Assembly: GCA_000934665.2 (NCBI GenBank) | Contig: JYFJ02000746.1 | Coordinates: 1-64,000 of the forward strand | DNA from: Catajapyx aquilonaris | Taxonomy: Eukaryota | Direction of reading: 5' to 3' | Length of the DNA: 64,000 nt | In this document: in pieces, positions 1 through 64,000 of the stretch | Layout: each line of letters starts with the position of its first letter | Position numbering within the stretch: position 1 is the first letter of the stretch | Translations under genes and position numbers: made by a program | Notes under the pieces: model-generated | Database searches by the model: none | Told to the model about the DNA's origin: nothing | The model's input: only the letters and a program-made list of their open reading frames with translations

Positions 1-414
1 TGTAGCTCAATTGGTTCACGAGATATGACCGATTTCTGAAACCCTACCTTCCGAAAAGGACGTTTTTTTCGGTGGGCCTATCTCCGGGGAGGGGGGGGGT
101 AAATCTCAAAACCGCGCAAATGGTATTTTTGAAAGACGTAATTAAAGCGATTCGCCGATTTTCGTCAAAATCTGACAACCCAAGGGTCAGGGGGCTCGGT
201 GAATTGACATGGAATGACCAATGGATGTGTCATTTATTTGGAATTAAATTGAAATCAAACTTGGAAATTTACAGGTTTAGGATTATACTCTAAATAACTG
301 AACGCTTAGAAGAGTAACATTTTATTAGGTAATTTTTCGAAAATAAAGATGGAATATGTATGCCATGATTACTTCCGTAACAGATAGCACTGACTCATTC
401 TATTTATCTTGCAG

Positions 415-9024
<8,610 letters not shown>

Positions 9025-12000
9025 GAGCGATGAAGTTGTCATTACGTTTGCTGGAGTGGTGAGGACATTGTCACTCTTCAATCATGAAAGTGTAATTTTA
9101 ATGAATGATTAAGGTTTATATATTAGCTCTATTTGTATGTGTCAGTATTATAGTTCTGAAAACCCAAAACGTTGTTTCTTTTTTATCTCTCTGCTTTTAC
9201 AGGAATAGGGAATGAACTGTTATTAATCGAAGCAGCGTAGTCGTGTTCTCCAGTCACTGGTGTAGGTCAGGATTTTTAACATTTTAAATCGGGAGATGGG
9301 AGATCCCGGAGATGCATGACATTTTATTAGATATGGCTATCAGTTATAAAGTAACGTAAGTTGGTGAGTGTAAGATTTTAAAAGTGTGACCTTTAATCAT
9401 TCAATGTAATCTTTTGGCAAGGATAACGAAGTCCAAACTTTGATGTTGAGGCAAAGCCACTTATTGCAATTTTGAAGTTGTAAACAGTGAACACAAGTAC
9501 CTTCCTATCATGACAAAGTGAAAAGAGAATTGGGGGCTCCTCTGCTACGCAATAATTACTGCGGTTTTTCTAAACACGCAAATTAGCAAACATGTGGGTA
9601 ATATTACTGCAAAGATTTTGTGAAATATTTGTTGACGTATTATTGCAGATCAATGAAAGGGTATGGCTTCTAAACACTTGAGGCCTAATCTGCATGATAA
9701 AACACTTTTTGGCAACGTGTATCTACATCTGTCCAGTGAGGACAAGGCGGTCAGTCTGGTCAACGCTCCTGTCTGCAGGTCAGGGGGAGGTGGAGCAGTG
9801 GGTTGGGGGGAGCCATCAAGGACCTTTGAATGAACTACCTGTGGGGGGAGTCATACAGCAACTTATCCTTTAACAGAAGGCCAAGGTCAAGTTGGATTTT
9901 TTATTGTTCAATCCAGGTCAGGATGTCTGCATTTGTTGTTATTTTTTTTTTGCTTGTAAGGAGAGATTTTGTGAATCATGGGTGTGTTGCAGCTGCATTT
10001 ACAGTACTCACATCCCACTTGTAATAATTATGCCCTTGTAATGAGTCACACCAATGTTGCGACTTTTTATGATACAGTTGTAGACCAGGTATTACTGTGA
10101 TTCACATCATCGGGACTTACGACTCTAATCTATAGCGTAACTTCTGGAACTCACCAGACCATTGCATGACTGGTTTTAAAATGAGATGGCAGGTTGGTTA
10201 TGTAAAACAGGTTATTTTAAGTAACTGGTTGGAAGGAAGTTCATCCACAAAGTAATGGGCCGTAAAGGGAAGTGACACTTCAATAATAATAATAATGGTA
10301 AATAATCAAGACATTTTGTCATGTGTAGTAGGTCTCGTTTCATTAAACTTGAATGGTACTCTCAACTGATAACATTTTTGGACACTTCAGTAATCAGTTT
10401 TGCACTGCGGACAATACAGTTGACATGCGGATAATACGCATTCCTTTTGTCAAGATCAATTGTGGATTATGGAGCAGTGCTCTTATCACCTCAGGTGTTG
10501 AAGTGACCCAGCAAGATCATACCTCCCAGTAGTTCAGCAGGGATTAGTGAAATGTGTCGTATACACTGCAACCATAGGAGGTGACCCTTCATCAACCTCT
10601 GCTGGGATACATAGTTCTCATGCATTGTGTATGATTATTTTCACATCAGACTGTGTGGCATATGACAACTCTATGTCTTTCCAAGCTTCATGTAGCGTTC
10701 ATTTATTGCTGCGTGCGATCCAGAGTGGCACTTCCCTTTTGTTTCAGGATAAAGAATAACATACATAGTCCACTGCGTTGTTGGTGTGAATTGATCGTGT
10801 ACAGCTGTAAAGAGCTTTGTGGATCTCCACCTTTACGTACTTGAACGTCACAGGGCATCGACTTCCCTTACACCTTGGCTTGTCTAAAAATCTTCATGAG
10901 ATCGTTATTTTGGCTGGATGAGGGTCAACCAAAAGCCATGTGTAGTGTAGGGACAAGTCAAAGGCAAACGATGTGAAGGTCACCCTGGCATTCAATATGT
11001 TTGAGTCCGAGTCTCCTTGCCTTGGTGGAAACATGTATATTTTGCAAGATGACCTAGGATGTTGCCATGCGGACTATTCGGTTGTTGATTCTTTTTCGTA
11101 AAAGTAGATTGCAAAGTCACATGTTTGTTGACTATCTTGCATCTCGCACGTGCTCCCTTCAGCATTTTATGTGGCCAACGACATCGAAGAATCTTTGAGT
11201 GACATTACCGCAACCCCCTTGGAATTTCATTAGCAGCCTTCACGGTCTACTTGATATCAGCGTGCTGCTTTTGCGTTTAAGAAATGTATCAATAAGTGTT
11301 TTAGTTGCTTTGATGTACACACAATTATTACATTTGTATTACCAGTATCTGATGGTTGAAATTATGCGATCTTGCAATTATTTTCTGACCATATAATTCA
11401 AATGGTCAGATTTAAATCTTCCTACAAGCCGCACTAATCAAATGGACTATTGCATTTCCTGCCCCAATATTTTTTGCTCATTGCCTGTCATTGCCATGTG
11501 ATTTTTAAAATCGTTTGTTTCTCATTGTTGCAGATTTTCATGCGAGAGGTCCTGTCCAATGATAATACATTTACCTAGCAGTACACGCAGTTACTTGGAG
11601 CAAGTTCATTGCCAGTGAGGCTCACGTGGGTGTTGAATTATTCAAATTAAGCCCTAGTGTCATTGCAGTCAAGGATAGTTATGCAACACTTGGAGCTACT
11701 TATTCGAGGTTGAAGAGCAATTTCAAATTTTATACCATAATGATTTATTATTCATGCTCATATGCCATCTTGTGAGCTATTCTATACTATGCCCCAGTGT
11801 CGTTTAGTATTTATCGCACTTGGTTGCTTTACCTGCAAAAGGGAATGAAATGCAAGTCATTGAATAGGATGGGCATCTTGCCCCCTTTTTAATCAGTCGT
11901 AGAGTACAAGTATTGCCAAAAAAAAAAACTAGCTGTTACTCTTGGGAGAATCTGCGTTGGCACATATTTTTAAAAATCATACACCACATACCACCAATCT

Positions 12001-13344
12001 ATGTACAGACAAAAAATAGCTGCTTGAGCGAGGAATATAATTTCACTTTTCAAAAACTTGAGTTTATTAAACGTTCAAACTTCACTTCCTCTTGGCAGGT
12101 AGAAAATATCTGTCTTGCTTCCACTTATGTACACACCCACACATCGCACATGTTGCACTTACACCAAATCAGTCTTTAATTGAGCAAAAACAGATAAAAC
12201 GAGCAGGGGAAAGTTGCAACGGTGGGACGTTTTGTACTTCAGTCTGTAGCATTTTTTTTTTTTTCCTTCCTTTACAATATCGTAGAAACCATTCCAACAA
12301 CAAAATATATAAAGAGTTTTGACGAGTCCAGAGAGAAAACACCTTGTGACAAACAACACTGTAAATGCACAACCAGGGGGTAGAAACTTGCAGCCTAAGA
12401 AGTCGGCTGGAATTCACACGTCTGCAATGGGAAAAAAAAGAAAAAAGGTTACACATTTTATTAGCAGCTGCGGTTGGTTGGAAAGGCGATTGAAAAGCTA
12501 GGTTTATTTTTGGGCTGGCCTGGCTCCTACCAAGACAAATACCCCCTGGCTGCTAATTATACACTCAGGGGGCACCTTTGCACACTCGAAAAATGCACTT
12601 CAGTTCAGGCAAAACCAGCTTGTAAACACATTTCAATCAAGTCCGGGGTCGCTGACACCTTTTGCGCCCAATTAGAAATCGGTTTGTTTGCAAAGGTAGA
12701 AGTAATATGCGGACTGACAGTAATGAAGATACAATGGGTACAGAGTCGTGTTGAAAGAGTATGTAGTTACTGTATTGAAATTATGTGTTCTGCTCTGCAT
12801 TCATATGAAGTTATATAACTCGGGAGTCATTCAGACAGTGACAAGTGTTACATTTGTACAGAATATTCCCAACTGACTGCATGTACAAAATTTCAGTTAA
12901 GTCGCGCGGTAAAGTTATCTGACAAATAGCAACACACGAATGGGATTATTAAAATGAAACTAAGGTATTATTATTCAAAGCCGAGGTCGTTTAGCATCGA
13001 ATGGTGATTCAAATTATGCAGATGAAAAATAATGAAACTGAAAGTTTGATCCTGTTGTGAAAAACAGATAAGCGGTTATACCATCTGATAGTTTGTAAAC
13101 TGCAGTAAGAAATTTAAATATGAAGGCAGTTCAACTTCCAAGTTGAGAAATAAGGCATTAGTCATCAGACTTGTCATGATAAAGATTTCATAGGTAGTTC
13201 TTCTCCCCCAGCTTTACACAATGACTGCCAGAGATATAATTATGATCTTACCCTTCAGGGACTTGTGCTTTCATTTGAGATGCTAAACGGGGCCATATCA
13301 TCACCCATCTTCCCAATGTTTGATTCTGGGCTACACCCATGGCG

Positions 13345-14506
13345 TCACCAGTACGGCCCATCGGTGACCAGGTGATGCCAGGCAGCAAACTCCGTCCAAC
13401 TGTTGAGCTGGAGGCGCAGGGCATCATAATGCACACCCCCATTGCGGCCGTTTTGGATGGGCTGTTCATTGACATCACTAACACCTGATTTCTTCTTTCT
13501 GAAGACGTAGTTTTTCCCATTGTTATTGTCCCAGAACTCGTGATCTGAGCAGCGGTAACCCACACAGAACTCGATTCGGTGTAGGGTAGGAGGCAGGGCC
13601 GTATGAAAGGTGAACGTGTCTAGTAATGAAGTGCCAGATGAGCCTAAGAGACCAGTCTGGACGTATGTTGCAAACACATCCTGTGGATAAATACAGTGTT
13701 TGTAAGAAACATGTAGTTAGTCAGAATTACAGTACAATATGTCAATGTGTTTCATCACATGGCATGTTTATATGAATGAATAAATCATAAGAGAGGCCAT
13801 GTGGATCTCTTACCAACATGAGGCAACTACAAAATAATCACCTGCTGACTGGCCCAGGAATCAAATGTAACACGAACGAAGACCTCCTTCTCGAATGACA
13901 AATTCTTGACCTTGATGGTTCCAACCAGAGCTTTTTCAACAGGCTTCACCGCTGCTGACTCCAGAGCCACTGATTGTTTCTGGGTCGCCTGGCGAAGAGC
14001 CATGTAGTCAGCCGCAGGCTGGCTGAAGTCTGCATCCCACTGCTCCTCTTCCTCGGTTACGCTCGCTCCTTGGGTCACCTGCAATGCGTGTTTAAGATAA
14101 TTTTGTTGGTTCAAATCCGCAACTCACAGTGTATTTTTGTTATCATTATGTCTAGACCACAAGATTGGCCAACCTGAGCTAGAAAAGCAGCAGTCCACTT
14201 TGGCGGTGCACACGACGGCTCGGTCATGACTTTCACATGCGTGAGTGCAAGTCCACACGCATCAGCAAACACAACTCGCTTGTTACCCCTTGGACGCTGA
14301 GCTTCGGACATGACCAGACACGGGCGGGGAAGAGTCTTGACAATATTGTCTGCACTGTCGTCCACTAAGGGAATATTGGCTGGTTGATGAAGGGGACCCA
14401 TCCTGAAAGGTGGGCCCCCCAGCAGGTGCGGAGGGTGCCCTGGGAACAGTGCGCCTGGTGGGCCCCTCACAATCTCCATATCCAACGGCATTGTCAGGGT
14501 GCACAT
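13345..14506 (-). CDS. Protein phosphatase 1 glycogen-targeting regulatory subunit (PPP1R3B/C/D-like, CBM21); coding exons 14506-14174, 14078-13842, 13680-13345
   Basis: RVxF PP1-docking motif (KRVVFAD). CBM21 motifs GTIKVKNLSFEKEVFVRVTFDSW and IEFCVGY..FWDNNNGKNY. GT-AG sites keep the frame. An acceptor just upstream of the ATG implies a further 5' exon. Confidence 0.92.
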
Positions 14507-16938
14507 TGGGACTCCAGCTAGGAAAAACAGCACAAAAATTAATAACACATTCTTAGCGTGGCATACCATGCTGTTTATTATTTTTGTAACACGCTGTCAA
14601 TGCATGATTGCAAATGCTTTTCCGGTATGGATTGAGCCAGATTAGTGACTAAAGTGCAGGAAGTGACTAAAGTCCTCATGTGCAGATCACTAATACTGTG
14701 TGTCACCCGCCATTGATTCCAATTGCAATGTAACGGTTTCGCCCCGGCCCACACAACAAGGTTAACAAATTGGCAAACTCTCAATAATATTTTGAACCCA
14801 TAGTTTTTGGAGGGGGGCTAGAACTCACATTATTTATAAATTCCTTTCCCACCCTCACACCGGAAACCTAAATTTATCTCAGCAGCGATGTTGCCATGTA
14901 CTCAACCCCAAAAAGGTGTTAAAAATGTTGGTGAATAATCTGTGAAGTGTCACTTGATCAAGGGCCGGCGACCTTGATAAGGTCCTAGAGAAGCTCTAGA
15001 GGTCAACTTTTTAAGACCAGACGAGGATTATCCCTTTTGTATAAAGACCTTTTATGATGTGAACACCAACGAGGAGGTATTTATTACTGATACATTGAAC
15101 CCTTTTTCAAAGACTACTTTTTCGGGGCTAGGACTAGACCGAACTAGCTCACCCTGACTTTCACTACTGGAAAGTAGTGTCGAGTACCGTTCTTTTTTGT
15201 TTATTAAAAAATCCTGTAAAACCCGCTTCTGTAGTATTCAGGACGCATTTTATAGCCTCGCAAAAAAAAATTCGCGACATCTTGGTACGCGAGCTTCCGG
15301 GAATATTTTGCTATCGAAAAAACTTCCGGAATGGTATGTACAGTCAAATGCAAAAAAACACAATTGTGGGTTTATCATCACGTGCAAATTACATGCCATG
15401 AAATAATACAATGGAGGGTATTGTCCTATGCGTACCTGTTGGGGAAGTTGCACGACTTCCCAAGAATATTGTCGTCGACAGCACCGAAAAAATGTCACGT
15501 ATGTCACACACATCAAACTGGGTCAAATAGGTTTATTGTTAAGAGCTGAGGCAACTAATTGCTCGCGGAAAATTATAAATATAAAAAATATACAGGGTGA
15601 CTCAAAAGTCTGTACCGTACATAAAATACACGCAAGTACAATTTGACCTAAAGTCATACATGATAAAACGGAAGTATCGCGGATTATATTCACTAGTGAT
15701 TCACTTATGGACGCACCATCCTGTGACATTGCCGGTACCGGTATATCCTTGACCTCATCCCAAAATAGCGGAGATTATCGATCCCCCTCTCCTTATTGAT
15801 TCACCCTTCACTGATTTACCATAAAATGCTGGGGGTACTCACTTTTGTTGCGACTTTTTTTTTTTTTTGAACACTATAAAATTTGATTGGTTGTGTCTTT
15901 AGGGTGTGTGCACCTTTGGATGTCCTGTGGGCTACTAAGGAGGGTACAGACGTGTAGTGGAACCCGGTCTGGGCACGTAGATCATGTAGGATGCACGCGC
16001 GTAGACGTGTAGGACGTCACACTGTTCACGTGCTTGGATCCTGCAAGCCAATAGGCGCAGGGGGTGTGTTCGTGATTCCCCCTCTAGAGCTGCTTGTAGT
16101 GTCTCCCCTTCAAATAAGAAACACCCCCTCGAACCACCCACACAAGGCCGACCCTTCAAAAAAAAAAAATTATTAAAAAATATTAAGTTAAAAAAAAATC
16201 AGTGCAATATACCACATTTCCGATCAGGTCAATGCAAATTTGCATAACCGGCTGTGTGTGTTTTTTTAAAATAAAGTGGCCTCGAGGTGGTTGCGTATAT
16301 TTAATTGGCGAGTCTTTAATGACTGGGTATAATATGACAGGGAGGCGCCTGATTTCCTGCCTGGTTTTTGTACTGGTACAGTTCAGGTGGTATTTATAAG
16401 CCCCCCCCAAGATCTGGATATAACCAGTGCGATGCAGTTCTTCAAAAATAGTGCCACCTGCAATTTTGCATTTGTTTGCAAATACACACTCCACGTGTGA
16501 TGATGAGTGTGCCCCCTCCAAAAAATCATTACATGCCAACAATGCGACGTTGCATTGGCCCATAAACATGTCGAATAAGAGGCATCAATTTAGTCCAATT
16601 AAAGTATAGGCTCCAGTGTGGATGGGGGAACGTTAACTTGTCAACTGACAGTTCAAGGATACATAATCCGTGACAATAAGTTGGAGCTTCCCGCAACAAT
16701 CCCCCCTCTCAATTATTATTATTATTATATCACGTGATTATGGGCTGTTAGATAACGGTCGTTATCTCACTGCCATTTTTTTTTTAAAAAAAAACGTGTG
16801 ATTGACATTACTCCCATCTAGTAAATAAGCCCATCAGTTGGTCCGTCGTGTGTACATGTCAATTAACAATTAAAAGATTATTAAGGCCGGGTTTAACCAT
16901 AGTTTAGCCGAGCAGGTTATATTATTTATTTAATAATG

Positions 16939-16946
16939 AAAAAAAA
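16939..16946 (-). terminator. RNA polymerase III T-run terminator of tRNA-Leu
   Basis: Eight T on the minus strand, starting 6 nt after the tRNA 3' end. Confidence 0.85.
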
Positions 16947-16952
16947 GGTTAT

Positions 16953-17071
16953 TGTCAGAAGTGGGATTCGAACCCACGCCCTCTCTCGAGGACCAGAACG
17001 CCCAGAGGGATGCGTGCGCATCCAAGCTGCTCGCTTGAGTCTGGCGCCTTAGACCGCTCGGCCATCCTGAC
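16953..17071 (-). tRNA. tRNA-Leu(CAA) with a 35-nt intron (16999-17033)
   Basis: Minus strand reads GTCAGGATGGCCGAGCGGTCTAAGGCGCCAGACT-CAA-G [intron] TTCTGGTCCTCGAGAGAGGGCGTGGGTTCGAATCCCACTTCTGACA. It has A and B boxes, a long variable arm and the intron at canonical position 37/38. Confidence 0.97.
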
Positions 17072-19419
17072 ATTCGTGGAGGGGAACCCTTCGCCAGCGT
17101 CCTTTCTACCTCCGCCCCGTGACGTCACTACCCCCCCACCCTCTGACGTCACTACTCGGGGGCGGCAAACATTACGATCAAGTACAACTGTACAGTTCGG
17201 TAAAATAAAAATGTGAAGATATCGGAGCAGCATTATCAAAGGTGTTATTTTTTTTAAAAAAGAGGAAGGTGCTTTTGGAAATTGATCAGGTGATATCGCA
17301 AAAAAATTATATAATATGTCACGGATCGACTGGATGCTATATTTCTAAATGTTCGAACCAGATCGAACCAATAATTTGATCTCATGTCACTACTCCGTGT
17401 CTCATGTCATCAGGCTGTGCGTGTTATTATGTCATCATGTTTCGACCTATGCCACTAAATATTTATTAGGCTAAGATAGTACAGAATGGCATACTTTTTT
17501 GAGTTTTTTCCATTAAAAAAAACTATTGGCTAATGGTCCAATAGTTGCTACCTTGCTATACCAAAGCTGATGCGTATCAATTAGGTTGAAATTGTGTGCG
17601 TGCCAATAATTATTCATTAGCCCCTTTTGCAACTATAGCAGAGTGACGCTATCGTCTTCCGGAACAACACATCCTCGAAGGTCATCAACACATATAATAC
17701 AAGTGCAAAATTGCCGACAAAAGTCTTTGGTACACATACACATTACCAATAACCGACCTCGTGCCAAATACCCTGCAATTTTAACGCTTTTTTTGAGAAA
17801 CTATCCTGGCTTCTTACCAGTCCGTTTAGCACGTTCTGATCACGCGCATCTTTGGTGGCATCTCCACAAATATTTGAGAGCTGGTCCTAATCTTATGTAA
17901 CTGCAATTATGGAGTGTCGACTCCAGCAACTACAGAGAAGCAATCAGTCCGTGATTGTTGCTTCACTTTGCACTGGTTGCTGGAGATAACAATATTTGAT
18001 ATAGCTTATGATTGTTGCTTCACTTTGTGGTTGCTGGAGAGAACAATATTTTATTTGTGGACTGGAGCTGTGTACCACCCTGTATAATTATGTTGGGTAT
18101 GAATGGGAACCAGCGGCTTCCTTTCATTGAAGGTGATTCGATGAAGGTGAACATGTATTGGTGCAAGTCACATACACCTTATACGTATAGGCTATGCAGA
18201 TTTTGATGATTAGGAGGGCCCCCACAGTGATTATCGACCCACAAGCACTAATTAAGAGAGGTTTGCGACCTTGCCCGGTACAAGATGCTGCAGAAGGACA
18301 GCAACCTACACTAAAAATAGAGGTTTTCGGCCTGTAATTTCTGGGTCTGTCATAATATGATAATGCAACCACACACAAAAAAACGCCGGCGACAATAAGT
18401 GCAAAGCACGATAAGTTTTTTACCCAATCTTGGTGATGCAATAGTGTTGCAGAAGTGCAGACAAACTGGATACAGACATTTATGTGGCGATATAAACCCG
18501 GCAATAGTTGGTCTGCTATAGTCTCTCAGCCAGCAAAAAATGTGTGTCAGGGAGCTTTGAAAGTGCCAGTGAAAATAAACCTTGCAAGTACTCACTGCCA
18601 TATTGCCAGTAAAAGTAGGTCGATGTATGATATATGTGCACTGTAACTAAAACTTAGCATACATTAGCCGCTAGAGGTTCTATAACATCGAATGATAGTT
18701 TCGTAAATGCCACTTGTGCGAGGACACCGTGTCCTTTCCCAGTGGTGCACACCCGTGAAGGACGTGTTCCTTGCCCAACTGCTGCTGGGGAACGAGATAT
18801 CGCATTTTTATTAGGTATCAGTTATCCGCATTGGGATTTCTACTTATATACACCTGAGCGTATGCGAGGAATGCGCCTTTCGTTCCAAGGTCAGATGTTG
18901 CGACTAAAAGGCGGGTTGTCGACCTTATGTTAATTCCGAAAACGGGTGTGGGTCAGGTGATGTTGGGAGGCCTGGCCAAGGATGCGGGTATATAATTTTT
19001 TTTAAAAAAAGAAGAAGAGAGACCACCCGGAGAAACGCCTTAAAAATAGATGTCCATGTGGTCTGGGTGTGATCAAACCATATCTATAGAGTTTAGCAGT
19101 GAACGGTTGACCCCATACGAGTCCTGAAAGTCCGGACCCGGAAGACCAAAAAACAACAACAAAAAAACCTTATAGACACACGCACATGCGTTTCACGTGG
19201 CGACCCCATTTTTGTACCCTTGTCTTGTTTTTTGTTTTTGCAAATCGTTTAACTAGTCTGTTGACATTTCGCCCTGTTTTGGTAGCTCATTAGGAGAGCC
19301 CACCTATATGCCCTACATTTTGGCAGTGGAAACTTAATCCGGCGGATTGTTATTTACATAAATTATTTTTACAAACCATCCATCAATACACAGCACATCC
19401 TCAAAACTCAGAAGAATCT

Positions 19420-19655
19420 TTAGTAAAATAATCACAAGTATTACACCATATCCTGAAGAAAATATTCACAAATATTACACCAAATCCTGAAGAAAATATT
19501 CACAAATATTACACTAAAATAATGCTGAATGAAATATTCACAAATATTACACCATATTCGTCCTTAAGTCGCTCGGCAATGAAATATTCACAAAATAATA
19601 TTACACAATCATACTGTATTCGTCACCAAGTCCTGAATGAAATATTTTACAAAAT
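19420..19655. repeat. Degenerate AT-rich tandem repeat (core GAAAATATTCACAAATATTACAC, unit about 35 bp)
   Basis: The core recurs about 5-6 times with decay. Confidence 0.75.
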
Positions 19656-20901
19656 AATGAGGGGTTTGATATTAAAAACAGGCCAAGTCCACTATATAGG
19701 AAAACTGGAAGTAAAATTAGAAACAAAGTGATGATTAGTTGATTGACTTTCACTTGTACAATCTTGAAACTTTTTATGCCCATATTTTTCCGCAGTTCAG
19801 TTACGTACGGAAATGTGAATATTATGTCGTGAAGGTGAAGGACATTATTAAAATACATAATTGCTGCACGTTTTTGTGTTACAGCCACAAAAAGTGAGCT
19901 TGACCGTTTTTTTTTTTAGCTCAGACATATTTTCCTGAATAAAATATTTACAAATTCACGCATTAAAATATTCACAATGTCTTCTGAAATCGTCAACAAA
20001 TTGGTCGTAAATGTTAGTCCGCAATAAGTCATGTAATGGTTGTTGGTGGATAGGGACATTACCGCAGATGGACCTTGCACTTCTGGTACGACCATTTCCT
20101 CCAGTCAGTGTTTCCATAACAGATCCAAGTCCACCCCCCGAGAAATCTTATAATAAATTATATCGATGGCGATCACATGCACTGACCAGTGAATCTGAGC
20201 GTTGAAGGAATAAAGTGATAAGGCATGGCAAGAGAGCGTAATGTTGGCAAACGATAAAGGCTGTCGGGCTGGTGCCCTTGGGAACTTCAAACATATCCTT
20301 CACTTGACATTGGCCAGGCCTGGAAGAGACGGGGCTTTGCACCCTTTATACCTCTTGCTGGCCTGCCTGATTAAACAAGTCTAGAAGGTGTGAACGCGAC
20401 AATTTTTTTGTCCCCACACACACACACTTTTTTTTTTTTGTCGCTCAGTCTGCACCTGGACGGCGCCGTCGCTTCCCCATAACTTAATCTGTCCCATTAG
20501 CTATGCACTAAAAAAGTCAGGGCCTGCCCTACTCCTTACAAGGGGTCTGAGAAAACCGTGTAAATAGTGCCGGTTCATACAACGTGAAAATCCGGTTTTG
20601 AAAATCTGACCGGGAAAAATAAATCAACGAAATTTGGGGGGAGTGACCGCTCCTGCCATCTGTCGGCTCAAGGGATATGAAAAAGGCACTTCTAATTTGG
20701 CAGCGGACCTGTGATTGGCTGCTGACAACCAATCAGAATTGAGCATTAAAAAACGTTCTAAACAACATTAAAACTGAAAATTTTAGTGACGCCCTTGTTT
20801 AATTAGCCTTCTCTGGAATTTAATTGCGGGCGTAATTAGACCGAGGGTTGTTATTGTGTCATCATTAGTGCGGCCCAGACTTGCATGACACAGCAGCCAA
20901 G

Positions 20902-23259
20902 ATGGGGCTCGAAAGCACAATGATTTGGTGAGTTGAAGGATATTTTTTAAGGTTTAAAGTGACATGGAAAGGTCAAATCAGGTCAGAAACTATCGAATCA
21001 CGATCACTGAACATGATGGGAGGTCAAGGGTCATCGAATATTGGGAGGGTCAGCAGGTGTTCTGACCTGGAACAATAAGGCTTATATTTATGTTCCAAAC
21101 TGAATGGAACACTAGGTTTAACGGACGTTGAAAGGTCAAGTCAGGTCACAGTGATCGGATCACGATCACTGAACATGCTGGGAGGTCATAGGTCATCGAA
21201 TATTGGCAGTCGGCTGGTGTTCGGATCTTTTTATGTTCCGAACCATTCTGAACTGTACGGAACAATTCGCATGACTGCCATTCTGAACTGTACGGAACAA
21301 TTCTCATGACTGCCGTTCTGAACTGTACGGAACAATTCTCATGACTGCCGTTCTGAACTGTACGGGACAATTCTCATGACTACCTTTCTGAACAGTACGG
21401 AACAATTCGCATGACTGCCATTCTGAACTGTACGGAACAATTCGCATGACTGCCATTCTGAACTGTACGGAACAATTCGCATGACTGCCGTTCTGAACTG
21501 TACGGAACAATTCTCATGACTGGCTTTTTTCCCCCTTCTAGTGTGGACAACAGCGACTACATGCGCAATGGCGACTTTGTTCCAACACGCTTGCAGTCGC
21601 AGCAGGATGCGGTCAACATCATATGCCACTCAAAGGCTCGTGCGAATCCGGAGAACAATGTTGGATTGTTGACTCTGGCCAAGTAAGGTTTTGGGATAAT
21701 ACCAGGGCTTCATTTAAATGGTTTTGAAATTTTTTTGAACCAATATAATTTCCATTCTCCATTCCAATGCATTCTTTGCCATTTCTACCACTTGGCTCTG
21801 CCTTTTTTTCTCCCCCGCAGCAGTTCGGAGGTGTTGGCCACCCTTACAACGGATGTCGGTCGTATTCTGTCCAAGCTGCATCAGGTCACGCCTTGCGGGA
21901 ATGTCAATCTCCTGACTGGAATACGCATCGCTCATGTCAGTACTTACTGACTACTTGGACCATTAGACGTAAAGGTTTGATGCTAATTTTTGCTTTTATA
22001 GCTGGCTCTGAAGCATCGGCAGGGGAAGAACCACAAGATGCGGATCGTGGTTTTTGTAGGCAGCCCTGTGGTGACGGACGAGAAGGAATTGGTCAAGTTG
22101 GCCAAGCGTCTCAAAAAGGAGAAGGTCATGGTCGATGTCATCAACTTTGGTGAAGAGGTGGGTTCCCATACCATGGTTTTTTTCTGCAGATGAACTTGAA
22201 TAATTATTTAACGTAAGGCCGTAGAAGAAACGGTAACCGCAGCTTACATGTCGTTTTTTGCAGAGTCACAACACGGACACCTTGACGCAGTTTGTGAACA
22301 CTCTGAATGGGAAGGAAGGAACTGGAAGCCACCTGGTGACTGTATCTCCTGGTCCGCACCTAGCGGATGCTCTCATCTCCTCCCCAGTGGTACAGGGTGA
22401 GGATGGCGCAGGGGGAGCTGGACTTGTGGGCACCTCTGGCTTTGAATTTGGCGTGGACCCCAACGAAGATCCTGAGCTTGCACTGGCTCTCCGCGTGTCC
22501 ATGGAGGAGCAGCGCCAGCGCCAGGAGGAGCAAGCTCGCCGTGCCAGGGAGCAGTCTGCACAGGAGGCCGGCGGCACCACTGGAGACGTCGTAATGGCCG
22601 AACCAGGAGCAGACACGCCTGCCATGGACACTTCGGCGGAAGAGTCCCTTCTGGAAAAGGCACTGGCCATGTCCCTGGAGTCCACTGAGCGAGAAGGCGG
22701 AGAAGTTGCAGGAGGAGGAGTCGGAGCGGCAAGGGTCAGCAGCACAACCAGCGTCGGAAGTGGCGGAGGGAGGGGCGGAAGTGGGTTGGGGGTTGGAAAC
22801 CTGCCGGACTTCTCCCAGATGAGTGAGGATGACCAGATCGCCTACGCCATGCAGATGAGCATGCAGGATGCCCGTAAGTGTCTGCACGGCATGTTCCTTT
22901 GTTGAAGCTGCAATTAAATGGATTGTCATCTGTTTCCAGAGGAGCAGGCCCACCGTGGAAAGGGAAGCGAAGTAGGCTCCATGGAGGTGGACGAGGAGGA
23001 GGATTACGGCGAGGAGGAGGAGGAAGGCGGAGAAGGGAGGCGCGGGGACGAAGACTACTCCGAGGTCATCAGTGACCCTGCTTTCCTGCGCAGTGTGCTG
23101 GAGAACTTACCTGGTGTGGACCCACAGAGTGAGACAGTCCGATCAGCTGTAGGGTCATTGGCCACCCAGCAGCAGGAGCAGGAGCAGAAGAAGAAGGACG
23201 AGAAGAAGAAGGACGAAAAGAAGAAGGACGAAAAGAAGGATGCGAAGCGCAAGAAGTGA
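20902..23259 (+). CDS. PSMD4: 26S proteasome ubiquitin receptor Rpn10/S5a; exons 20902-20927, 21542-21682, ~21821-21935, 22002-22157, 22264-22873, 22940-23259
   Basis: [34 protein letters not shown] vWA start, [46 protein letters not shown], three UIM-like segments, [17 protein letters not shown] and a lysine-rich tail. Confidence 0.98.
21243..21522. repeat. 35-bp minisatellite x8 in PSMD4 intron 1 (CCATTCTGAACTGTACGGAACAATTCGCATGACTG)
   Basis: Head-to-tail near-identical units without spacers, ending about 20 nt before the exon 2 acceptor. Confidence 0.95.
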
Positions 23260-23410
23260 AGGAATAAAAGGAAGAGTGTACACGTAACTTAAAACAGCCC
23301 TTTTTTTGGTATGAATTGCTGAATTTAGCATTGCTTAAAATTTGTGTTTCCCTATCCTTTTTTTGCTAAGGGATTAATAAAGAGTAGGTAGTGGGAACAA
23401 TAATCAGTTT

Positions 23411-24120
23411 TTAATTTCTGAATGTGCTTGGTCCTGGGTCGACCTCTTCAGGCTTGAGGCCCCTGCGGCACCTGTTGAGAATGAAGTGCTTCTCCGTCTC
23501 ATCTGCCGTGCGCAGGTAGCGGCCTGAGTCATGCTGTTCTATACGATCAGTCTGCGGGTCGTAGTACCCATCGCAAGTGTCTCGGTGGTCTGGGATCAGC
23601 TGTGGTGGCGGGTCGCGGTTGGACTGCAGGGAACGTCCAGCAGGCTTGACCTGATCCAAGATCTCATTGTAGAACCTGTGGGGTGAGAATTGTCAATATC
23701 AACAGCAATGCCTATGGATGCACAAGTTAATTACCTCCTGTCTGGTGGTATGCAGTAATTCCACTTCTTCGGCTGGTAGACCAGCCCATCGTTGAAGGTG
23801 TAGACTCCATCCGTGTTTTTTCCGTCGATCCAGCTTCCTTCGAACTTGCCTCCGCTTGGGTAGAACAAGATCCCGTGTCCGTGGAAGCATCCGTCCTTCA
23901 TCCCACCCCTGTACTGCACACCTGCGGGACACCCAAACATGTCAGTTGCCTCTGGCGATGTAACCCAAGCGTAACTGACAATACCTGTAGCTAGCATGAA
24001 GGACCCTTCAATTTCCATCCGACCACCACGGTAGTGTCCCTGGTACTCGCTTCCGGTACAGAAAGTCTCACTCTTATGCTCATCAAGACTAGTCACTTTT
24101 CCAGGTCCTTCGCTCGTCAT
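23411..24120 (-). CDS. MORN5: MORN repeat-containing protein 5, copy A (3 exons, intact)
   Basis: TGSEYQGHYRGGRME..YRGGMKDGCFHGHG..YTFNDGLVY..WNYC..DRR/FYNEI..KPAG..DGYYDP..RYLRTAD..CRRG follows the MORN5 pattern (TGSKYIG..GRMEG..MKDGMFHGEG..WHYC..DRRFYTEI..LKPAG..DGFYNP..FLRNAD..CRKG). Confidence 0.92.
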
Positions 24121-24344
24121 TTTGTAAATATTTCATATGACCTGAATATCATTTTTGAAAATTTAGCTCGAAGTTTTGGATTGAACATGGCTTCTCACAC
24201 ATACTGATTGGCACGACCTGCACTAGTCACCTAGCAATGGCGGCCGTTTTGAAAGAACGCGCACTGTTTTCTCACAAAATCCGGGCTCAAACTGTGACCT
24301 GACCTGACCAAAACCTGTGCCGGTGACCATCTGACCTACCAGCC

Positions 24345-24500
24345 ATGCTTCGAGCCCTGTGACCCCAAAAATGACCCCACGTGGGTATAAATCTACTAAA
24401 TTTTGTTACCTGATTCAGAGAATTAACTTTTCATTCCTCTTTCCAGCAACGTCCAACTCGACTCAGAGTTGTTGTCACACTGTCATGGCAACGTCAACTG
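24345..24500 (+). pseudogene. Degenerate COX15 exon 1/exon 2 remnant
   Basis: ATGCTTCGAGCCCTG-TGA (MLRAL*), the donor CAC/GTGGGTATAAA and GTCATGGCAACGTCAAC match the COX15 5' region at 35431-35605. Confidence 0.85.
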
Positions 24501-24521
24501 CAATTTAGCCCAGTCTACATA

Positions 24522-26316
24522 TAGTCCGGGTGCTAAGGGGTTGAACTTTGCATTTTGTGACAAAAGTATGAAACTCGGTACACTTGTCCTTTGGACACTT
24601 CTGATCATATCTGGACGTGGAGCCACGATGACCCACCCCGGTTGTGGTCCATTTCGCAGGGTTTCCATATCTACCAGATGCAGCATCCTTTTAGGACCTT
24701 GTATTCGGTGACAAAAACATGAAACTCGCCCCAATTGGTCTTTGGACACTATTGAACATGTCTGGAAGTGAGGCCACTATGGATGACCCCGCTGGGGGTC
24801 ACTCGCAGGGTTGCCAGATCAGATCTAATGGGCTCTCTAAGTAAACTATGTGAATAGGGAGCTTGCATTCGGTGGCAAAGACGTGAAACTCGGTACAACA
24901 TAGTTCTTTGCACACTTCCGAACATATCTGGACCTGGGGACACGATGACCCACCCCGGTGGAGGGTACTATCATGGTGTTGCCAAATCTAACAGACTGTG
25001 CAACATGCGTTTATTTTTGAAATAATGAGCTTGCACTTGGTGACAAAGCCATAAAATTTGGTACGTTTAGTTCTTTGCACACTTCCGAACATATCTGGAC
25101 GTGGGGTGACGATGACCCACCTCGAGGGAGGGCACTATCGCAGGGTTGCCGTATATAGTCGGGGCAACCTAGAAATACTCCATATGAATAGGGAGCTTGC
25201 ATTCGGTGACAAAGCCATAAAACTTGGTACGTTAGTTCTTTGGACACTTCCGAACATATCTGGACGTGGAGCCACGATGACCCACCGAATGCAAGCTCAT
25301 TATTCAAAAATAAACACATGTTGCACATTCTGTTAGATATGGCAACCCTGCGATAGTGCCCTCCCTCGGGGTGGGTCATCGTGGCTCCACGTCCAGATAT
25401 GTTCGGAAGTGTGCAAAGAACAATTCTACCAAGTTTCACGTCTCTGTCACCAAATGCAAGCTCCCTATCAAAATATAAACGCATGTTGCACAGTCTGTTA
25501 GATTTGGCAACACCATGATAGTACCCTCCACCGGGGTGGGTCATCGTGTCCCCAGGTCCAGATATGTTCGGAAGTGTGCAAAGAACTATGTTGTACCGAG
25601 TTTCACGTCTTTGCCACCGAATGCAAGCTCCCTATTCACATAGTTTACTAGAGAGCCCATTAGATCTGATCTGGCAACCCTGCGAGTGACCCCCAGCGGG
25701 GTCATCCATAGTGGCCTCACTTCCAGACATGTTCAGTAGACCAATTGGGGCGAGTTTCATGTTTTATCAGTGTTTTATCACCGAATGCAAGGCCCTTATT
25801 CATGTAAAGGTGTGCAACGCATGTTCGATTTGGCAACTCCGCGATAGTGACCCCTGGCGAGGCCACCAGGGGTCACCCACCGTGACCCCATGTCCAGATA
25901 TGTTGAGATGTGTTCAAAGAACTACCGTGCCGAGTTCCACGTTTTTATCACCGAATGCAAGCTCCCAATTCACATGATCTTCGGAGAGATGTATGTTTGG
26001 TCCATTAGATCTGGTAACCCTGCAAGTGACCCACAGCGGGGTCAGTCATCATGGCCCCACATCCAGACATGTTCAGAAGTGTCCAAAGACCAATTGTGGC
26101 GAGTTTCATGTTTTTGTCACAGAATACAAGGTCCTAAAAGGATGCTGCATCTGGTAGATATGGAAACCCTGCGAAATGGACCACAACCGGTGTGGGTCAT
26201 TGTGGCTCCACGTCCAGATATGATCAGAAGTGTCCAAAGGACAAGTGTACCGAGTTTCATACTTTTGTCACAAAATGCAAAGTTTGGGTCAAATTTGTCC
26301 CTTAGCACCTGGACTA
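24522..26316. mobile_element. Non-autonomous palindromic (foldback) DNA transposon with TAG..CTA termini and a 3-bp ATA target-site duplication; possibly Academ-like
   Basis: Ends TAGTCCGGGTGCTAAGGG / CCCTTAGCACCTGGACTA. 24545-24749 is the near-exact reverse complement of ~26080-26285. Internal ~140-160 bp subrepeats switch orientation near 25285. ATA on both flanks (24519-21, 26317-19). The paralogous empty site TAC-ATA-AACTCATG lies near 33894-33907. Confidence 0.88.
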
Positions 26317-26344
26317 ATAAACTCATGTCAGCGAGCTCATGTTC

Positions 26345-26600
26345 TCAATATGTTGGGCCAAGTAATTTGGATCGTACCAGGGCACCATTTTAATGGTTTT
26401 AATATTTTTTGGCCTAATTTTCCGCAGTAATTGGGAGATGCTGGCCACCCTTACTATGCGGATGCCAGTCGTATTCTCTCCAAGTTGCCCATAAGCGAGT
26501 TCCTTTCCTGCGCAGTACTTACCTGGTGTGGACCCACAGAGTGAGAGAGTCAGCAGCAGGAGTATGAGCAGAAGAAGAACGCAAAACGCAAGAAGCGAAG
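26345..26600 (+). pseudogene. Degenerate, internally deleted PSMD4 remnant (exon 2 end/exon 3 joined to the last exon)
   Basis: GGCCAAGTAA..ACCAGGGC..CCGCAG..GGCCACCCTTAC..TCGTATTCT.TCCAAG matches 21677-21880, then jumps to CTTTCCTGCGCAGT..ACTTACCTGGTGTGGACCCACAGAGTGAG (23081-23133). Confidence 0.85.
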
Positions 26601-26714
26601 GAATAAAAGGCGTCCATGTAACTTGAAAATTTTTGTATTCTTTGCCAGATTTAGCATTACTTAAAATTTTGTTGTTTCCTATCATTTTTTTGCAAAGGCA
26701 GCAATGAGTAGTTT

Positions 26715-27072
26715 CTAACTCCTGAAAGTGGTTGGCCCTGGGTCGACCTCCTCAGGCTTGAGACCCCTGCGGCACTTGTTTAGTGTGAAGAGCTTCTCAG
26801 TCTTGTCTGCAGTGCGCAGGTAGCGGCCTGAGTCATGCTGGTGAATACGATGTGTCTGTGGGTCGTAGTATCCATCGCATGTGTCTCGGTGGTCTGGGTG
26901 CAGTGGGGGTGGCGGGTTGCAATTGGCCTGGAAGGAACATCCAGCAGGTTGGACCTCATCCAAGATCTCATTGTAGAAGCTGGATTTGTGGGAATAAATA
27001 TGATATAAGAGCAACATCCGCCACGTTGTCGAAAAATAATGCACAAGTTAATTACCGCCTGTCTGGTGGTAT
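26715..27072 (-). pseudogene. MORN5 copy B, 5'-truncated (last exon, intron 2 and a few codons of exon 2)
   Basis: The FYNEILDEVQPAG...CRRGLKPEEVDPGPTTFRS* exon is intact, but homology to copies C and E stops abruptly after GTCTGGTGGTAT at ~27072. Confidence 0.88.
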
Positions 27073-28063
27073 TATAGTACACTGAAGAGAGTGAAAAGTA
27101 TTTTTCAAGTCACTGCAGCTCTGAAAATAAGGACTCTACGTGGAAAAGGTATACTTATACTTTTTTTTGTGGCATACAATATGTTTCTGTACAACCTTTG
27201 TTTGTCACATTTCCTCCTGAGAAGCATAGTTCGCTCAGAAAAGACTTTTAACTCGCTTCAAAGTAGCCAATCCGCAATTACGGGCCTCCAGGACGAAAAC
27301 GGGCGTGGCGCCATATCTGAATTTGAAGAGTATGGCTCTCAGGGACATTTGTACCAAATTTCATGCTTTCTTCACCAAATGCACGGTTGACCCATTATTC
27401 AACGTCCGGATTCCTGATAACCCAACCTTTTTTTTTTCTCCGGTGATCACACTCCTCTACTCCGTTCGTCTTCATTTATTCGGGTTCTTGGCCTGGGGAA
27501 GTGCAGCAGGGGCCAGTGGGTGCACTGTCGCTCCCGCGGCGGGTTCGGCGGCTTGGGCGGCTACATGGTATGCACAAGGACATGGGAGAGTGACCTGGTC
27601 CTTTAAGATGTGAACAGGAATACTGAGCTGAAGTTGTAACAAGCCTGTTTACCACTGCCATTTTGAACCTCTCAAAGGGTAGGCCGTACCCGATAGTAGA
27701 CAGTAGGCCCTACCTCTGGAGCGCTGTGGGACAAAATTTGGGTCGCAATTAATTTTGAGACTACCTCACAAAATTAAGCAATTTTAAAGAATCCACTACT
27801 TAGCTTGGATCTTTTGCTAACACAATGTGTATTTTTTTTGCATGTTTGTCACATTGAACAATTGCTACACGTAATTTCTAACAACCTAATGCAACATCGC
27901 CCAATGTTCCCTGTTGCTGGGCAAATTTGGGACATGACGTGGAGTACTTTGGGACAATGATAATATTTCATGATTACAAGCCAATATAAGGAAAAGTCTT
28001 ATTATTACTTCTTGTGAGAGCTAACAAGTGACAACTTAAGACCTATCATGGGATATCCATTGG

Positions 28064-28064
<1 letters not shown>

Positions 28065-28135
<71 letters not shown>
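28065..28135. repeat. (TTG)n microsatellite
   Basis: About 23 uninterrupted TTG units; explains the poly-Cys and poly-Leu ORFs. Confidence 0.97.
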
Positions 28136-29994
28136 ACGACAGTGCAGTGGGCCAAATAACACTCTCAAAAGACTCAAGACGTCTGTTTGTTACAGCACAA
28201 TTACAATTGAATCATATAGAAATGGGAAAGTGCCATATAAGTGTTTTCTGAAATTAGGAACTTCAATATTAAGCACATTGAATTTCTATACGATTGGTTC
28301 GAATTATTGCCATGAAACATTCATGCAGAATCGTCACCTCTTTTAGGTGCTGATTTTAACTCTAATGTTTAATTTTTCACATATAAACGTTAATTTGTGA
28401 ATTTTAGAGGGTCTTTTTTGATTGGACCAAGTCTGTTAGGATGAGTTTAGTTTTTTCCCAAATTTTTTTTTTCTTTTCAAAATAAAACCCTACATACTGC
28501 TCTGAGCAGTTTGCAGCAGTAATTTTTACGAGTCGTTCCATGCAGTACTTGAGAATTGCTTGAGTAAGACCTATGGTACAGCTTAAATCAATTGGTGAAG
28601 GTCTTACATGAGCCAGCCTTGTTTCAGTACTTTCATTCCGCCACGGAGGTCTTACTACCCTTTTTTTCACTGAAGGGAATGTTTTTGCTCTTATTTCAGT
28701 TCTTTCTTTAAACCCCTTCGCAATACCAGCCTAGGTTGTCGCTTACATGTACTCTGAAGACAAGGACAAGATAGTGCTACAGTGATATATACATATCATA
28801 CTAATAGTCCAGTCAAATAATTGTTGATGGACCTAGAACAAACTGCAACAGAAATGGTGTCAACTGATTCTATAGTAAAAAATGGCGCTGAAAACGATGG
28901 AACACAGTCTGAGACTGTCCGGTCGCCCCAAAAGCCGCCATCTTGAAAAAATGGCGGCCAAATCGGATATGTTGAACAAAAACATTTTTTTATCACGGAA
29001 ACGACTCGGGTTTAATGGAAAGTGAACTGGACATAAATGAAACAGCATAGAATATACTTCAAGACGACACTTTCATCTTCTCTGTAGAGTGCATAATGTC
29101 GAATCTAGACAAGCATTCTCAAGTATCGCATTTGCCATCTTATGGCAAACTGAGTCTTTCATGGTGAATTGGGATAAAAACAAGAGTTCTTTAGGCCTGT
29201 ATGTGAAGTAGTATACGTGAATAACTGCATTTCATGCATTAATAACATTACATGGATACATAGATCTCCAACTACAGTAGCCTCCAGATATAACAGACTT
29301 CAATGGACTGCGGAATTCAGTCTGTTACAACCGAGATCTGTTGTAGGAAGATACACAGGGCATAATATATGGCAGTATGGCCGGTCCCAGCATACTTCCA
29401 AAAGGCCCTGTGCATATTCACTCCGGATATAACAGACTCATTTTTCACCTCACATCGGCTATATTAACAGACAATTTCTTGGCCCTTCTGTGGGAAAATA
29501 TGCTGTTTTCGATTACTCGGCGTCTACTTCCCACGCGAGGAAACCACTGGACTGAAAAGTGTACACTGGAGTACCTAATTCAAGGAGTACCAAGGAGTAC
29601 CAAATAGTAAAGTACCTATCAACCAACATCATCATCTGCGTAAAACTGGCTCTGGCCAGAATCCATGCCAACCCATTTCTGACTGGCTGGATGGCTCTGT
29701 CTGGATTTTGGATGCTGGGTTTCCGGATGGATGGCTCTGTCTGGATTTTGAATGCTGGGTTTGGAGATAATAGACCTGCAAGAGATTGACCAATGCATCG
29801 ATCCTAGTCAGTCGAATCACCACGTCCGAGTGCGGATAGGAGAGGTCCTAATAATCCGGGAAATATTCGATCTCGTCGATCTTGTCAAAGTGTTCCGCAA
29901 CATCTCCTCCTCCTTCGGTCGTTAAACTCTGTAGCGCCGATTGGGCTTCACTCGACAACATCGCGGATGTGTATGCGTAGGGCGATGTAGAGCG

Positions 29995-30060
29995 TGAGAC
30001 TGTCAGCAGCAGCAGGAGTATGAGCAGACGAAGGACGCAAAACGCAAGAAGCGAAGGAAT
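29995..30060 (+). pseudogene. Short PSMD4 last-exon remnant next to the 3' end of MORN5 copy C
   Basis: GTGAGAC.GTCAGCAGCAGCAGGAG..GAAGGACGCAAAACGCAAGAAGCGAAGGAATAAAAGG matches 26541-26610 and the PSMD4 3' end. Confidence 0.8.
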
Positions 30061-30188
30061 AAAAGGAATGGTACATGTAACTTTAAATTTTTTTGTATTC
30101 ATTGCCAGATTTAACATTACTTAAAATTTTGTTGTTTCCATATAATTTTTTGCAAAGGCCTTAGAGTAGTAGCAGCAATGAGCAGTTT

Positions 30189-30909
30189 TTAACTCCTGAA
30201 AGTGGTTGGCCCTGGATCGACCTCCTCAGGCTTGAGACCCCTGCGGCACTTGTTTAGTATGAAGAGCATATCAGTCTTGTCTGCAGTGCGCAGGTACCGG
30301 CCTGAGTCATGCTGGTGAATACGGTGTGTCTGTGGGTCGTAGTATCCATCGCATGTGTCTCGGTGGTCTGGGAGCAGTTCGGGTGGTGGGTTGCGATTGG
30401 ACTGGAAGGAACGTCCAGCAGGTTGGACCTCATCCAAGATCTCATTGTAGAAGCTGGATTTGTGGGAATAATGTCATATAAGAGCAACATCCGCCACATT
30501 GTCGAAAAATAATGCACAAGTTAATTACCGCCTGTCTGGTGGTATGCAGTAATTCCACTTCTTCGGGTTGTAGACCAGTCCATCGTTGAAGGTGTAGACA
30601 CCGTCCGTGTGTTTTCCGTCGATCCAGTTTCCTTCGTACTTGCATCCGCTTGGATAGTGCAAGACTCCGTGTCCGTGGAAGCATCCGTCCTTCATCCCAC
30701 CCCTGTACTGCACACCTGCGGGAGACACCAAAATATTAGTCATCTCAGAAGATCCAAGAGCAACTGACGATACCTGTAGATAGTGTGTACGACCCCTCAT
30801 CTTCCATCCGCCCACCACGGAAGTGTCCTTTGTACTCGCTTCCAGTGCAAAAAGTCTCACTACTGTCCAGCTCAATAATTTTTACTTTTGCAGGTCCTTC
30901 GCTGTTCAT
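30189..30909 (-). CDS. MORN5: MORN5 copy C (3 exons, intact; 30909-30774, 30715-30529, 30453-30189)
   Basis: MNSEGPAKVKIIELDSSETFCTGSEYKGHFRGGRMEDEGSYTLST/GVQYRGGMKDGCFHGHG..DRR/FYNEILDEVQPAG..TFRS*. GT-AG phases are consistent. Confidence 0.88.
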
Positions 30910-32106
30910 CCTGAAGTTTTTGTAGGACCTGAAATATGAACATCATCATCATCATCATCAAAGAATTATTTATTTTCATTTGGTCAACATTCGGCAATGG
31001 TCACTTGGACACAGCACACTTCAACAACATTAATCTCAAAATATTGACTGGATAAACATAAGACTATCATCAAAAACCATCATTTTGTGATTTTTTTTGG
31101 AATGGGGGTGGCGACATGAGAAGCTCAGCATAGGTGACAGCACTGCGCTTGAGGCCTCAGCAGATATGAGCCCCAAAATACAGGTTGGAGTGAATGGAGG
31201 TTAGGGCAACCTGGGGAATCGGTGCCCCCCCCCNCCCCCCCCCCCCCCCAAATATGGCGACCTCAACATCAGGCGTCAATGCACTGAACCGCACTGAGCT
31301 ATTTCATCCTATTTGTCAGGCTTCCTTGCGAACGTCTGAGGCGCATTGTAAGCCGCATAGTTAGGATAAAGGCTTCCGCCTAAAAAAAAAGTCTGGTACC
31401 CAAATTGTCACCATCACAACTCGCACAGTGTTGCAACAGTCATGGCATGTTCATTTGATACGATACTGTAACATATATTTAAACTACGTGCAGTGAGAGG
31501 CGTGAGTGAGCCAATATTTTCAGGTACTGCAGCAAGAGGGGCCATGGGCTGTCGAGGAAGGCGCCCAAATTCCCCTAGCTCTTTATTCTCGGCGGCGACC
31601 CGGAACGGATCAGACGTACTGTACTTGGCTGCGCTGATGTCAGTCACCCCCACCCGTGATCTAGGGGCCAGTGAACTCGGGGGGTCGATGGCCGACGACT
31701 ATCAACCTCCCTTGACATCGAGATGAAGCTGGCCTGAACCCTTGGCCGATCATAATAAGTAGGTCACCTTTTTTTTTTTCGCAGCCGAGGTTTGCCGCAA
31801 AGAGCTCGGGGCCGAATTCGGCGAGATTGGATCTGTTTGGAATTAATGGCCTGGCGACAGGGCAGTTGATGGGGGAAATATTTGGGTTGTTTCACTTGTT
31901 TGAAAATTATGTCCAGGGCAGCAGGTGCTATGGTGGGGGGCTGTTGTGCGAGGCTACAATTGGGGCCATTGAAATATCGTTGAAGGTGGAGGATGGGCCC
32001 ACGTGGGTATAAAATGCGACTAAAAAAAATTACCTGCTTTAATTATAATTGTCCTTTCCTCTTCTAGCGGCCTCCGATTACTCAACAATTATTCCCTAGA
32101 CGTGTC

Positions 32107-32538
32107 ATGGCAACGTCAACAGCGTCGTCGTCAATGGCAGCAGCGACTGGAAGCAGGGTCGTCGGCTGGTGGTGGGTTGGATGCAGCGGGATGGTCTTTG
32201 GAGCGGTGGTCCTCGGAGGTGTCACCAGGCTCACGGAGTCCGGCTTGTCCATGGTCACCTGGAAGCATGCAGGATGCCTGTAAGTGTCTGCACGGCATGT
32301 TCCTTTGTTGAAGCTGCGACTAAATGGATTGTCATCCACTTCCAGAGGAGCAGGCCCACAGTGGAAAGGGAAGCGAAGTAGGCTCCATGGAGGTGGACGA
32401 GGAGGAGGATTACGGCGAGGAGGAGGAGGAAGGCGGAGAATAGAGGCGAAGACTACTCCGAGGTCATCAGTGACCCTGCTTTCCTGCAGTGTGCTGGAGA
32501 ACTTACCTGGTGTGGACCCACAGAGTGAGACAGTCTGA
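32107..32538 (+). other. COX15::PSMD4 duplication-junction chimera (possible spliced 121-aa ORF or pseudogene)
   Basis: 31993-32266 copies COX15 exon 1 end, intron 1 and exon 2. 32264-32625 copies PSMD4 22858-23259. The junction shares AGC. Exons 32107-32279 and 32346-32538 form an open frame. Confidence 0.6.
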
Positions 32539-32754
32539 TCAGCTGTAGGGTCATTGGCCAGCCAGCAACAGGAGCAGGAGCAGAAGAAGAAGGACGAAAA
32601 GAAGGATGAGAGGCGCAAGAAGTGAAGGAATAAAAGGTAGAGTGTACACGTAACTTAAAAAAAGCGTTGCTTAAAATTTGTGTTTCCCTATCCTTTTTTT
32701 GCTAAGGGATTAATAAAGCTCGGAGTAGGTAGTGCTGGGTACAATAATCACTTT

Positions 32755-33470
32755 TTAATTTATGAATGTGCTTGGTCCTGGGTCGACCTCGTCAGGCTTG
32801 AGGCCCTTGCGGCAGAAATTGAGAATGAAGTGCTTCTCCTTGTAATCTGCAGTGCGCAGGTAGCGGCCTGAGTCATGCTGGTATATACGATCAGTCTGCG
32901 GGTCGTAGAATCCATCGCCCGTGTCTCGGTGGTCCGGAAGCAGCGGCGGTGGCGGGTCGCGGTTGGAATGCAGGGAACATCCAGCAGGCTTGACCTCATC
33001 GAAGATCTCTTTGTAGAACCTGTGGGGTGAGAATTATTGTCAATATCAACAGCAATGCTTATGGATGCACAAGTTAAATACCGCCTGTCTCGTGGTATGC
33101 AGTAATTCCACTTCTTCGGGTTGTAGACCAGCCCATCGCTGAAGGTGTAGACTCCATCCATGTTTTTCCCGTCGATCCAGCTGCCTTCGAACTTGCCTCC
33201 GCCTGGGTAGGACAAGATCCCGTGTCCGTGGAAGCATCCGTCCTTCATCCCACCCCTGTACTGCACACCTGCGGGACACCCAAACATGTCAGTTGCCTCT
33301 GGCGATGTAACCCAAGCGTAACTGACAATACCTGTAGGCAGTGTGAAGGACCCATCATCTTCCATCCGCTCACCACGGAACAGTCCCCGGTACTCGCTTC
33401 CGGTACAGTAAGTCTCACTCTTCCGCTCCTCAGTACTGCTCACTTTTCCAGGGCCTTCGTTCGTCATCAT
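32755..33470 (-). CDS. MORN5: MORN5 copy D (3 exons, intact; closest to copy A)
   Basis: MMTNEGPGKVSS..TGSEYRGLFRGERME../GVQYRGGMKDGCFHGHG..DRR/FYKEIFDEVKPAG..TGDGFYDP..CRKGLKPDEVDPGPSTFIN-TAA after splicing both introns. Confidence 0.9.
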
Positions 33471-33699
33471 CTTTTAATAATTCTTCTGACCTGCAATGTG
33501 TGACATAATTTTGAAAATTTATCTCTAAGATTAGGAATAAACATGGCTTCCTACACATATGATTACTATAACCTGGACTATAGTCACATAACAATGGGGG
33601 CCGTTTTGAAAGAACTCGCACTGTTTTCTCACAAAAATTGGGCTCAAACCTGACCTGACCGGCCTAACACCTGCCCGGTGACCTCCTGACCCACCAGCC

Positions 33700-34170
33700 A
33701 TGCTTTGAGCCCTGTGACCCCAAAAATGAACCCATGTGGGTATAAATCTACTGCTTTTTCCTTTACCTGATTCAGAGAATTAACTTTTCATGACTCTTCC
33801 CACCGACGTCCAATTCTATTCTAAGTCGTTGTCACACTGTCATGACAACATCAACAGCAGTTTAATTACCCCAGTCTGCAGTGTGAACTGTGTTACATAA
33901 ACTCATGATCTCAATATGTTGGGCCAATAAGTAATCGTACCAGGGCGGCATGGTTTTAATATTTTTTGACCTCACTTTCCGCAGGGAGATGCTGGGGCCA
34001 CCCTTACTACAAGGATGCTGTTCGTAATCTCTCGAAGTTGTCAATCAGCGAGTTGCTTTCCTGCGCAGTACTTACCTGGTGTGGACCCACCGAGTGAGAC
34101 AGTCAGCTGCAGGGTCATTGGCCAACCAGCAGCAGGAGCAAGAGAAGGACGCAAAACGCAAGAAGCGAAG
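33700..34170 (+). pseudogene. Older COX15-5'/PSMD4 junction remnant (uninterrupted paralog of 24345-26600)
   Basis: ATGCTTTGAGCCCTGTGA..GTGGGTATAAA..GTCATGACAACATCAAC (COX15-derived), followed by PSMD4 exon 2/3-derived and last-exon-derived sequence. Confidence 0.82.
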
Positions 34171-34303
34171 GAATAAAAGGCGTACACGTAACTTCAAATT
34201 TTTTGTATTCATTGCCATATTTAGCATTACTTAAAATTTGGTTGTTTCCCTATCATTTATTGCAAAGGGCTTATTAAAGAGTAGTGGGAGCAATGTGCAG
34301 TTT

Positions 34304-35017
34304 TTAACTCCTGAATGTGGTTGGCCCTGGGTCGACCTCCTCAGGCTTGAGACCCCTGCGGAACTTGTTTAGTATGAAGAGCATCTCAGTCTTTTCTGCA
34401 GTGCGCAGGTACCGGCCTGAGTCATGCTGGTGAATACGATGTGTCTGTGGGTCGTAGTATCCATCGCATGTGTCTCGGTGGTCTGGTTGCAGTGGGGGTG
34501 GCGGGTTGCGATTGGACTGGAAGGAATGTCCAGCAGGTTGGACCTCATCCAATATCTCATTGTAGAAGCTGGATTTGTGGGAATAATGTGATATAAGAGC
34601 CACGTTGTCTAAAAATAATGCACAAGTTAATTACCGCCTGTCTGGTGGTATGCAGTAAAGCCACTTCTTTGGCTTGTAGACCAGTCCATCGTTGAAGGTG
34701 TAGACGCCATCCGTGTGTTTTCCGTCGATCCAGTTTCCTTCGTACTTGCATCCGCTTGGATAGTGCAATACTCCATGTCCATGGAAGCATCCGTCCTTCA
34801 TCCCACCCTTGTACTGCACACCTGCGGGACACCCCAAAGTATTAGTCGTCTCAAGCTGATGTATATCCAAGCGTAACATACCTGCAGATAGTGTGTACGA
34901 CCCCTCATCCTCCATCCGCCCACCACGGAAGTGTCCTTTGTACTCGCTTCCAGTGCAAAAAGTCTCACTACTATCCTCCTCATTACTTCTTAGTTTTGCA
35001 GGTCCTTCGCAGTACAT
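34304..35017 (-). CDS. MORN5: MORN5 copy E (3 exons, intact; closest to B and C; head-to-head with COX15)
   Basis: MYCEGPAKLRSNEEDSSETFCTGSEYKGHFRGGRMEDEG../GVQYKGGMKDGCFHGHG..DRR/FYNEILDEVQPAG..TFRS*. Confidence 0.9.
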
Positions 35018-35430
35018 CTTGTATAGTTTTAGTAGGACCTGAAATATTGTATGAACATTATCTAATCATCAAAGAATTATTTATTTTCATTTGGTCAACA
35101 TGCGGCAATGGTCACTTGGACACAGCACACTTCAACAACATTAATCTTAAAAAAATGGACAGGATAAACATAAGAACATGATCAAAAACCATCATTTTGT
35201 GATTTTTTTTTTGAAATTTCGGATCAAACATGGCAGCCTCCTGCGTTTGGACCAAACATGGCTGCCTACACCAAACCTGCACTAGCCACATGCAACACAG
35301 CAATGGCGGCCGCCTTGTGAGAAACCGCACGTTTTCCGCCTAAAACCGGGTCTAAACTGCGACCTGAATTGACCTTGGTGTGACCTGACCTGCTCAATAC
35401 TTGCGCTGCTGACCTCCTGACATACAAGCC
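35018..35430. promoter_or_regulatory. Probable bidirectional promoter between MORN5-E and COX15
   Basis: 413 bp between divergent ATGs. Contains ATGGCGGC (YY1-like) and clustered TGACCT half-sites. Related sequence lies upstream of copies A and D. Confidence 0.6.
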
Positions 35431-37125
35431 ATGCTTCGAGCCCTGTCCATGTGCCGGGCGACCCCAAAATGGGCCCACGTGGGTATAAAATTTGACTTTT
35501 GTTTTCAAAAAAAATTACCTGCTTTAATTATAGTTGTCCTTTCCTCTTCAAGCGGCCTCCGATTACTCAACAATTATTCCCTAGACGTGTCATGGCAACG
35601 TCAACAGCGTCGTCGTCAATGGCAGCAGCGACTGGAAGCAGGGTCGTCGGCTGGTGGTGGGCTGGATGCAGCGGGATGGTCTTTGGAGCGGTGGTCCTCG
35701 GAGGTGTCACCAGGCTCACAGAGTCCGGCTTGTCCATGGTCACCTGGAAGCTGTTCGGTGAGACTCCGCCGCACTCAAAAGTCGACTGGGAAGTTGAGTT
35801 TTACAAGTACCAGCAGTTTCCTGAGTTTAAGATGTGAGTTGTACGCCGCCTAATTATCCTGACATTGCCGTAACAAAGTGATTGAAAATTTGGCAGTAAA
35901 AACAAGGATATTACGCTGGATGAGTTCAAGCGGATCTGGTGGATGGAGTACCTTCACCGCACTTGGGGGAGGATGATTGGAGCTGTGTATTACCTCCCTG
36001 CTGCGTATTTATGGGCACGGGGATACTTTGACCGGAGAGGGAAGATACGAGTGTGCGTCGCAGGCGCTCTGCTTGCCTTTCAGGTGATGACGAGTAATTT
36101 GTCGTTAATCAGACAAAAAAAATGTATGGAATTTGACATTATTGCTAAAATCTGCACCATCAAACGTCGAAACTGCGAACCTATGGCATCAGAGTTAAAA
36201 CGGAAAATTGGCACTTCTTTTGGCTCTCCTGTAAGACGATAATGATGTTGAATTCGTCCTTTCGTCTGATCGACGACGAATTATTAATTTTTTTTTTGAA
36301 AATAATAATCTGGGTGGTTCATTTCGCATCGTTTGCTTGTAATTATTAGGGGTTGCTTGGTTGGTACATGGTTCGATCTGGTCTGGAGGACCGGTTCCAC
36401 GGCCCAAGTGACGTTCCTCGTGTGTCGCAGTACCGACTGGCTGCGCATCTCTCCTCAGCTTTCCTTCTCTACGGGATCACACTCTGGTCCGCACTTGACA
36501 TATTGCTGCCAGCTCAGGTAAGGGTTTCGTTTTCACCTGTCGTTTTACAATATACCGTTTCTTTCCATCTCAGGCAGCAACATCGACTGCAACCAGCAGA
36601 TTAGTCCGCAAGCTGGCCATGGGCAGCAAGGGCATGATCTTCCTCACAGCTCTGTCAGGTGCGTTTGTCGCTGGATTAGATGCAGGCCTGGTTTACAACT
36701 CGTTTCCAAAGATGGGCGACAGCTGGATCCCAGATGATGTGATAGCAATACAACCGGTTGTGCGGAACATCACTGAAAACCCATCCACCGTTCAGCTTGA
36801 CCACAGGCTCTTGGTTAGTAGCCAGTTGATCTCCCAATGCGGTTCATAGCAAGATGGATTCTATTGACAGGGAACTACCACGCTGGCTTTGATATCCGGA
36901 GTTTGGATTCTGTCTCGCCGGAGCCGCCTCCCTGGAAGAGCCTCCGTGGCCGTTAATGCGATGGCGGCAATGGCCTGGCTGCAAGTGTCATTAGGTATTG
37001 CAACTCTTCTCATGTACGTTCCGACCCCGCTGGCAGCCTCTCACCAATCGGGTTCCTTGGTCCTACTGTCACTTGCAATATGGCTCTCACATGAACTCAA
37101 ACTTCTCTCCAAGCTGCCCAAGTAA
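35431..37125 (+). CDS. COX15: Heme A synthase COX15, multi-exon
   Basis: Presequence-like [23 protein letters not shown].., then [88 protein letters not shown] and LAASHQ. Stop TAA at 37123-37125. Confidence 0.97.
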
Positions 37126-38054
37126 AATGTAAAATCCAAGGAGGTAAGAAAAATAATATATATGCTTTTCATACTTCTAAATCATCTCAATCTTTTTTAT
37201 TAACCTGTTCGGCAAATAACCCAAACGACAAAATTAAAACTTCTCCGGGGGGGAGGATAGGTCAGTACGAACGTTCTCATACCCTTATATAATTGTTACT
37301 ATCTTGTACATCCCTGCGTGCTTGACTGTGATGGTCTCCATTTATATATATATTTATATTTTTTGGGAATTTTTTTTTGTCTCTTTTTTAAATATCTCCG
37401 TTTTAAGTACACATACTCTATAGTTGGCATTTTTGTTATAACCACACACACAAACAGAAAAAAAAATTCAATTAACATCTTTGTTTTGTAACAACAGTGA
37501 GCATTTTTGTCTTAAATGTTTTTTTTTGTATATATATATATAGGGATTATGTACATTGTCTATTAAGTATGATAAAATTAATTTGTGGCACAAATGGGGG
37601 TTTTTTAAGGTGGGTCAACACACGGCAGTCCAGTCTTAATAAATTCCACAAGCTCTAGGTCAAATTCTTGCAACTATTACAGCCAAAAAAGATGATCCGA
37701 ATTAACCCATATTTTTGGGCGGCGGCGGAAAGTTACAAAATATTAACTAGCGGCTTGTGGTAAGTTAATACACTTGACTGGACCACCATGTATTTTTTCT
37801 TAAAAGGTGGGGTTTGGAACGGGGTAAAGGGAATTGGGGGGTCACATTCACACACGTGAACAATGCACACACTCACATGCGTGTGGTGAGCCAAACTGAC
37901 CAACCACCAGTGGGTATATTTTTATCACAGTTTTTTATCATATCCAAGTTGAGAGCTCACAACCGCAACGCCATCTTTGGTGGGGAAACAGTGGGGGGTG
38001 AGGTGGAAAGGAAGGGGGATTTCAGGAAGTTAAAACTGTGGGGGGTGAAAAGTC

Positions 38055-40892
38055 TCAGCTGTCGACTCTGGTGAGTCCGTCTGGATGATTGACGATGACC
38101 TGCACGACGTGGCCTGATGGTATCTTGGCATCCTCCAGCCGCAGTTTGTCCCCAAGCAGCTTACCACCGTAGAACCACCGTTGCCTGATGGCCTCCACTG
38201 ACTCTTGGCTCTGTTGAGACATCTTAAGCTCGCATTGTCAATACGACAACTCACACCTTAGGATGCGGACCACTTACCTGTAGCCTTCTCTTGGCAACTC
38301 CAACGGTGTCCGAGGAGAAGACGGGCAGTTTGTAGTCGTTGCCTGTGGTGGACAGACGGACCTTGAGCACCATCTCGGATCCAGTGGTACCGTCCACCGG
38401 CTCAGACCATTCTGCGGGGGAGTCCCTCCCCTCAGACTCCCGGATCATGTTAATCGGATAAGACAGGCAGTACACTGGGACCTGGTAACGGTTGCCCAGT
38501 TCATCGTAGCAATCAGTCAAGGAGCCTGGGAAGGAGTCGAGAGAGTGGTAGAAAAATGGTCACAACTAGTCGCGTTTCAAGCGATTTGATCAGAAATCGC
38601 CTTACATGTAAACGTGAGGTGACAATAACATTGCACATACCGGTGGGTAGTGAGACACTGGCTCCATCCAGGATGGCCTGTGCCAACTGGAAGTCCGAGG
38701 TCTCAGCAGCAATGGCAGCTGCCCTGAGGGCATCCCATATCTCCTTGCGTCCCTCGAAGGCTGGGGCTGTGTCCCAGAACTCATCACGTTTACTCCGAAG
38801 CTGCCCATCCGTCAGAGGTATGTCCGACTTCCAGCGGACACGCTCTTGCTTCAGTGGGTGGTTCTTTCCTACAAAACCGAGCAGAATTGTAATTGCACTT
38901 GATTTCACCCTCATTACTAGTTACGTATAACTAATTTAATATTTTTATGAACAGTTGATTCCGCAAATTCAGATTATAGCTCTACATTTTACAATTACTT
39001 CGAAGGGACATGTTGTGAGCAGGGTTTCTCACGCAAGAGTTGTCAAGATGCCATTTCCGTTCAAGCCTTCTAAAAGGTGATGCAGTTGTTATGACTCAAC
39101 AGGAGTGACCTGCAGATAAACATTATTCTGATGAGATGTCAACACATCCAGGATGAATAAGGACAGAAAACAAGGTCAGCGCACCACGGGCTTGACTCTT
39201 TTGTTTACAGAGTGACTGATGTGGAAATTCGGAATAGAGAGTTGACATTATGACGTGATGCAGAGCAGCATAATCAAAGATTCTGACTCCGCAGCAAATA
39301 TCTTTTTCTCCTAGTCAGTGCAGTTCATGTTTAACGATTAAGTTCATGCATCATACAATAGTTGAGTGTCTCGTCTATGATGCGGTGTATTACACTGCGG
39401 TGTGTTTCACTTCACGTTACAATTATTCATCGTCATGCATCACGGCTTTTTCCCCGAAAGACTGGAGTTGCCAGTGGATGGGGAGGATCTGGATATTTTG
39501 TGTTCTACAGTAACTCTGTACTGCTGTAGCTTCATGATAGTCGACCCCTGCTTAGCCTTTACAATAATTGCAGAACAAAGAGTTTCACTTTCAGGTGCGT
39601 CCATCGCTTTTTCTGACAATACAGCCAATCCTACCACAATTCCAGCCCTGCCTTTATCCCTATCTGATTATGTAAAACAACGACCTTGGTAAAAAAAAAA
39701 AAACGACGGCCTGACAACATTGCATTGTCTCGCATCATGTCAATATGATGAGCCCCAGCATGTGATCAGAATAGATTGGGAACCTACTTTCATCACGTGC
39801 TTCGGCTGCAACACCACAAAAAAAACCTACAGCCGCCCTCCAAATATGCAATCATCTGACGCAATCTGACAAATCGCACCATACCTAAATGAATCCAGCT
39901 TGCACGTAATTTACACCAGCCGCGTAAAAATTCAGCAACATTCACATAGGGTTAATAATTTTGATGGGGACTATTGTTCCTGCAGTCTGAGGTCCAGTAG
40001 GGGAATCTTGTGAATGTAATTCACGCAATTGTTACATACACATTGAACGTAATCCACGCCATTGTTACGCACAAATTGAATGTAACCCATGCAATTGTTA
40101 TGCACACATTGAATGTAACCCATGCAATTGTTATGTACTAATTGAATGCAAATCATGCAATTGTTACATACACATTGGATGTAATTCATCCGATTGTTAT
40201 GTACACATTGAATGTAGTACATCCAATTGTTACGTACACATTGAATGTGATTAATGCTATTGTTATGTATGCATTGAATGCGCATCATGCTATTGTTACG
40301 TACTCATTGAATGCGCATCATGCTATTGTTACGTACACATTGTAATTCATGCTATTGTTACACGTACATCCAAGTTTAAATCCACGTTTCATGTGAGCCA
40401 TTTATCAGCGATTTTGCAGCAATGTACAACGCTCAGCGAAAGTAGCAAACAATTGGTCTCATCGCTGAACTATATGTACATCGCCGATCAATCGCATGCA
40501 TGTAAAAGCGTCTAAAATCCTGTCTTTGCCGTCAAGGCAGGGCCAATATGTTCATAATACGTACGTAATATTGGCTGCAATTACCCAACCATATTGAAAC
40601 CACTGCTTGGTTCCAGGTTATTGACCTTCTTATGAAACGGGACAGTAAGTGTTCCATTATGTCGACCAATATGTGTCCACATTTTAAGTTGCTTCCAAGT
40701 GACCTTTGACCCCTCCCTAATCTGCCCCCACCTCTGCATCATCTTTTTCCGTGCAATAATTATTATTATCCGTGTGCAGCAGCATATGCGACACCACATA
40801 TTTTTACCTCCCCTGGAGCTGGTGGAGGCGTCTGAAGTGACGGCGCTTGTGGTGCTCCTCTCGCGCCGGATCCTCCCTACGCATCCTCCCAT
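38055..40892 (-). CDS. Ubiquitin domain-containing protein (UBTD1/UBTD2 family), 4 exons
   Basis: MGGC N-terminus (myristoylation/palmitoylation-like), [57 protein letters not shown], and a ubiquitin-like domain [24 protein letters not shown] at 38055-38057. Confidence 0.95.
40010..40362. repeat. 33-bp minisatellite, about 10 copies, in UBTD intron 1 (TGAATGTAA...CAATTGTTAYRYACACAT)
   Basis: Visible tandem units; they produce the 11-aa periodic ORF 39971-40288. Confidence 0.9.
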
Positions 40893-41401
40893 GCCGACGC
40901 TCCCGACGATCTCATCTCACGGGGGGAGGGGAAGAAGGGGGAAAGGACGGGGCCAGGCAGGCAGATGGGAGGCCCGACGAGATGTTCTCTCTTATTGTTC
41001 ACTGGATCGGCAGCCGAACGACCAGGAGAACATTCTCCCACGCCATCTTGGATCACGTGACGTCACTGATTAAAATCCCTCCCCACCACCCCCCTCCACT
41101 CCCCACCCTCCCATGTTCCCAACAAAAGAACCCTATTGGTGCAAAAGGCACATCCGAATTGGCTGCGAACCAATCACAGAAGCCACAAAAGCGTTATCAC
41201 CTCTCCAATTTCAGAGTGCCTTTTGCAACACTGGGGATTGTCACCAATAGTGCGTTTTACAACCGGATCACCCCCATTCAATATGACGTCACAATTTATC
41301 ACCATTAAAAAAAAACGAATCACTAATTTCCCCCCCACAAAAAAACGTCATTGTTCGTTTTTTTGTTGATGACGTCACAAGCACGGAACGGGCAAAAAAA
41401 G
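40893..41401. promoter_or_regulatory. Bidirectional promoter UBTD/MMS19
   Basis: 509 bp between divergent ATGs. Three TGACGTCA palindromes (41058-65, 41284-91, 41370-77), CACGTG overlapping the first, several CCAAT/ATTGG boxes, and YY1-like GCCATCTT (41042) and AAGATGGCGGC (at the MMS19 ATG). Confidence 0.75.
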
Positions 41402-44400
41402 ATGGCGGCGCCCATTGTTGCTGATGAGATCCAACGTGTGTTGTTGGAAGGAAACGACGCCGACGCCCAGCATTGTTGCGGGCTGCTGGCCAGACGTGAG
41501 TATAAAAAGGCCACAGGAGGGGGAAGAAAGAAAACTGGGGTGTCCAGTGGTAATAAAAGAATGGGGAAGCGCACTTTGACCCCATCTGAAGGAACAAAAA
41601 AAAAGGGGTTGTATGTCCACATATGGGGGCTTGAGATAACCGGACCCGTTCTGGAACCGGCCCACTTTTCATTTTTGAAATGTTGATATAAACCCACTTA
41701 ACAACCCTTTGAAGATTGCATGTGGCGGTTGTACACATTGTAGCCAGATAAGCGGACCCGTTCCAGTACCGGTCCACTTTTTAATTTGAAATGTTGATAA
41801 CCTATTGTACGACCCTTTGAAGATTGCATAAGGGGTGTCGTCCACATGGGAACTGGACCCGTTCAGGAACCGGCCCGCTTCTTATTTGAACTGTTGATAA
41901 CCTACTGAACGACCCGTATGAAGAAAGATACGGGGTGTTGTCCGCATGGGAACCGGAGGGCCCACTTTTTGTTGATCACGCATTGATCTCAATTGATTTT
42001 CAGGTGTGAGTGATGGCGAACCGTTGCTGCTCCAAGTTGTGGAGGCGTTGGGACCCAGTCTGACCTCGACTGATGCCAGTGTGCGTTCAAAGGGACTGAA
42101 ATTCCTGTCCGAACTGCTTGATCGCTTGGCATCAAATGTTTTAGAGGAGAAGGAGGTGCGGTTCCTGGCTGAGTTTTATGGCGATAGGCTCAAGGATAGC
42201 TCGCCTGCGATGGTGCCGCCGATACTGTTGGGTGCGAAGGCCTTGACTGGCATGGATAGGCTTCCAGGAGAGTTGCTGCCTAAGTTTCTGCGGGATTTGT
42301 TGATGGAGATACCGTGCCAGTCGCAGCCGCAGAAGGATCGCAGGATGATTTTTCAAGTGGTTCACAACTGCTGCTACAAGCATCTTGATGGTTAGTGGGT
42401 AACATATGAATTTGAGTGCTGATAATTTTATGTGACTTAATTATCTTTAGTCATGCTACCGATGGGCTCCACGTTTGTCACGAATGTCATCCAGACCATG
42501 GATGGAGAGAGGGATCCACGGAATCTTAATCTTATCTTCACCTTTGTCCCATTCTTGGTGGCTCATTTTCCTGTTGAAACCTTGGCGGAAGAGCTGTTTG
42601 AAGTTATTGCCTGTTACTTTCCAGTCTATTTCAATCAGGTAAGTGACAATACCTAATTTTTTTGTGCAACTAGAATTGACATCGCATTCTCTTTCAGCCT
42701 CAGAACAATCCAAATGGAATTACTCGTCAGGATTTGGTTGAAGGCCTTCATCGTGCTTTGGCATCAACGCCTCTGTTTGCACAATACCTGCTTCCGCTTG
42801 CTCTTGAAAAGCTGGACTCTGAGATAGTGGATGCTAAAACTGATGCCCTGGATGTTATGGTAATACATTACTTCCTAACGAACGTCGTCAACAGGCTATT
42901 TACGCCTTTTATTCCGGATATAAGTTGATATGCAAGGCATGCCTAAAATAGGTGCATCCATTTACAATTTTTCTAATAATTTGATCGCAGAAAAGGTGCT
43001 GTGCAGTGTACAGCCCGGAGCATTTCAAGCCTCATTTGAGTGCCATGTGGAGGAGCTTCAGGCGAGAGGTGCTTCTGGGCCAAAATGAGCAGGTGGCTCG
43101 ATCAATCAATGACACGCTTAAGGCTGTGGTGAAGGTGATTGCCATGGATCCGCAAGAAGAAGGGGAGGTTAGCACCATGGAGGAGTTCTTGGGAAGCGTA
43201 TTGAAAGGTAACACTCTGTACTTATTGACGTACATGTAGACCTAAACAATGTGTCGCTGGCAGAATGTCGGCACCATTTGGCAGCACCAGAACTAAGGTT
43301 GATGCATCCGGTTGCGAATGTGCTACAGGCTGCAGCTAAGGCGTGTGACACAGCCTACAGTTTCATCATGATGCAGGTAAGATCCATCTGAAAATGTCCG
43401 TTAAATACTTTAAAAAAAAAAGGAAGCGTCCTTCATGGCTGCGATTTGTGGGTCAGCTGGTTACAACTAACCCGAAATTATTTCTGCAGGTAGTACCTGT
43501 TCTTCTGGAGCAGTTCACGAAGCAGGAGGGCTGCAAGGAGAAGCTGACAGTATTATCCTTACTTACCTCATTCCTGAAAATCCAACAGGACCACTCCTTC
43601 TCCCCACTTCCGACAGACACGTTCATGCAGAAAGTTCCTTCAATCTACCTGAGTTCAGCCGCATCCCCAGACAATCAATTGCGTCTGGAAGCTACCCTTG
43701 GCTTATGGGTAATTATGAGCCAAATGAAGGGACCTGACGAAAGGAAGAATTTCTGGCTGCACTTGGTGCAAAGAGCAGTCGAAGAACCCATTCCAGACAT
43801 TCGGTGCGTTTTAATAAGCCCGAGGGTTGATTTGTACATGTGATTTTGATTTACGTCAAACTTTTGCAGTGAGTCGGCTGTGAGAGGATTGGAGATAATG
43901 GGTAGGAAATACCCGGAAGAAATTGTTTCAGAATCCATTCCGTTGTTCCTGGATGTAATTTCAAAAGGTGATGTAATGTTCGTGTAAGAAAATGGGCGAC
44001 ATTTTATACTTGTCATTATTTCTATACATTTTAAAGCACAAACCGTTCCAAGTACGCGATATTTGATCATTATATCAGATGTAAATTGTTGCCCAATTTC
44101 TCAATAATGCTAATTGACTTCAGCAGGCCAAATTTTGACACACCGTGGGGAAAACTGCCTCTCCGCACTGTCTCGAGTGTCGTCCATATTTCAAGTGGCT
44201 TCCGCAGTGGTGCCTTGCCTTATAGAGAGAATTCCTGAGGCGCCTGGACCAATCCTGAATTCTCTGGGAAACTTGGCTGAACAAGTGTCGTCAGTCGAAT
44301 CAGCAAGGGACACTCTCCTGTTCATGTATTGTGACTGCCAGCTGATTACCGTTTTACTTAGCACTTCAGTGAAGTGGGTTTTGGAAGGGACGGAAGATGC

Positions 44401-46173
44401 AGAATGTCTTGTGAAGATGGCAGCTAAAGTCATACGGACTTTGGTCAAGGCTTTGCCGACTGAGTAAGTAGGATTTTAAAAAAAAAGAAGGATTAATCAT
44501 GTTGGTAATTTCATGTATGTAATTTGTAGGAAGCAGGCTGAAGTTGCGGAATTGTTCAGTGGAATTTTTGTGGAGGACAAAACTTGTCCACTCATTGCCG
44601 TGGATGAGGCCCAGTGGAAGTGTCTGAATCCATTGAAAAATCCAGAAAAGGAAGAGTCAAAAGGAGAACTGGTCAGTATTGCCTGCCCAATACTTTCATA
44701 GATGTACACGGCGAACTAGGGTCGAGAGAAATTTTAATTGTATGTGATATAAACAATTTGTGACCCATTCCTTTTTGTAATGCGGTGCTATAATCTTACA
44801 CACTGTTTTTCCGACGCTTTGCTCCAGGACATTTTTAGTAGTGGAAAAGTGACGTTTATATTTTCCCCTCTCCAGCTCACAATCCTAGAAGCAGCTGTCG
44901 CTTTTTTGCGACCAGACACGAACCTTCTGGGGAGAGATGTCCTATGCAAAGAGCTGTTGGCAGTTGCCCTTCAGTCCCCAAAGCCCATTGCGTCTAATTC
45001 TGCTGGGAGACTCTGGGCCACTCTAGTTAACAAGTCTCAGGATGGTAAGAGTTTCTAAAAGTATTGACAGTTCAAGTATCGCATAGTGTAACGTATAATG
45101 TACGTAGACACTATTTAGTCACTATTCTCATGTAGATGTGCTGTGGTATAAGATTATCCTGAGCCGACTTTTATTTCTTCAGAAGGATCTGTTCAGAATC
45201 ATCTCAGCAGTGTTGAATCCCAACTGTGCCAATCTTCAGATGGCAGGTCTGCCAGACTTCTGACGTGGCTCACCAAAGCCCTGGTCATGCGTGGCCATCC
45301 TGATCTCGACCAGTGGATTGCCACAATGGTCCGGATGATAACCCCAGCCTTGGCCCCAGTCGTTTCTAGTGGATTTGAAACTGTAGTGAGCGACACTGAG
45401 GAGTCCCTGAACTCCAACTGCTACTGCAACATTCGACTGTTGTACCGCCAGCGATTTTTCCTTCTGTCGATGCAACATCTCATTCCAGCGTTTCGCGCCT
45501 GTTCCGATCCAACGCTACACCCTCACTTTTTACATGCTCTCTGCTCTCAACTCCAACATCTACCTCCAGCTGTGGTTACCAGTGAGAGCCCTCAGCTGCT
45601 TCCCATCCTTATTCAGTCCTTGGATTGTGACGAAGGGAAGCGAGATCTGCATCTGGCCGGACTTAAAGCATTGGGAGATTTAATGGAGGATGCCAAATCG
45701 GCAGCAGTGGTGGAGGATCAGCTCAATGCCCTTCTTCCGAGGCTGATGGCATTGTCAGTTCATCCGTCGGGAATGAAAGTGAGGCTGGCAGCTCTGCGTT
45801 GCGTCAGGTTGTGTGCTAAGCTGACTGTGCACACCATTTATCCGCACCGAACCATGGTAACAATCATTTTGTCATTGCCGCAGTTTCTTTATAAATTTTT
45901 GGCATTTTCAGCTTGATGCAAATTCTCCCTACGTCACAGTCATACCGAGAAACACCCTGTTATGCTAACCGTACATTTATTTTAATGACATTTTGTGCAA
46001 CAGTAGAACCTAATAATAATCGAGAAGGAACTGAAACATAACTGCATATTTCTTTTCAGGTAATTGAAGGGCTGTTAAAGTGTGTTAATGATCACAAGAG
46101 ACTGGTTCGTAAGGCAGCAGTTGATGCACGGTGCGGCTGGTTTTTGTTGGGTCCAGCTGAGGAGGGAAAGTAA
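41402..46173 (+). CDS. MMS19: MMS19 cytosolic Fe-S assembly (CIA targeting complex) HEAT-repeat protein, multi-exon
   Basis: LLQVVEALGPSLTS, MDGERDPRNL, EELFEVIACYFP, TWLTKALVMRGHP, IRLLYRQRFF and C-terminal DHKRLVRKAAVDARCGWFLLG. TAA at 46171-46173. Confidence 0.96.
41600..41970. repeat. ~105-115 bp tandem repeat, about 3.5 copies, in MMS19 intron 1
   Basis: GGACCCGTTC..ACCGG.CC.CTT..TTTGAA.TGTTGATA..ACCC.TTGAAGA recurs at ~41642, 41754 and 41855. Confidence 0.85.
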
Positions 46174-46572
46174 TCACCTTTTGTATACTGTTGGATAATA
46201 AAAATCATATCAACTCAATTTGAGGCCTTTCAATAAATGTTGAGTGGAATATGTTGTGCTCAAAATACAGTGTATCGCTGACTTTGACGAGACACTCCAT
46301 GTGAATCGATGTGACTAGTCCTGTCATAATTTATGCCGGTGTCGCCTCGGGTTGGTCCCCATTCCCACTCGGGTATCGAGGACATACCAAAAGCTGCTTT
46401 GGATATAAAAAGTGACCATCAGGAATGTTTTGATTGGCGGTGCATTGGCTCTCTTTATTTCAGAACAGGCGACGAGTGTGCCCCTGGTTTTAATCGGGGC
46501 TGAAAAATAAATTATTACATTCGGCGGACCCAATTTGGGTTACAAAATGAAACAAAAAAAAATGTGATATGC

Positions 46573-47565
46573 TCAGCTGAATCCAAGCTGGTTGTTCTCA
46601 TGGGCTGTGACTCGAGGGAGCGCCCTGAAGGCAAAGGCGCATTGGACTTTACAGACGTGATCCTGAAGGATGGCCTCGGTTGTGAAGCTCTGGGCCAGCT
46701 GGTAGCAGTTGCTTATTCGCAACGACTGGCACAGAGGCTAATAGATAATTAAATTGTGTCGGATTACATCGGAAAGGTCAATTTATATGTTGATGTGCTA
46801 ACTCACCCCTTCTTTAGTACAGGTGCACATGACACATGGCGATATCCGATCAGCAGCACCAACGCCTATGCTCATGGAACCAACACCACAGTTGACTCGC
46901 TCATTCCACAAGTCGAGGTCAAGGTCAGGAATCGACCTGCATGGAACTCTCGGATTTCTGCAAATAAATTAATGGTTTGTTGACCATTTTCCATACCTAG
47001 TTGGACCAACGATACTCACAAGAATGGTTCTGGAAGATCCAGGAGGTTCCTCTGGACTGAGATGACACTGTCTGTGTTGTCGCACATGAGCCTGGCCAGC
47101 GAGACCCTCCTAATTGAGTCCAATTGAGCCTCATTAAACCGGATCAGAGGATCAACCGACTCATACCAGAACCGGTCGCATCTCCTCAGCTTCCTAAACT
47201 GCATAGCGATGATGCAAGCGAAAGTGGGTCCAACCAGTCCTCCAGGAAGAGCCGTCTCCGCAAGTCCTCCAGGGAACAGGTCAATATCATCCACGCTCTT
47301 GTACAGCTCCCTCAGCCTCTGGACCAACGCCGGACTCATCTCGCCTCCTAAGTCGGAGAAGTCTCTTGCTCTGGTCAGATTGCATAGTGCTCTGTACTGG
47401 TTGTACGGCTGTAGGGCATGGTCTCGACCTCTCTGTACGTTAAGAGCAGCCAGATCCATACCGGAAAAGGGCTGACCTCTTCGTTCAAACAGATGGTTGG
47501 TCACTTCTTCTGTTATGAAATGGTCCATTGTCTCCATCGGTGTGGTCACTAGTCCTCGAACCACC

Positions 47566-47643
<78 letters not shown>

Positions 47644-50600
47644 GAGAGTAGGTCAATACTAATCGACTGACCTCATCGACCATTCCTGCTTCGTAGAGCG
47701 CATCTGGGTTGAAGAAAGTGTCTCTGAGCTGCAAGACTGGCTGCTTTTCTCTGAGGTCGCCGTCCTTCCTGGGCAGTGCTGGTCGAAGGAGCGAGTGACC
47801 AAACCGGAAGGCGGCAGCCCCAAACTCGTTCCAGACGCTGGGGTCACACTCGGGGTCATACTCTTGGAAGTAGCCCTCGGATAGTGGCTCCAGGCCATGC
47901 TGATGGACCGCCTCCCAGCCCAAGACACGAGGAAGAAACTCTGAGAAGGTGACATGCTGGGTGATTGCGGACAGTATGCGACGTCCCTCCTGGTACAGTC
48001 TTTCGTCTGACCAATGCTTGTTCCTTTTGGACAGCTCAGTGGTCAGCCGGTTGTGTTCTCGAAGCCAAACGGTATGCAGAACAGCCAGACCAGGCTGCTC
48101 ACTAGCTCGTTGGTCACCAGCTTCGAAGCACAACCCCGACCCAGACTTACACTCTTTGTTCTGGGTCGTGGTCGGCATCAGGTCCTTTCCACGTACCGGA
48201 TGACGTGTCACGTTCAGCTTACCTCCGTTGAACGAACGTAGCTTTCGAGCTTCACACACGTCCGATCCATACGTATGTGAGGCGTCCACAAACGCTGTCA
48301 CTTGGTTCATCTGCTCACGAGGACCTGTTGGTTTGGAGCATTTTTAAAAAGATGTAACCCTCTGGGGATTCACGAGTCCTGGCCTGATTTCTTCCGCCGC
48401 TGACGTTGGGAGGAAGTGGGTGGAGCCTAACAGGCCAGGACTCGTGAATCGCATCACTTACCGAGAGTGAGCTGACCAGGAAGTGATCGTGTGAATGAGA
48501 GACAGGCTGGCTTTCCAGTTGTCTTGTTGATTGTAGGGAAGTAGTGGTCACCTGCCGGTACGGGTATGGGCCAACACTCCGGATGGACCGTTCTGGATGC
48601 ATCACAAGGTCGGCAGTCAAGGATCGAGTTTCCTGCACCTGTCATGTGTGAAACAATGTAAAAGCTGCGCTTTCTCATATAGTTCGTTGATGAGTACCTC
48701 GATTCATTGGAGTGTGAGTGAGGTCGTGATCTAACAGCTGGGCGTACTGCATGAGCATCAGTGTGTACCGTCGATGTGGAGCGCTGATGTCTCCGTGCAT
48801 TGATGTGGATACCAGACGAGGTGATGGTAGCTGCGATCCGTCTTTTGCAAGTTGTCTGGGTTTGGACAGTCCGTCCTGGTAGATCGGAGGTAGCAAACGA
48901 GCGAATGCCCTAAGAGCCTTGCCCCAATCGGCATGTCGCAGATTGTTGCACCATCCTGTCGTTGACCTGAACGGCGAGGTATGATCACAAGGAAGAGTCT
49001 GCTCATCACAAGGAAACACACGAGGAAGATCCACCACTTCTCCAACCTCGATGCTAGGAAGAGCTTCCATCAACTCACGAAGATCTCGAGGAACCACACC
49101 GCCTCTTTCACTATCCTTCAGTTCCCTATTATACAATGTAAATGTATTGTCATCCACAACTTTATAATAAACAACAATTGCGACACTTACAATACTCGGG
49201 CTGATGTGAACTGCAGAAGTAGCGATGTGTTGGAAATTAAAAGCGCCTGTCTTTTCGGTCTGTTGAATCCGGATGCTGTTCCCACAGGCGAAAGAGGATC
49301 GGCTGTTCTATCTGTAATGTGATTTACGAGCTAATAAGACATTCGTAAAATATATACCAAACAATGCAGGATGTGTATACTAACGTGACCGGAACAGCTC
49401 CCATTCTCGAATCCTGACTGCTTTGAGTTCATTCCGACCTCTTTCAACCGCGTCTCGAAGTACCTGTGGCGGAACTGTGACGTCCGGTGCGGCTGTACGC
49501 CATTTGGACAGGTCCATCCTTCTCAAGGCGTCTCCGTCGCAATGCATCGGGGCATTACTGCAGAGGATGCCCCCCGAATTACCATCAATGAAATTTTGAT
49601 TAATCACAGTCGGGCTTACAGAAAAGGATCCTCTTGAAGAAAGACACTCGGTTGAACCGATTGCAAATTGTCGCTATTGTCGCAAATTAGTCGAGCCAAC
49701 GTGACCTTCCGGATCTCATTTAGTTGATCTGTAAACCAGACAGTTTAAAAGTGTAACCTTGAAATTCGGGGGCCTGACTTACCAATAGAAAATGATGATG
49801 GTGGCAGATCATTCTCGTACCAGTAGCGATCACCACGACGAATTAAATGGAATTGTCTGCCCAGAAGACATGTGAATGTCGGACCAAGAAGTGCACCTTC
49901 CCTTGAAATTTCAGCCAATCCTCCAGTGAACAAATCCACATCATTTACTGTCCTGAAGCACAACAATATTTTAGTGTACTGCACTTATTACACATGAGAA
50001 CCCCCAAACGCACTTGTAAACTTTTTGAAGGGCCGACACTGTTTTTTGAGGTATAACATCAGCAAGTTCCTGGAATCTACTGGCTTCTGAAAGTCCGCAA
50101 AACTTTCTCCAGCGGTTGTATCCTGGAAGACCATGGTCTCGACCTTGCTGGATGATTTGAGCTGCCAGATCCATTCCGACCCCAGTCTTCGGATCTTCGA
50201 ACATTCGGTCCACCATTACATCGTTGATATACTCATCTTCTAGCTCCGCTTTACCCTTCAGGAGACCTTGGATTATCTGGTCAAGACCTCCAACATTGTA
50301 CAGATCCAGAGGAGAGTAGAAACTGTCAGACATGTTTTTCTCTCCAACCTGTATTCAAATAGGGACGAATTGATGGATGATCTTTACTACGCGGCGAAGT
50401 GGGCGGAGCCACTTCGCCGCGTAGTAAAGATCAGCCGAATTGAGGAACGATTACCATGTACTGTACTGTCAAACTGGACATACCTTTTTGCCCTTGATGT
50501 CGTAAAGATGAAGTGTTGTTGGAGCAAGTGATGCGATGAACCATAGAGCTGCAGCAGCCACCGCGTTGGCCATTCCTCCATTCATGTCAATGTCATAACC

Positions 50601-53577
50601 CGTGAAAAATCCAGATGCCTGTGTCCTCAATCCGTATTGGTCCACGGCACTGAAGCCCAGTATGACCGGAAGGAACTCTGAGTAGGTGATATGTTGAACC
50701 ATGGCTCCGACAATTCGACGTGATTCCTGGAACAACTGCTCGTCGTTCCAGTGCGGATTGATCCTGGACAACTCTCGAGACAAACGGTTGTGTTCACGGA
50801 GCCAAAGAGTGTGCACCGCAGTTACAACCACCTGCTCGTTTGCCCTCTGGTCGCCTGCTCTGAAGCAACGCTTCCCAGTGTTGGCCCCGGGGCTGACCCT
50901 GCAGTCGGCCACGCTGGTCTCTGAAGGAAGCAGCTCTTTTCCTGGACCCGGCTGACTCTTCAGGAAACCGCCTCTGAATGTCCGCAAAGTGTCCGCATCT
51001 TCTTTAGAGGAGCCGTACACCCCTGAAGCGTCCAAGTACGACGTCACCTGGTTCAGTTGCTCTCGAGGACCTGTTTGCAAGGCGATAAATTTATTCTAAG
51101 CATCACTTCGCTTGCTTTTTTCTAGGCCTGCGTCCTGCGGTGGTGAGGAGATATTGTTAATTGCCTCCCCCGTTTTTCTATTCGCCTCATTTTTAAGGGG
51201 TTACGGGAGAGACGATGGTGACTCGCCTCCCTCCAGCTAACGACTGAGGAGTTCTTACCCCCATTGCGCAGGCGCGGATTTGGGCCAATCAGAAGCGTCG
51301 CGGTAACAATACGCCCCGGGCCAATCATATGCCTCGGCCATAGAACTAAGGATTTTAATGTTATAAGATGTGAGGTCAGAGGTCATGTACCTACCTAGGG
51401 TGCAGCCGACCCGAGGTGCAATTCCTGACCTGGCGTACTCCTGACACCTGTCGCTGAACTTTGCATAGAATGGGTCACCTTCGGGCAACCTGATGGGAAA
51501 GCATTCCGGATGGTACACCTGCAGTGGTACCCCGCAGCACTTTAACCTCTGACCCTGGAACCCAGACATGGTCGGGGTGTGAGCCAGGTCGTTGGACACA
51601 AACTGTGCCCAAGTGGCTGCCAGGACCATCAGATGCGGATGGTGGTGTCGGTTCTTGGAGGTGGGATCCTCCCTGTGGATGGCCAGTGAGACTTCCCTGG
51701 CCGATGGCAGGAAGCCTCCCCCGTGGGCCTCCCGAGGACCACTTACTCCTACGCAAATAAAAGGGAAAAGTAAATCCTCCGCCCACACACACACAGAGAG
51801 ACAGAGAGAGGACTGTTAGGGGGGAAAAAAGTGGGTCTTTTTTTTACGTATATCTATACCGTCAGAGTAGTCCGGTTGCAGGAACCTGAGGTACCGGGTG
51901 TGGGCAGCGCCCCAACCTGGATTCTGCACGTTGTTGCAATATCCGTTAAAAGCACGGTAACGTCCTGGTTGACACGGGAAGTCGACCATGATGGGACATC
52001 CCTCGGAGAGGGCTGTTCCACGCACGTCTATGATGGGCAGCCCATACGCGCTCTGCTGGGAGCTCATTTTGTGCCTGTCGTGTATAGACGTAGTAGTAGG
52101 TTTTACACGCCAATTAGTGTCATACGTATATCAACCGGTCACTGAGGGAAGCCTCGGGACACGATTCTTCCTGCACTACATTTTGTTTTGGCATTAATTT
52201 CACTGCCTTGAGTGACGTTATGAAACGTGCCCCGATTCTGGAAGAATTACTTGACATAATATAACTGCTGAAGAATCCTCGTTGGTCATAGCGTGTAATG
52301 GATATGACCGGCAGGGATACCGCAGTCAAATTTATCTCACAGTAATTAATATTTTACGAATTAATTTAATCAATAACATTAATATTCATAATTCGCTAAT
52401 AATTAATAATTAACAATGCTGTAATTAGCAATAATTAACAATTCTGTAATTAATAATAAAAATAAATACCGCAATAAACAAACAATAAATAAATATCGTA
52501 ATTAATAAAGAATAATGAATAAATAAGTAATGAATATGTAATGAATAATCTTAAATAATAAATAACCATAAATAATAAATTGATAAACATAAATAATAAC
52601 TAAATCAATTAATAAATTGATAATAAAACTAATAAATAAATAACGTGATAAAACTAATAAATAAATAACGTGATAAAACTAATAAATAAATAACGTGATA
52701 AAACTAATAAATAAATAACTAATAAATTGATAATAATAAATAGTTAACTAATAAATTGATAGTAATAAATAACTAACTAATAAATTGATAATAATTAATA
52801 ATTAATAAATAGCCATTTTAATGTTGGAGTCAGCTTACTAGTGTACACAGCATTACAACTGTCATGTGGGGCTGCAGGCCAACAAACGTTATTGTGGCTT
52901 TGCCAACATTGTCTGTAGCACCCTGAACTTTACCTAGTGGACGTCCTTGCCTATTTTTTTTCACAATGCGGAATAGGACACAGACAGTTCCCATGAAAAT
53001 CGCAAATTTAATGAAGTTGCTTGTTTTTGAGCACCCCTAATTTTGGTGGGGGAATTAAGATAAAAAGAGGTACATGGTATTTACGCGGAGACAAGGTGTC
53101 TAGTGGCCTCTTCGGCCATCAGCGCGTGGAAGGAGGTGTTCTTGGATTCCGGCGTGGCTCGATGTGACACGCTCATGAACCACGACGGACTTCCTGGAGT
53201 CTGCCTGGCGCCTGTGATAATAGTCACAAATATTGATTGGAACAATGCCCATCATCATCATCACCATCGGGTATACAGTATATACCTGCGTGGTATATCT
53301 GTGGCTCCAGGTCCTCGAATCTGTGTCGGACGTCCCTGAGAGCCCTGACCACAGCCGCTGTCATCTCCCTCTTGGAGATGGTGGGCATGGTGACGTGGGG
53401 CGGGGCTGGCAGCGGGTTGATGTCCACTGCCGGATGAAGGTGCTGGGTGCTTCTTGGAGGCTGTGGTGCAGACGCATCTCGTCCATCGCACAGGCAAAGG
53501 CCCCCCAGGAAGACGACCACCCACCGACTGCACCTGTTCGGGGTCATCCAGATCGATGGTTTATTATGATGAGACAT
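46573..53577 (-). CDS. Secreted double-domain animal heme peroxidase (DBLOX/CG10211-like), multi-exon
   Basis: Signal-like N-terminus and two complete An_peroxidase units ([101 protein letters not shown]). Cys-rich tail [29 protein letters not shown] at 46573-46575. Confidence 0.93.
47566..47643. repeat. (TAT)n microsatellite inside a peroxidase intron
   Basis: About 26 units abutting the 3' splice site. Confidence 0.97.
48367..48450. repeat. Perfect 20-bp inverted repeat (44-nt spacer) inside a peroxidase intron
   Basis: GATTCACGAGTCCTGGCCTG (48367-48386) and CAGGCCAGGACTCGTGAATC (48431-48450). Confidence 0.93.
52335..52812. repeat. AT-rich low-complexity/minisatellite tract in a peroxidase intron
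   Basis: AATAAATAAATAACGTGATAAAACT x3 plus AATAAATTGATA variants. Confidence 0.85.
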
Positions 53578-56500
53578 TTCTTCATGGAAGATGGCTCATG
53601 TGCTCCAAGCTAGATCTTAATCAACCGGGGATGATTTATGGTGCTAGTAAGGCAAATATGGTTGCAAGCGGAAAATATTCGCGGGTGAATGAGCAAGTAT
53701 GGCTCGAGATTTTAACTGCATTGTGTATTCCTATAGCGATTTTTTTTTGCAGTGTAACAGTGACATAATTATGAAGGTGTAATGCATGACATAATTGTCA
53801 CACAGGCTGGACCACGAGCCATATCACAAAATTAGCTTGAATTGCATATGTTATTCGCAAGGGAATCGAATGAATCTCGTTGCGGGGGCGGTAGGGGACA
53901 TACCGACAATAGCGACAGACTTTCTCTTTTATACAATATGAGATCGACTTTAATTAAAAATCAAAACATTGAAGTGATTAATATCGTATGAATGAGTCCA
54001 GTTAATGTTAACGTGCACTATTCACCGTTGTCCGTGACATCTGCAAGGACAACCATGTTTCATCAATTGTTCCGATTGCAATAAATTATCGGGTTGGAAG
54101 AAGAAGAAAAAAATTGCTACTTTTTTTAAAACTATTTTTTCGAGCGATGAGACAATGGAAAATTAGCATGTGTGAAAGGCATGATGTACTGGTTGTAAAA
54201 CGAGGTCAAGTAATCGGTCCAGGTCACGCTTCGGCTTTTCCTTCCCCTACTCCCGCGAGAGGAGGGTGGCAATCTCCTTTTGGAAAAAAAAAAAAAATAG
54301 ATTCACATGTGTACAAACTCCTTAACATGTTTCTCATTCGTCCTCTCCCTTCCTGGTAGGTTTTTTAAAAAAAACTGGTCTTCATCCCTTGGGGGGGGGG
54401 ACCAAAAAAGTGAATAGGTGTGGGCAGGGGCAGGTTCCATTTCGTCCCAAAGATGCAGTGACCTCAATATCCGGAGAGGGCTCTTAATTTCACTGACCGC
54501 ATTCTGCCCAGGATCTCGTCACTTGACGTTTGATGACATCACCCTGCTTTTTTTTTCACCTGAGCGCAAAAAAAAGAGGGGGCTATATTCATTATTTTTA
54601 AAAAAAGGGTGGGTTCTGCCCAAAAGACTCACGAAATCCTCTCGGAAACAGTCACCTCATGTCCTTGGATGTTCCGCATATGAATTTGCATTCTTTCCGT
54701 CATTCTTCGTGCGTCTTTAATTTGAAAACGAAAGCCACTCCCGTTATGTTATTTTGGCTTATGATGGCCATAGAGGCGGCAAAAAATTTTTTTTTAAAAA
54801 AAGAAAAACTTGTGCCGGATGATGCAAGGTGAAGATCTACCCGCATTTTAAATCTGTCCCAAAAGAAGAACTGGGTCGCTTGAACTTCTAAAAATTGCAC
54901 CTTTTGTTTTCTTCTCTTTATTTAGGTGGTCACGCATGGGGCTAATCCAGTTTGTGTGGAGTCCATTTCCGTGCGCTTTCTACATTTAACTTTGACGATT
55001 GGATGTCAGGAGAAAATGGCTTAGTTATACTGTCACATTTTGCCGCAAGGTTTGATCCTTTTCCTAGATGCCCTTGTTGCCTGCGTAACTAACTGTTACC
55101 GCTGCTTTCCTCATTGCGCAATTATACCTTAGGGAAAGAGCCGTTTCTGGAAAGTGCAACAATCCGATTTAGGACGACTATAGATGACAATTTAGCGGAA
55201 GAGCGGACATAATTAGAGGATCAATTAATTACTGATTACATTACTTGCGAATATTTAGCATTATCTGATCATTGCAAGAATGACGATGTCGGTCTGTTGT
55301 GTATATGTAAAAATAACTTCAAGACATTAATAGAAATCTTGAACATTGAGAGGAATTTTCTGGAATATCACAGCGCGAATTTTGAAGGCCACGAGACATT
55401 ACAGGAATGTGTAAATTCGGCGACAACTATATTGGCGCGTAGTAGGGGTCAAATAATGTTTTGAAAACACGCAAGAGAAGGACGGTGGGTTTTTTTTTTT
55501 GTGAAGTGCGTGCGGGCCTTTTCTTTTTGGGGCTGCAGTTTTTAATGATAGCTTCTGCTGGACCCTGTGGGAAACCACGAGAGGGAAATTGGTGGGTTGG
55601 CTATGGTAATGGGGCAGGAGAGTCTTGCTTGGGCCTCACTAAGTCAGCAGAGGATCTTGCCCCAGCAACTTGACCTCAAATGGACTGGCCAGCAGCAAGG
55701 AGAGTGTGGCCATTATATACAAAAAGCTTGAAGAAGAACCACAAGACCATCCTGACGTCACCAGGTGTGGCCACTGACCCTCCCCCCCCCCCCTTTCAAG
55801 CTTGAAATACCTGGCAAACAAATTCCAACCATCTCCTGCATGCAGATCACTTCGCCAATTATTCGCCAAAAAGTGCAAGCAAAGCCAGGAGATGTACCGA
55901 TTGATTAGATTTAAAAGGTGGGAATTTTCCTTCAATTGATCCTTCTGTTCGTCCTCGCTGGAAGGCAACGGGACTCAAGGTCGACTGCATCCTCCTCAAT
56001 TGCTGCCTCATCATGATGCATTTTTCTTACAAGAATTATTTGGCGTAAAGCTCGCCGCTGAAGGTTTTCCAGAAAGCGACCGTGACAATATCGGTAAATA
56101 AGAACACGGGGTTTAAATTATTTTTGCGAAGGTCGGTCATTATAACTGGTTTTGCAATATTTTATACTATTGCAGGTTTTGCAAAAAAATTTGATTGCAA
56201 TTTTAGTATATGATTAAGGAAAATCAGCAGATTGTTCTGTTGAAATAAATATTCGACACATTAACACATATTGAAATTTTAGTTTGTTTAGTCTCAATGG
56301 AAATGAATGATTGTATTAAAATTAAAGTCGTGTTGACTTTCATAATATTGTTCATAATATTGGTGCCAAATTTATTGACCAATTTCTATGATAAGCGTCG
56401 CGAATAATCATGCAAGAGACGCAACTTCTTACTTAATATTTTTAATGTAGGTCAAGAGCCGATTATTAAAAGGCGCTGCAACTTTATCCGCCTCCCAAAA

Positions 56501-59493
56501 AAACCCGTGTTTTAATGGTCATCAATCGCATGAGTGAGCATATATAGCTTCCTTCGCCTCTTTTTTTCCTTTGTAAAATTTATAGTCTCGTAAAATATTG
56601 CTCTCCCATAACGATGCATTGTTCCTGAGAAATTTTCACGCGAACCGAAAAATATTGAAATGGAAAACAAGCAGTTAGGGCATCCCCAGCACGTGCACTA
56701 CATTGTACAAGTGGGCCAATGCTCCTCATTTTTTAAGAAAAAATTCATCACACATTAGAGATTAATATCTTTCGGAATTTTTTTTTCCTCGGTTTCACTT
56801 TTTATCATGAGAGACGAACAGCGAGGTTCAATGCCTGCTGTTTTGGGCTAAACTTGAACTGTTTATGCGTCTAGTTTTGCTATCAGATTAGGCGGACGTA
56901 GCTCATCATTTTTTTTTGGCACCAATTAGTAAGCAATGGACATCCGTTGAGTATGATATTTGACCTGCTGCAATTGGCTATTTCAGCTCGTAGCAATAGT
57001 GAACCATTCAATAAGTAAGTCTTACCTTAACATAGCTAAACTGATTTTTGAAGAAGAAAAAAAATGCACTGTATTTTCCTGCAGCAACATGTCACACTCC
57101 ACATGCACTCATGAGGATTCCCTACTGACACACACACACACAAATCACTGTCCTACAGGTCTCACCTCCAGTCCATGCTGTTCCTTCGGCCGATCTTGTA
57201 TGGACTGCCGAACGCAGAAAAATTGTCGGTGTGTTGCCTGTGGCCGAGCAGCGTCATGATCATCATCCTCCCACACCTTCTTCTTCTTCTTCTTCTTCTT
57301 CTTCCTCTCCTTTGCCCTCCTTCCCAGCCAATCCGAGACCCACGTGGGCGGAGGTGCCTTCTGGGCACAATGGGAAACAGCCAGGGGAAGTTAGCTGCCA
57401 ACAGCCAACTTCCTCAGCGTCCTTTTTATTATTATTTCTATTATACTCACGGGGTTGACTTCCAACCCGTCCTTATTATATTGTTGTCTAGTATTGTTTA
57501 GGTCCAGAAGCGCATTTTGGCATCTCATGGAAGACGAAAGTGACCCTAATATATGGCCGAGTGACTCCAATGCCCGAATCAGCAGCTTCCACAGCTAGCC
57601 AAACAAAAGTAGGGGAAGATGTAATTAACCTGCCGTTAATAATTAGCATATCTTATAAGGTGATTGAGCCTTGGTTTTATTTATGCATGGGCCCTCTCAA
57701 GGTTTGGTTCTATTTTGGAAGGGCGGGTTTATTCTCCTTGCGTCATGCAGGTATGACTTTCGCAAAAAAAAAAGGAGGGAGGGGGGGTTGTTCCTCCTCT
57801 CTCCCTTTCCCTCTCACTCATTTAGGATCTCTGAAGCTACTTTAGACATATGCATGGTGTTCGACCTACACTCTGTTGCTGGTAATTCTTTATCCCTTCA
57901 GCGGGTTTGTGGGGTCGACAGGCCTTGGCATTTGTTGCTGTCACATTCCAGCCACCTTTTTTCCTCATATTCACCTTAAGACACGAGTGGTTTTGCGTTA
58001 AAAAAAAAGAAGGAGGAAGATGTCACCTGTGGGGCAACTTCCAATGTTGGTTAAGTCTATAAGTAGCTCAAGACATAATTGGATACTATTAGCTGCCACA
58101 TGATGTAATTTTATGGATGAATCGACATGAATTGGGGATTCCTTTTTTGTGGAAAAAAATGGATTAATTGTCAGTACGTGTACGAATTATATCCTTGGTA
58201 TATTTAGCAAGGTGTAAAATATTTAATTTTCTTATGGGCTTAAGGTTCGTCACGCACAGCACAGCAGAAGGACTCATGCAAAACGTATGTTAAGGTTATC
58301 GTAGCATAACAACTTTATAGTGAACAGTGAATCGTGTGACACATTTTCAAAGCAGTAATTACCAATTTCATTGAAAACACCTGGTAAAACTGTTACATCT
58401 TAAGAGAGTTTCCGTTTCACTTTTCATATTGCATATAATCTTCCTGGGTTATTACCAGTCGTCATAACTTTCACTCGGAGGATGAGACATGACCGGGACA
58501 TTCCTCGTACAATCAAAGATCAAATATTTGGAGGAATAAACTTTCTCCATCAGATATGCCCTGTGATGTAGTGCAGAAAATTGACCCCTTGAGAATAATG
58601 GTTTTTTTCAGAATCAATTGTGTACTTTCATTTCCCAGCACTGGTAACTTACACGCTTTTTTTTTCTTCATTCTGGATGAGAGTATTTTTCCTCGCATGA
58701 TCGCCTTAGGAGATGAGAGATCTATGGTATTATTACTGAATTATTACGAGAAGAGGATGCGCGTTGGAAATGCCTTTCCCTTGTCCTCACGCGAGATTCT
58801 CCAAGCATGACTTGTTTATGTGTTGGCAGAAATGTAAGCGTCAAGGTGCAGGAGTGTGGCCAAAATGCACAGCCAATTGTCACACTAACCGCATCCTTTT
58901 CACCTTGATCTGCCAGTGACGCCCTTTGACCCTTACATCACATTTCCGTAAGTCTATATTGTAAATTTGCGTGTAGCCTTGACCCAAAGAGCAGGATCCT
59001 TGGAATGGCTTTTTTGCTGCCACCGAAGAAAAGAGAAGGTACCTGACGTAATCTCGTCCCCAATGCACACATATTCATCGCCAGATAAATATTGCTGATG
59101 TAAATATTGGCTCATCGGGGAGAAATGACCAGACGTTGATAGGCAGTCAATTACTTTTTTTTATTTGCCTTGGCTTGCATTTGAAGCTGCTTGCATCCGG
59201 AAACTTTCCCGAATTCACATGAATATGCTCAGGAAAAAAAGTGAGTGGTAGGCCAGGAGGTTTGGCCTGAAAGAAAATGAGGAGGGAGACCCCAAAAAAA
59301 TGTGTATAAGTAGGGAGGAAAAGTGACGAATCAACAATTACGGTTTTGCATATGCCTATCTCGAGGACTGGAAAAACCGGTTATTTTTTTTCTTGATGCA
59401 CCGTGCTTGATAGGCCGTTACTCAGCCAATTAATTGGTGAAGACAAGAGAACAAGAGGAAAAAAAGGAACACTTGGCTCCATCTTTTGGAAGA

Positions 59494-62400
59494 TCATCGC
59501 CTGGTTCTGTCTCTCATGTCCCTTTCTCTGAGGTCTCGATCTCTGAGGTCTCGCTCTCTGATGTCTCTGTCTCGCATGTCCCTGTCTCTCAGGTCTCTGT
59601 CTCTCGGAAGTTCCTTTTGAGGAGGAGGCTCTGTGACTCCTTGAGCACTTCTGTTGAAGAGGAATCGCTCCACCAAAGCGATCAGAATGGAGAGGATCAT
59701 GAAGATCAGGAGACATACCAACGGAACGGCTGCAAGGACACGGTTGTTTTAGAAAGAACAACATGAGGTGTGAAAATACTTGCCAAAATTGGAGACGCTG
59801 ACGTAAATCCAGTCGTCTGGGTCGTCTATAAGTCCTCTCCTGCACTTCTTAGGCTGCCACCATTTTTCCTCCAGTTGCTGCAAGACACCTTTTTCTTGAA
59901 GAGTCAGCAAAGCCCAGTTGATTGTCTCAAGGTAATCCGATTCTATATACGAAATAGACAGAAAACATTTATGCGACGATTTAATGGGACAATTGAAGGT
60001 AATCACCCTGACCTTTCGGAAGGGCAATGGCGTAATATCGGGTGTCGATAGTTCCTGCAATGTGTACTTCGCAGTTCTGGTATATCATGAACCTGGCTGT
60101 CATTTCTTCCATGACGAAAGCAAAGTCTCCTTCTGGGTCGTCACGAACACGCTGATAAGCTTTCTGGTGACTGTTCATGTATGGGCGTTCGCTATGACGA
60201 ATTCGCTCCATCAACCTCATATGTTTTGGATGTCTCGAGTGCTGCATAAATTCGCATGTAAATTTTGCAACTTTGTATAAGAAATCTGCCATATACCTTA
60301 AGAAGCGTGACTGAAGCTCCGTTCTTGAGAACACCAAAGTCAATTTCCGGGTTATCCAACAGGTCCTGTACAGTGTGAGGAAGAGGCTCCGGGTTCTGGT
60401 CCATGGCTACCGAGTGTTGCACCAATGCTGCATAGGTCACCAGGGTCACCAGGGCAAAGATCCACCATATTACACACACAAGCCGAGTAGACACAGCCTG
60501 AATGATAAAAAAGTGAGATATGAATATTCCAAAAGGTGGTCAGATCATTTTGATCTTACCCTCAGAGGAATATCAGCTCCACGAAGGACCAGAGTTGCTG
60601 CTGTGATCCAGAAGGCATTGCAGACAGTGATGCCTTGTCCCAAACAAGGAGATGTTGGAGGAGGCTCTTGGTACTGGTTAGCAGCACTAGGAGGTGAAAT
60701 GTCTAATACAGGCTGGTACGGAGACACCCTGGACACTAGAGCCAGCACCAGTGACACGAATATGTAAGCCACCAACAGAAGCACCCACAACCAGGCTGAG
60801 AAGATGCGGAATAAGACAAGAGGAGATCCGTCACTCTTCTTTTGCCGGATGGCATCTCCTTCTTTGAATAGAACTGTCAAGTCGCTCTCCATGAAAGGCA
60901 CGCTGAAGTCCAGCACCACTTCTCTCTGGGCAGTGATGGTCAGTGGGGCTACTGCCAAATCTGCATCCTGTCAAAATTGCATTTTAATAGTGAAGTTTGC
61001 CCTCGGCATACTTGTAATAAATGATTACTAATTACCCCACGGATTACTTCGCCGACCATGCCATTCCATTCGCCTGTTTTGTTGTCGTACACTCCGTACT
61101 TGTCATCCCTTCCTGGTCGGATTTTGAAGTCGTAGCCCGTTTCTTTAGACAGCTCTTCTAATAAGTCCTTTACGTATCCTTCATACTCATCAATGTCAAA
61201 GTCGTCCTCGTCATCATCGTCATCATCATCGTCATCGTCGTCGTCATCATCATGATTATCATCATCGTCGTCGTCGTCGTCATCGTCTTTGTCATCTGCT
61301 CTCTTTTTACGGTTACTCTTCTTGCTATTTTTGCTGGAACCTTTCTTCTTGTCATGTTCGTCTGAGTCGTCTGAGTCGTCGTCACTTTTGTCTTTGCTTT
61401 TACTGTCATCATCATCGTCGTCATCGTCGTCATCAGGGTCATCATTCCACATCTGACCCTTTTTCATGAAGAAAGGCTTTTCCTGAAAGGGAACCAGACC
61501 CATGAAACTCTTCCCAAATAACCACTATACCGGAATACGTACCAAGTAAGTGACAACAACGAGCTCATCCACAGGCATATCTTCCTCTTCCTCTTTCATG
61601 TCCACAAGTCCTGTTTTATTAAAATGAGGTCCTGTGACCCATCGACCCACTGGTACTAATCCATTATCGCTGTCATCTGCAAGACATCATTTGAATACAT
61701 CTATATCTTCCACACAAGCTAGTACCAACCAACCTTTGAAAAAGTCCACCTTGAAGATGTCCAGAGCCAGAGTGCTCCTGGTGCCATCCTCGTCGAAAGT
61801 AAGAGGCCCAGTGAGACCTTCCATCTCTATCTCATCTAGCATCTCATAGAAACGCTCTCCATGCTCCCATTTGTTCTCTTTGGTGCAGGACACCCTGGGA
61901 TAGGACAGATCTATGTCTGCATTAGGAGAATCCATCATGGACTTGACAATGACTTCCAGGGCGTCGATTAGGACTGCCACTTCGGTAGTCTCCTTCGCTT
62001 GGTAATTAACCTAACAAAAAAACATATGTTAGAATATAATGACAGTGGATTGCAGCGGACTGTCTTACCCTGTTGAGGTTTTGTTTCTGGTACTCTTGAA
62101 ACCGTGCTCTGTTGATGATGTCGAATCCGTATACGTCAGCCTCGACGCGTTTCAGTTTCTCCCAAGAAATTGTTTGCATATCCTGGAACAATACAAAAGT
62201 GACGGCTCATTTCTCGTTATGCCGTTGTCAAGTCGGAAACATACCAGAACGGTGAAGATGTACTCTCGTCTCTCATCCATCATGTTGGTGTCCATTGCCT
62301 GAAAGTATGCACAGTCGGCTTCAGTTCTACATGCCAATACGAATTTACATAGCAGACATAGCAGAAGTCATGTAAATGATGACATAATGGAACTAACCGC

Positions 62401-63092
62401 TTGTAGCAGCTCTTGCATTTCGTCATCACCGACGTCCACCACAAAATTCTGCACACCCTTTTTCCTGAATTCCACAAATATCTCCTGGTACTCCATTTCT
62501 GCTGGATGAACTAGAACCGCGCATCCTTTCTCCTGGAGTGCTTCCATCAGTACAGTCGGCTCATCAAAAAGACCTGGAATGTAGGACACCTTTGAATGAA
62601 TATTATTTTTAAACCTACACTAAGAACTGACCAGACTCCGGGTCGTAGATGAGGCCCGCTTCATCCCAATCCAAATGGTCTGCCAAGTCTGCTATGGCAT
62701 CAGCCACATCATCTGTCCCTGGATGAACACCCAGTGTTAATGCCCCCAGTTTCAGTCGCCCAGGGGCAGTGCTGACCAGGGGCAGATTCAGCTGCTCACT
62801 CAACGACTCAAGTTGCTCATCCAACTCCGGATCAGACGGACCCAACATGGCCAAGGTACCTTCATCCACTTCATCGCAAGCTGTAACCAAAACGACTAAT
62901 TAACACCGGACATTGTTGCTTATTTTGCTGTGTTATGACCTTGCTGGTGCAGATGGAAGAAATCATCGTCTCTGACTTCGTACACTTCGACCTGAAGTCT
63001 ACTGCCTTGTAGGTCACCCCTTCTGTTGACAGCTTCCACCGCACTCTTCAGTGCTTCTTCCTGTCCTTCCTCATCTTGTCTGAAGAATCCAG
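59494..63092 (-). CDS. Divergent ionotropic glutamate receptor subunit (non-NMDA-like, with ATD), 5'-partial
   Basis: ATD exons (62-63 kb); S1 EGYVKDLLEEL..KYG..GEWNGMVGEV..ADLAVAPLTITAQREVVLDFSVPFM; M1; M2 NAFW..RG; M3 WWIFALV; S2 FGVLKNGAS..FAFVMEE..YAIALPK; LQEKGVLQQLEEKWW; M4 and a stop at 59494-59496. The signal-peptide exon was not identified. Confidence 0.9.
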
Positions 63093-64000
63093 CTGTGAAA
63101 CAAGATAATCGCCATATAAGTATGACTCATTTGCGAAATGCTGGTTCTCTCTCAGCTTGACGCGATTCAGGGAGGAGCTGGAGTCAGGCCAGCTGGCCCT
63201 CTTGTACGTCCTGAGTTATTTCCAGATGCGCCTTTGAGTGCTTCACTTCGCATAATCTACATACTGCTCCTTTATCCCAATCTGTCATGAGATTGTACGT
63301 CCTTTGCTGACGAGGGGTGCTACTTTTCATACCCCAGTGCAAGAAGAAAAATCCCCAAAAAGTTACTTCTTACTAATGTGTAGGGCGACGACTATTTTTA
63401 GTGTACAGTACAGTACGTGGTATGCGCATCAACACGTACACTAGTAGTTTAAAGGGTGAATGGGTGTCACACATTTAACCTTCTATAGCATGTACTATCC
63501 GAGTGATGTTTTTTTTAAAAAAAGAGAGAGAAGCCGGTGCAGTAGTCGCAGCATATTGCGACATATTCTGACTTGCTGTGACCCAAATTAAATAATATGT
63601 GAAGTGTTGATTGACTGAAAGTGCGTCAAATGTGAATGTATTATGGCCCAGCACCTGTGACCTCTCCTGGTATAGCTAATTAATGAGAAACAAATGATGG
63701 TTCAACGCTCTTGAGACTGTTATGCAGACTCTACAGTTACACACTTCCAGAAATAAGCTATAAATAGGTCTGATGTTCTATATTTGTGCTGAACTAGTAG
63801 TGGTTAGAATAATGGTGTCATTGGGGAGGGCCAATGTTCAAATTATATTACGTTTATCTCAATTCATCTATTAAAAGAGGGTAGAAATAATAATTAGTAT
63901 CTATAGATAGAAATTATTTTGTTGACTCCTCTGCTTCCGTTCAAATATGCATATTACAACGACACGGATTCTTGAATCATGTCCATGTCATCAAGGTGCT

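Follow-up and report, generated by a model that had tools for sequence, protein, structure and literature searches.

A nested tandem array of MORN5 copies between PSMD4 and COX15 in Catajapyx aquilonaris

An axonemal structural subunit of fixed amount is a non-obvious candidate for repeated duplication. Mammalian MORN5, which lies in the stalk of radial spoke 3 (RS3) and binds CFAP91 and STYXL1 according to the accessible text of bioRxiv 10.1101/2025.05.19.654877, is such a subunit. We asked how the MORN5 copies of C. aquilonaris arose and whether they still serve a function. The window analyzed was a 64,000-nucleotide stretch (contig JYFJ02000746.1, positions 1 to 64,000).

Between the intact PSMD4 and COX15 genes lie four intact MORN5 frames (A, C, D and E) and a truncated copy, B (Table 1). 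The intact frames are stop-free, consist of three exons with GT-AG introns, encode 195-196 amino acids and are 73-91% identical; their coding DNA differs by 6-18%. The stop codons of all five copies were found where an earlier note on this DNA had placed them (A 23411, B 26715, C 30189, D 32755, E 34304), and the motifs separating an A/D from a B/C/E subfamily match its description. Its count of five holds for the array, but a sixth copy, decayed and broken, lies on another contig (G000:C10157). Its four intact genes all have intact frames, but C lacks the ancestral promoter block. B, C, D and E each have a PSMD4 remnant on the left, and A, C and D a COX15 5′ remnant on the right; left of A, where a remnant had also been claimed, stands the real PSMD4, and right of E the real COX15.

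Table 1. Features of the MORN5 array and its anchors (window coordinates)
Feature	Position	Strand	Remarks
PSMD4/Rpn10, intact, 6 exons, 455 aa; left anchor, tail-to-tail with A	20902..23259	+	stop-free spliced model, all introns GT-AG; Pfam VWA_2, UIM
MORN5 copy A, intact, 195 aa; exons 24120-23985, 23921-23735, 23675-23411	23411..24120	-	
A promoter block, then old decayed COX15 5′ remnant	24216..24501	.	aligns with 35275-35608
Palindromic foldback/MITE-like insertion, terminal inverted repeats, 3-bp target duplication	24522..26316	.	inverted arms by self-BLAST
Old PSMD4 remnant left of B (intron 2/exon 3 pieces, last-exon tail)	26356..26612	+	
MORN5 copy B, truncated: open exon 3, intron 2, 17 nt of exon 2	26715..27072	-	
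Spacer rich in repeats, begins at B break point	27080..29900	.	
PSMD4 last-exon remnant left of C	30004..30060	+	
MORN5 copy C, frame intact, 195 aa; exons 30909-30774, 30715-30529, 30453-30189	30189..30909	-	
Two dispersed repeats, one on each side of the scaffold gap (N at 31234), where C promoter block expected (E equivalent 35211-35468)	31100..31990	.	
Young COX15 5′ remnant: exon 1 end, intron 1, most of exon 2	31993..32266	+	94.7% to 35469-35751; Pfam COX15-CtaA
Pair-duplication junction	32264..32266	.	3-bp microhomology AGC common to COX15 35749-35751 and PSMD4 22858-22860
Young PSMD4 3′ remnant, deletions of 8, 2 and 30 nt	32264..32645	+	
MORN5 copy D, intact, 196 aa; exons 33470-33332, 33268-33082, 33019-32755	32755..33470	-	
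D promoter block, old COX15 remnant, old junction, old PSMD4 remnant	33570..34180	.	
MORN5 copy E, intact, 195 aa; exons 35017-34882, 34821-34635, 34568-34304	34304..35017	-	
Putative head-to-head promoter block common to E and COX15	35275..35430	.	conserved in A, D, E
COX15, intact, 6 exons, 392 aa; right anchor	35431..37125	+	Pfam; spliced contig in run X5

The top PDB match of both protein halves is MORN5 (9d2f_I, E 9e-20; 9fqr_Xu, E 2e-12). Exon 3 of A, which encodes the MORN5-specific C-terminal half, has two matches among 177,635 PDB sequences, both MORN5. Scanning exon 2 of A, D and E, the intact copies other than C, for MORN repeats (Pfam PF02493) gave 23.2, 28.1 and 32.4 bits, respectively, against a curated cut-off of 22.5, and the Atlas cluster bears the name MORN5 (0.91). 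In the phylogeny with outgroup MORN5, proposed earlier as a check, the four intact copies group as a single clade apart from 24 homologs (support 100/100). The mammalian RS3 MORN5 (9d2f chain I, 9fqr chain Xu) resembles these copies in having N-terminal MORN repeats and the MORN5-specific C-terminal part, but the arthropod proteins carry about 20 additional N-terminal residues, and a single MORN5 chain is listed there as opposed to four intact diverged copies here. The family profile gives its highest score to D (202 bits). P135, G137, Y139 and W172 are among the family-conserved residues replaced in all four copies, and C177F in E replaces a Cys that is 95% conserved in the family. No older MORN5 paralog was found among the six exon-3 candidates in the genome, all six of which were scored. 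One locus 40% identical to exon 2 (G000:C539) was rejected as MORN5: its frame is that of another MORN protein and it was absent from the exon-3 search. Shared-word homolog searches, with 23 candidates and 1 candidate, gave no hit at E 0.001, and a metagenome scan (two loci from 127 stretches) yielded no convincing MORN5 (one locus at 40% across 46 aa, the other matching over 10 aa).

Such an array could be produced artificially by uncollapsed haplotypes laid in tandem. The scaffold was built from short reads and has a gap (N at 31234) between C and the right half of the array, which none of the read contigs listed over 28200-39900 bridges; in one run an A-type contig had a depth of 16.2, half the single-copy level. 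Against this, the other 11 of 12 depth values, obtained for exact read contigs of D and E and for A-type contigs, were 24-39 (single-copy COX15 contig, 28.5-32.5), reads having been placed on 28200-39900 only, with A and B represented by cross-mapping contigs. In all three DNA runs, which come from one sample, possibly the source of the assembly itself, the read unitigs stop at 35722, as assembled paralogs predict, and a single exact read contig covers 33308-34085. Coding differences of 6-10% within pairs compare with 0 differences in the unbroken 3.2-4.2 kb contigs of adjacent single-copy DNA. The junction microhomology is accompanied by a matching read-graph branch, and the COX15 and UBTD exons of a second sample match exactly. 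Because depth is mostly single-copy and contigs break where assembled paralogs predict, the read-depth check suggested in the earlier note argues against uncollapsed haplotypes, and we regard an artefact as hardly credible.

Synonymous distances order the duplications. The subfamilies are 0.39-0.43 apart in dS, A and D 0.12, C and E 0.11, and B lies at 0.05-0.07 from C and from E; a deletion in the PSMD4 remnant is common to B, C and the sixth copy and absent in E. Breakpoints, shared indels and synonymous distances thus agree with the nested history proposed earlier and support an old A/E duplication (dS ~0.39), then duplication of the pair (dS ~0.11), then B/C. The proposed junction at 32264-32266 coincides exactly with the 3-bp microhomology. 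The protein tree places D basal (98/79, unstarred); we do not follow it, since the non-coding DNA groups D with A. The array has taken up repeats at three sites. The foldback element sits at the old junction, for which the D-E spacer provides the empty site; the repeat at 27080-28050 has at least 150 matches, from 40 of 234 candidates scored, and summed read-contig depth over 28200-29763 is 2,100-65,000. The repeats replacing the C promoter block have 29 matches (27 of 27 candidates scored).

No homology to the promoter block was found in 31100..31990, upstream of C. C probably lost its promoter recently, and its transcription may be absent. A first exon of MORN5 that is non-coding presumably lies within the block at 35275..35430. 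The A block has an RFX X-box-like site with one mismatch (24226), which was dismissed as a signal on its own: 20 such sites occur in the 64 kb, a background of about 0.3 per kb, and it is not significant. Run X5 contains spliced COX15 and UBTD contigs; the MORN5 exons of C, D and E are not covered in it, which says nothing either way on expression. Identical tracts were detected between A and D (126 bp spanning intron 1, permutation p 0.0004) and between A and the sixth copy (78 bp, p 0.0002), and diagnostic sites are A-type at 7/7 positions inside the tract vs 3/52 outside. Judged from these patterns, the tracts are the traces of gene conversion among the copies.

The claim that MORN5 alone stays intact in each unit was borne out: each pair has 0 indels in 585 coding bases, vs 16/984 and 12/756 in passenger or non-coding DNA. 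Were one copy neutral, this would have a probability of about 0.01 per pair (about 0.04, a weaker result, with frameshifting indels alone). Overall dN/dS is 0.36, below 1 at p 9e-8. It is 0.18 on internal and 0.55 on terminal branches (p 0.004), the latter still below 1 (p 0.018); tested singly, the branches of A (p 0.37), D (p 0.65) and E (p 0.28) do not reject dN/dS = 1. The codon comparisons indicate that the frames are under purifying selection, eased about threefold after the second duplication. We had to consider birth and death without benefit, in which one or two copies would do the work and the rest would be superfluous, drifting without visible damage so far. Two of the six copies are already dead, C is without its promoter block, repeats have entered the array, and D is close to neutral (dN/dS 0.81). 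We nevertheless think this explanation unlikely: both subfamilies were held at dN/dS 0.18 across dS 0.34, four frames are free of indels and stops although non-coding DNA has about one indel in every 62 bases, and within-pair changes spare conserved columns (9/68 vs 29/110, p 0.04).

A further alternative is adaptive diversification, in which sperm competition or some other conflict would have driven positive selection towards functionally distinct MORN5s, as in Drosophila Sdic. Site models place about 12% of codons at dN/dS ~2.3 (M8 v M7, p 0.035; M8 v M8a, p 0.018; p 0.049 once multi-nucleotide mutations are allowed), and D is the fastest-evolving copy although it fits the family profile best. 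Against this, M2a v M1a gives p 0.11, no branch exceeds 1, and only four sequences are available; with p ranging from 0.018 to 0.11 by model, positive selection is borderline at the codon level. A/D exons differ at 60/588 positions vs 20/588 in introns plus left passenger DNA (p 4e-6), but against all A/D non-coding DNA (73/705) the excess is gone (p 1.0), and the tract over intron 1 suggests conversion, not slow introns. Faster divergence of exons than of introns was therefore rejected as a stand-alone argument for positive selection. Adaptive diversification has a somewhat better claim than birth and death without benefit, yet we consider it doubtful.

We find it fairly probable that the locus is a lineage-specific tandem MORN5 expansion by three nested duplications, with A, D and E as likely sperm-axoneme variants and B and the sixth copy as pseudogenes. 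The ancestral MORN5 would have lain tightly between two housekeeping genes, with the consequence that dead PSMD4 and COX15 fragments were carried along at every duplication and that a new copy may have acquired its own promoter, its own 3′ end, or the two together. Strong purifying selection (dN/dS 0.18) would long have acted on the first two copies; duplication of the pair would then have eased constraint (dN/dS ~0.5), the frames staying intact with occasional gene conversion. Most likely, a sperm-axoneme MORN5 binding the CFAP91 helix in the spoke-3 stalk is still encoded by A, D and E at the least, and the variants may serve dosage and a partial division of labour in the testis.

CFAP91, the candidate MORN5 scaffold, is present twice in the genome. 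Its paralogs, retained for a long time, are 62% identical with dN/dS 0.19 (dS computed on 8 chosen frames), and they differ at 9/41 residues of the MORN5-binding helix, with net charges of +1 vs -6. CFAP61, AKAP14 and CATIP genes are present, and the other spoke genes tested are single-copy. That the genome is an arthropod's is borne out by an arthropod cuticle family, with 66 matches from 70 candidates. That the CFAP91 paralogs pair with different, positively selected MORN5s in more than one kind of RS3 stalk, spoke-3 types differing by doublet, sperm stage or morph, strikes us as quite improbable.

Sdic of Drosophila melanogaster is described in the accessible text of PMC7475035 as a new gene, a chimera derived from sw and AnxB10, less than ~1.4 My old, with testis function and positive selection demonstrated. 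As far as that text goes, both are tandem arrays formed by segmental duplication over neighbour genes, with conversion, transposon insertions and diverging paralogs, and the MORN5 copies stand head-to-tail with neighbour-gene remnants as in Sdic. Unlike the chimeric Sdic, they are unfused three-exon genes with broken remnants on the opposite strand, and with dS up to 0.4 they are far older. A further comparison is with the calmodulin-spoke-complex duplicates of Drosophila, CG15143/CG15144/CG15145 (FAP91/MAATS1) and CG30275/CG30268 (FAP61); spoke genes are testis-only there, RSPH3 excepted (PMC6367277, available part). This other arthropod thus has, by that account, several testis-only paralogs of spoke-3 base/stalk subunits, which from their gene numbers appear to be tandem, but the duplicated subunits are other than MORN5, and the word MORN has 0 occurrences in the PMC6367277 text. 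With duplicated testis-only spoke-base genes on record, the view that a MORN5 expansion is unusual was overrated; our literature search found no report of multi-copy MORN5. In Tetrahymena, the accessible part of PMC12399478 reports spoke heterogeneity via paralogs, from knockouts and proteomics, and names Mrnn04 as the MORN5 ortholog and a likely RS3 part. Spoke types made by paralogous subunits are demonstrated in that account, whereas for the MORN5 array they are a hypothesis.

Because tandem expansion of sperm genes in arthropods is already well known, the surprise is moderate. New are the loss of the promoter block of C, the gene-conversion tracts, and the purifying and then relaxed selection on the frames. 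The locus offers a clean small case, with dated breakpoints, of a gene seen escaping a promoter and a 3′ end that it once shared. Its four natural variants and the two versions of the CFAP91 helix would be useful for testing residues at the spoke-3 pivot.

The window compared with itself, a check proposed in the earlier note, showed the repeated units of the array between PSMD4 and COX15. The claim that it holds five MORN5 copies, four intact (A, C, D and E) and one truncated (B), was confirmed by splicing, reading frames and PDB and Pfam matches. Three coding exons separated by GT-AG introns of 58-75 nt make up each of A, C, D and E, whose spliced proteins (195-196 aa) are stop-free; B is reduced to exon 3 and intron 2 with 17 nt of exon 2. 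The Pfam MORN cut-off was exceeded by exon 2 of A, D and E. In PDB searches MORN5 ranked first among the 23 sequences matched by the N-terminal half of A, and two MORN5 chains were the sole matches of exon 3. In a tree with the 24 of 41 homologs that are 120-200 aa long, the four copies formed one clade (100/100). When the genome was searched with DNA and with exons 2 and 3, one additional copy came up, on contig G000:C10157; its exon 1 carries a 5-nt insertion, 20 nt are deleted from its exon 2, and most of its exon 3 is missing. Intron 1 of C (58 nt) is not of the in-frame, stop-free type found in A, D and E, where its retention would insert 20-21 residues between MORN repeats.

Features of the window and the additional MORN5 copy
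Feature	Position	Description
Open frame	635-8935 (+)	presumably Brr2/SNRNP200-like helicase
Open frame	13345-14596 (-)	presumably glycogen-targeting PP1 subunit-like
PSMD4 intron 1 repeat	21243-21527	70-bp tandem repeat, ~4 copies, 92-98% alike
PSMD4	22264-23259, left of array	intact; long (455 aa); Gly-rich and acidic inserts, KKDE-repeat tail
Intron 1 of A	23922-23984	63 nt, in frame, stop-free
Palindromic element	24522-26316	1.8 kb; internal sub-repeats, terminal inverted repeats, 3-bp target duplication
Intron 1 of D	33269-33331	63 nt, in frame, stop-free
Intron 1 of E	34822-34881	60 nt, in frame, stop-free
COX15	right of array	392 aa, intact
UBTD-type gene	37164-38920 (-)	matches Pfam UBD and ubiquitin; its 3′ end faces that of COX15; run X5 has a spliced contig
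Open frame	41997-45916 (+)	presumably MMS19-like
Open frame	47016-53595 (-)	presumably two-domain haem peroxidase-like
Open frame	59749-61524 (-)	presumably ionotropic-receptor-like
Sixth MORN5 copy	L006:1198-1857 (G000:C10157)	decayed B/C-type pseudogene with own PSMD4 remnant

The nested three-step history put forward earlier was supported by the ordering of dS values, the step-2 junction and a deletion common to B, C and the sixth copy. In step 1 a unit that starts in PSMD4 intron 2 and ends in COX15 exon 2 would have been copied, giving the A-type (A, D) and E-type (B, C, E) genes; dS between the subfamilies is 0.39-0.43, and decayed remnants of this step persist beside A, B, D and E. In step 2 the A-type/E-type pair would have been copied. 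Its junction (32264-32266) carries the microhomology AGC, and dS within the pairs, 0.12 for A/D and 0.11 for C/E, is near the pooled non-coding divergence (120/1261). Step 3 would have produced B and C, which have 541 bp in common; the shared deletion is not in E. The break point of B is the start of a high-copy repeat, and the palindromic element is inserted in the A-B spacer. Divergence is strongly uneven along the step-2 unit (chi-square p 1e-10). An identical stretch of 126 bases, which spans the whole of intron 1, is common to A and D (p 0.0004). Within the E-type sixth copy lies a 78-bp A-type tract (p 0.0002), with A-type letters at 7/7 diagnostic sites inside and 3/52 outside. We read the uneven divergence and the identical tracts as gene conversion. 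The array resembles Drosophila Sdic, which likewise consists of tandem copies made across adjacent genes, with conversion, inserted transposons and paralogs that diverge (PMC7475035); it does not belong to the Sdic family, as its genes are neither chimeric nor code for a dynein chain.

The assembly was compared at 85% likeness over 28200-39900 with four runs, all consisting of assembled contigs; three of the four come from one sample, which may be the source of the assembly. The single-copy COX15-UBTD contig (3.2-4.2 kb, 0 differences) had depths of 32, 32.5 and 28.5. Depths were 36.6, 30.5 and 24 for the exact D contig 33308-34085, 32.7, 36.2 and 31.5 for the exact contig upstream of E, and 32.4, 31.6 and 16.2 and 39.1, 29.1 and 33.4 for two A-type contigs. 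Among the contigs listed, B-type letters had depths of 40.7, 29.3 and 28.8, and sixth-copy letters 39.2 and 45.4 in 2/3 runs. Alleles are expected near half depth, and 11 of the 12 contig depths are not near it, which argues that the copies are not alleles. Unique 31-mer stretches predicted from the window alone were 33308-34085, 35118-35580 and from 35722; contigs 33308-34085 and starting at 35722 occurred in each of the three DNA runs, and the remaining stretch was observed as 35118-35549 or 35112-35580. The step-2 junction demands such a break at 35722. The N at 31234 was bridged by none of the contigs listed, and the placing of copies on either side of it relies on scaffolding and on the C right flank, whose homology resumes at 31993.

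A, D and E have kept a conserved upstream block, a putative promoter, which includes the splice donor of what may be a non-coding first exon. The E block fills the 150 bp between the head-to-head genes E and COX15. The block is missing from C, where two dispersed repeats and the gap occupy its place; depth over the E block is single-copy (32.9, 33.5 and 30.3), which argues against a C version hidden in the gap, though missing cover is no proof. Measured against what we take to be the RFX X-box pattern, A has a one-mismatch site, and D and E match worse. D, the fastest-evolving copy, is the only one with a private putative promoter and a private 3′ end.

According to 10.1101/2025.05.19.654877, mouse MORN5 lines the stalk of radial spoke 3 and binds STYXL1 and CFAP91 residues 580-620; it is described as a sperm-tail protein in mouse in PMC5526581. 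Drosophila spoke genes, except RSPH3 and a general chaperone, appear as testis-only or undetected in PMC6367277, and by our own extension motile spokes may be sperm-only across arthropods. With 66 matches to PF00379, a cuticle family of arthropods, the genome is that of an arthropod. RSPH3, CFAP61, AKAP14 and CATIP were each traced to a single locus and CFAP91 to two, on contigs C1823 (L018) and C2308 (L019), all these counts being minima. Both CFAP91 paralogs are retained (62% identical over 626 codons, dN/dS 0.19), and by their dS of 1.3 they predate the MORN5 array. Where they align with mouse residues 580-620, 9/41 residues differ and net charge is +1 vs -6. The putative MORN5-binding helix is far more acidic in the C1823 copy. 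Duplication of spoke-3 parts has arthropod precedent in the three testis-only CFAP91 and two FAP61 genes of Drosophila (PMC6367277), and paralog-based spoke heterogeneity is described for Tetrahymena in PMC12399478. No report of multi-copy MORN5 was found in the mostly open-access literature searched; among the listed papers that mention MORN5, none concerns copy number, judging by its title and the opening of its abstract.

Under a codon model of the four copies (194 codons) overall dN/dS was 0.36, below 1 at p 9e-8. Terminal branches (A 0.54, D 0.81, C 0.24, E 0.51) differ from internal ones (0.18) at p 0.004; jointly they are below 1 (p 0.018), and no single one is significantly so (p 0.06-0.65). 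Apart from one extra start Met in D, coding indels number 0 per pair, against 16/984 and 12/756 flanking bases with end gaps left out (P ~0.01 per pair; 0.04 for frameshifts alone). Within-pair changes fell in 9/68 conserved vs 29/110 variable columns (p 0.04; 41 homologs, 17 columns unscored). A less likely possibility is that the copies are diversifying adaptively. Positive selection is borderline: p is 0.035 for M8 v M7, 0.018 for M8 v M8a, 0.11 for M2a v M1a and 0.049 for the test allowing multi-nucleotide mutations. A/D exons contrast strongly with left flank plus introns (60 v 20 of 588), an excess absent against all non-coding DNA (73/705). The reading that we consider most likely, and reasonably probable, is a putative functional expansion of a sperm-axoneme gene with eased constraint.

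Follow-up and report, generated by a model that had tools for sequence, protein, structure and literature searches.

Introduction

Young gene duplicates experience relaxed constraint, with omega (dN/dS) rising towards 1 soon after duplication. The closest described systems are the primate red/green opsin and colobine RNASE1 genes, reported in PMC3924837 as tandem paralogues with a peak of divergence under interlocus gene conversion, i.e., with non-coding regions more alike than the coding ones, conversion tracts, and a mosaic of divergence; according to the same source, the differences between the exons are preserved there by selection, as shown by orthologue comparisons and known functional sites. 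Branch-site tests are subject to false positives generated by multi-nucleotide mutations, as described in bioRxiv 10.1101/165969. Regarding the protein considered here, mammalian MORN5 is presented in bioRxiv 10.1101/2025.05.19.654877 as a component of the stalk of radial spoke 3, with STYXL1, CFAP91, and CFAP61 as binding partners, and the mouse orthologue is described in PMC5526581 as a protein of the sperm flagellum carrying three MORN motifs. Among the literature titles retrieved on MORN5 and positive selection, none concerned paralogue arrays.

The window analysed, i.e., the whole stretch of 64 kb from Catajapyx aquilonaris, contains five tandem MORN5 copies (A–E) of two types, all on the minus strand. 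A sequence-only reading of this DNA had attributed the heavy amino acid divergence of copies A and D, found beside near-identical introns, to diversifying selection. The comparison of the copies suggests that the A/D pattern is probably a gene-conversion mosaic combined with relaxed constraint after duplication, without demonstrated adaptive change.

Organization of the Array and Identity of the Genes

The MORN5 array lies tail-to-tail with a convergent gene on the plus strand (21749..23364), recognized by its open reading frames and by a Pfam UIM match (3.1e-10), which we take to encode a PSMD4/Rpn10-like proteasome ubiquitin receptor, the UIM being the only part of this assignment supported by Pfam. 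The last intron of this neighbour is located at 22874-22939, its stop codon at 23257-23259, and its transcript end at 23364; a spliced RNA-like contig of run X5, which covers the neighbouring gene only, skips 22874-22939 and terminates at 23364. A dead relic of the 3' end of the same gene, carrying in-frame stops and deletions of 8 nt and 2 nt, is present beside copy D (32264..32660, plus strand) and was used as the neutral yardstick for the D lineage. Among the 10 A/D differences at 23140-23410, seven are derived in D and none in A, one is mixed, and two are not polarisable; the downstream flank is evidently constrained on the A side.

Copy A (23411..24120) is made of exons at 23985-24120, 23735-23921, and 23411-23675, separated by introns of 63 nt (23922-23984) and 59 nt (23676-23734), and copy D (32755..33470) of exons at 33332-33467, 33082-33268, and 32755-33019, separated by introns of 63 nt (33269-33331) and 62 nt (33020-33081), with a second in-frame ATG at 33468-33470 beside exon 1. 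In both copies the three exons, bounded by GT..AG introns, sum to 588 nt, corresponding to 195 codons and a stop, and the reading frames are intact, with neither premature stops nor frameshifts. The type-2 copies are B, C, and E: copy B (26715..27072, minus strand) is 5'-truncated, its homology ending at 27072, and is reduced to the final part of exon 2, intron 2, and an exon 3 that is still open, and copies C (30189..30909) and E (34304..35017), on the same strand, are intact and of 195 codons each.

The identification of these genes as MORN5, already proposed in the sequence-only reading, is borne out by comparison with solved structures. Exon 3 (87 aa) matched only two PDB sequences at E<=1, both of them MORN5 chains (2e-12 and 2.3e-11), over residues 91-170; exon 2 gave 37 matches, led by MORN1 and MORN5 chains, and is collinear with residues 30-89 of the same MORN5 chains. 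The matches of exons 2 and 3 to the solved MORN5 chains 9fqr_Xu and 9d2f_I have E values of 1e-17 to 2e-12. The Pfam MORN repeat (PF02493), with a cut-off of 22.5 bits, scored 24.4 in D and 21.4, just below the cut-off, in A; both marks of a MORN5 protein are present, namely MORN repeats in the N-terminal half and a MORN5-specific C-terminal half. A homologous-protein search with the read-through of D (exon 1, intron 1, and exon 2) gave no match. Exon 3 of copy C had 34 matches at E<=0.001 among representative proteins, none of which reached E<=1e-10 and the best showing 36% identity, and the protein collections searched held no outgroup near enough for dS.

Coding Differences between Copies A and D

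Copies A and D differ in 47 of 195 codons, 36 of which are replacements, and in 60 of 585 nucleotides, with no indels. The differences in exon 1 involve 16 of 45 codons, 14 non-synonymous and two synonymous only (codons 5 and 43); seven of the replacements are two-letter changes (codons 10, 12, 15, 29, 33, 37, and 42), including CAT/CGG, ATT/GAT, and ATG/ACA. Exon 2 contains six replacements and three synonymous differences, and exon 3 contains 16 and six, respectively. The exon 1 counts of the sequence-only reading are thus exact on the codon table, and its figures of about 6 and 16 replacements in exons 2 and 3, without stops or frameshifts, are confirmed.

The 14:2 codon ratio of exon 1 is nevertheless within chance, since the Nei-Gojobori count assigns 18.0 non-synonymous and 5.0 synonymous differences to 105.5 and 29.5 sites, giving an omega of 1.01 (Fisher p = 1.0). 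Adjacent double differences are equally common in the non-coding flank, where 15 adjacent pairs occur among 66 substitutions. A hypermutation of the exons driven by CpG sites or transitions was considered and is unsupported: kappa is ~1.1, and the transition:transversion ratio is 22:38 in exons versus 44:43 in non-coding DNA (p = 0.13).

Mosaic Structure of the A/D Alignment

Intron 1 is identical in the two copies (63/63) and intron 2 differs by two substitutions and a 3-nt indel, reproducing what had been reported from the sequence; the caveat then added, that the upstream non-coding flanks are diverged, holds as well, with 65 of 379 aligned nucleotides (0.17) differing across 400 nt. The identity of intron 1 belongs to a longer identical tract of 126 nt (A 23865..23990, D 33212..33337, minus strand) that starts in exon 1, 6 nt before its end, spans intron 1, and extends 57 nt into exon 2. 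When the events were shuffled, a run of this length had a p of 5e-5 in the 1.6-kb homologous block, 2.5e-4 in the gene, and 0.0028 from intron 1 to the stop.

The segmentation of the A/D alignment with the best BIC consists of three segments with breakpoints at 23990 and 23865, off the exon borders. The old 5' block (A 23991..24519, D 33338-33880, minus strand) includes exon 1 and the upstream flank and shows 97 events in 535 positions (0.181); the central segment shows 0 in 125; and the younger 3' block (A 22858..23864, D 32264-33211, minus strand), which runs from the remaining part of exon 2 through intron 2, exon 3, and the intergenic DNA into the neighbouring gene's end, shows 65 in 944 (0.069). 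A four-segment model setting the MORN5 body (9.1%) apart from the neighbour-gene part (4.6%) was not preferred by BIC. In exon 1, dN is 0.194 and dS 0.192, to be compared with 0.17 in the upstream flank, so that coding and non-coding DNA are equally diverged (Fisher p = 1.0).

The length of the tract, beyond chance, points to interlocus gene conversion at the 126-nt stretch, and a significantly long stretch of identity reaching past the exon border on either side, between blocks of different age, would account for the identity of intron 1. Patchy gene conversion, mentioned in the sequence-only reading as a possible contributor, thus becomes the main candidate cause of the exon/intron contrast, and this contrast loses its value as a sign of selection on the exons. 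The dS between A and D (0.13) is significantly above the intron divergence (p = 0.0017); with synonymous sites more diverged than introns, the introns are no neutral yardstick for this comparison. Within the 3' block, the exons (37/395) were compared with introns that are neutral in both lineages, namely MORN5 intron 2 and the last intron of the neighbour (7/125), giving a Fisher p of 0.27, or 0.018 when intron 1 is added. In exons 2-3, the divergence of synonymous and of non-synonymous sites exceeds that of the introns plus the 450-nt downstream flank (15/480; p = 0.004 each), an excess that is discounted because on the A side this flank belongs to the neighbouring gene, whose end is functional there.

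The array as a whole shows signs of active conversion. The two gene types differ at 1.5-4 third positions per 20 codons in exon 2 versus 6.5-7.5 in exons 1 and 3, and the dS between them is 0.15-0.34 in exon 2 versus 0.43-0.62 in exon 3; the divergence between C and E is likewise uneven (up200 0.09, intron 1 0.17, intron 2 0.05, down200 0.18). The grouping AD|CE is backed by 93 of the 97 informative sites in the window, which argues against recent exchange between types, and, with only four of 97 sites in conflict, it was rejected that A or D had received patches of exon sequence from B, C, or E, the copies of type 2.

dN/dS and Site Tests

The codon models used were custom-written rather than taken from PAML and were applied to four sequences. 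The pairwise omega of A and D over the whole gene is 0.69-0.91 by four methods; the values for exons 1, 2, and 3 are 1.01, 0.86, and 0.70, with 0.81 overall. On the A and D branches omega is 0.70 versus a background of 0.24 (LRT p = 0.006); it does not differ from omega = 1 (p = 0.27), and the profile-likelihood interval is about 0.38-1.35. Taken singly, the A branch has an omega of 0.52 and the D branch of 0.80, the latter indistinguishable from 1. The diversifying selection claimed from the sequence is therefore not sustained by dN/dS, which is significantly above 1 nowhere, values over ~1.35 being excluded on the A and D branches; of that claim, the faster amino acid evolution of these branches stands and the positive selection does not.

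The standard branch-site test gave 2dlnL = 5.70 (p = 0.017) and placed 13.6% of sites in a class with omega 4.5, sites 176, 167, 37, 154, and 42 ranking highest, and the comparison of M1a with M2a gave p = 0.115. When a multi-nucleotide parameter, itself supported (p = 0.003), was introduced, the branch-site p rose to 0.17, and 2dlnL fell to 0 once the 12 multi-hit codons among the 195 were dropped. The two-letter codon differences, put forward in the sequence-only reading as a mark of selection, are consequently the sole source of the branch-site signal and lose it under the multi-nucleotide model. An estimated 72% of codons are under strong constraint (omega0 = 0.12), which, with a branch average of 0.70, leaves the remaining codons at or above the neutral rate; such codons would look like what is expected for a minority of positively selected sites.

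Interpretation and Alternative Explanations

The features described are best reconciled by a gene-conversion mosaic with relaxed constraint, in which the diverged exon 1 beside an identical intron 1 would be a seam of the mosaic rather than a mark left by selection on the protein. The upstream flank and exon 1 form an old piece, with a difference of ~18% whether the DNA is coding or not; the 126-nt piece, fully identical across both borders of intron 1, would be best explained by recent interlocus gene conversion; and the 3' piece, ~7% different, would be of intermediate age and homogenised earlier through a longer conversion or an unequal crossover. The replacements within each block would pile up at about the local neutral rate, which suggests that side-chain constraint was strongly relaxed after duplication, more in D than in A, and the raised omega would reflect this relaxation rather than adaptation. 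Selection still maintains both frames and the conserved MORN5 core.

Diversifying selection could instead act on a subset of A/D codons, about one in seven, for example through sperm competition or a specialisation of sperm versus somatic cilia, with selection against homogenised alleles keeping the exons different while conversion erases the non-coding differences, as in the peak-of-divergence model of the primate opsins. Several observations are compatible with it: the raised omega of the A and D branches and the standard branch-site result, the intact frames and conserved core, and the pattern shared with the opsin and RNASE1 duplicates (PMC3924837). Moreover, lineage-specific changes in exons and non-coding DNA are 44:10 in A and D versus 26:27 in C and E, an exon excess in the former pair (Fisher p = 0.0005), and at positions 44 (P) and 142 (G) copy D carries the residue of the orthologue consensus, from which A, C, and E differ. 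Against it, no exon or branch has an omega significantly over 1, dN does not outstrip dS, the 400 nt of promoter and flank beyond exon 1 are just as diverged as the exon itself, and the exons of the 3' block are not distinguishable from the truly neutral introns. The branch-site signal comes wholly from the 12 multi-letter codons, the artefact named in 10.1101/165969, and the omega of exon 1 is near 1 in the C-E pair too (1.20), exon 1 being apparently a low-constraint region in every copy. Overall, diversifying selection is a possible but rather unlikely explanation, and it is doubtful that A and D encode MORN5 isoforms with different functions in the radial spoke 3 stalk (e.g., of sperm versus somatic cilia), with ~one codon in seven diversifying and selection resisting the homogenisation of non-coding DNA by conversion.

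D, or both A and D, could also be non-functional and drifting to pseudogenes, their frames open by luck. The omega of D, not separable from 1, agrees with this, as does the larger number of lineage-specific exon changes in D than in A, 29 versus 15 overall (binomial p = 0.049) and 20 versus 7 in exons 2-3 (p = 0.019); the MORN5 copies are without transcript evidence, the RNA-like contigs of X5 leaving them uncovered and being uninformative either way. However, the exons have no indel events versus 15 per 87 substitutions in non-coding DNA, when ~4.6 to 10.3 would be expected (P = 0.01 to 3e-5), and the probability of no stop after 60 random substitutions is 0.10. Of the 33 positions with a conservation of 80% or more among 25 distant orthologues, D keeps 29, the most among the four copies (A 28, C 27, E 27); its start codon and canonical splice sites are present and its MORN score is above the Pfam cut-off. 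A drift to pseudogene is accordingly improbable, and selection evidently still holds both reading frames open and preserves the MORN5 core. The identity of intron 1 might also derive from a function of its own, the intron carrying for example a structured RNA, an element for splicing or regulation, or in-frame coding sequence that is retained, and the intron is indeed 63 nt long, in frame, and stop-free in both copies and can form an 8-bp hairpin. This explanation is very unlikely, as the fold has a z-score of -1.0, the identity extends past the intron on both sides, and the counterparts in C and E are of 58 and 60 nt and 17-26% different; a functional RNA in particular was rejected, with 30 of 200 shuffles folding as well and no Rfam match in any MORN5 copy (three weak matches in 12.5 kb were all elsewhere). 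Finally, collapsed or chimeric paralogues joined through the shared tract could mimic a mosaic, and the short-read contigs of runs X1 and X2 do break at 23766/23772 and 23961, at the edges of the shared stretch, leaving the linkage of the 5' and 3' blocks unspanned. The reads examined came from three of five runs of two samples, as contigs from which variants are dropped. Both versions of every diverged segment are nonetheless recovered, at depths of 28-39, from two runs assembled separately (32-39 for the A version and 28-37 for the D version), and independent contigs with both versions at similar depth make an assembly artefact scarcely credible; a swap of the 5' blocks would alter no pairwise A-D statistic, only which lineage counts as faster.

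Comparison with Known Systems

The probable gene-conversion mosaic of A and D offers a worked example of a trap in which identical introns beside diverged exons of tandem paralogues mimic positive selection and two-letter codon changes inflate branch-site tests. Since MORN5 is a fixed structural part of mammalian radial spoke 3, a five-copy array is a curiosity, if a modest one, for the biology of cilia and sperm; it would be more important if the copies were tissue-specific isoforms, and distinct A and D isoforms, if real, would be a rare instance of a structural axonemal protein diversifying adaptively among tandem copies.

The array copies share with mammalian MORN5 the three-MORN layout and the MORN5-specific C-terminal half. 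They are, however, of 195 codons, compared with 161-172 residues in mammals (161/170 in PMC5526581, 170/172 in the PDB chains), have a ~20-residue N-terminal extension and a longer C-terminal tail, and are present as five tandem copies of two types. The behaviour of A and D resembles that of young duplicates in general, as the two youngest branches show an omega ~three times higher, unequal between A (0.52) and D (0.80), and the frames stay open; unlike in simple young duplicates, conversion confounds the A/D history and the age of the duplication differs by block. The branch-site result is like the multi-nucleotide artefact described in 10.1101/165969, the signal deriving entirely from codons with two or three letters changed and being lost when double changes are allowed; in contrast to that work, the multi-nucleotide model applied here was custom-built for four sequences and is not the published test. 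With respect to the opsin and RNASE1 genes of PMC3924837, A and D are likewise tandem paralogues with conversion tracts and a mosaic of divergence, their non-coding DNA being in part more alike than the coding one; they differ in that exon 1 shares its divergence with the adjoining non-coding flank and omega is ~1 or less, and they correspond to an ordinary mosaic of young tandem duplicates.

The MORN5 Array and Its Surroundings

Five MORN5-like genes form a tandem array on the minus strand at 22.8-35.3 kb of the window: copies A (23411-24120), C (30189-30909), D (32755-33467) and E (34304-35017) are intact, with exons of 136, 187 and 265 nt (195 codons each) and GT..AG introns of 58-75 nt, and copy B (26715-27072) has lost all the sequence upstream of the exon 2 end. 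An extra in-frame ATG at 33468-33470 lies immediately 5' of the start common to A and D, and the copy D protein may be one residue longer by this second ATG. The genes are identified as MORN5 because exon 3 has two matches among solved chains at E ≤ 1, both MORN5 (2e-12 and 2.3e-11, residues 91-170), and exon 2 matches residues 30-89 in the same two chains; the Pfam MORN repeat is present in both A and D, over the cut-off in D and slightly below it in A. In mouse, MORN5 lines the radial spoke 3 stalk with STYXL1, CFAP91 and CFAP61 (10.1101/2025.05.19.654877), and is also a sperm-tail protein (PMC5526581).

The copies fall into two types, type 1 (A and D) and type 2 (B, C and E), with a between-type dS of ~0.43 and 93 of 97 informative sites backing the AD|CE split. 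The [A, B] unit is collinear with the [D, E] unit except where a 1.8-kb repeat has been inserted between A and B, a layout suggestive of a two-gene block duplication. The insertion (24522-26316) is made of units of ~165-167 nt in two oppositely oriented tandem arrays (24522-25286 versus 26316-25535, 78% alike) and is probably a repeat element or foldback; on both strands of 25258-25398 only weak, sub-threshold MIR169-like Rfam matches were seen. The homology of copy B ends abruptly at 27072, and the following 2.9 kb up to C (27073-30006) contain a perfect (TTG)n run at 28065-28135 and gave no Pfam match in their open frames. The C-D stretch (31098-31993) exceeds the homologous stretch upstream of E by ~640 nt and includes a single N at 31234; either an assembly gap or an insertion of uncertain status may lie here.

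Copy A is arranged tail-to-tail with a plus-strand gene that we take to be PSMD4/Rpn10-like, in which Pfam recognises a UIM and whose last intron (22874-22939) and 3' end (23364) are given by a spliced RNA-like contig. The duplicated unit begins at 22858, inside this gene, and therefore a relic of its 3' end accompanies every MORN5 copy (32264-32660, 33902-34303, 26336-26714 and 30007-30188); the relic adjoining D carries in-frame stops, frameshifts and deletions of 8 and 2 nt. A second local tandem duplication is seen on the minus strand, where two animal haem peroxidase genes lie side by side (47019-49307 and 49974-51815). The domain search, covering 63 of the 167 listed open frames of at least 90 aa, also found ionotropic glutamate receptor, SNRNP200-type helicase, COX15 and MMS19 domains besides the haem peroxidase, which marks the DNA as part of an animal genome.

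Mosaic Divergence of Copies A and D

The sequence-only reading had set a strong protein divergence between A and D beside near-identical introns, and its counts are all correct: 16 of the 45 codons of exon 1 differ, 14 by replacement (seven with two changed letters) and 2 synonymously, a further 6 replacements fall in exon 2 and 16 in exon 3, all of intron 1 is identical (63/63), intron 2 differs by 2 substitutions and one 3-nt indel, both genes are free of stops and frameshifts, and the upstream flank is diverged. Both versions occur at equal depth in the per-run contigs of two sequencing runs from one sample. At position 23653, one of several such positions in exon 3 of copy A, five contigs of run X1 show a letter other than that of copy A (depth 182.9 of 215.3), against only four exon 3 copies other than A in the window; they may stem from a divergent allele or from a sixth copy located elsewhere in the genome.

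When the 1.6-kb A-D alignment was divided according to event density, with 147 substitutions and 15 separate indels counted over 1604 positions, three segments had the best BIC: 24519-23990, comprising the upstream flank and exon 1 (97/535 = 18.1%), 23989-23865 (0/125) and 23864-22858 (65/944 = 6.9%). The borders do not track exons, as the identical run of 126 nt reaches 6 nt into exon 1 and 57 nt into exon 2; its length is beyond chance (p=5e-5, 2.5e-4 or 0.0028, by reference stretch). A role of gene conversion, which had been raised as a caveat, is supported by a run crossing exon borders and by the three-segment mosaic.

Within the 3' block, from the rest of exon 2 to the end of the neighbouring gene, 5 of 66 positions differ in the last intron of that gene and 2 of 59 in MORN5 intron 2, together 7/125, while the exon parts have 37/395 (p=0.27); by this test the neutral yardsticks agree with the exons. 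Divergence appears lower in the downstream flank (~4%), where a functional gene ends on the A side, and the 10 differences at 23140-23410 comprise 7 derived in D, none in A, 1 mixed and 2 that cannot be polarised. The ~18% divergence of the 5' block is in line with that of the B-E and C-E flanks (0.18-0.19), which fits one old block duplication, after which A and D would have been homogenised in their 3' part. Conversion is probably not confined to the A-D pair: the C-E pair is likewise uneven, and between types, synonymous divergence in exon 2 (23735-23921 in A, and its counterparts in C, D and E) is at most half that of exons 1 and 3. The low exon 2 values point to an older between-type exchange or to nucleotide-level constraint; the first 57 nt of this exon show 0-7 differences in all pairs.

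Rates and Tests of Selection

The 14:2 count of exon 1 is not evidence of positive selection, because non-synonymous sites are 3.6 times more numerous and because some steps on a two-letter path are synonymous; the Nei-Gojobori method gives 18.0 non-synonymous changes over 105.5 sites and 5.0 synonymous over 29.5, for an omega of 1.01 (Fisher p=1.0). Omega is 0.86 in exon 2, 0.70 in exon 3 and 0.81 in the whole gene (p=0.51), with pairwise values of 0.69-0.91 by four methods. Synonymous sites have diverged as much as replacement sites (dS 0.13, dN 0.105), both above the introns (2/122, p about 0.002); selection on the protein is unable to raise dS, so the introns are the unusual part. Exon 1 divergence is not above that of the 400 nt of upstream non-coding DNA (65/379 = 0.17, p=1.0).

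In self-written codon models of four sequences only (A, D, C and E), the maximum-likelihood branch model assigned omega 0.70 to the A and D branches versus 0.24 elsewhere (p=0.006), and this acceleration of protein evolution is real; the single-branch values are 0.52 for A and 0.80 for D. The joint value does not differ from 1 (p=0.27; profile likelihood ~0.38 to 1.35). The sequence-only reading is partly supported: faster protein evolution is borne out, positive selection is not. The branch-site test with A and D as foreground was nominally significant (2dlnL 5.70, p=0.017) and put 13.6% of sites in a class with omega 4.5. The sites ranked highest (176, 167, 37, 154 and 42) are codons in which two or three letters have changed. 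A multi-nucleotide parameter is supported (p=0.003) and brings the test to p=0.17, and removal of the 12 multi-hit codons of 195 abolishes the signal entirely; it is the type of artefact from multi-nucleotide change described in 10.1101/165969. Adjacent double differences are equally frequent in the upstream flank (15 pairs in 66 substitutions) and exon 1 (8 in 23). M1a versus M2a was not significant (p=0.115). Of four papers matching MORN5 and positive selection, none had a title on paralogue arrays.

Constraint and the Adaptive Alternative

Both A and D clearly remain under selection. Their 588 coding nt hold no indel, with ~4.6-10.3 expected (P = 0.01 to 3e-5) from the 15 indel events per 87 substitutions of non-coding DNA, and only 10% of simulations of 60 random substitutions were stop-free. 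At the 33 positions conserved at 80% or more in 25 of 34 distant orthologue hits (the nine left out were a fragment of 103 aa and eight sequences exceeding 250 aa), A keeps 28, D 29, C 27 and E 27. Open frames and retained positions would also suit adaptive change at a minority of A/D sites, as would the tendency of A/D differences to fall in columns of lower conservation (mean 0.42 versus 0.54, p=0.04) and the excess of lineage-specific exon over non-coding changes in A and D (44:10, versus 26:27 in C and E; p=0.0005); moreover, with most codons constrained and a mean omega of 0.7, the free codons must evolve at or above the neutral rate. All these facts are equally expected from relaxed constraint together with homogenised or constrained non-coding DNA, and adaptive sites are considered unlikely.

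Copy D evolves faster and under less constraint than A: it has 29 lineage-specific exon changes to the 15 of A (p=0.049), and in exons 2-3 the numbers are 20 and 7 (p=0.019). The choice of the faster lineage in a given block hinges on 5'-3' linkage across the tract common to A and D, at which the short-read contigs break; nothing but this choice depends on that linkage.

Comparison with Known Systems

The closest described situation is the mosaic or peak of divergence in tandem duplicates under interlocus gene conversion, including primate opsins and colobine RNASE1, whose introns are more alike than their exons (PMC3924837). MORN5 A and D resemble these duplicates in combining a mosaic with conversion; in opsins and RNASE1, however, orthologues and functional sites prove that the exons are held apart by selection, a proof that the MORN5 pair lacks.

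Follow-up and report, generated by a model that had tools for sequence, protein, structure and literature searches.

An open reading frame (ORF) that joins the head of COX15 to the tail of PSMD4 raises the question of whether a gene is being born at this locus or whether the frame is a leftover of rearrangement. We addressed it in the window, i.e. the whole 64,000-nucleotide stretch analysed (Catajapyx aquilonaris, contig JYFJ02000746.1, positions 1 to 64,000), in which the earlier note had read the frame as a nascent chimeric gene or as a reflection of recent gene conversion. Our analysis favors another answer: the ORF very likely marks the place where the two units of a tandem duplication meet, an event by which MORN5 was amplified, and would be a decaying by-product of it. 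The features concerned are collected in Table 1.

Table 1. Features around the COX15-PSMD4 seam, in window coordinates.
Feature	Position	Strand	Remark
PSMD4/Rpn10, intact parent, 3′ part, five exons from 21541	21541..23259	+	stop 23257-23259
MORN5 copy A, three exons, 195 aa, open	23411..24120	-	MORN repeat; MORN5 chains 9d2f_I, 9fqr_Xu
Old COX15-head remnant beside copy A, first seam	24345..24521	+	13-nt exon 1 deletion, stop after 5 codons
Foldback repeat element	24522..26316	.	terminal inverted repeats, ATA on both sides; old seam of unit 1 only
Old PSMD4 remnant and truncated MORN5 copy B	26317..27072	-	exon 3 and end of exon 2 only
MORN5 copy C, 195 aa, open	30189..30909	-	upstream promoter segment replaced by repeats
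Fragment of dispersed repeat 1	31100..31212	.	~95% to other contigs
Internal 742-bp piece of second dispersed repeat	31251..31992	+	other copies continue past both ends
Last 10 nt of predicted COX15 exon 1	31993..32002	+	out-of-frame ATG inside (13-codon uORF if spliced)
Copy of predicted COX15 intron 1	32003..32067	+	4 substitutions, 9-nt deletion
COX15 exon 2 piece	32068..32266	+	1 silent and 1 replacement change
AGC microhomology, join point	32264-32266	+	common to COX15 35749-35751 and PSMD4 22858-22860
Inherited last PSMD4 intron	32280..32345	+	GT..AG, 5 substitutions in 66
Decaying copy of last PSMD4 exon	32346..32625	+	deletions of 8, 2 and 30 nt after 32446, 32485 and 32583
MORN5 copy D, 195 aa, open, fastest-evolving copy	32755..33467	-	MORN5 chain match in exon 3
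Old COX15-head/PSMD4-remnant seam of unit 2	33700..34200	+	decayed; COX15 similarity stops at 33858
MORN5 copy E, 195 aa, open	34304..35017	-	MORN repeat
COX15, intact parent, six-exon model, 392 aa	35431..37125	+	PF02628, X5 contig pieces

Both parents were identified in the window. PSMD4, which donates the 3′ half of the chimera from position 22858, was recognized by a PDB match to Rpn10/S5a (E 4e-46), a UIM and a C-terminal match to 6U19, and a spliced contig of run X5 spans 21541-23364 with 0 differences and four GT..AG joints, including the joint 22873/22940 that removes intron 22874-22939, the parent of the intron of the chimera. COX15 was recognized by PF02628 on two exons (E 1e-18 and 2e-20), and X5 contig pieces lie over 36569-36812 and 36870-37120. 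Its start is most likely ATG 35431 rather than 35592, giving a model in which exon 1 (35431-35478, 48 nt) is followed by a GT..AG intron (35479-35552, 74 nt) and exon 2, and in which the first 29 residues comprise five Arg, one Lys and no acidic residue. Exon 1 is a predicted one, since the splice 35478/35553 is not among the X5 joints listed. A 71-aa COX15-head query (unspliced) found 59 matches among 135 candidates of 39-125 aa; 8 of the 12 inspected start with Met and, by manual count, carry 31-64 residues ahead of the helix (the starts being automatic gene calls), which is consistent with the exon 1 model.

Alignment of 31993-32266 to COX15 35469-35751 resulted in six substitutions and one 9-nt gap over 283 columns, and 32264-33880 aligned to 22858-24519 with 85.6% identity, which confirmed the COX15-PSMD4 microhomology junction at AGC proposed in the earlier note; the inherited PSMD4 intron that it had delimited was also found, with GT at 32280 and AG ending at 32345. 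The seam falls within the last UIM of PSMD4 and splits it. Three bases are shared at the join, a microhomology too short by itself to fix the repair pathway. The 5′ part of the downstream gene is followed by the 3′ part of the upstream gene, flanked by two direct copies of the enclosed segment, and both parents are intact outside the seam according to the gene models and the spliced X5 contigs. A genome search with the 633-nt finding gave six matches, by which the chimera, both parents and the old remnants are confined to this contig. In its gene order, intact parents and microhomology join, the seam has the makeup of a tandem-duplication junction chimera. The joining of a COX15 head to a PSMD4 tail at a microhomology, as first suggested, is therefore a reasonable mechanism; the overall interpretation built on it held up only in part, as described below.

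The enclosed segment carries MORN5, which lies on the minus strand between PSMD4 and COX15 in five copies (A-E). PF02493 (MORN repeat) scored above cut-off in exon 2 of all four intact copies, exon 2 of A matches solved MORN5 chains, and exon 3 of D matches two PDB sequences only, both of them MORN5 (E 6e-14 and 6e-13), the other copies being 74-82% identical to D over exon 3 in this MORN5-specific C-terminal region. All four full-length copies (A, C, D and E) encode 195 aa without a stop and are 73-91% identical to each other. The stop of A lies 152 bp from that of PSMD4, while E and COX15 are arranged head to head, with 414 bp between their starts; with MORN5 so close to both neighbors, the breakpoints of a duplication that includes MORN5 and its promoter will tend to fall within PSMD4 and COX15. 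In mouse cilia, MORN5 is one of the subunits of the radial spoke 3 stalk (bioRxiv 10.1101/2025.05.19.654877); it is also found in the sperm tail of mouse and human (PMC5526581), and a Tetrahymena RS3 mutant has reduced amounts of the orthologue (PMC12399478), according to the available excerpts of these reports.

The segment 22858-35751 consists of two diverged units, 22858-32266 and 32264-35751, joined at AGC. MORN5 dS is 0.39 between the A/D and C/E groups, 0.12 within A/D and 0.11 within C/E, and B and C are 5.2% diverged, which together argue for at least three nested duplications. The first left an old COX15-head/PSMD4-remnant seam, now present in both units (near 24521; 33858-33902), and the second copied 22858-35751 and created the AGC seam. 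Unit 1 later gained other insertions and, at the old seam, a foldback element, which was found by self-BLAST and whose ends were defined against the empty site 33860-33925. The PSMD4 part of the older seam is broken into pieces; relaxed BLAST of its right side against PSMD4 21520-21960 returned nothing at E 0.01, and it is tied to PSMD4 only by a 65-bp match (21815-21879 to 26422-26488) and by last-exon pieces, which leaves the old duplication without a defined left breakpoint.

The MORN5 frames have been kept through these events. Coding sequence shows 0 gap events in 1,176 aligned columns as compared with 25 in 1,115 non-coding columns, where about 26 would be expected (P 4e-12). Changes were polarised with the other pair as outgroup, by which 15-20% of them could not be polarised: A has 3 silent and 13 replacement changes (dN/dS ~1.3), D 7 and 25 (~1.1), E 6 and 12 (~0.6) and C 6 and 6 (0.30, the lowest of the four). 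The A/D pair has an overall dN/dS of 0.89, not above 1, making positive selection on A/D a candidate; intact frames at dN/dS near 1 suggest a mixture of positive and purifying selection.

Upstream of the seam, COX15 similarity begins just 10 nt before the end of exon 1, and COX15 35211-35468 (258 bp: promoter, ATG and most of exon 1) is replaced by 31099-31992, in which pieces of two dispersed repeats lie. The second repeat exceeds 5.7 kb, with ~94% identity between copies, and its left end holds the 5′ end of a prolyl-tRNA-synthetase-like gene (PF00587, PF03129). The piece in the window starts right after CCAAT and CACGTG motifs upstream of that gene, which we take to be promoter elements, and both motifs are excluded from it. 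An ORF near one copy of this repeat, which we liken to a helicase, gave no Pfam hit, leaving a Helitron origin of the repeat unsupported. The chimera has lost the native COX15 promoter and the predicted start, and is left with an internal ATG in good context; 14 ATGs occur in 31251-32106. MORN5 copy C has lost its ancestral promoter segment too, with repeats in its place, and its frame is still intact. Having the lowest dN/dS of the array without that promoter, C may be served by a promoter in the repeats, or the loss may be recent.

Conceptual splicing of the chimera gave an open frame of 121 aa from ATG 32107 to TGA 32536-32538, as the earlier note had described; unspliced, the frame meets a stop after 58 aa. 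Both introns retain GT..AG, the ATG has G at -3 and +4, and the stop is located in the last exon. ATG 32107 most likely corresponds to Met30 of COX15, not to its start codon. The course of the frame was only partly as first described: it does return to the PSMD4 frame after a 2-nt deletion, but an 8-nt deletion upstream of that one had been missed, and the tail traverses three frames. The return lasts 16 codons only, inside the segment matching 6U19, and is ended by a new CGA>TGA change that forms the terminal stop of the ORF.

With the parents joined at AGC and no mutation, the frame at birth is 102 codons long, because the shadow frame of the Glu-rich stretch of PSMD4 reads Gly/Arg and is open in the parent too. 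Since then, it has acquired two frameshifts and one stop. In neutral simulations in which the observed load (11 substitutions; deletions of 8, 2 and 30) was placed randomly (20,000 runs per setting), at least 121 aa was reached in 23.7% of runs, in 31.6% when deletions were confined to the PSMD4 part, in 15.7% at a higher rate and in 3.9% with substitutions only. The length of 121 codons is the neutral expectation, no longer than chance gives here. The ORF has two frameshifts in 366 nt as against 0 in 2,352 MORN5 nt (Fisher P 0.018), where one neutral branch would give 4.1 expected indels over the ORF; the chimeric frame is not protected from indels and stops. The PSMD4 piece contains three deletions and eight changed codons, of which three are nonsense and one is silent. 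Selection against the PSMD4 frame was considered for this nonsense excess (P 0.01 at a 6% nonsense fraction) and rejected for now, since two of the nonsense changes are CpG C>T transitions, the third took two changes, and the frame concerned is not the fused one.

Little of either parental protein is kept. The COX15 exon 2 piece spans positions 2-34 of 322 of the Pfam COX15-CtaA domain (33/322 kept), so that the chimera shares with COX15/CtaA heme A synthase (PF02628) the first hydrophobic segment with its conserved stretch of 12 residues, whereas ~90% of the domain is missing, including the predicted targeting leader and the later helices, which carry the histidine ligands. The helix is moderately hydrophobic (maximum Kyte-Doolittle 19-mer mean 1.73) and is preceded by 18 residues with one Arg, compared with 47 residues in the parent model; judged by composition only, the chimera appears to lack a basic N-terminal mitochondrial leader. 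A Pfam search of the second exon gave no hit, and the chimera retains no whole UIM and no VWA domain. RAZUL, the two-helix domain of the Rpn10 C-terminus (PMC7064531, in the excerpt available), is broken: only its middle piece is kept and the ORF stops before the rest. The chimera is a member of neither the COX15 nor the Rpn10 family. The Gly/Arg tail was found in none of the 12 inspected among the 59 matches to the COX15 head, a set that contains no close relative and therefore says nothing on conservation.

The COX15 part had also been reported to differ from its parent far less than the A/D flanks of the same duplication. The exonic piece does have only two changes in 209 nt and no indel, while these flanks (MORN5 exon 1, promoter and old remnant) are 13.8-17.8% diverged; however, the A/D flanks are the most diverged segments of the unit, so this comparator overstates the deficit. 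By clock, the COX15 deficit has a P of 1e-4 (MORN5 dS), 0.008 (PSMD4 piece) or 0.08 (introns and UTR). At 3.0-4.3% per branch, the chance of two or fewer COX15 changes is 0.051-0.006 on the copy's branch alone, and 0.016-0.001 with the silent sites of the parent added. Comparison with the PSMD4 exon (9/296) gave a Fisher P of 0.13, or 0.05 when indels were counted. By site class, 1/147 replacement sites, 1/51 silent sites and 0/49 exonic nucleotides upstream of the ATG have changed, indicating that the deficit spans silent and pre-ATG sites and is not specific to the replacement sites of the ORF. Few third positions have changed on either side of the seam (COX15 1/70, PSMD4 1/98).

Divergence is patchy across 14 segments (chi-square P 2e-6), with a 111-bp identical run in the COX15 piece (parent 35551-35661) and a 126-bp run identical between D and A that covers all of MORN5 intron 1 (permutation P 0.001). 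Judged from these comparisons, patchy divergence with identical runs has the appearance of short conversion tracts. Two sequences alone cannot prove a conversion tract. Recent gene conversion, the second reading of the earlier note, is reasonable in view of this patchiness in the array, but chance or selection fit as well. The contrast between the exon and the adjacent copy of intron 1 (4/65 substitutions and one deletion) has the shape of selection; with only two changes in the COX15 piece, there is no power to separate the three, and its under-divergence would fit conversion or chance as well as selection.

Five sequencing runs from two studies were listed, none on record as RNA; X1 and X2 (DNA) are one sample, probably the source of the assembly. 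The chimera and its parents share exact runs of 31 bp (35721-35751), 38 bp (22874-22911) and 111 bp (35551-35661). DNA contigs start at 35722 and end at 22903 in both X1 and X2, and an X2 contig ends at 35580; its X1 counterpart ends at 35549, unexplained by branching at the seam. Contig ends of this kind are branch points of a 31-mer graph if both paths exist, indicating that the seam is present in the reads. A misjoin is made less likely by this, although a second individual is not thereby provided, X1 and X2 being from a single sample. The DNA contig at 32177 has depths of 49 and 39 versus ~30 and 25 on single-copy pieces, the depth to be expected if two copies had collapsed into one. X5, whose kind is unrecorded, was taken as RNA since its contigs skip four GT..AG introns of PSMD4. 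Among the matches listed for this one sample (tissue unknown), X5 contigs cover neither 31489-35205 (chimera, MORN5 D and E) nor MORN5 A and C, and the PSMD4 contig is unbroken through the 80- and 50-bp stretches common to the chimera. As X5 consists of assembled contigs of one sample, from which rare variants drop out and which show presence and not absence, the gap in cover counts neither for nor against expression of the chimera.

On our preferred reading, a template switch or end-joining at the 3 bp microhomology would have made the AGC seam, and selection would have kept the extra MORN5 copies, of which A and D diverge at dN/dS near 1. The fused head would at birth have had the COX15 promoter and targeting peptide, the fusion then being 131 aa long; a repeat-derived replacement would have removed both, with the fusion tail mutating freely. 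The high identity of the COX15 exon would stem from chance, or from a short tract converted by the COX15 gene at a distance of 3.5 kb. A nascent functional gene would instead have a repeat-derived promoter, a spliced mRNA, translation from ATG 32107 and a COX15 half under selection, its product being a small protein in which a single hydrophobic helix from COX15 is followed by a basic Gly/Arg tail. Such a gene would account for the contrast of 2/209 exonic changes with 4/65 and a deletion in the adjacent intron, for the COX15 deficit (P 0.001-0.05) and for the retained splice sites, good start context and stop in the last exon, and chimeras of the same layout are often expressed in Drosophila yakuba, with 24/76 upregulated in the accessible part of that study (PMC5460883). 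However, the native promoter has been lost together with the start codon and the greater part of the targeting peptide, the 3′ half carries two frameshifts and is closed by a nonsense change, the ORF length is one that neutrality predicts, the Gly/Arg segment is a pre-existing shadow frame of PSMD4, the helix is only moderately hydrophobic, and pre-ATG and silent sites (0/49 and 1/51) are as conserved as replacement sites (1/147), unlike under protein-level selection, although at low power. The sequence thus lends no support to the 'nascent chimeric gene' of the earlier note, and the gene reading is unlikely, to the point that we would give it only a slim chance. An extended form of it, which we hold to be just as improbable, would have the repeats act as a two-way promoter, serving MORN5 C on one strand and, on the other, a proto-gene at the seam for a small membrane-anchored protein with a basic Gly/Arg tail, restarted at an internal Met and thereby deprived of mitochondrial targeting, whose COX15 half would already be under purifying selection and whose shadow-frame tail would still be remodelled; if true, the proto-gene would be hitch-hiking on the amplification of a sperm gene, with an extinct predecessor, the older seam, adjoining it.

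A different origin, with the product still a scar, would involve two steps: the whole PSMD4-to-COX15 cluster would have been duplicated and its housekeeping copies homogenised for a time, until COX15 copy 1 and PSMD4 copy 2 were brought together by a deletion between the two AGC sites, following the Sdic route. Putatively neutral sites near the seam are indeed less diverged (16/420, 3.8%) than those elsewhere in the duplicated unit (182/1,734, 10.5%; P 5e-6, with the grouping made post hoc), and silent sites are so too (2/107 versus 28.5/268 in MORN5 pairs, P 0.003). Against this, the seam introns (9/131, 6.9%) match the C/E neutral classes (7.0-9.2%), the 9/296 changes of the PSMD4 exon fall mostly on one branch, so that one event at ~3-4% per branch fits most segments, with only the D/A promoter and old remnant standing apart; moreover, the genome search, with the 633-nt query only, found no second PSMD4 5′ end or COX15 3′ end. 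We regard the two-step origin as possible though rather unlikely. Retention of the COX15 exon piece as cis-regulatory DNA for MORN5 C/D, or within a non-coding transcript, would explain why silent and non-ORF exonic sites are conserved alike and would suit a MORN5 C that is intact though its ancestral promoter segment is gone, but the older COX15 heads beside A and D have diverged freely (13.8%), and ~1.1 kb, mostly repeats, separates the piece from the start codon of MORN5 C, making such a role highly improbable. Hardly credible is an assembly artefact, i.e. a misjoin or two haplotypes stacked in tandem: the assembly is fragmented (20,583 contigs), no bridging contig is among the matches listed and the contig at 32177 reads the C of the parent, yet contigs break at 35722 and 22903 (X1, X2) and at 35580 (X2), where 31-mer paths must branch, the copies are 5-17% apart with private deletions and insertions, and the depth at 32177 (49, 39) is that of two collapsed copies.

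The preferred reading, a duplication scar, has parallels in known systems. Tandem-duplication breakpoint chimeras of D. yakuba are young and segregating, and 24/76 were upregulated (Rogers, Shao and Thornton 2017, PMC5460883, as far as the accessible text goes). The layout here is that of Fig. 2 of that paper, in which the downstream gene contributes its 5′ end and the upstream gene its 3′ end, and a whole gene lying between them is duplicated; we accordingly class the chimera as a tandem-duplication junction chimera of the D. yakuba type. Unlike in the cases described there, the seam is old (3-7% diverged) and out of frame, the 5′ partner has lost its promoter and first exon, and the middle gene is constrained. 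The Sdic array of D. melanogaster is described, in the available part of PMC7475035, as having widespread gene conversion with its parents, a pseudogene leftover per repeat and a link to sperm. The present locus resembles it, to the extent of that description, in that neighboring genes were duplicated into a tandem array which retains pseudogene remains and is connected with sperm function, but in Sdic the chimera itself was amplified, expressed and selected, whereas here plain MORN5 was amplified and the chimera resembles the AnxB10-like leftover. Since its frame is not protected, we do not count the chimera among functional chimeric genes such as Sdic. The MORN5 copies are like known MORN5 in having MORN repeats in all four intact copies, and differ in forming four intact tandem paralogues and a fragment. 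Among the literature matches listed, whose scope leaves out most subscription journals, neither a MORN5 tandem array nor a COX15/PSMD4 chimeric locus is reported.

The scar itself is ordinary, but it allows one to follow how fusion ORFs are produced as a side effect when genes are amplified in a compact genome. A COX15/PSMD4 fusion was formed on two occasions here, and what has become of the older seam is the likely fate of the younger one. If the chimera proved to be both translated and under constraint, it would provide a dated instance of a gene born through internal re-initiation and the recruitment of a shadow frame. The most noteworthy part of the locus is the MORN5 array, with four intact, diverging paralogues of a component of radial spoke 3 and the sperm tail; that two of these copies have a dN/dS near 1 with no indel or stop points to adaptive divergence of a flagellar structural protein.

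The four intact MORN5 paralogues lying between PSMD4 and COX15 are 73-91% identical in pairwise comparison, and no coding indels were found among them (window 23411-35017). For copies A and D, which form one of the two more closely related pairs in the array, dN/dS is ~1, and their changes reside mostly in exons 1 and 3 (17.8% and 10.4%, respectively, vs 4.9% in the MORN-repeat exon). Despite an overall D/A difference of 8.9%, window 33212-33337 matches copy A over 126 bp without a single difference, spanning the entire MORN5 intron 1 (permutation P 0.001), and this run is likely a conversion tract. Over the promoter region and the old COX15 remnant (33468-33880 vs 24130-24519), D and A differ by 14-17%, about twice the difference of the neutral classes of the other pair, C/E, a value that one duplication date does not account for.

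The segment that in the other copies forms a promoter region common to MORN5 and COX15 has been lost from MORN5 C (window 30910-31992). Despite this loss, MORN5 C displays the lowest dN/dS of the four; either the loss is recent or the repeats drive this copy.

Features of the window and related loci elsewhere in the genome
Feature	Position	Strand	Remarks
Tandem array of ~35-bp units	21242-21527		immediately upstream of first visible PSMD4 exon
MORN5 tandem array	23411-35017	minus	four intact 195-aa paralogues, one fragment
Foldback element	24522-26316		1.8 kb
Large dispersed repeat, window piece	31251-31992		
Multi-exon gene	38000-38900	minus	closely downstream of COX15
Large dispersed repeat, other copies	L008-L012, L013-L015		contigs C4937, C1468, C10203, C5983, C3674 (G000)
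Non-LTR reverse-transcriptase-like frame	L013:8916-9815	+	near repeat copy
Helicase-like frame	L015:8969-9466	+	near repeat copy

The foldback element comprises two inverted arms of diverged ~165-bp units and sits precisely at the seam of the earlier duplication, where it has inserted and where a COX15 head joins a PSMD4 remnant. It is flanked by a 3-bp duplication (ATA), its summed depth in DNA runs is very high, and its termini (TAG..CTA) may be reminiscent of Academ-type elements.

The large dispersed repeat exceeds 5.7 kb, with copies ~94% identical to each other. At its left, it contains the 5′ end of a prolyl-tRNA-synthetase-like gene, probably mitochondrial PARS2, together with the sequence upstream of that gene; the long frame runs on only on C4937. 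The repeat has the appearance of a captured gene fragment or of a segmental duplication that has become dispersed. Of the frames near its copies, one presumably resembles the reverse transcriptase of a non-LTR element and the other a helicase; a Pfam scan of the helicase-like frame returned no match.

Judged from its translation, the gene downstream of COX15 presumably resembles the ubiquitin domain-containing protein UBTD1/2. In the PSMD4 copy at the COX15::PSMD4 junction (32264-32625), three of the eight changed codons in the PSMD4 frame are nonsense. Two of these three are C>T changes at CpG, which hints at gene-body methylation.
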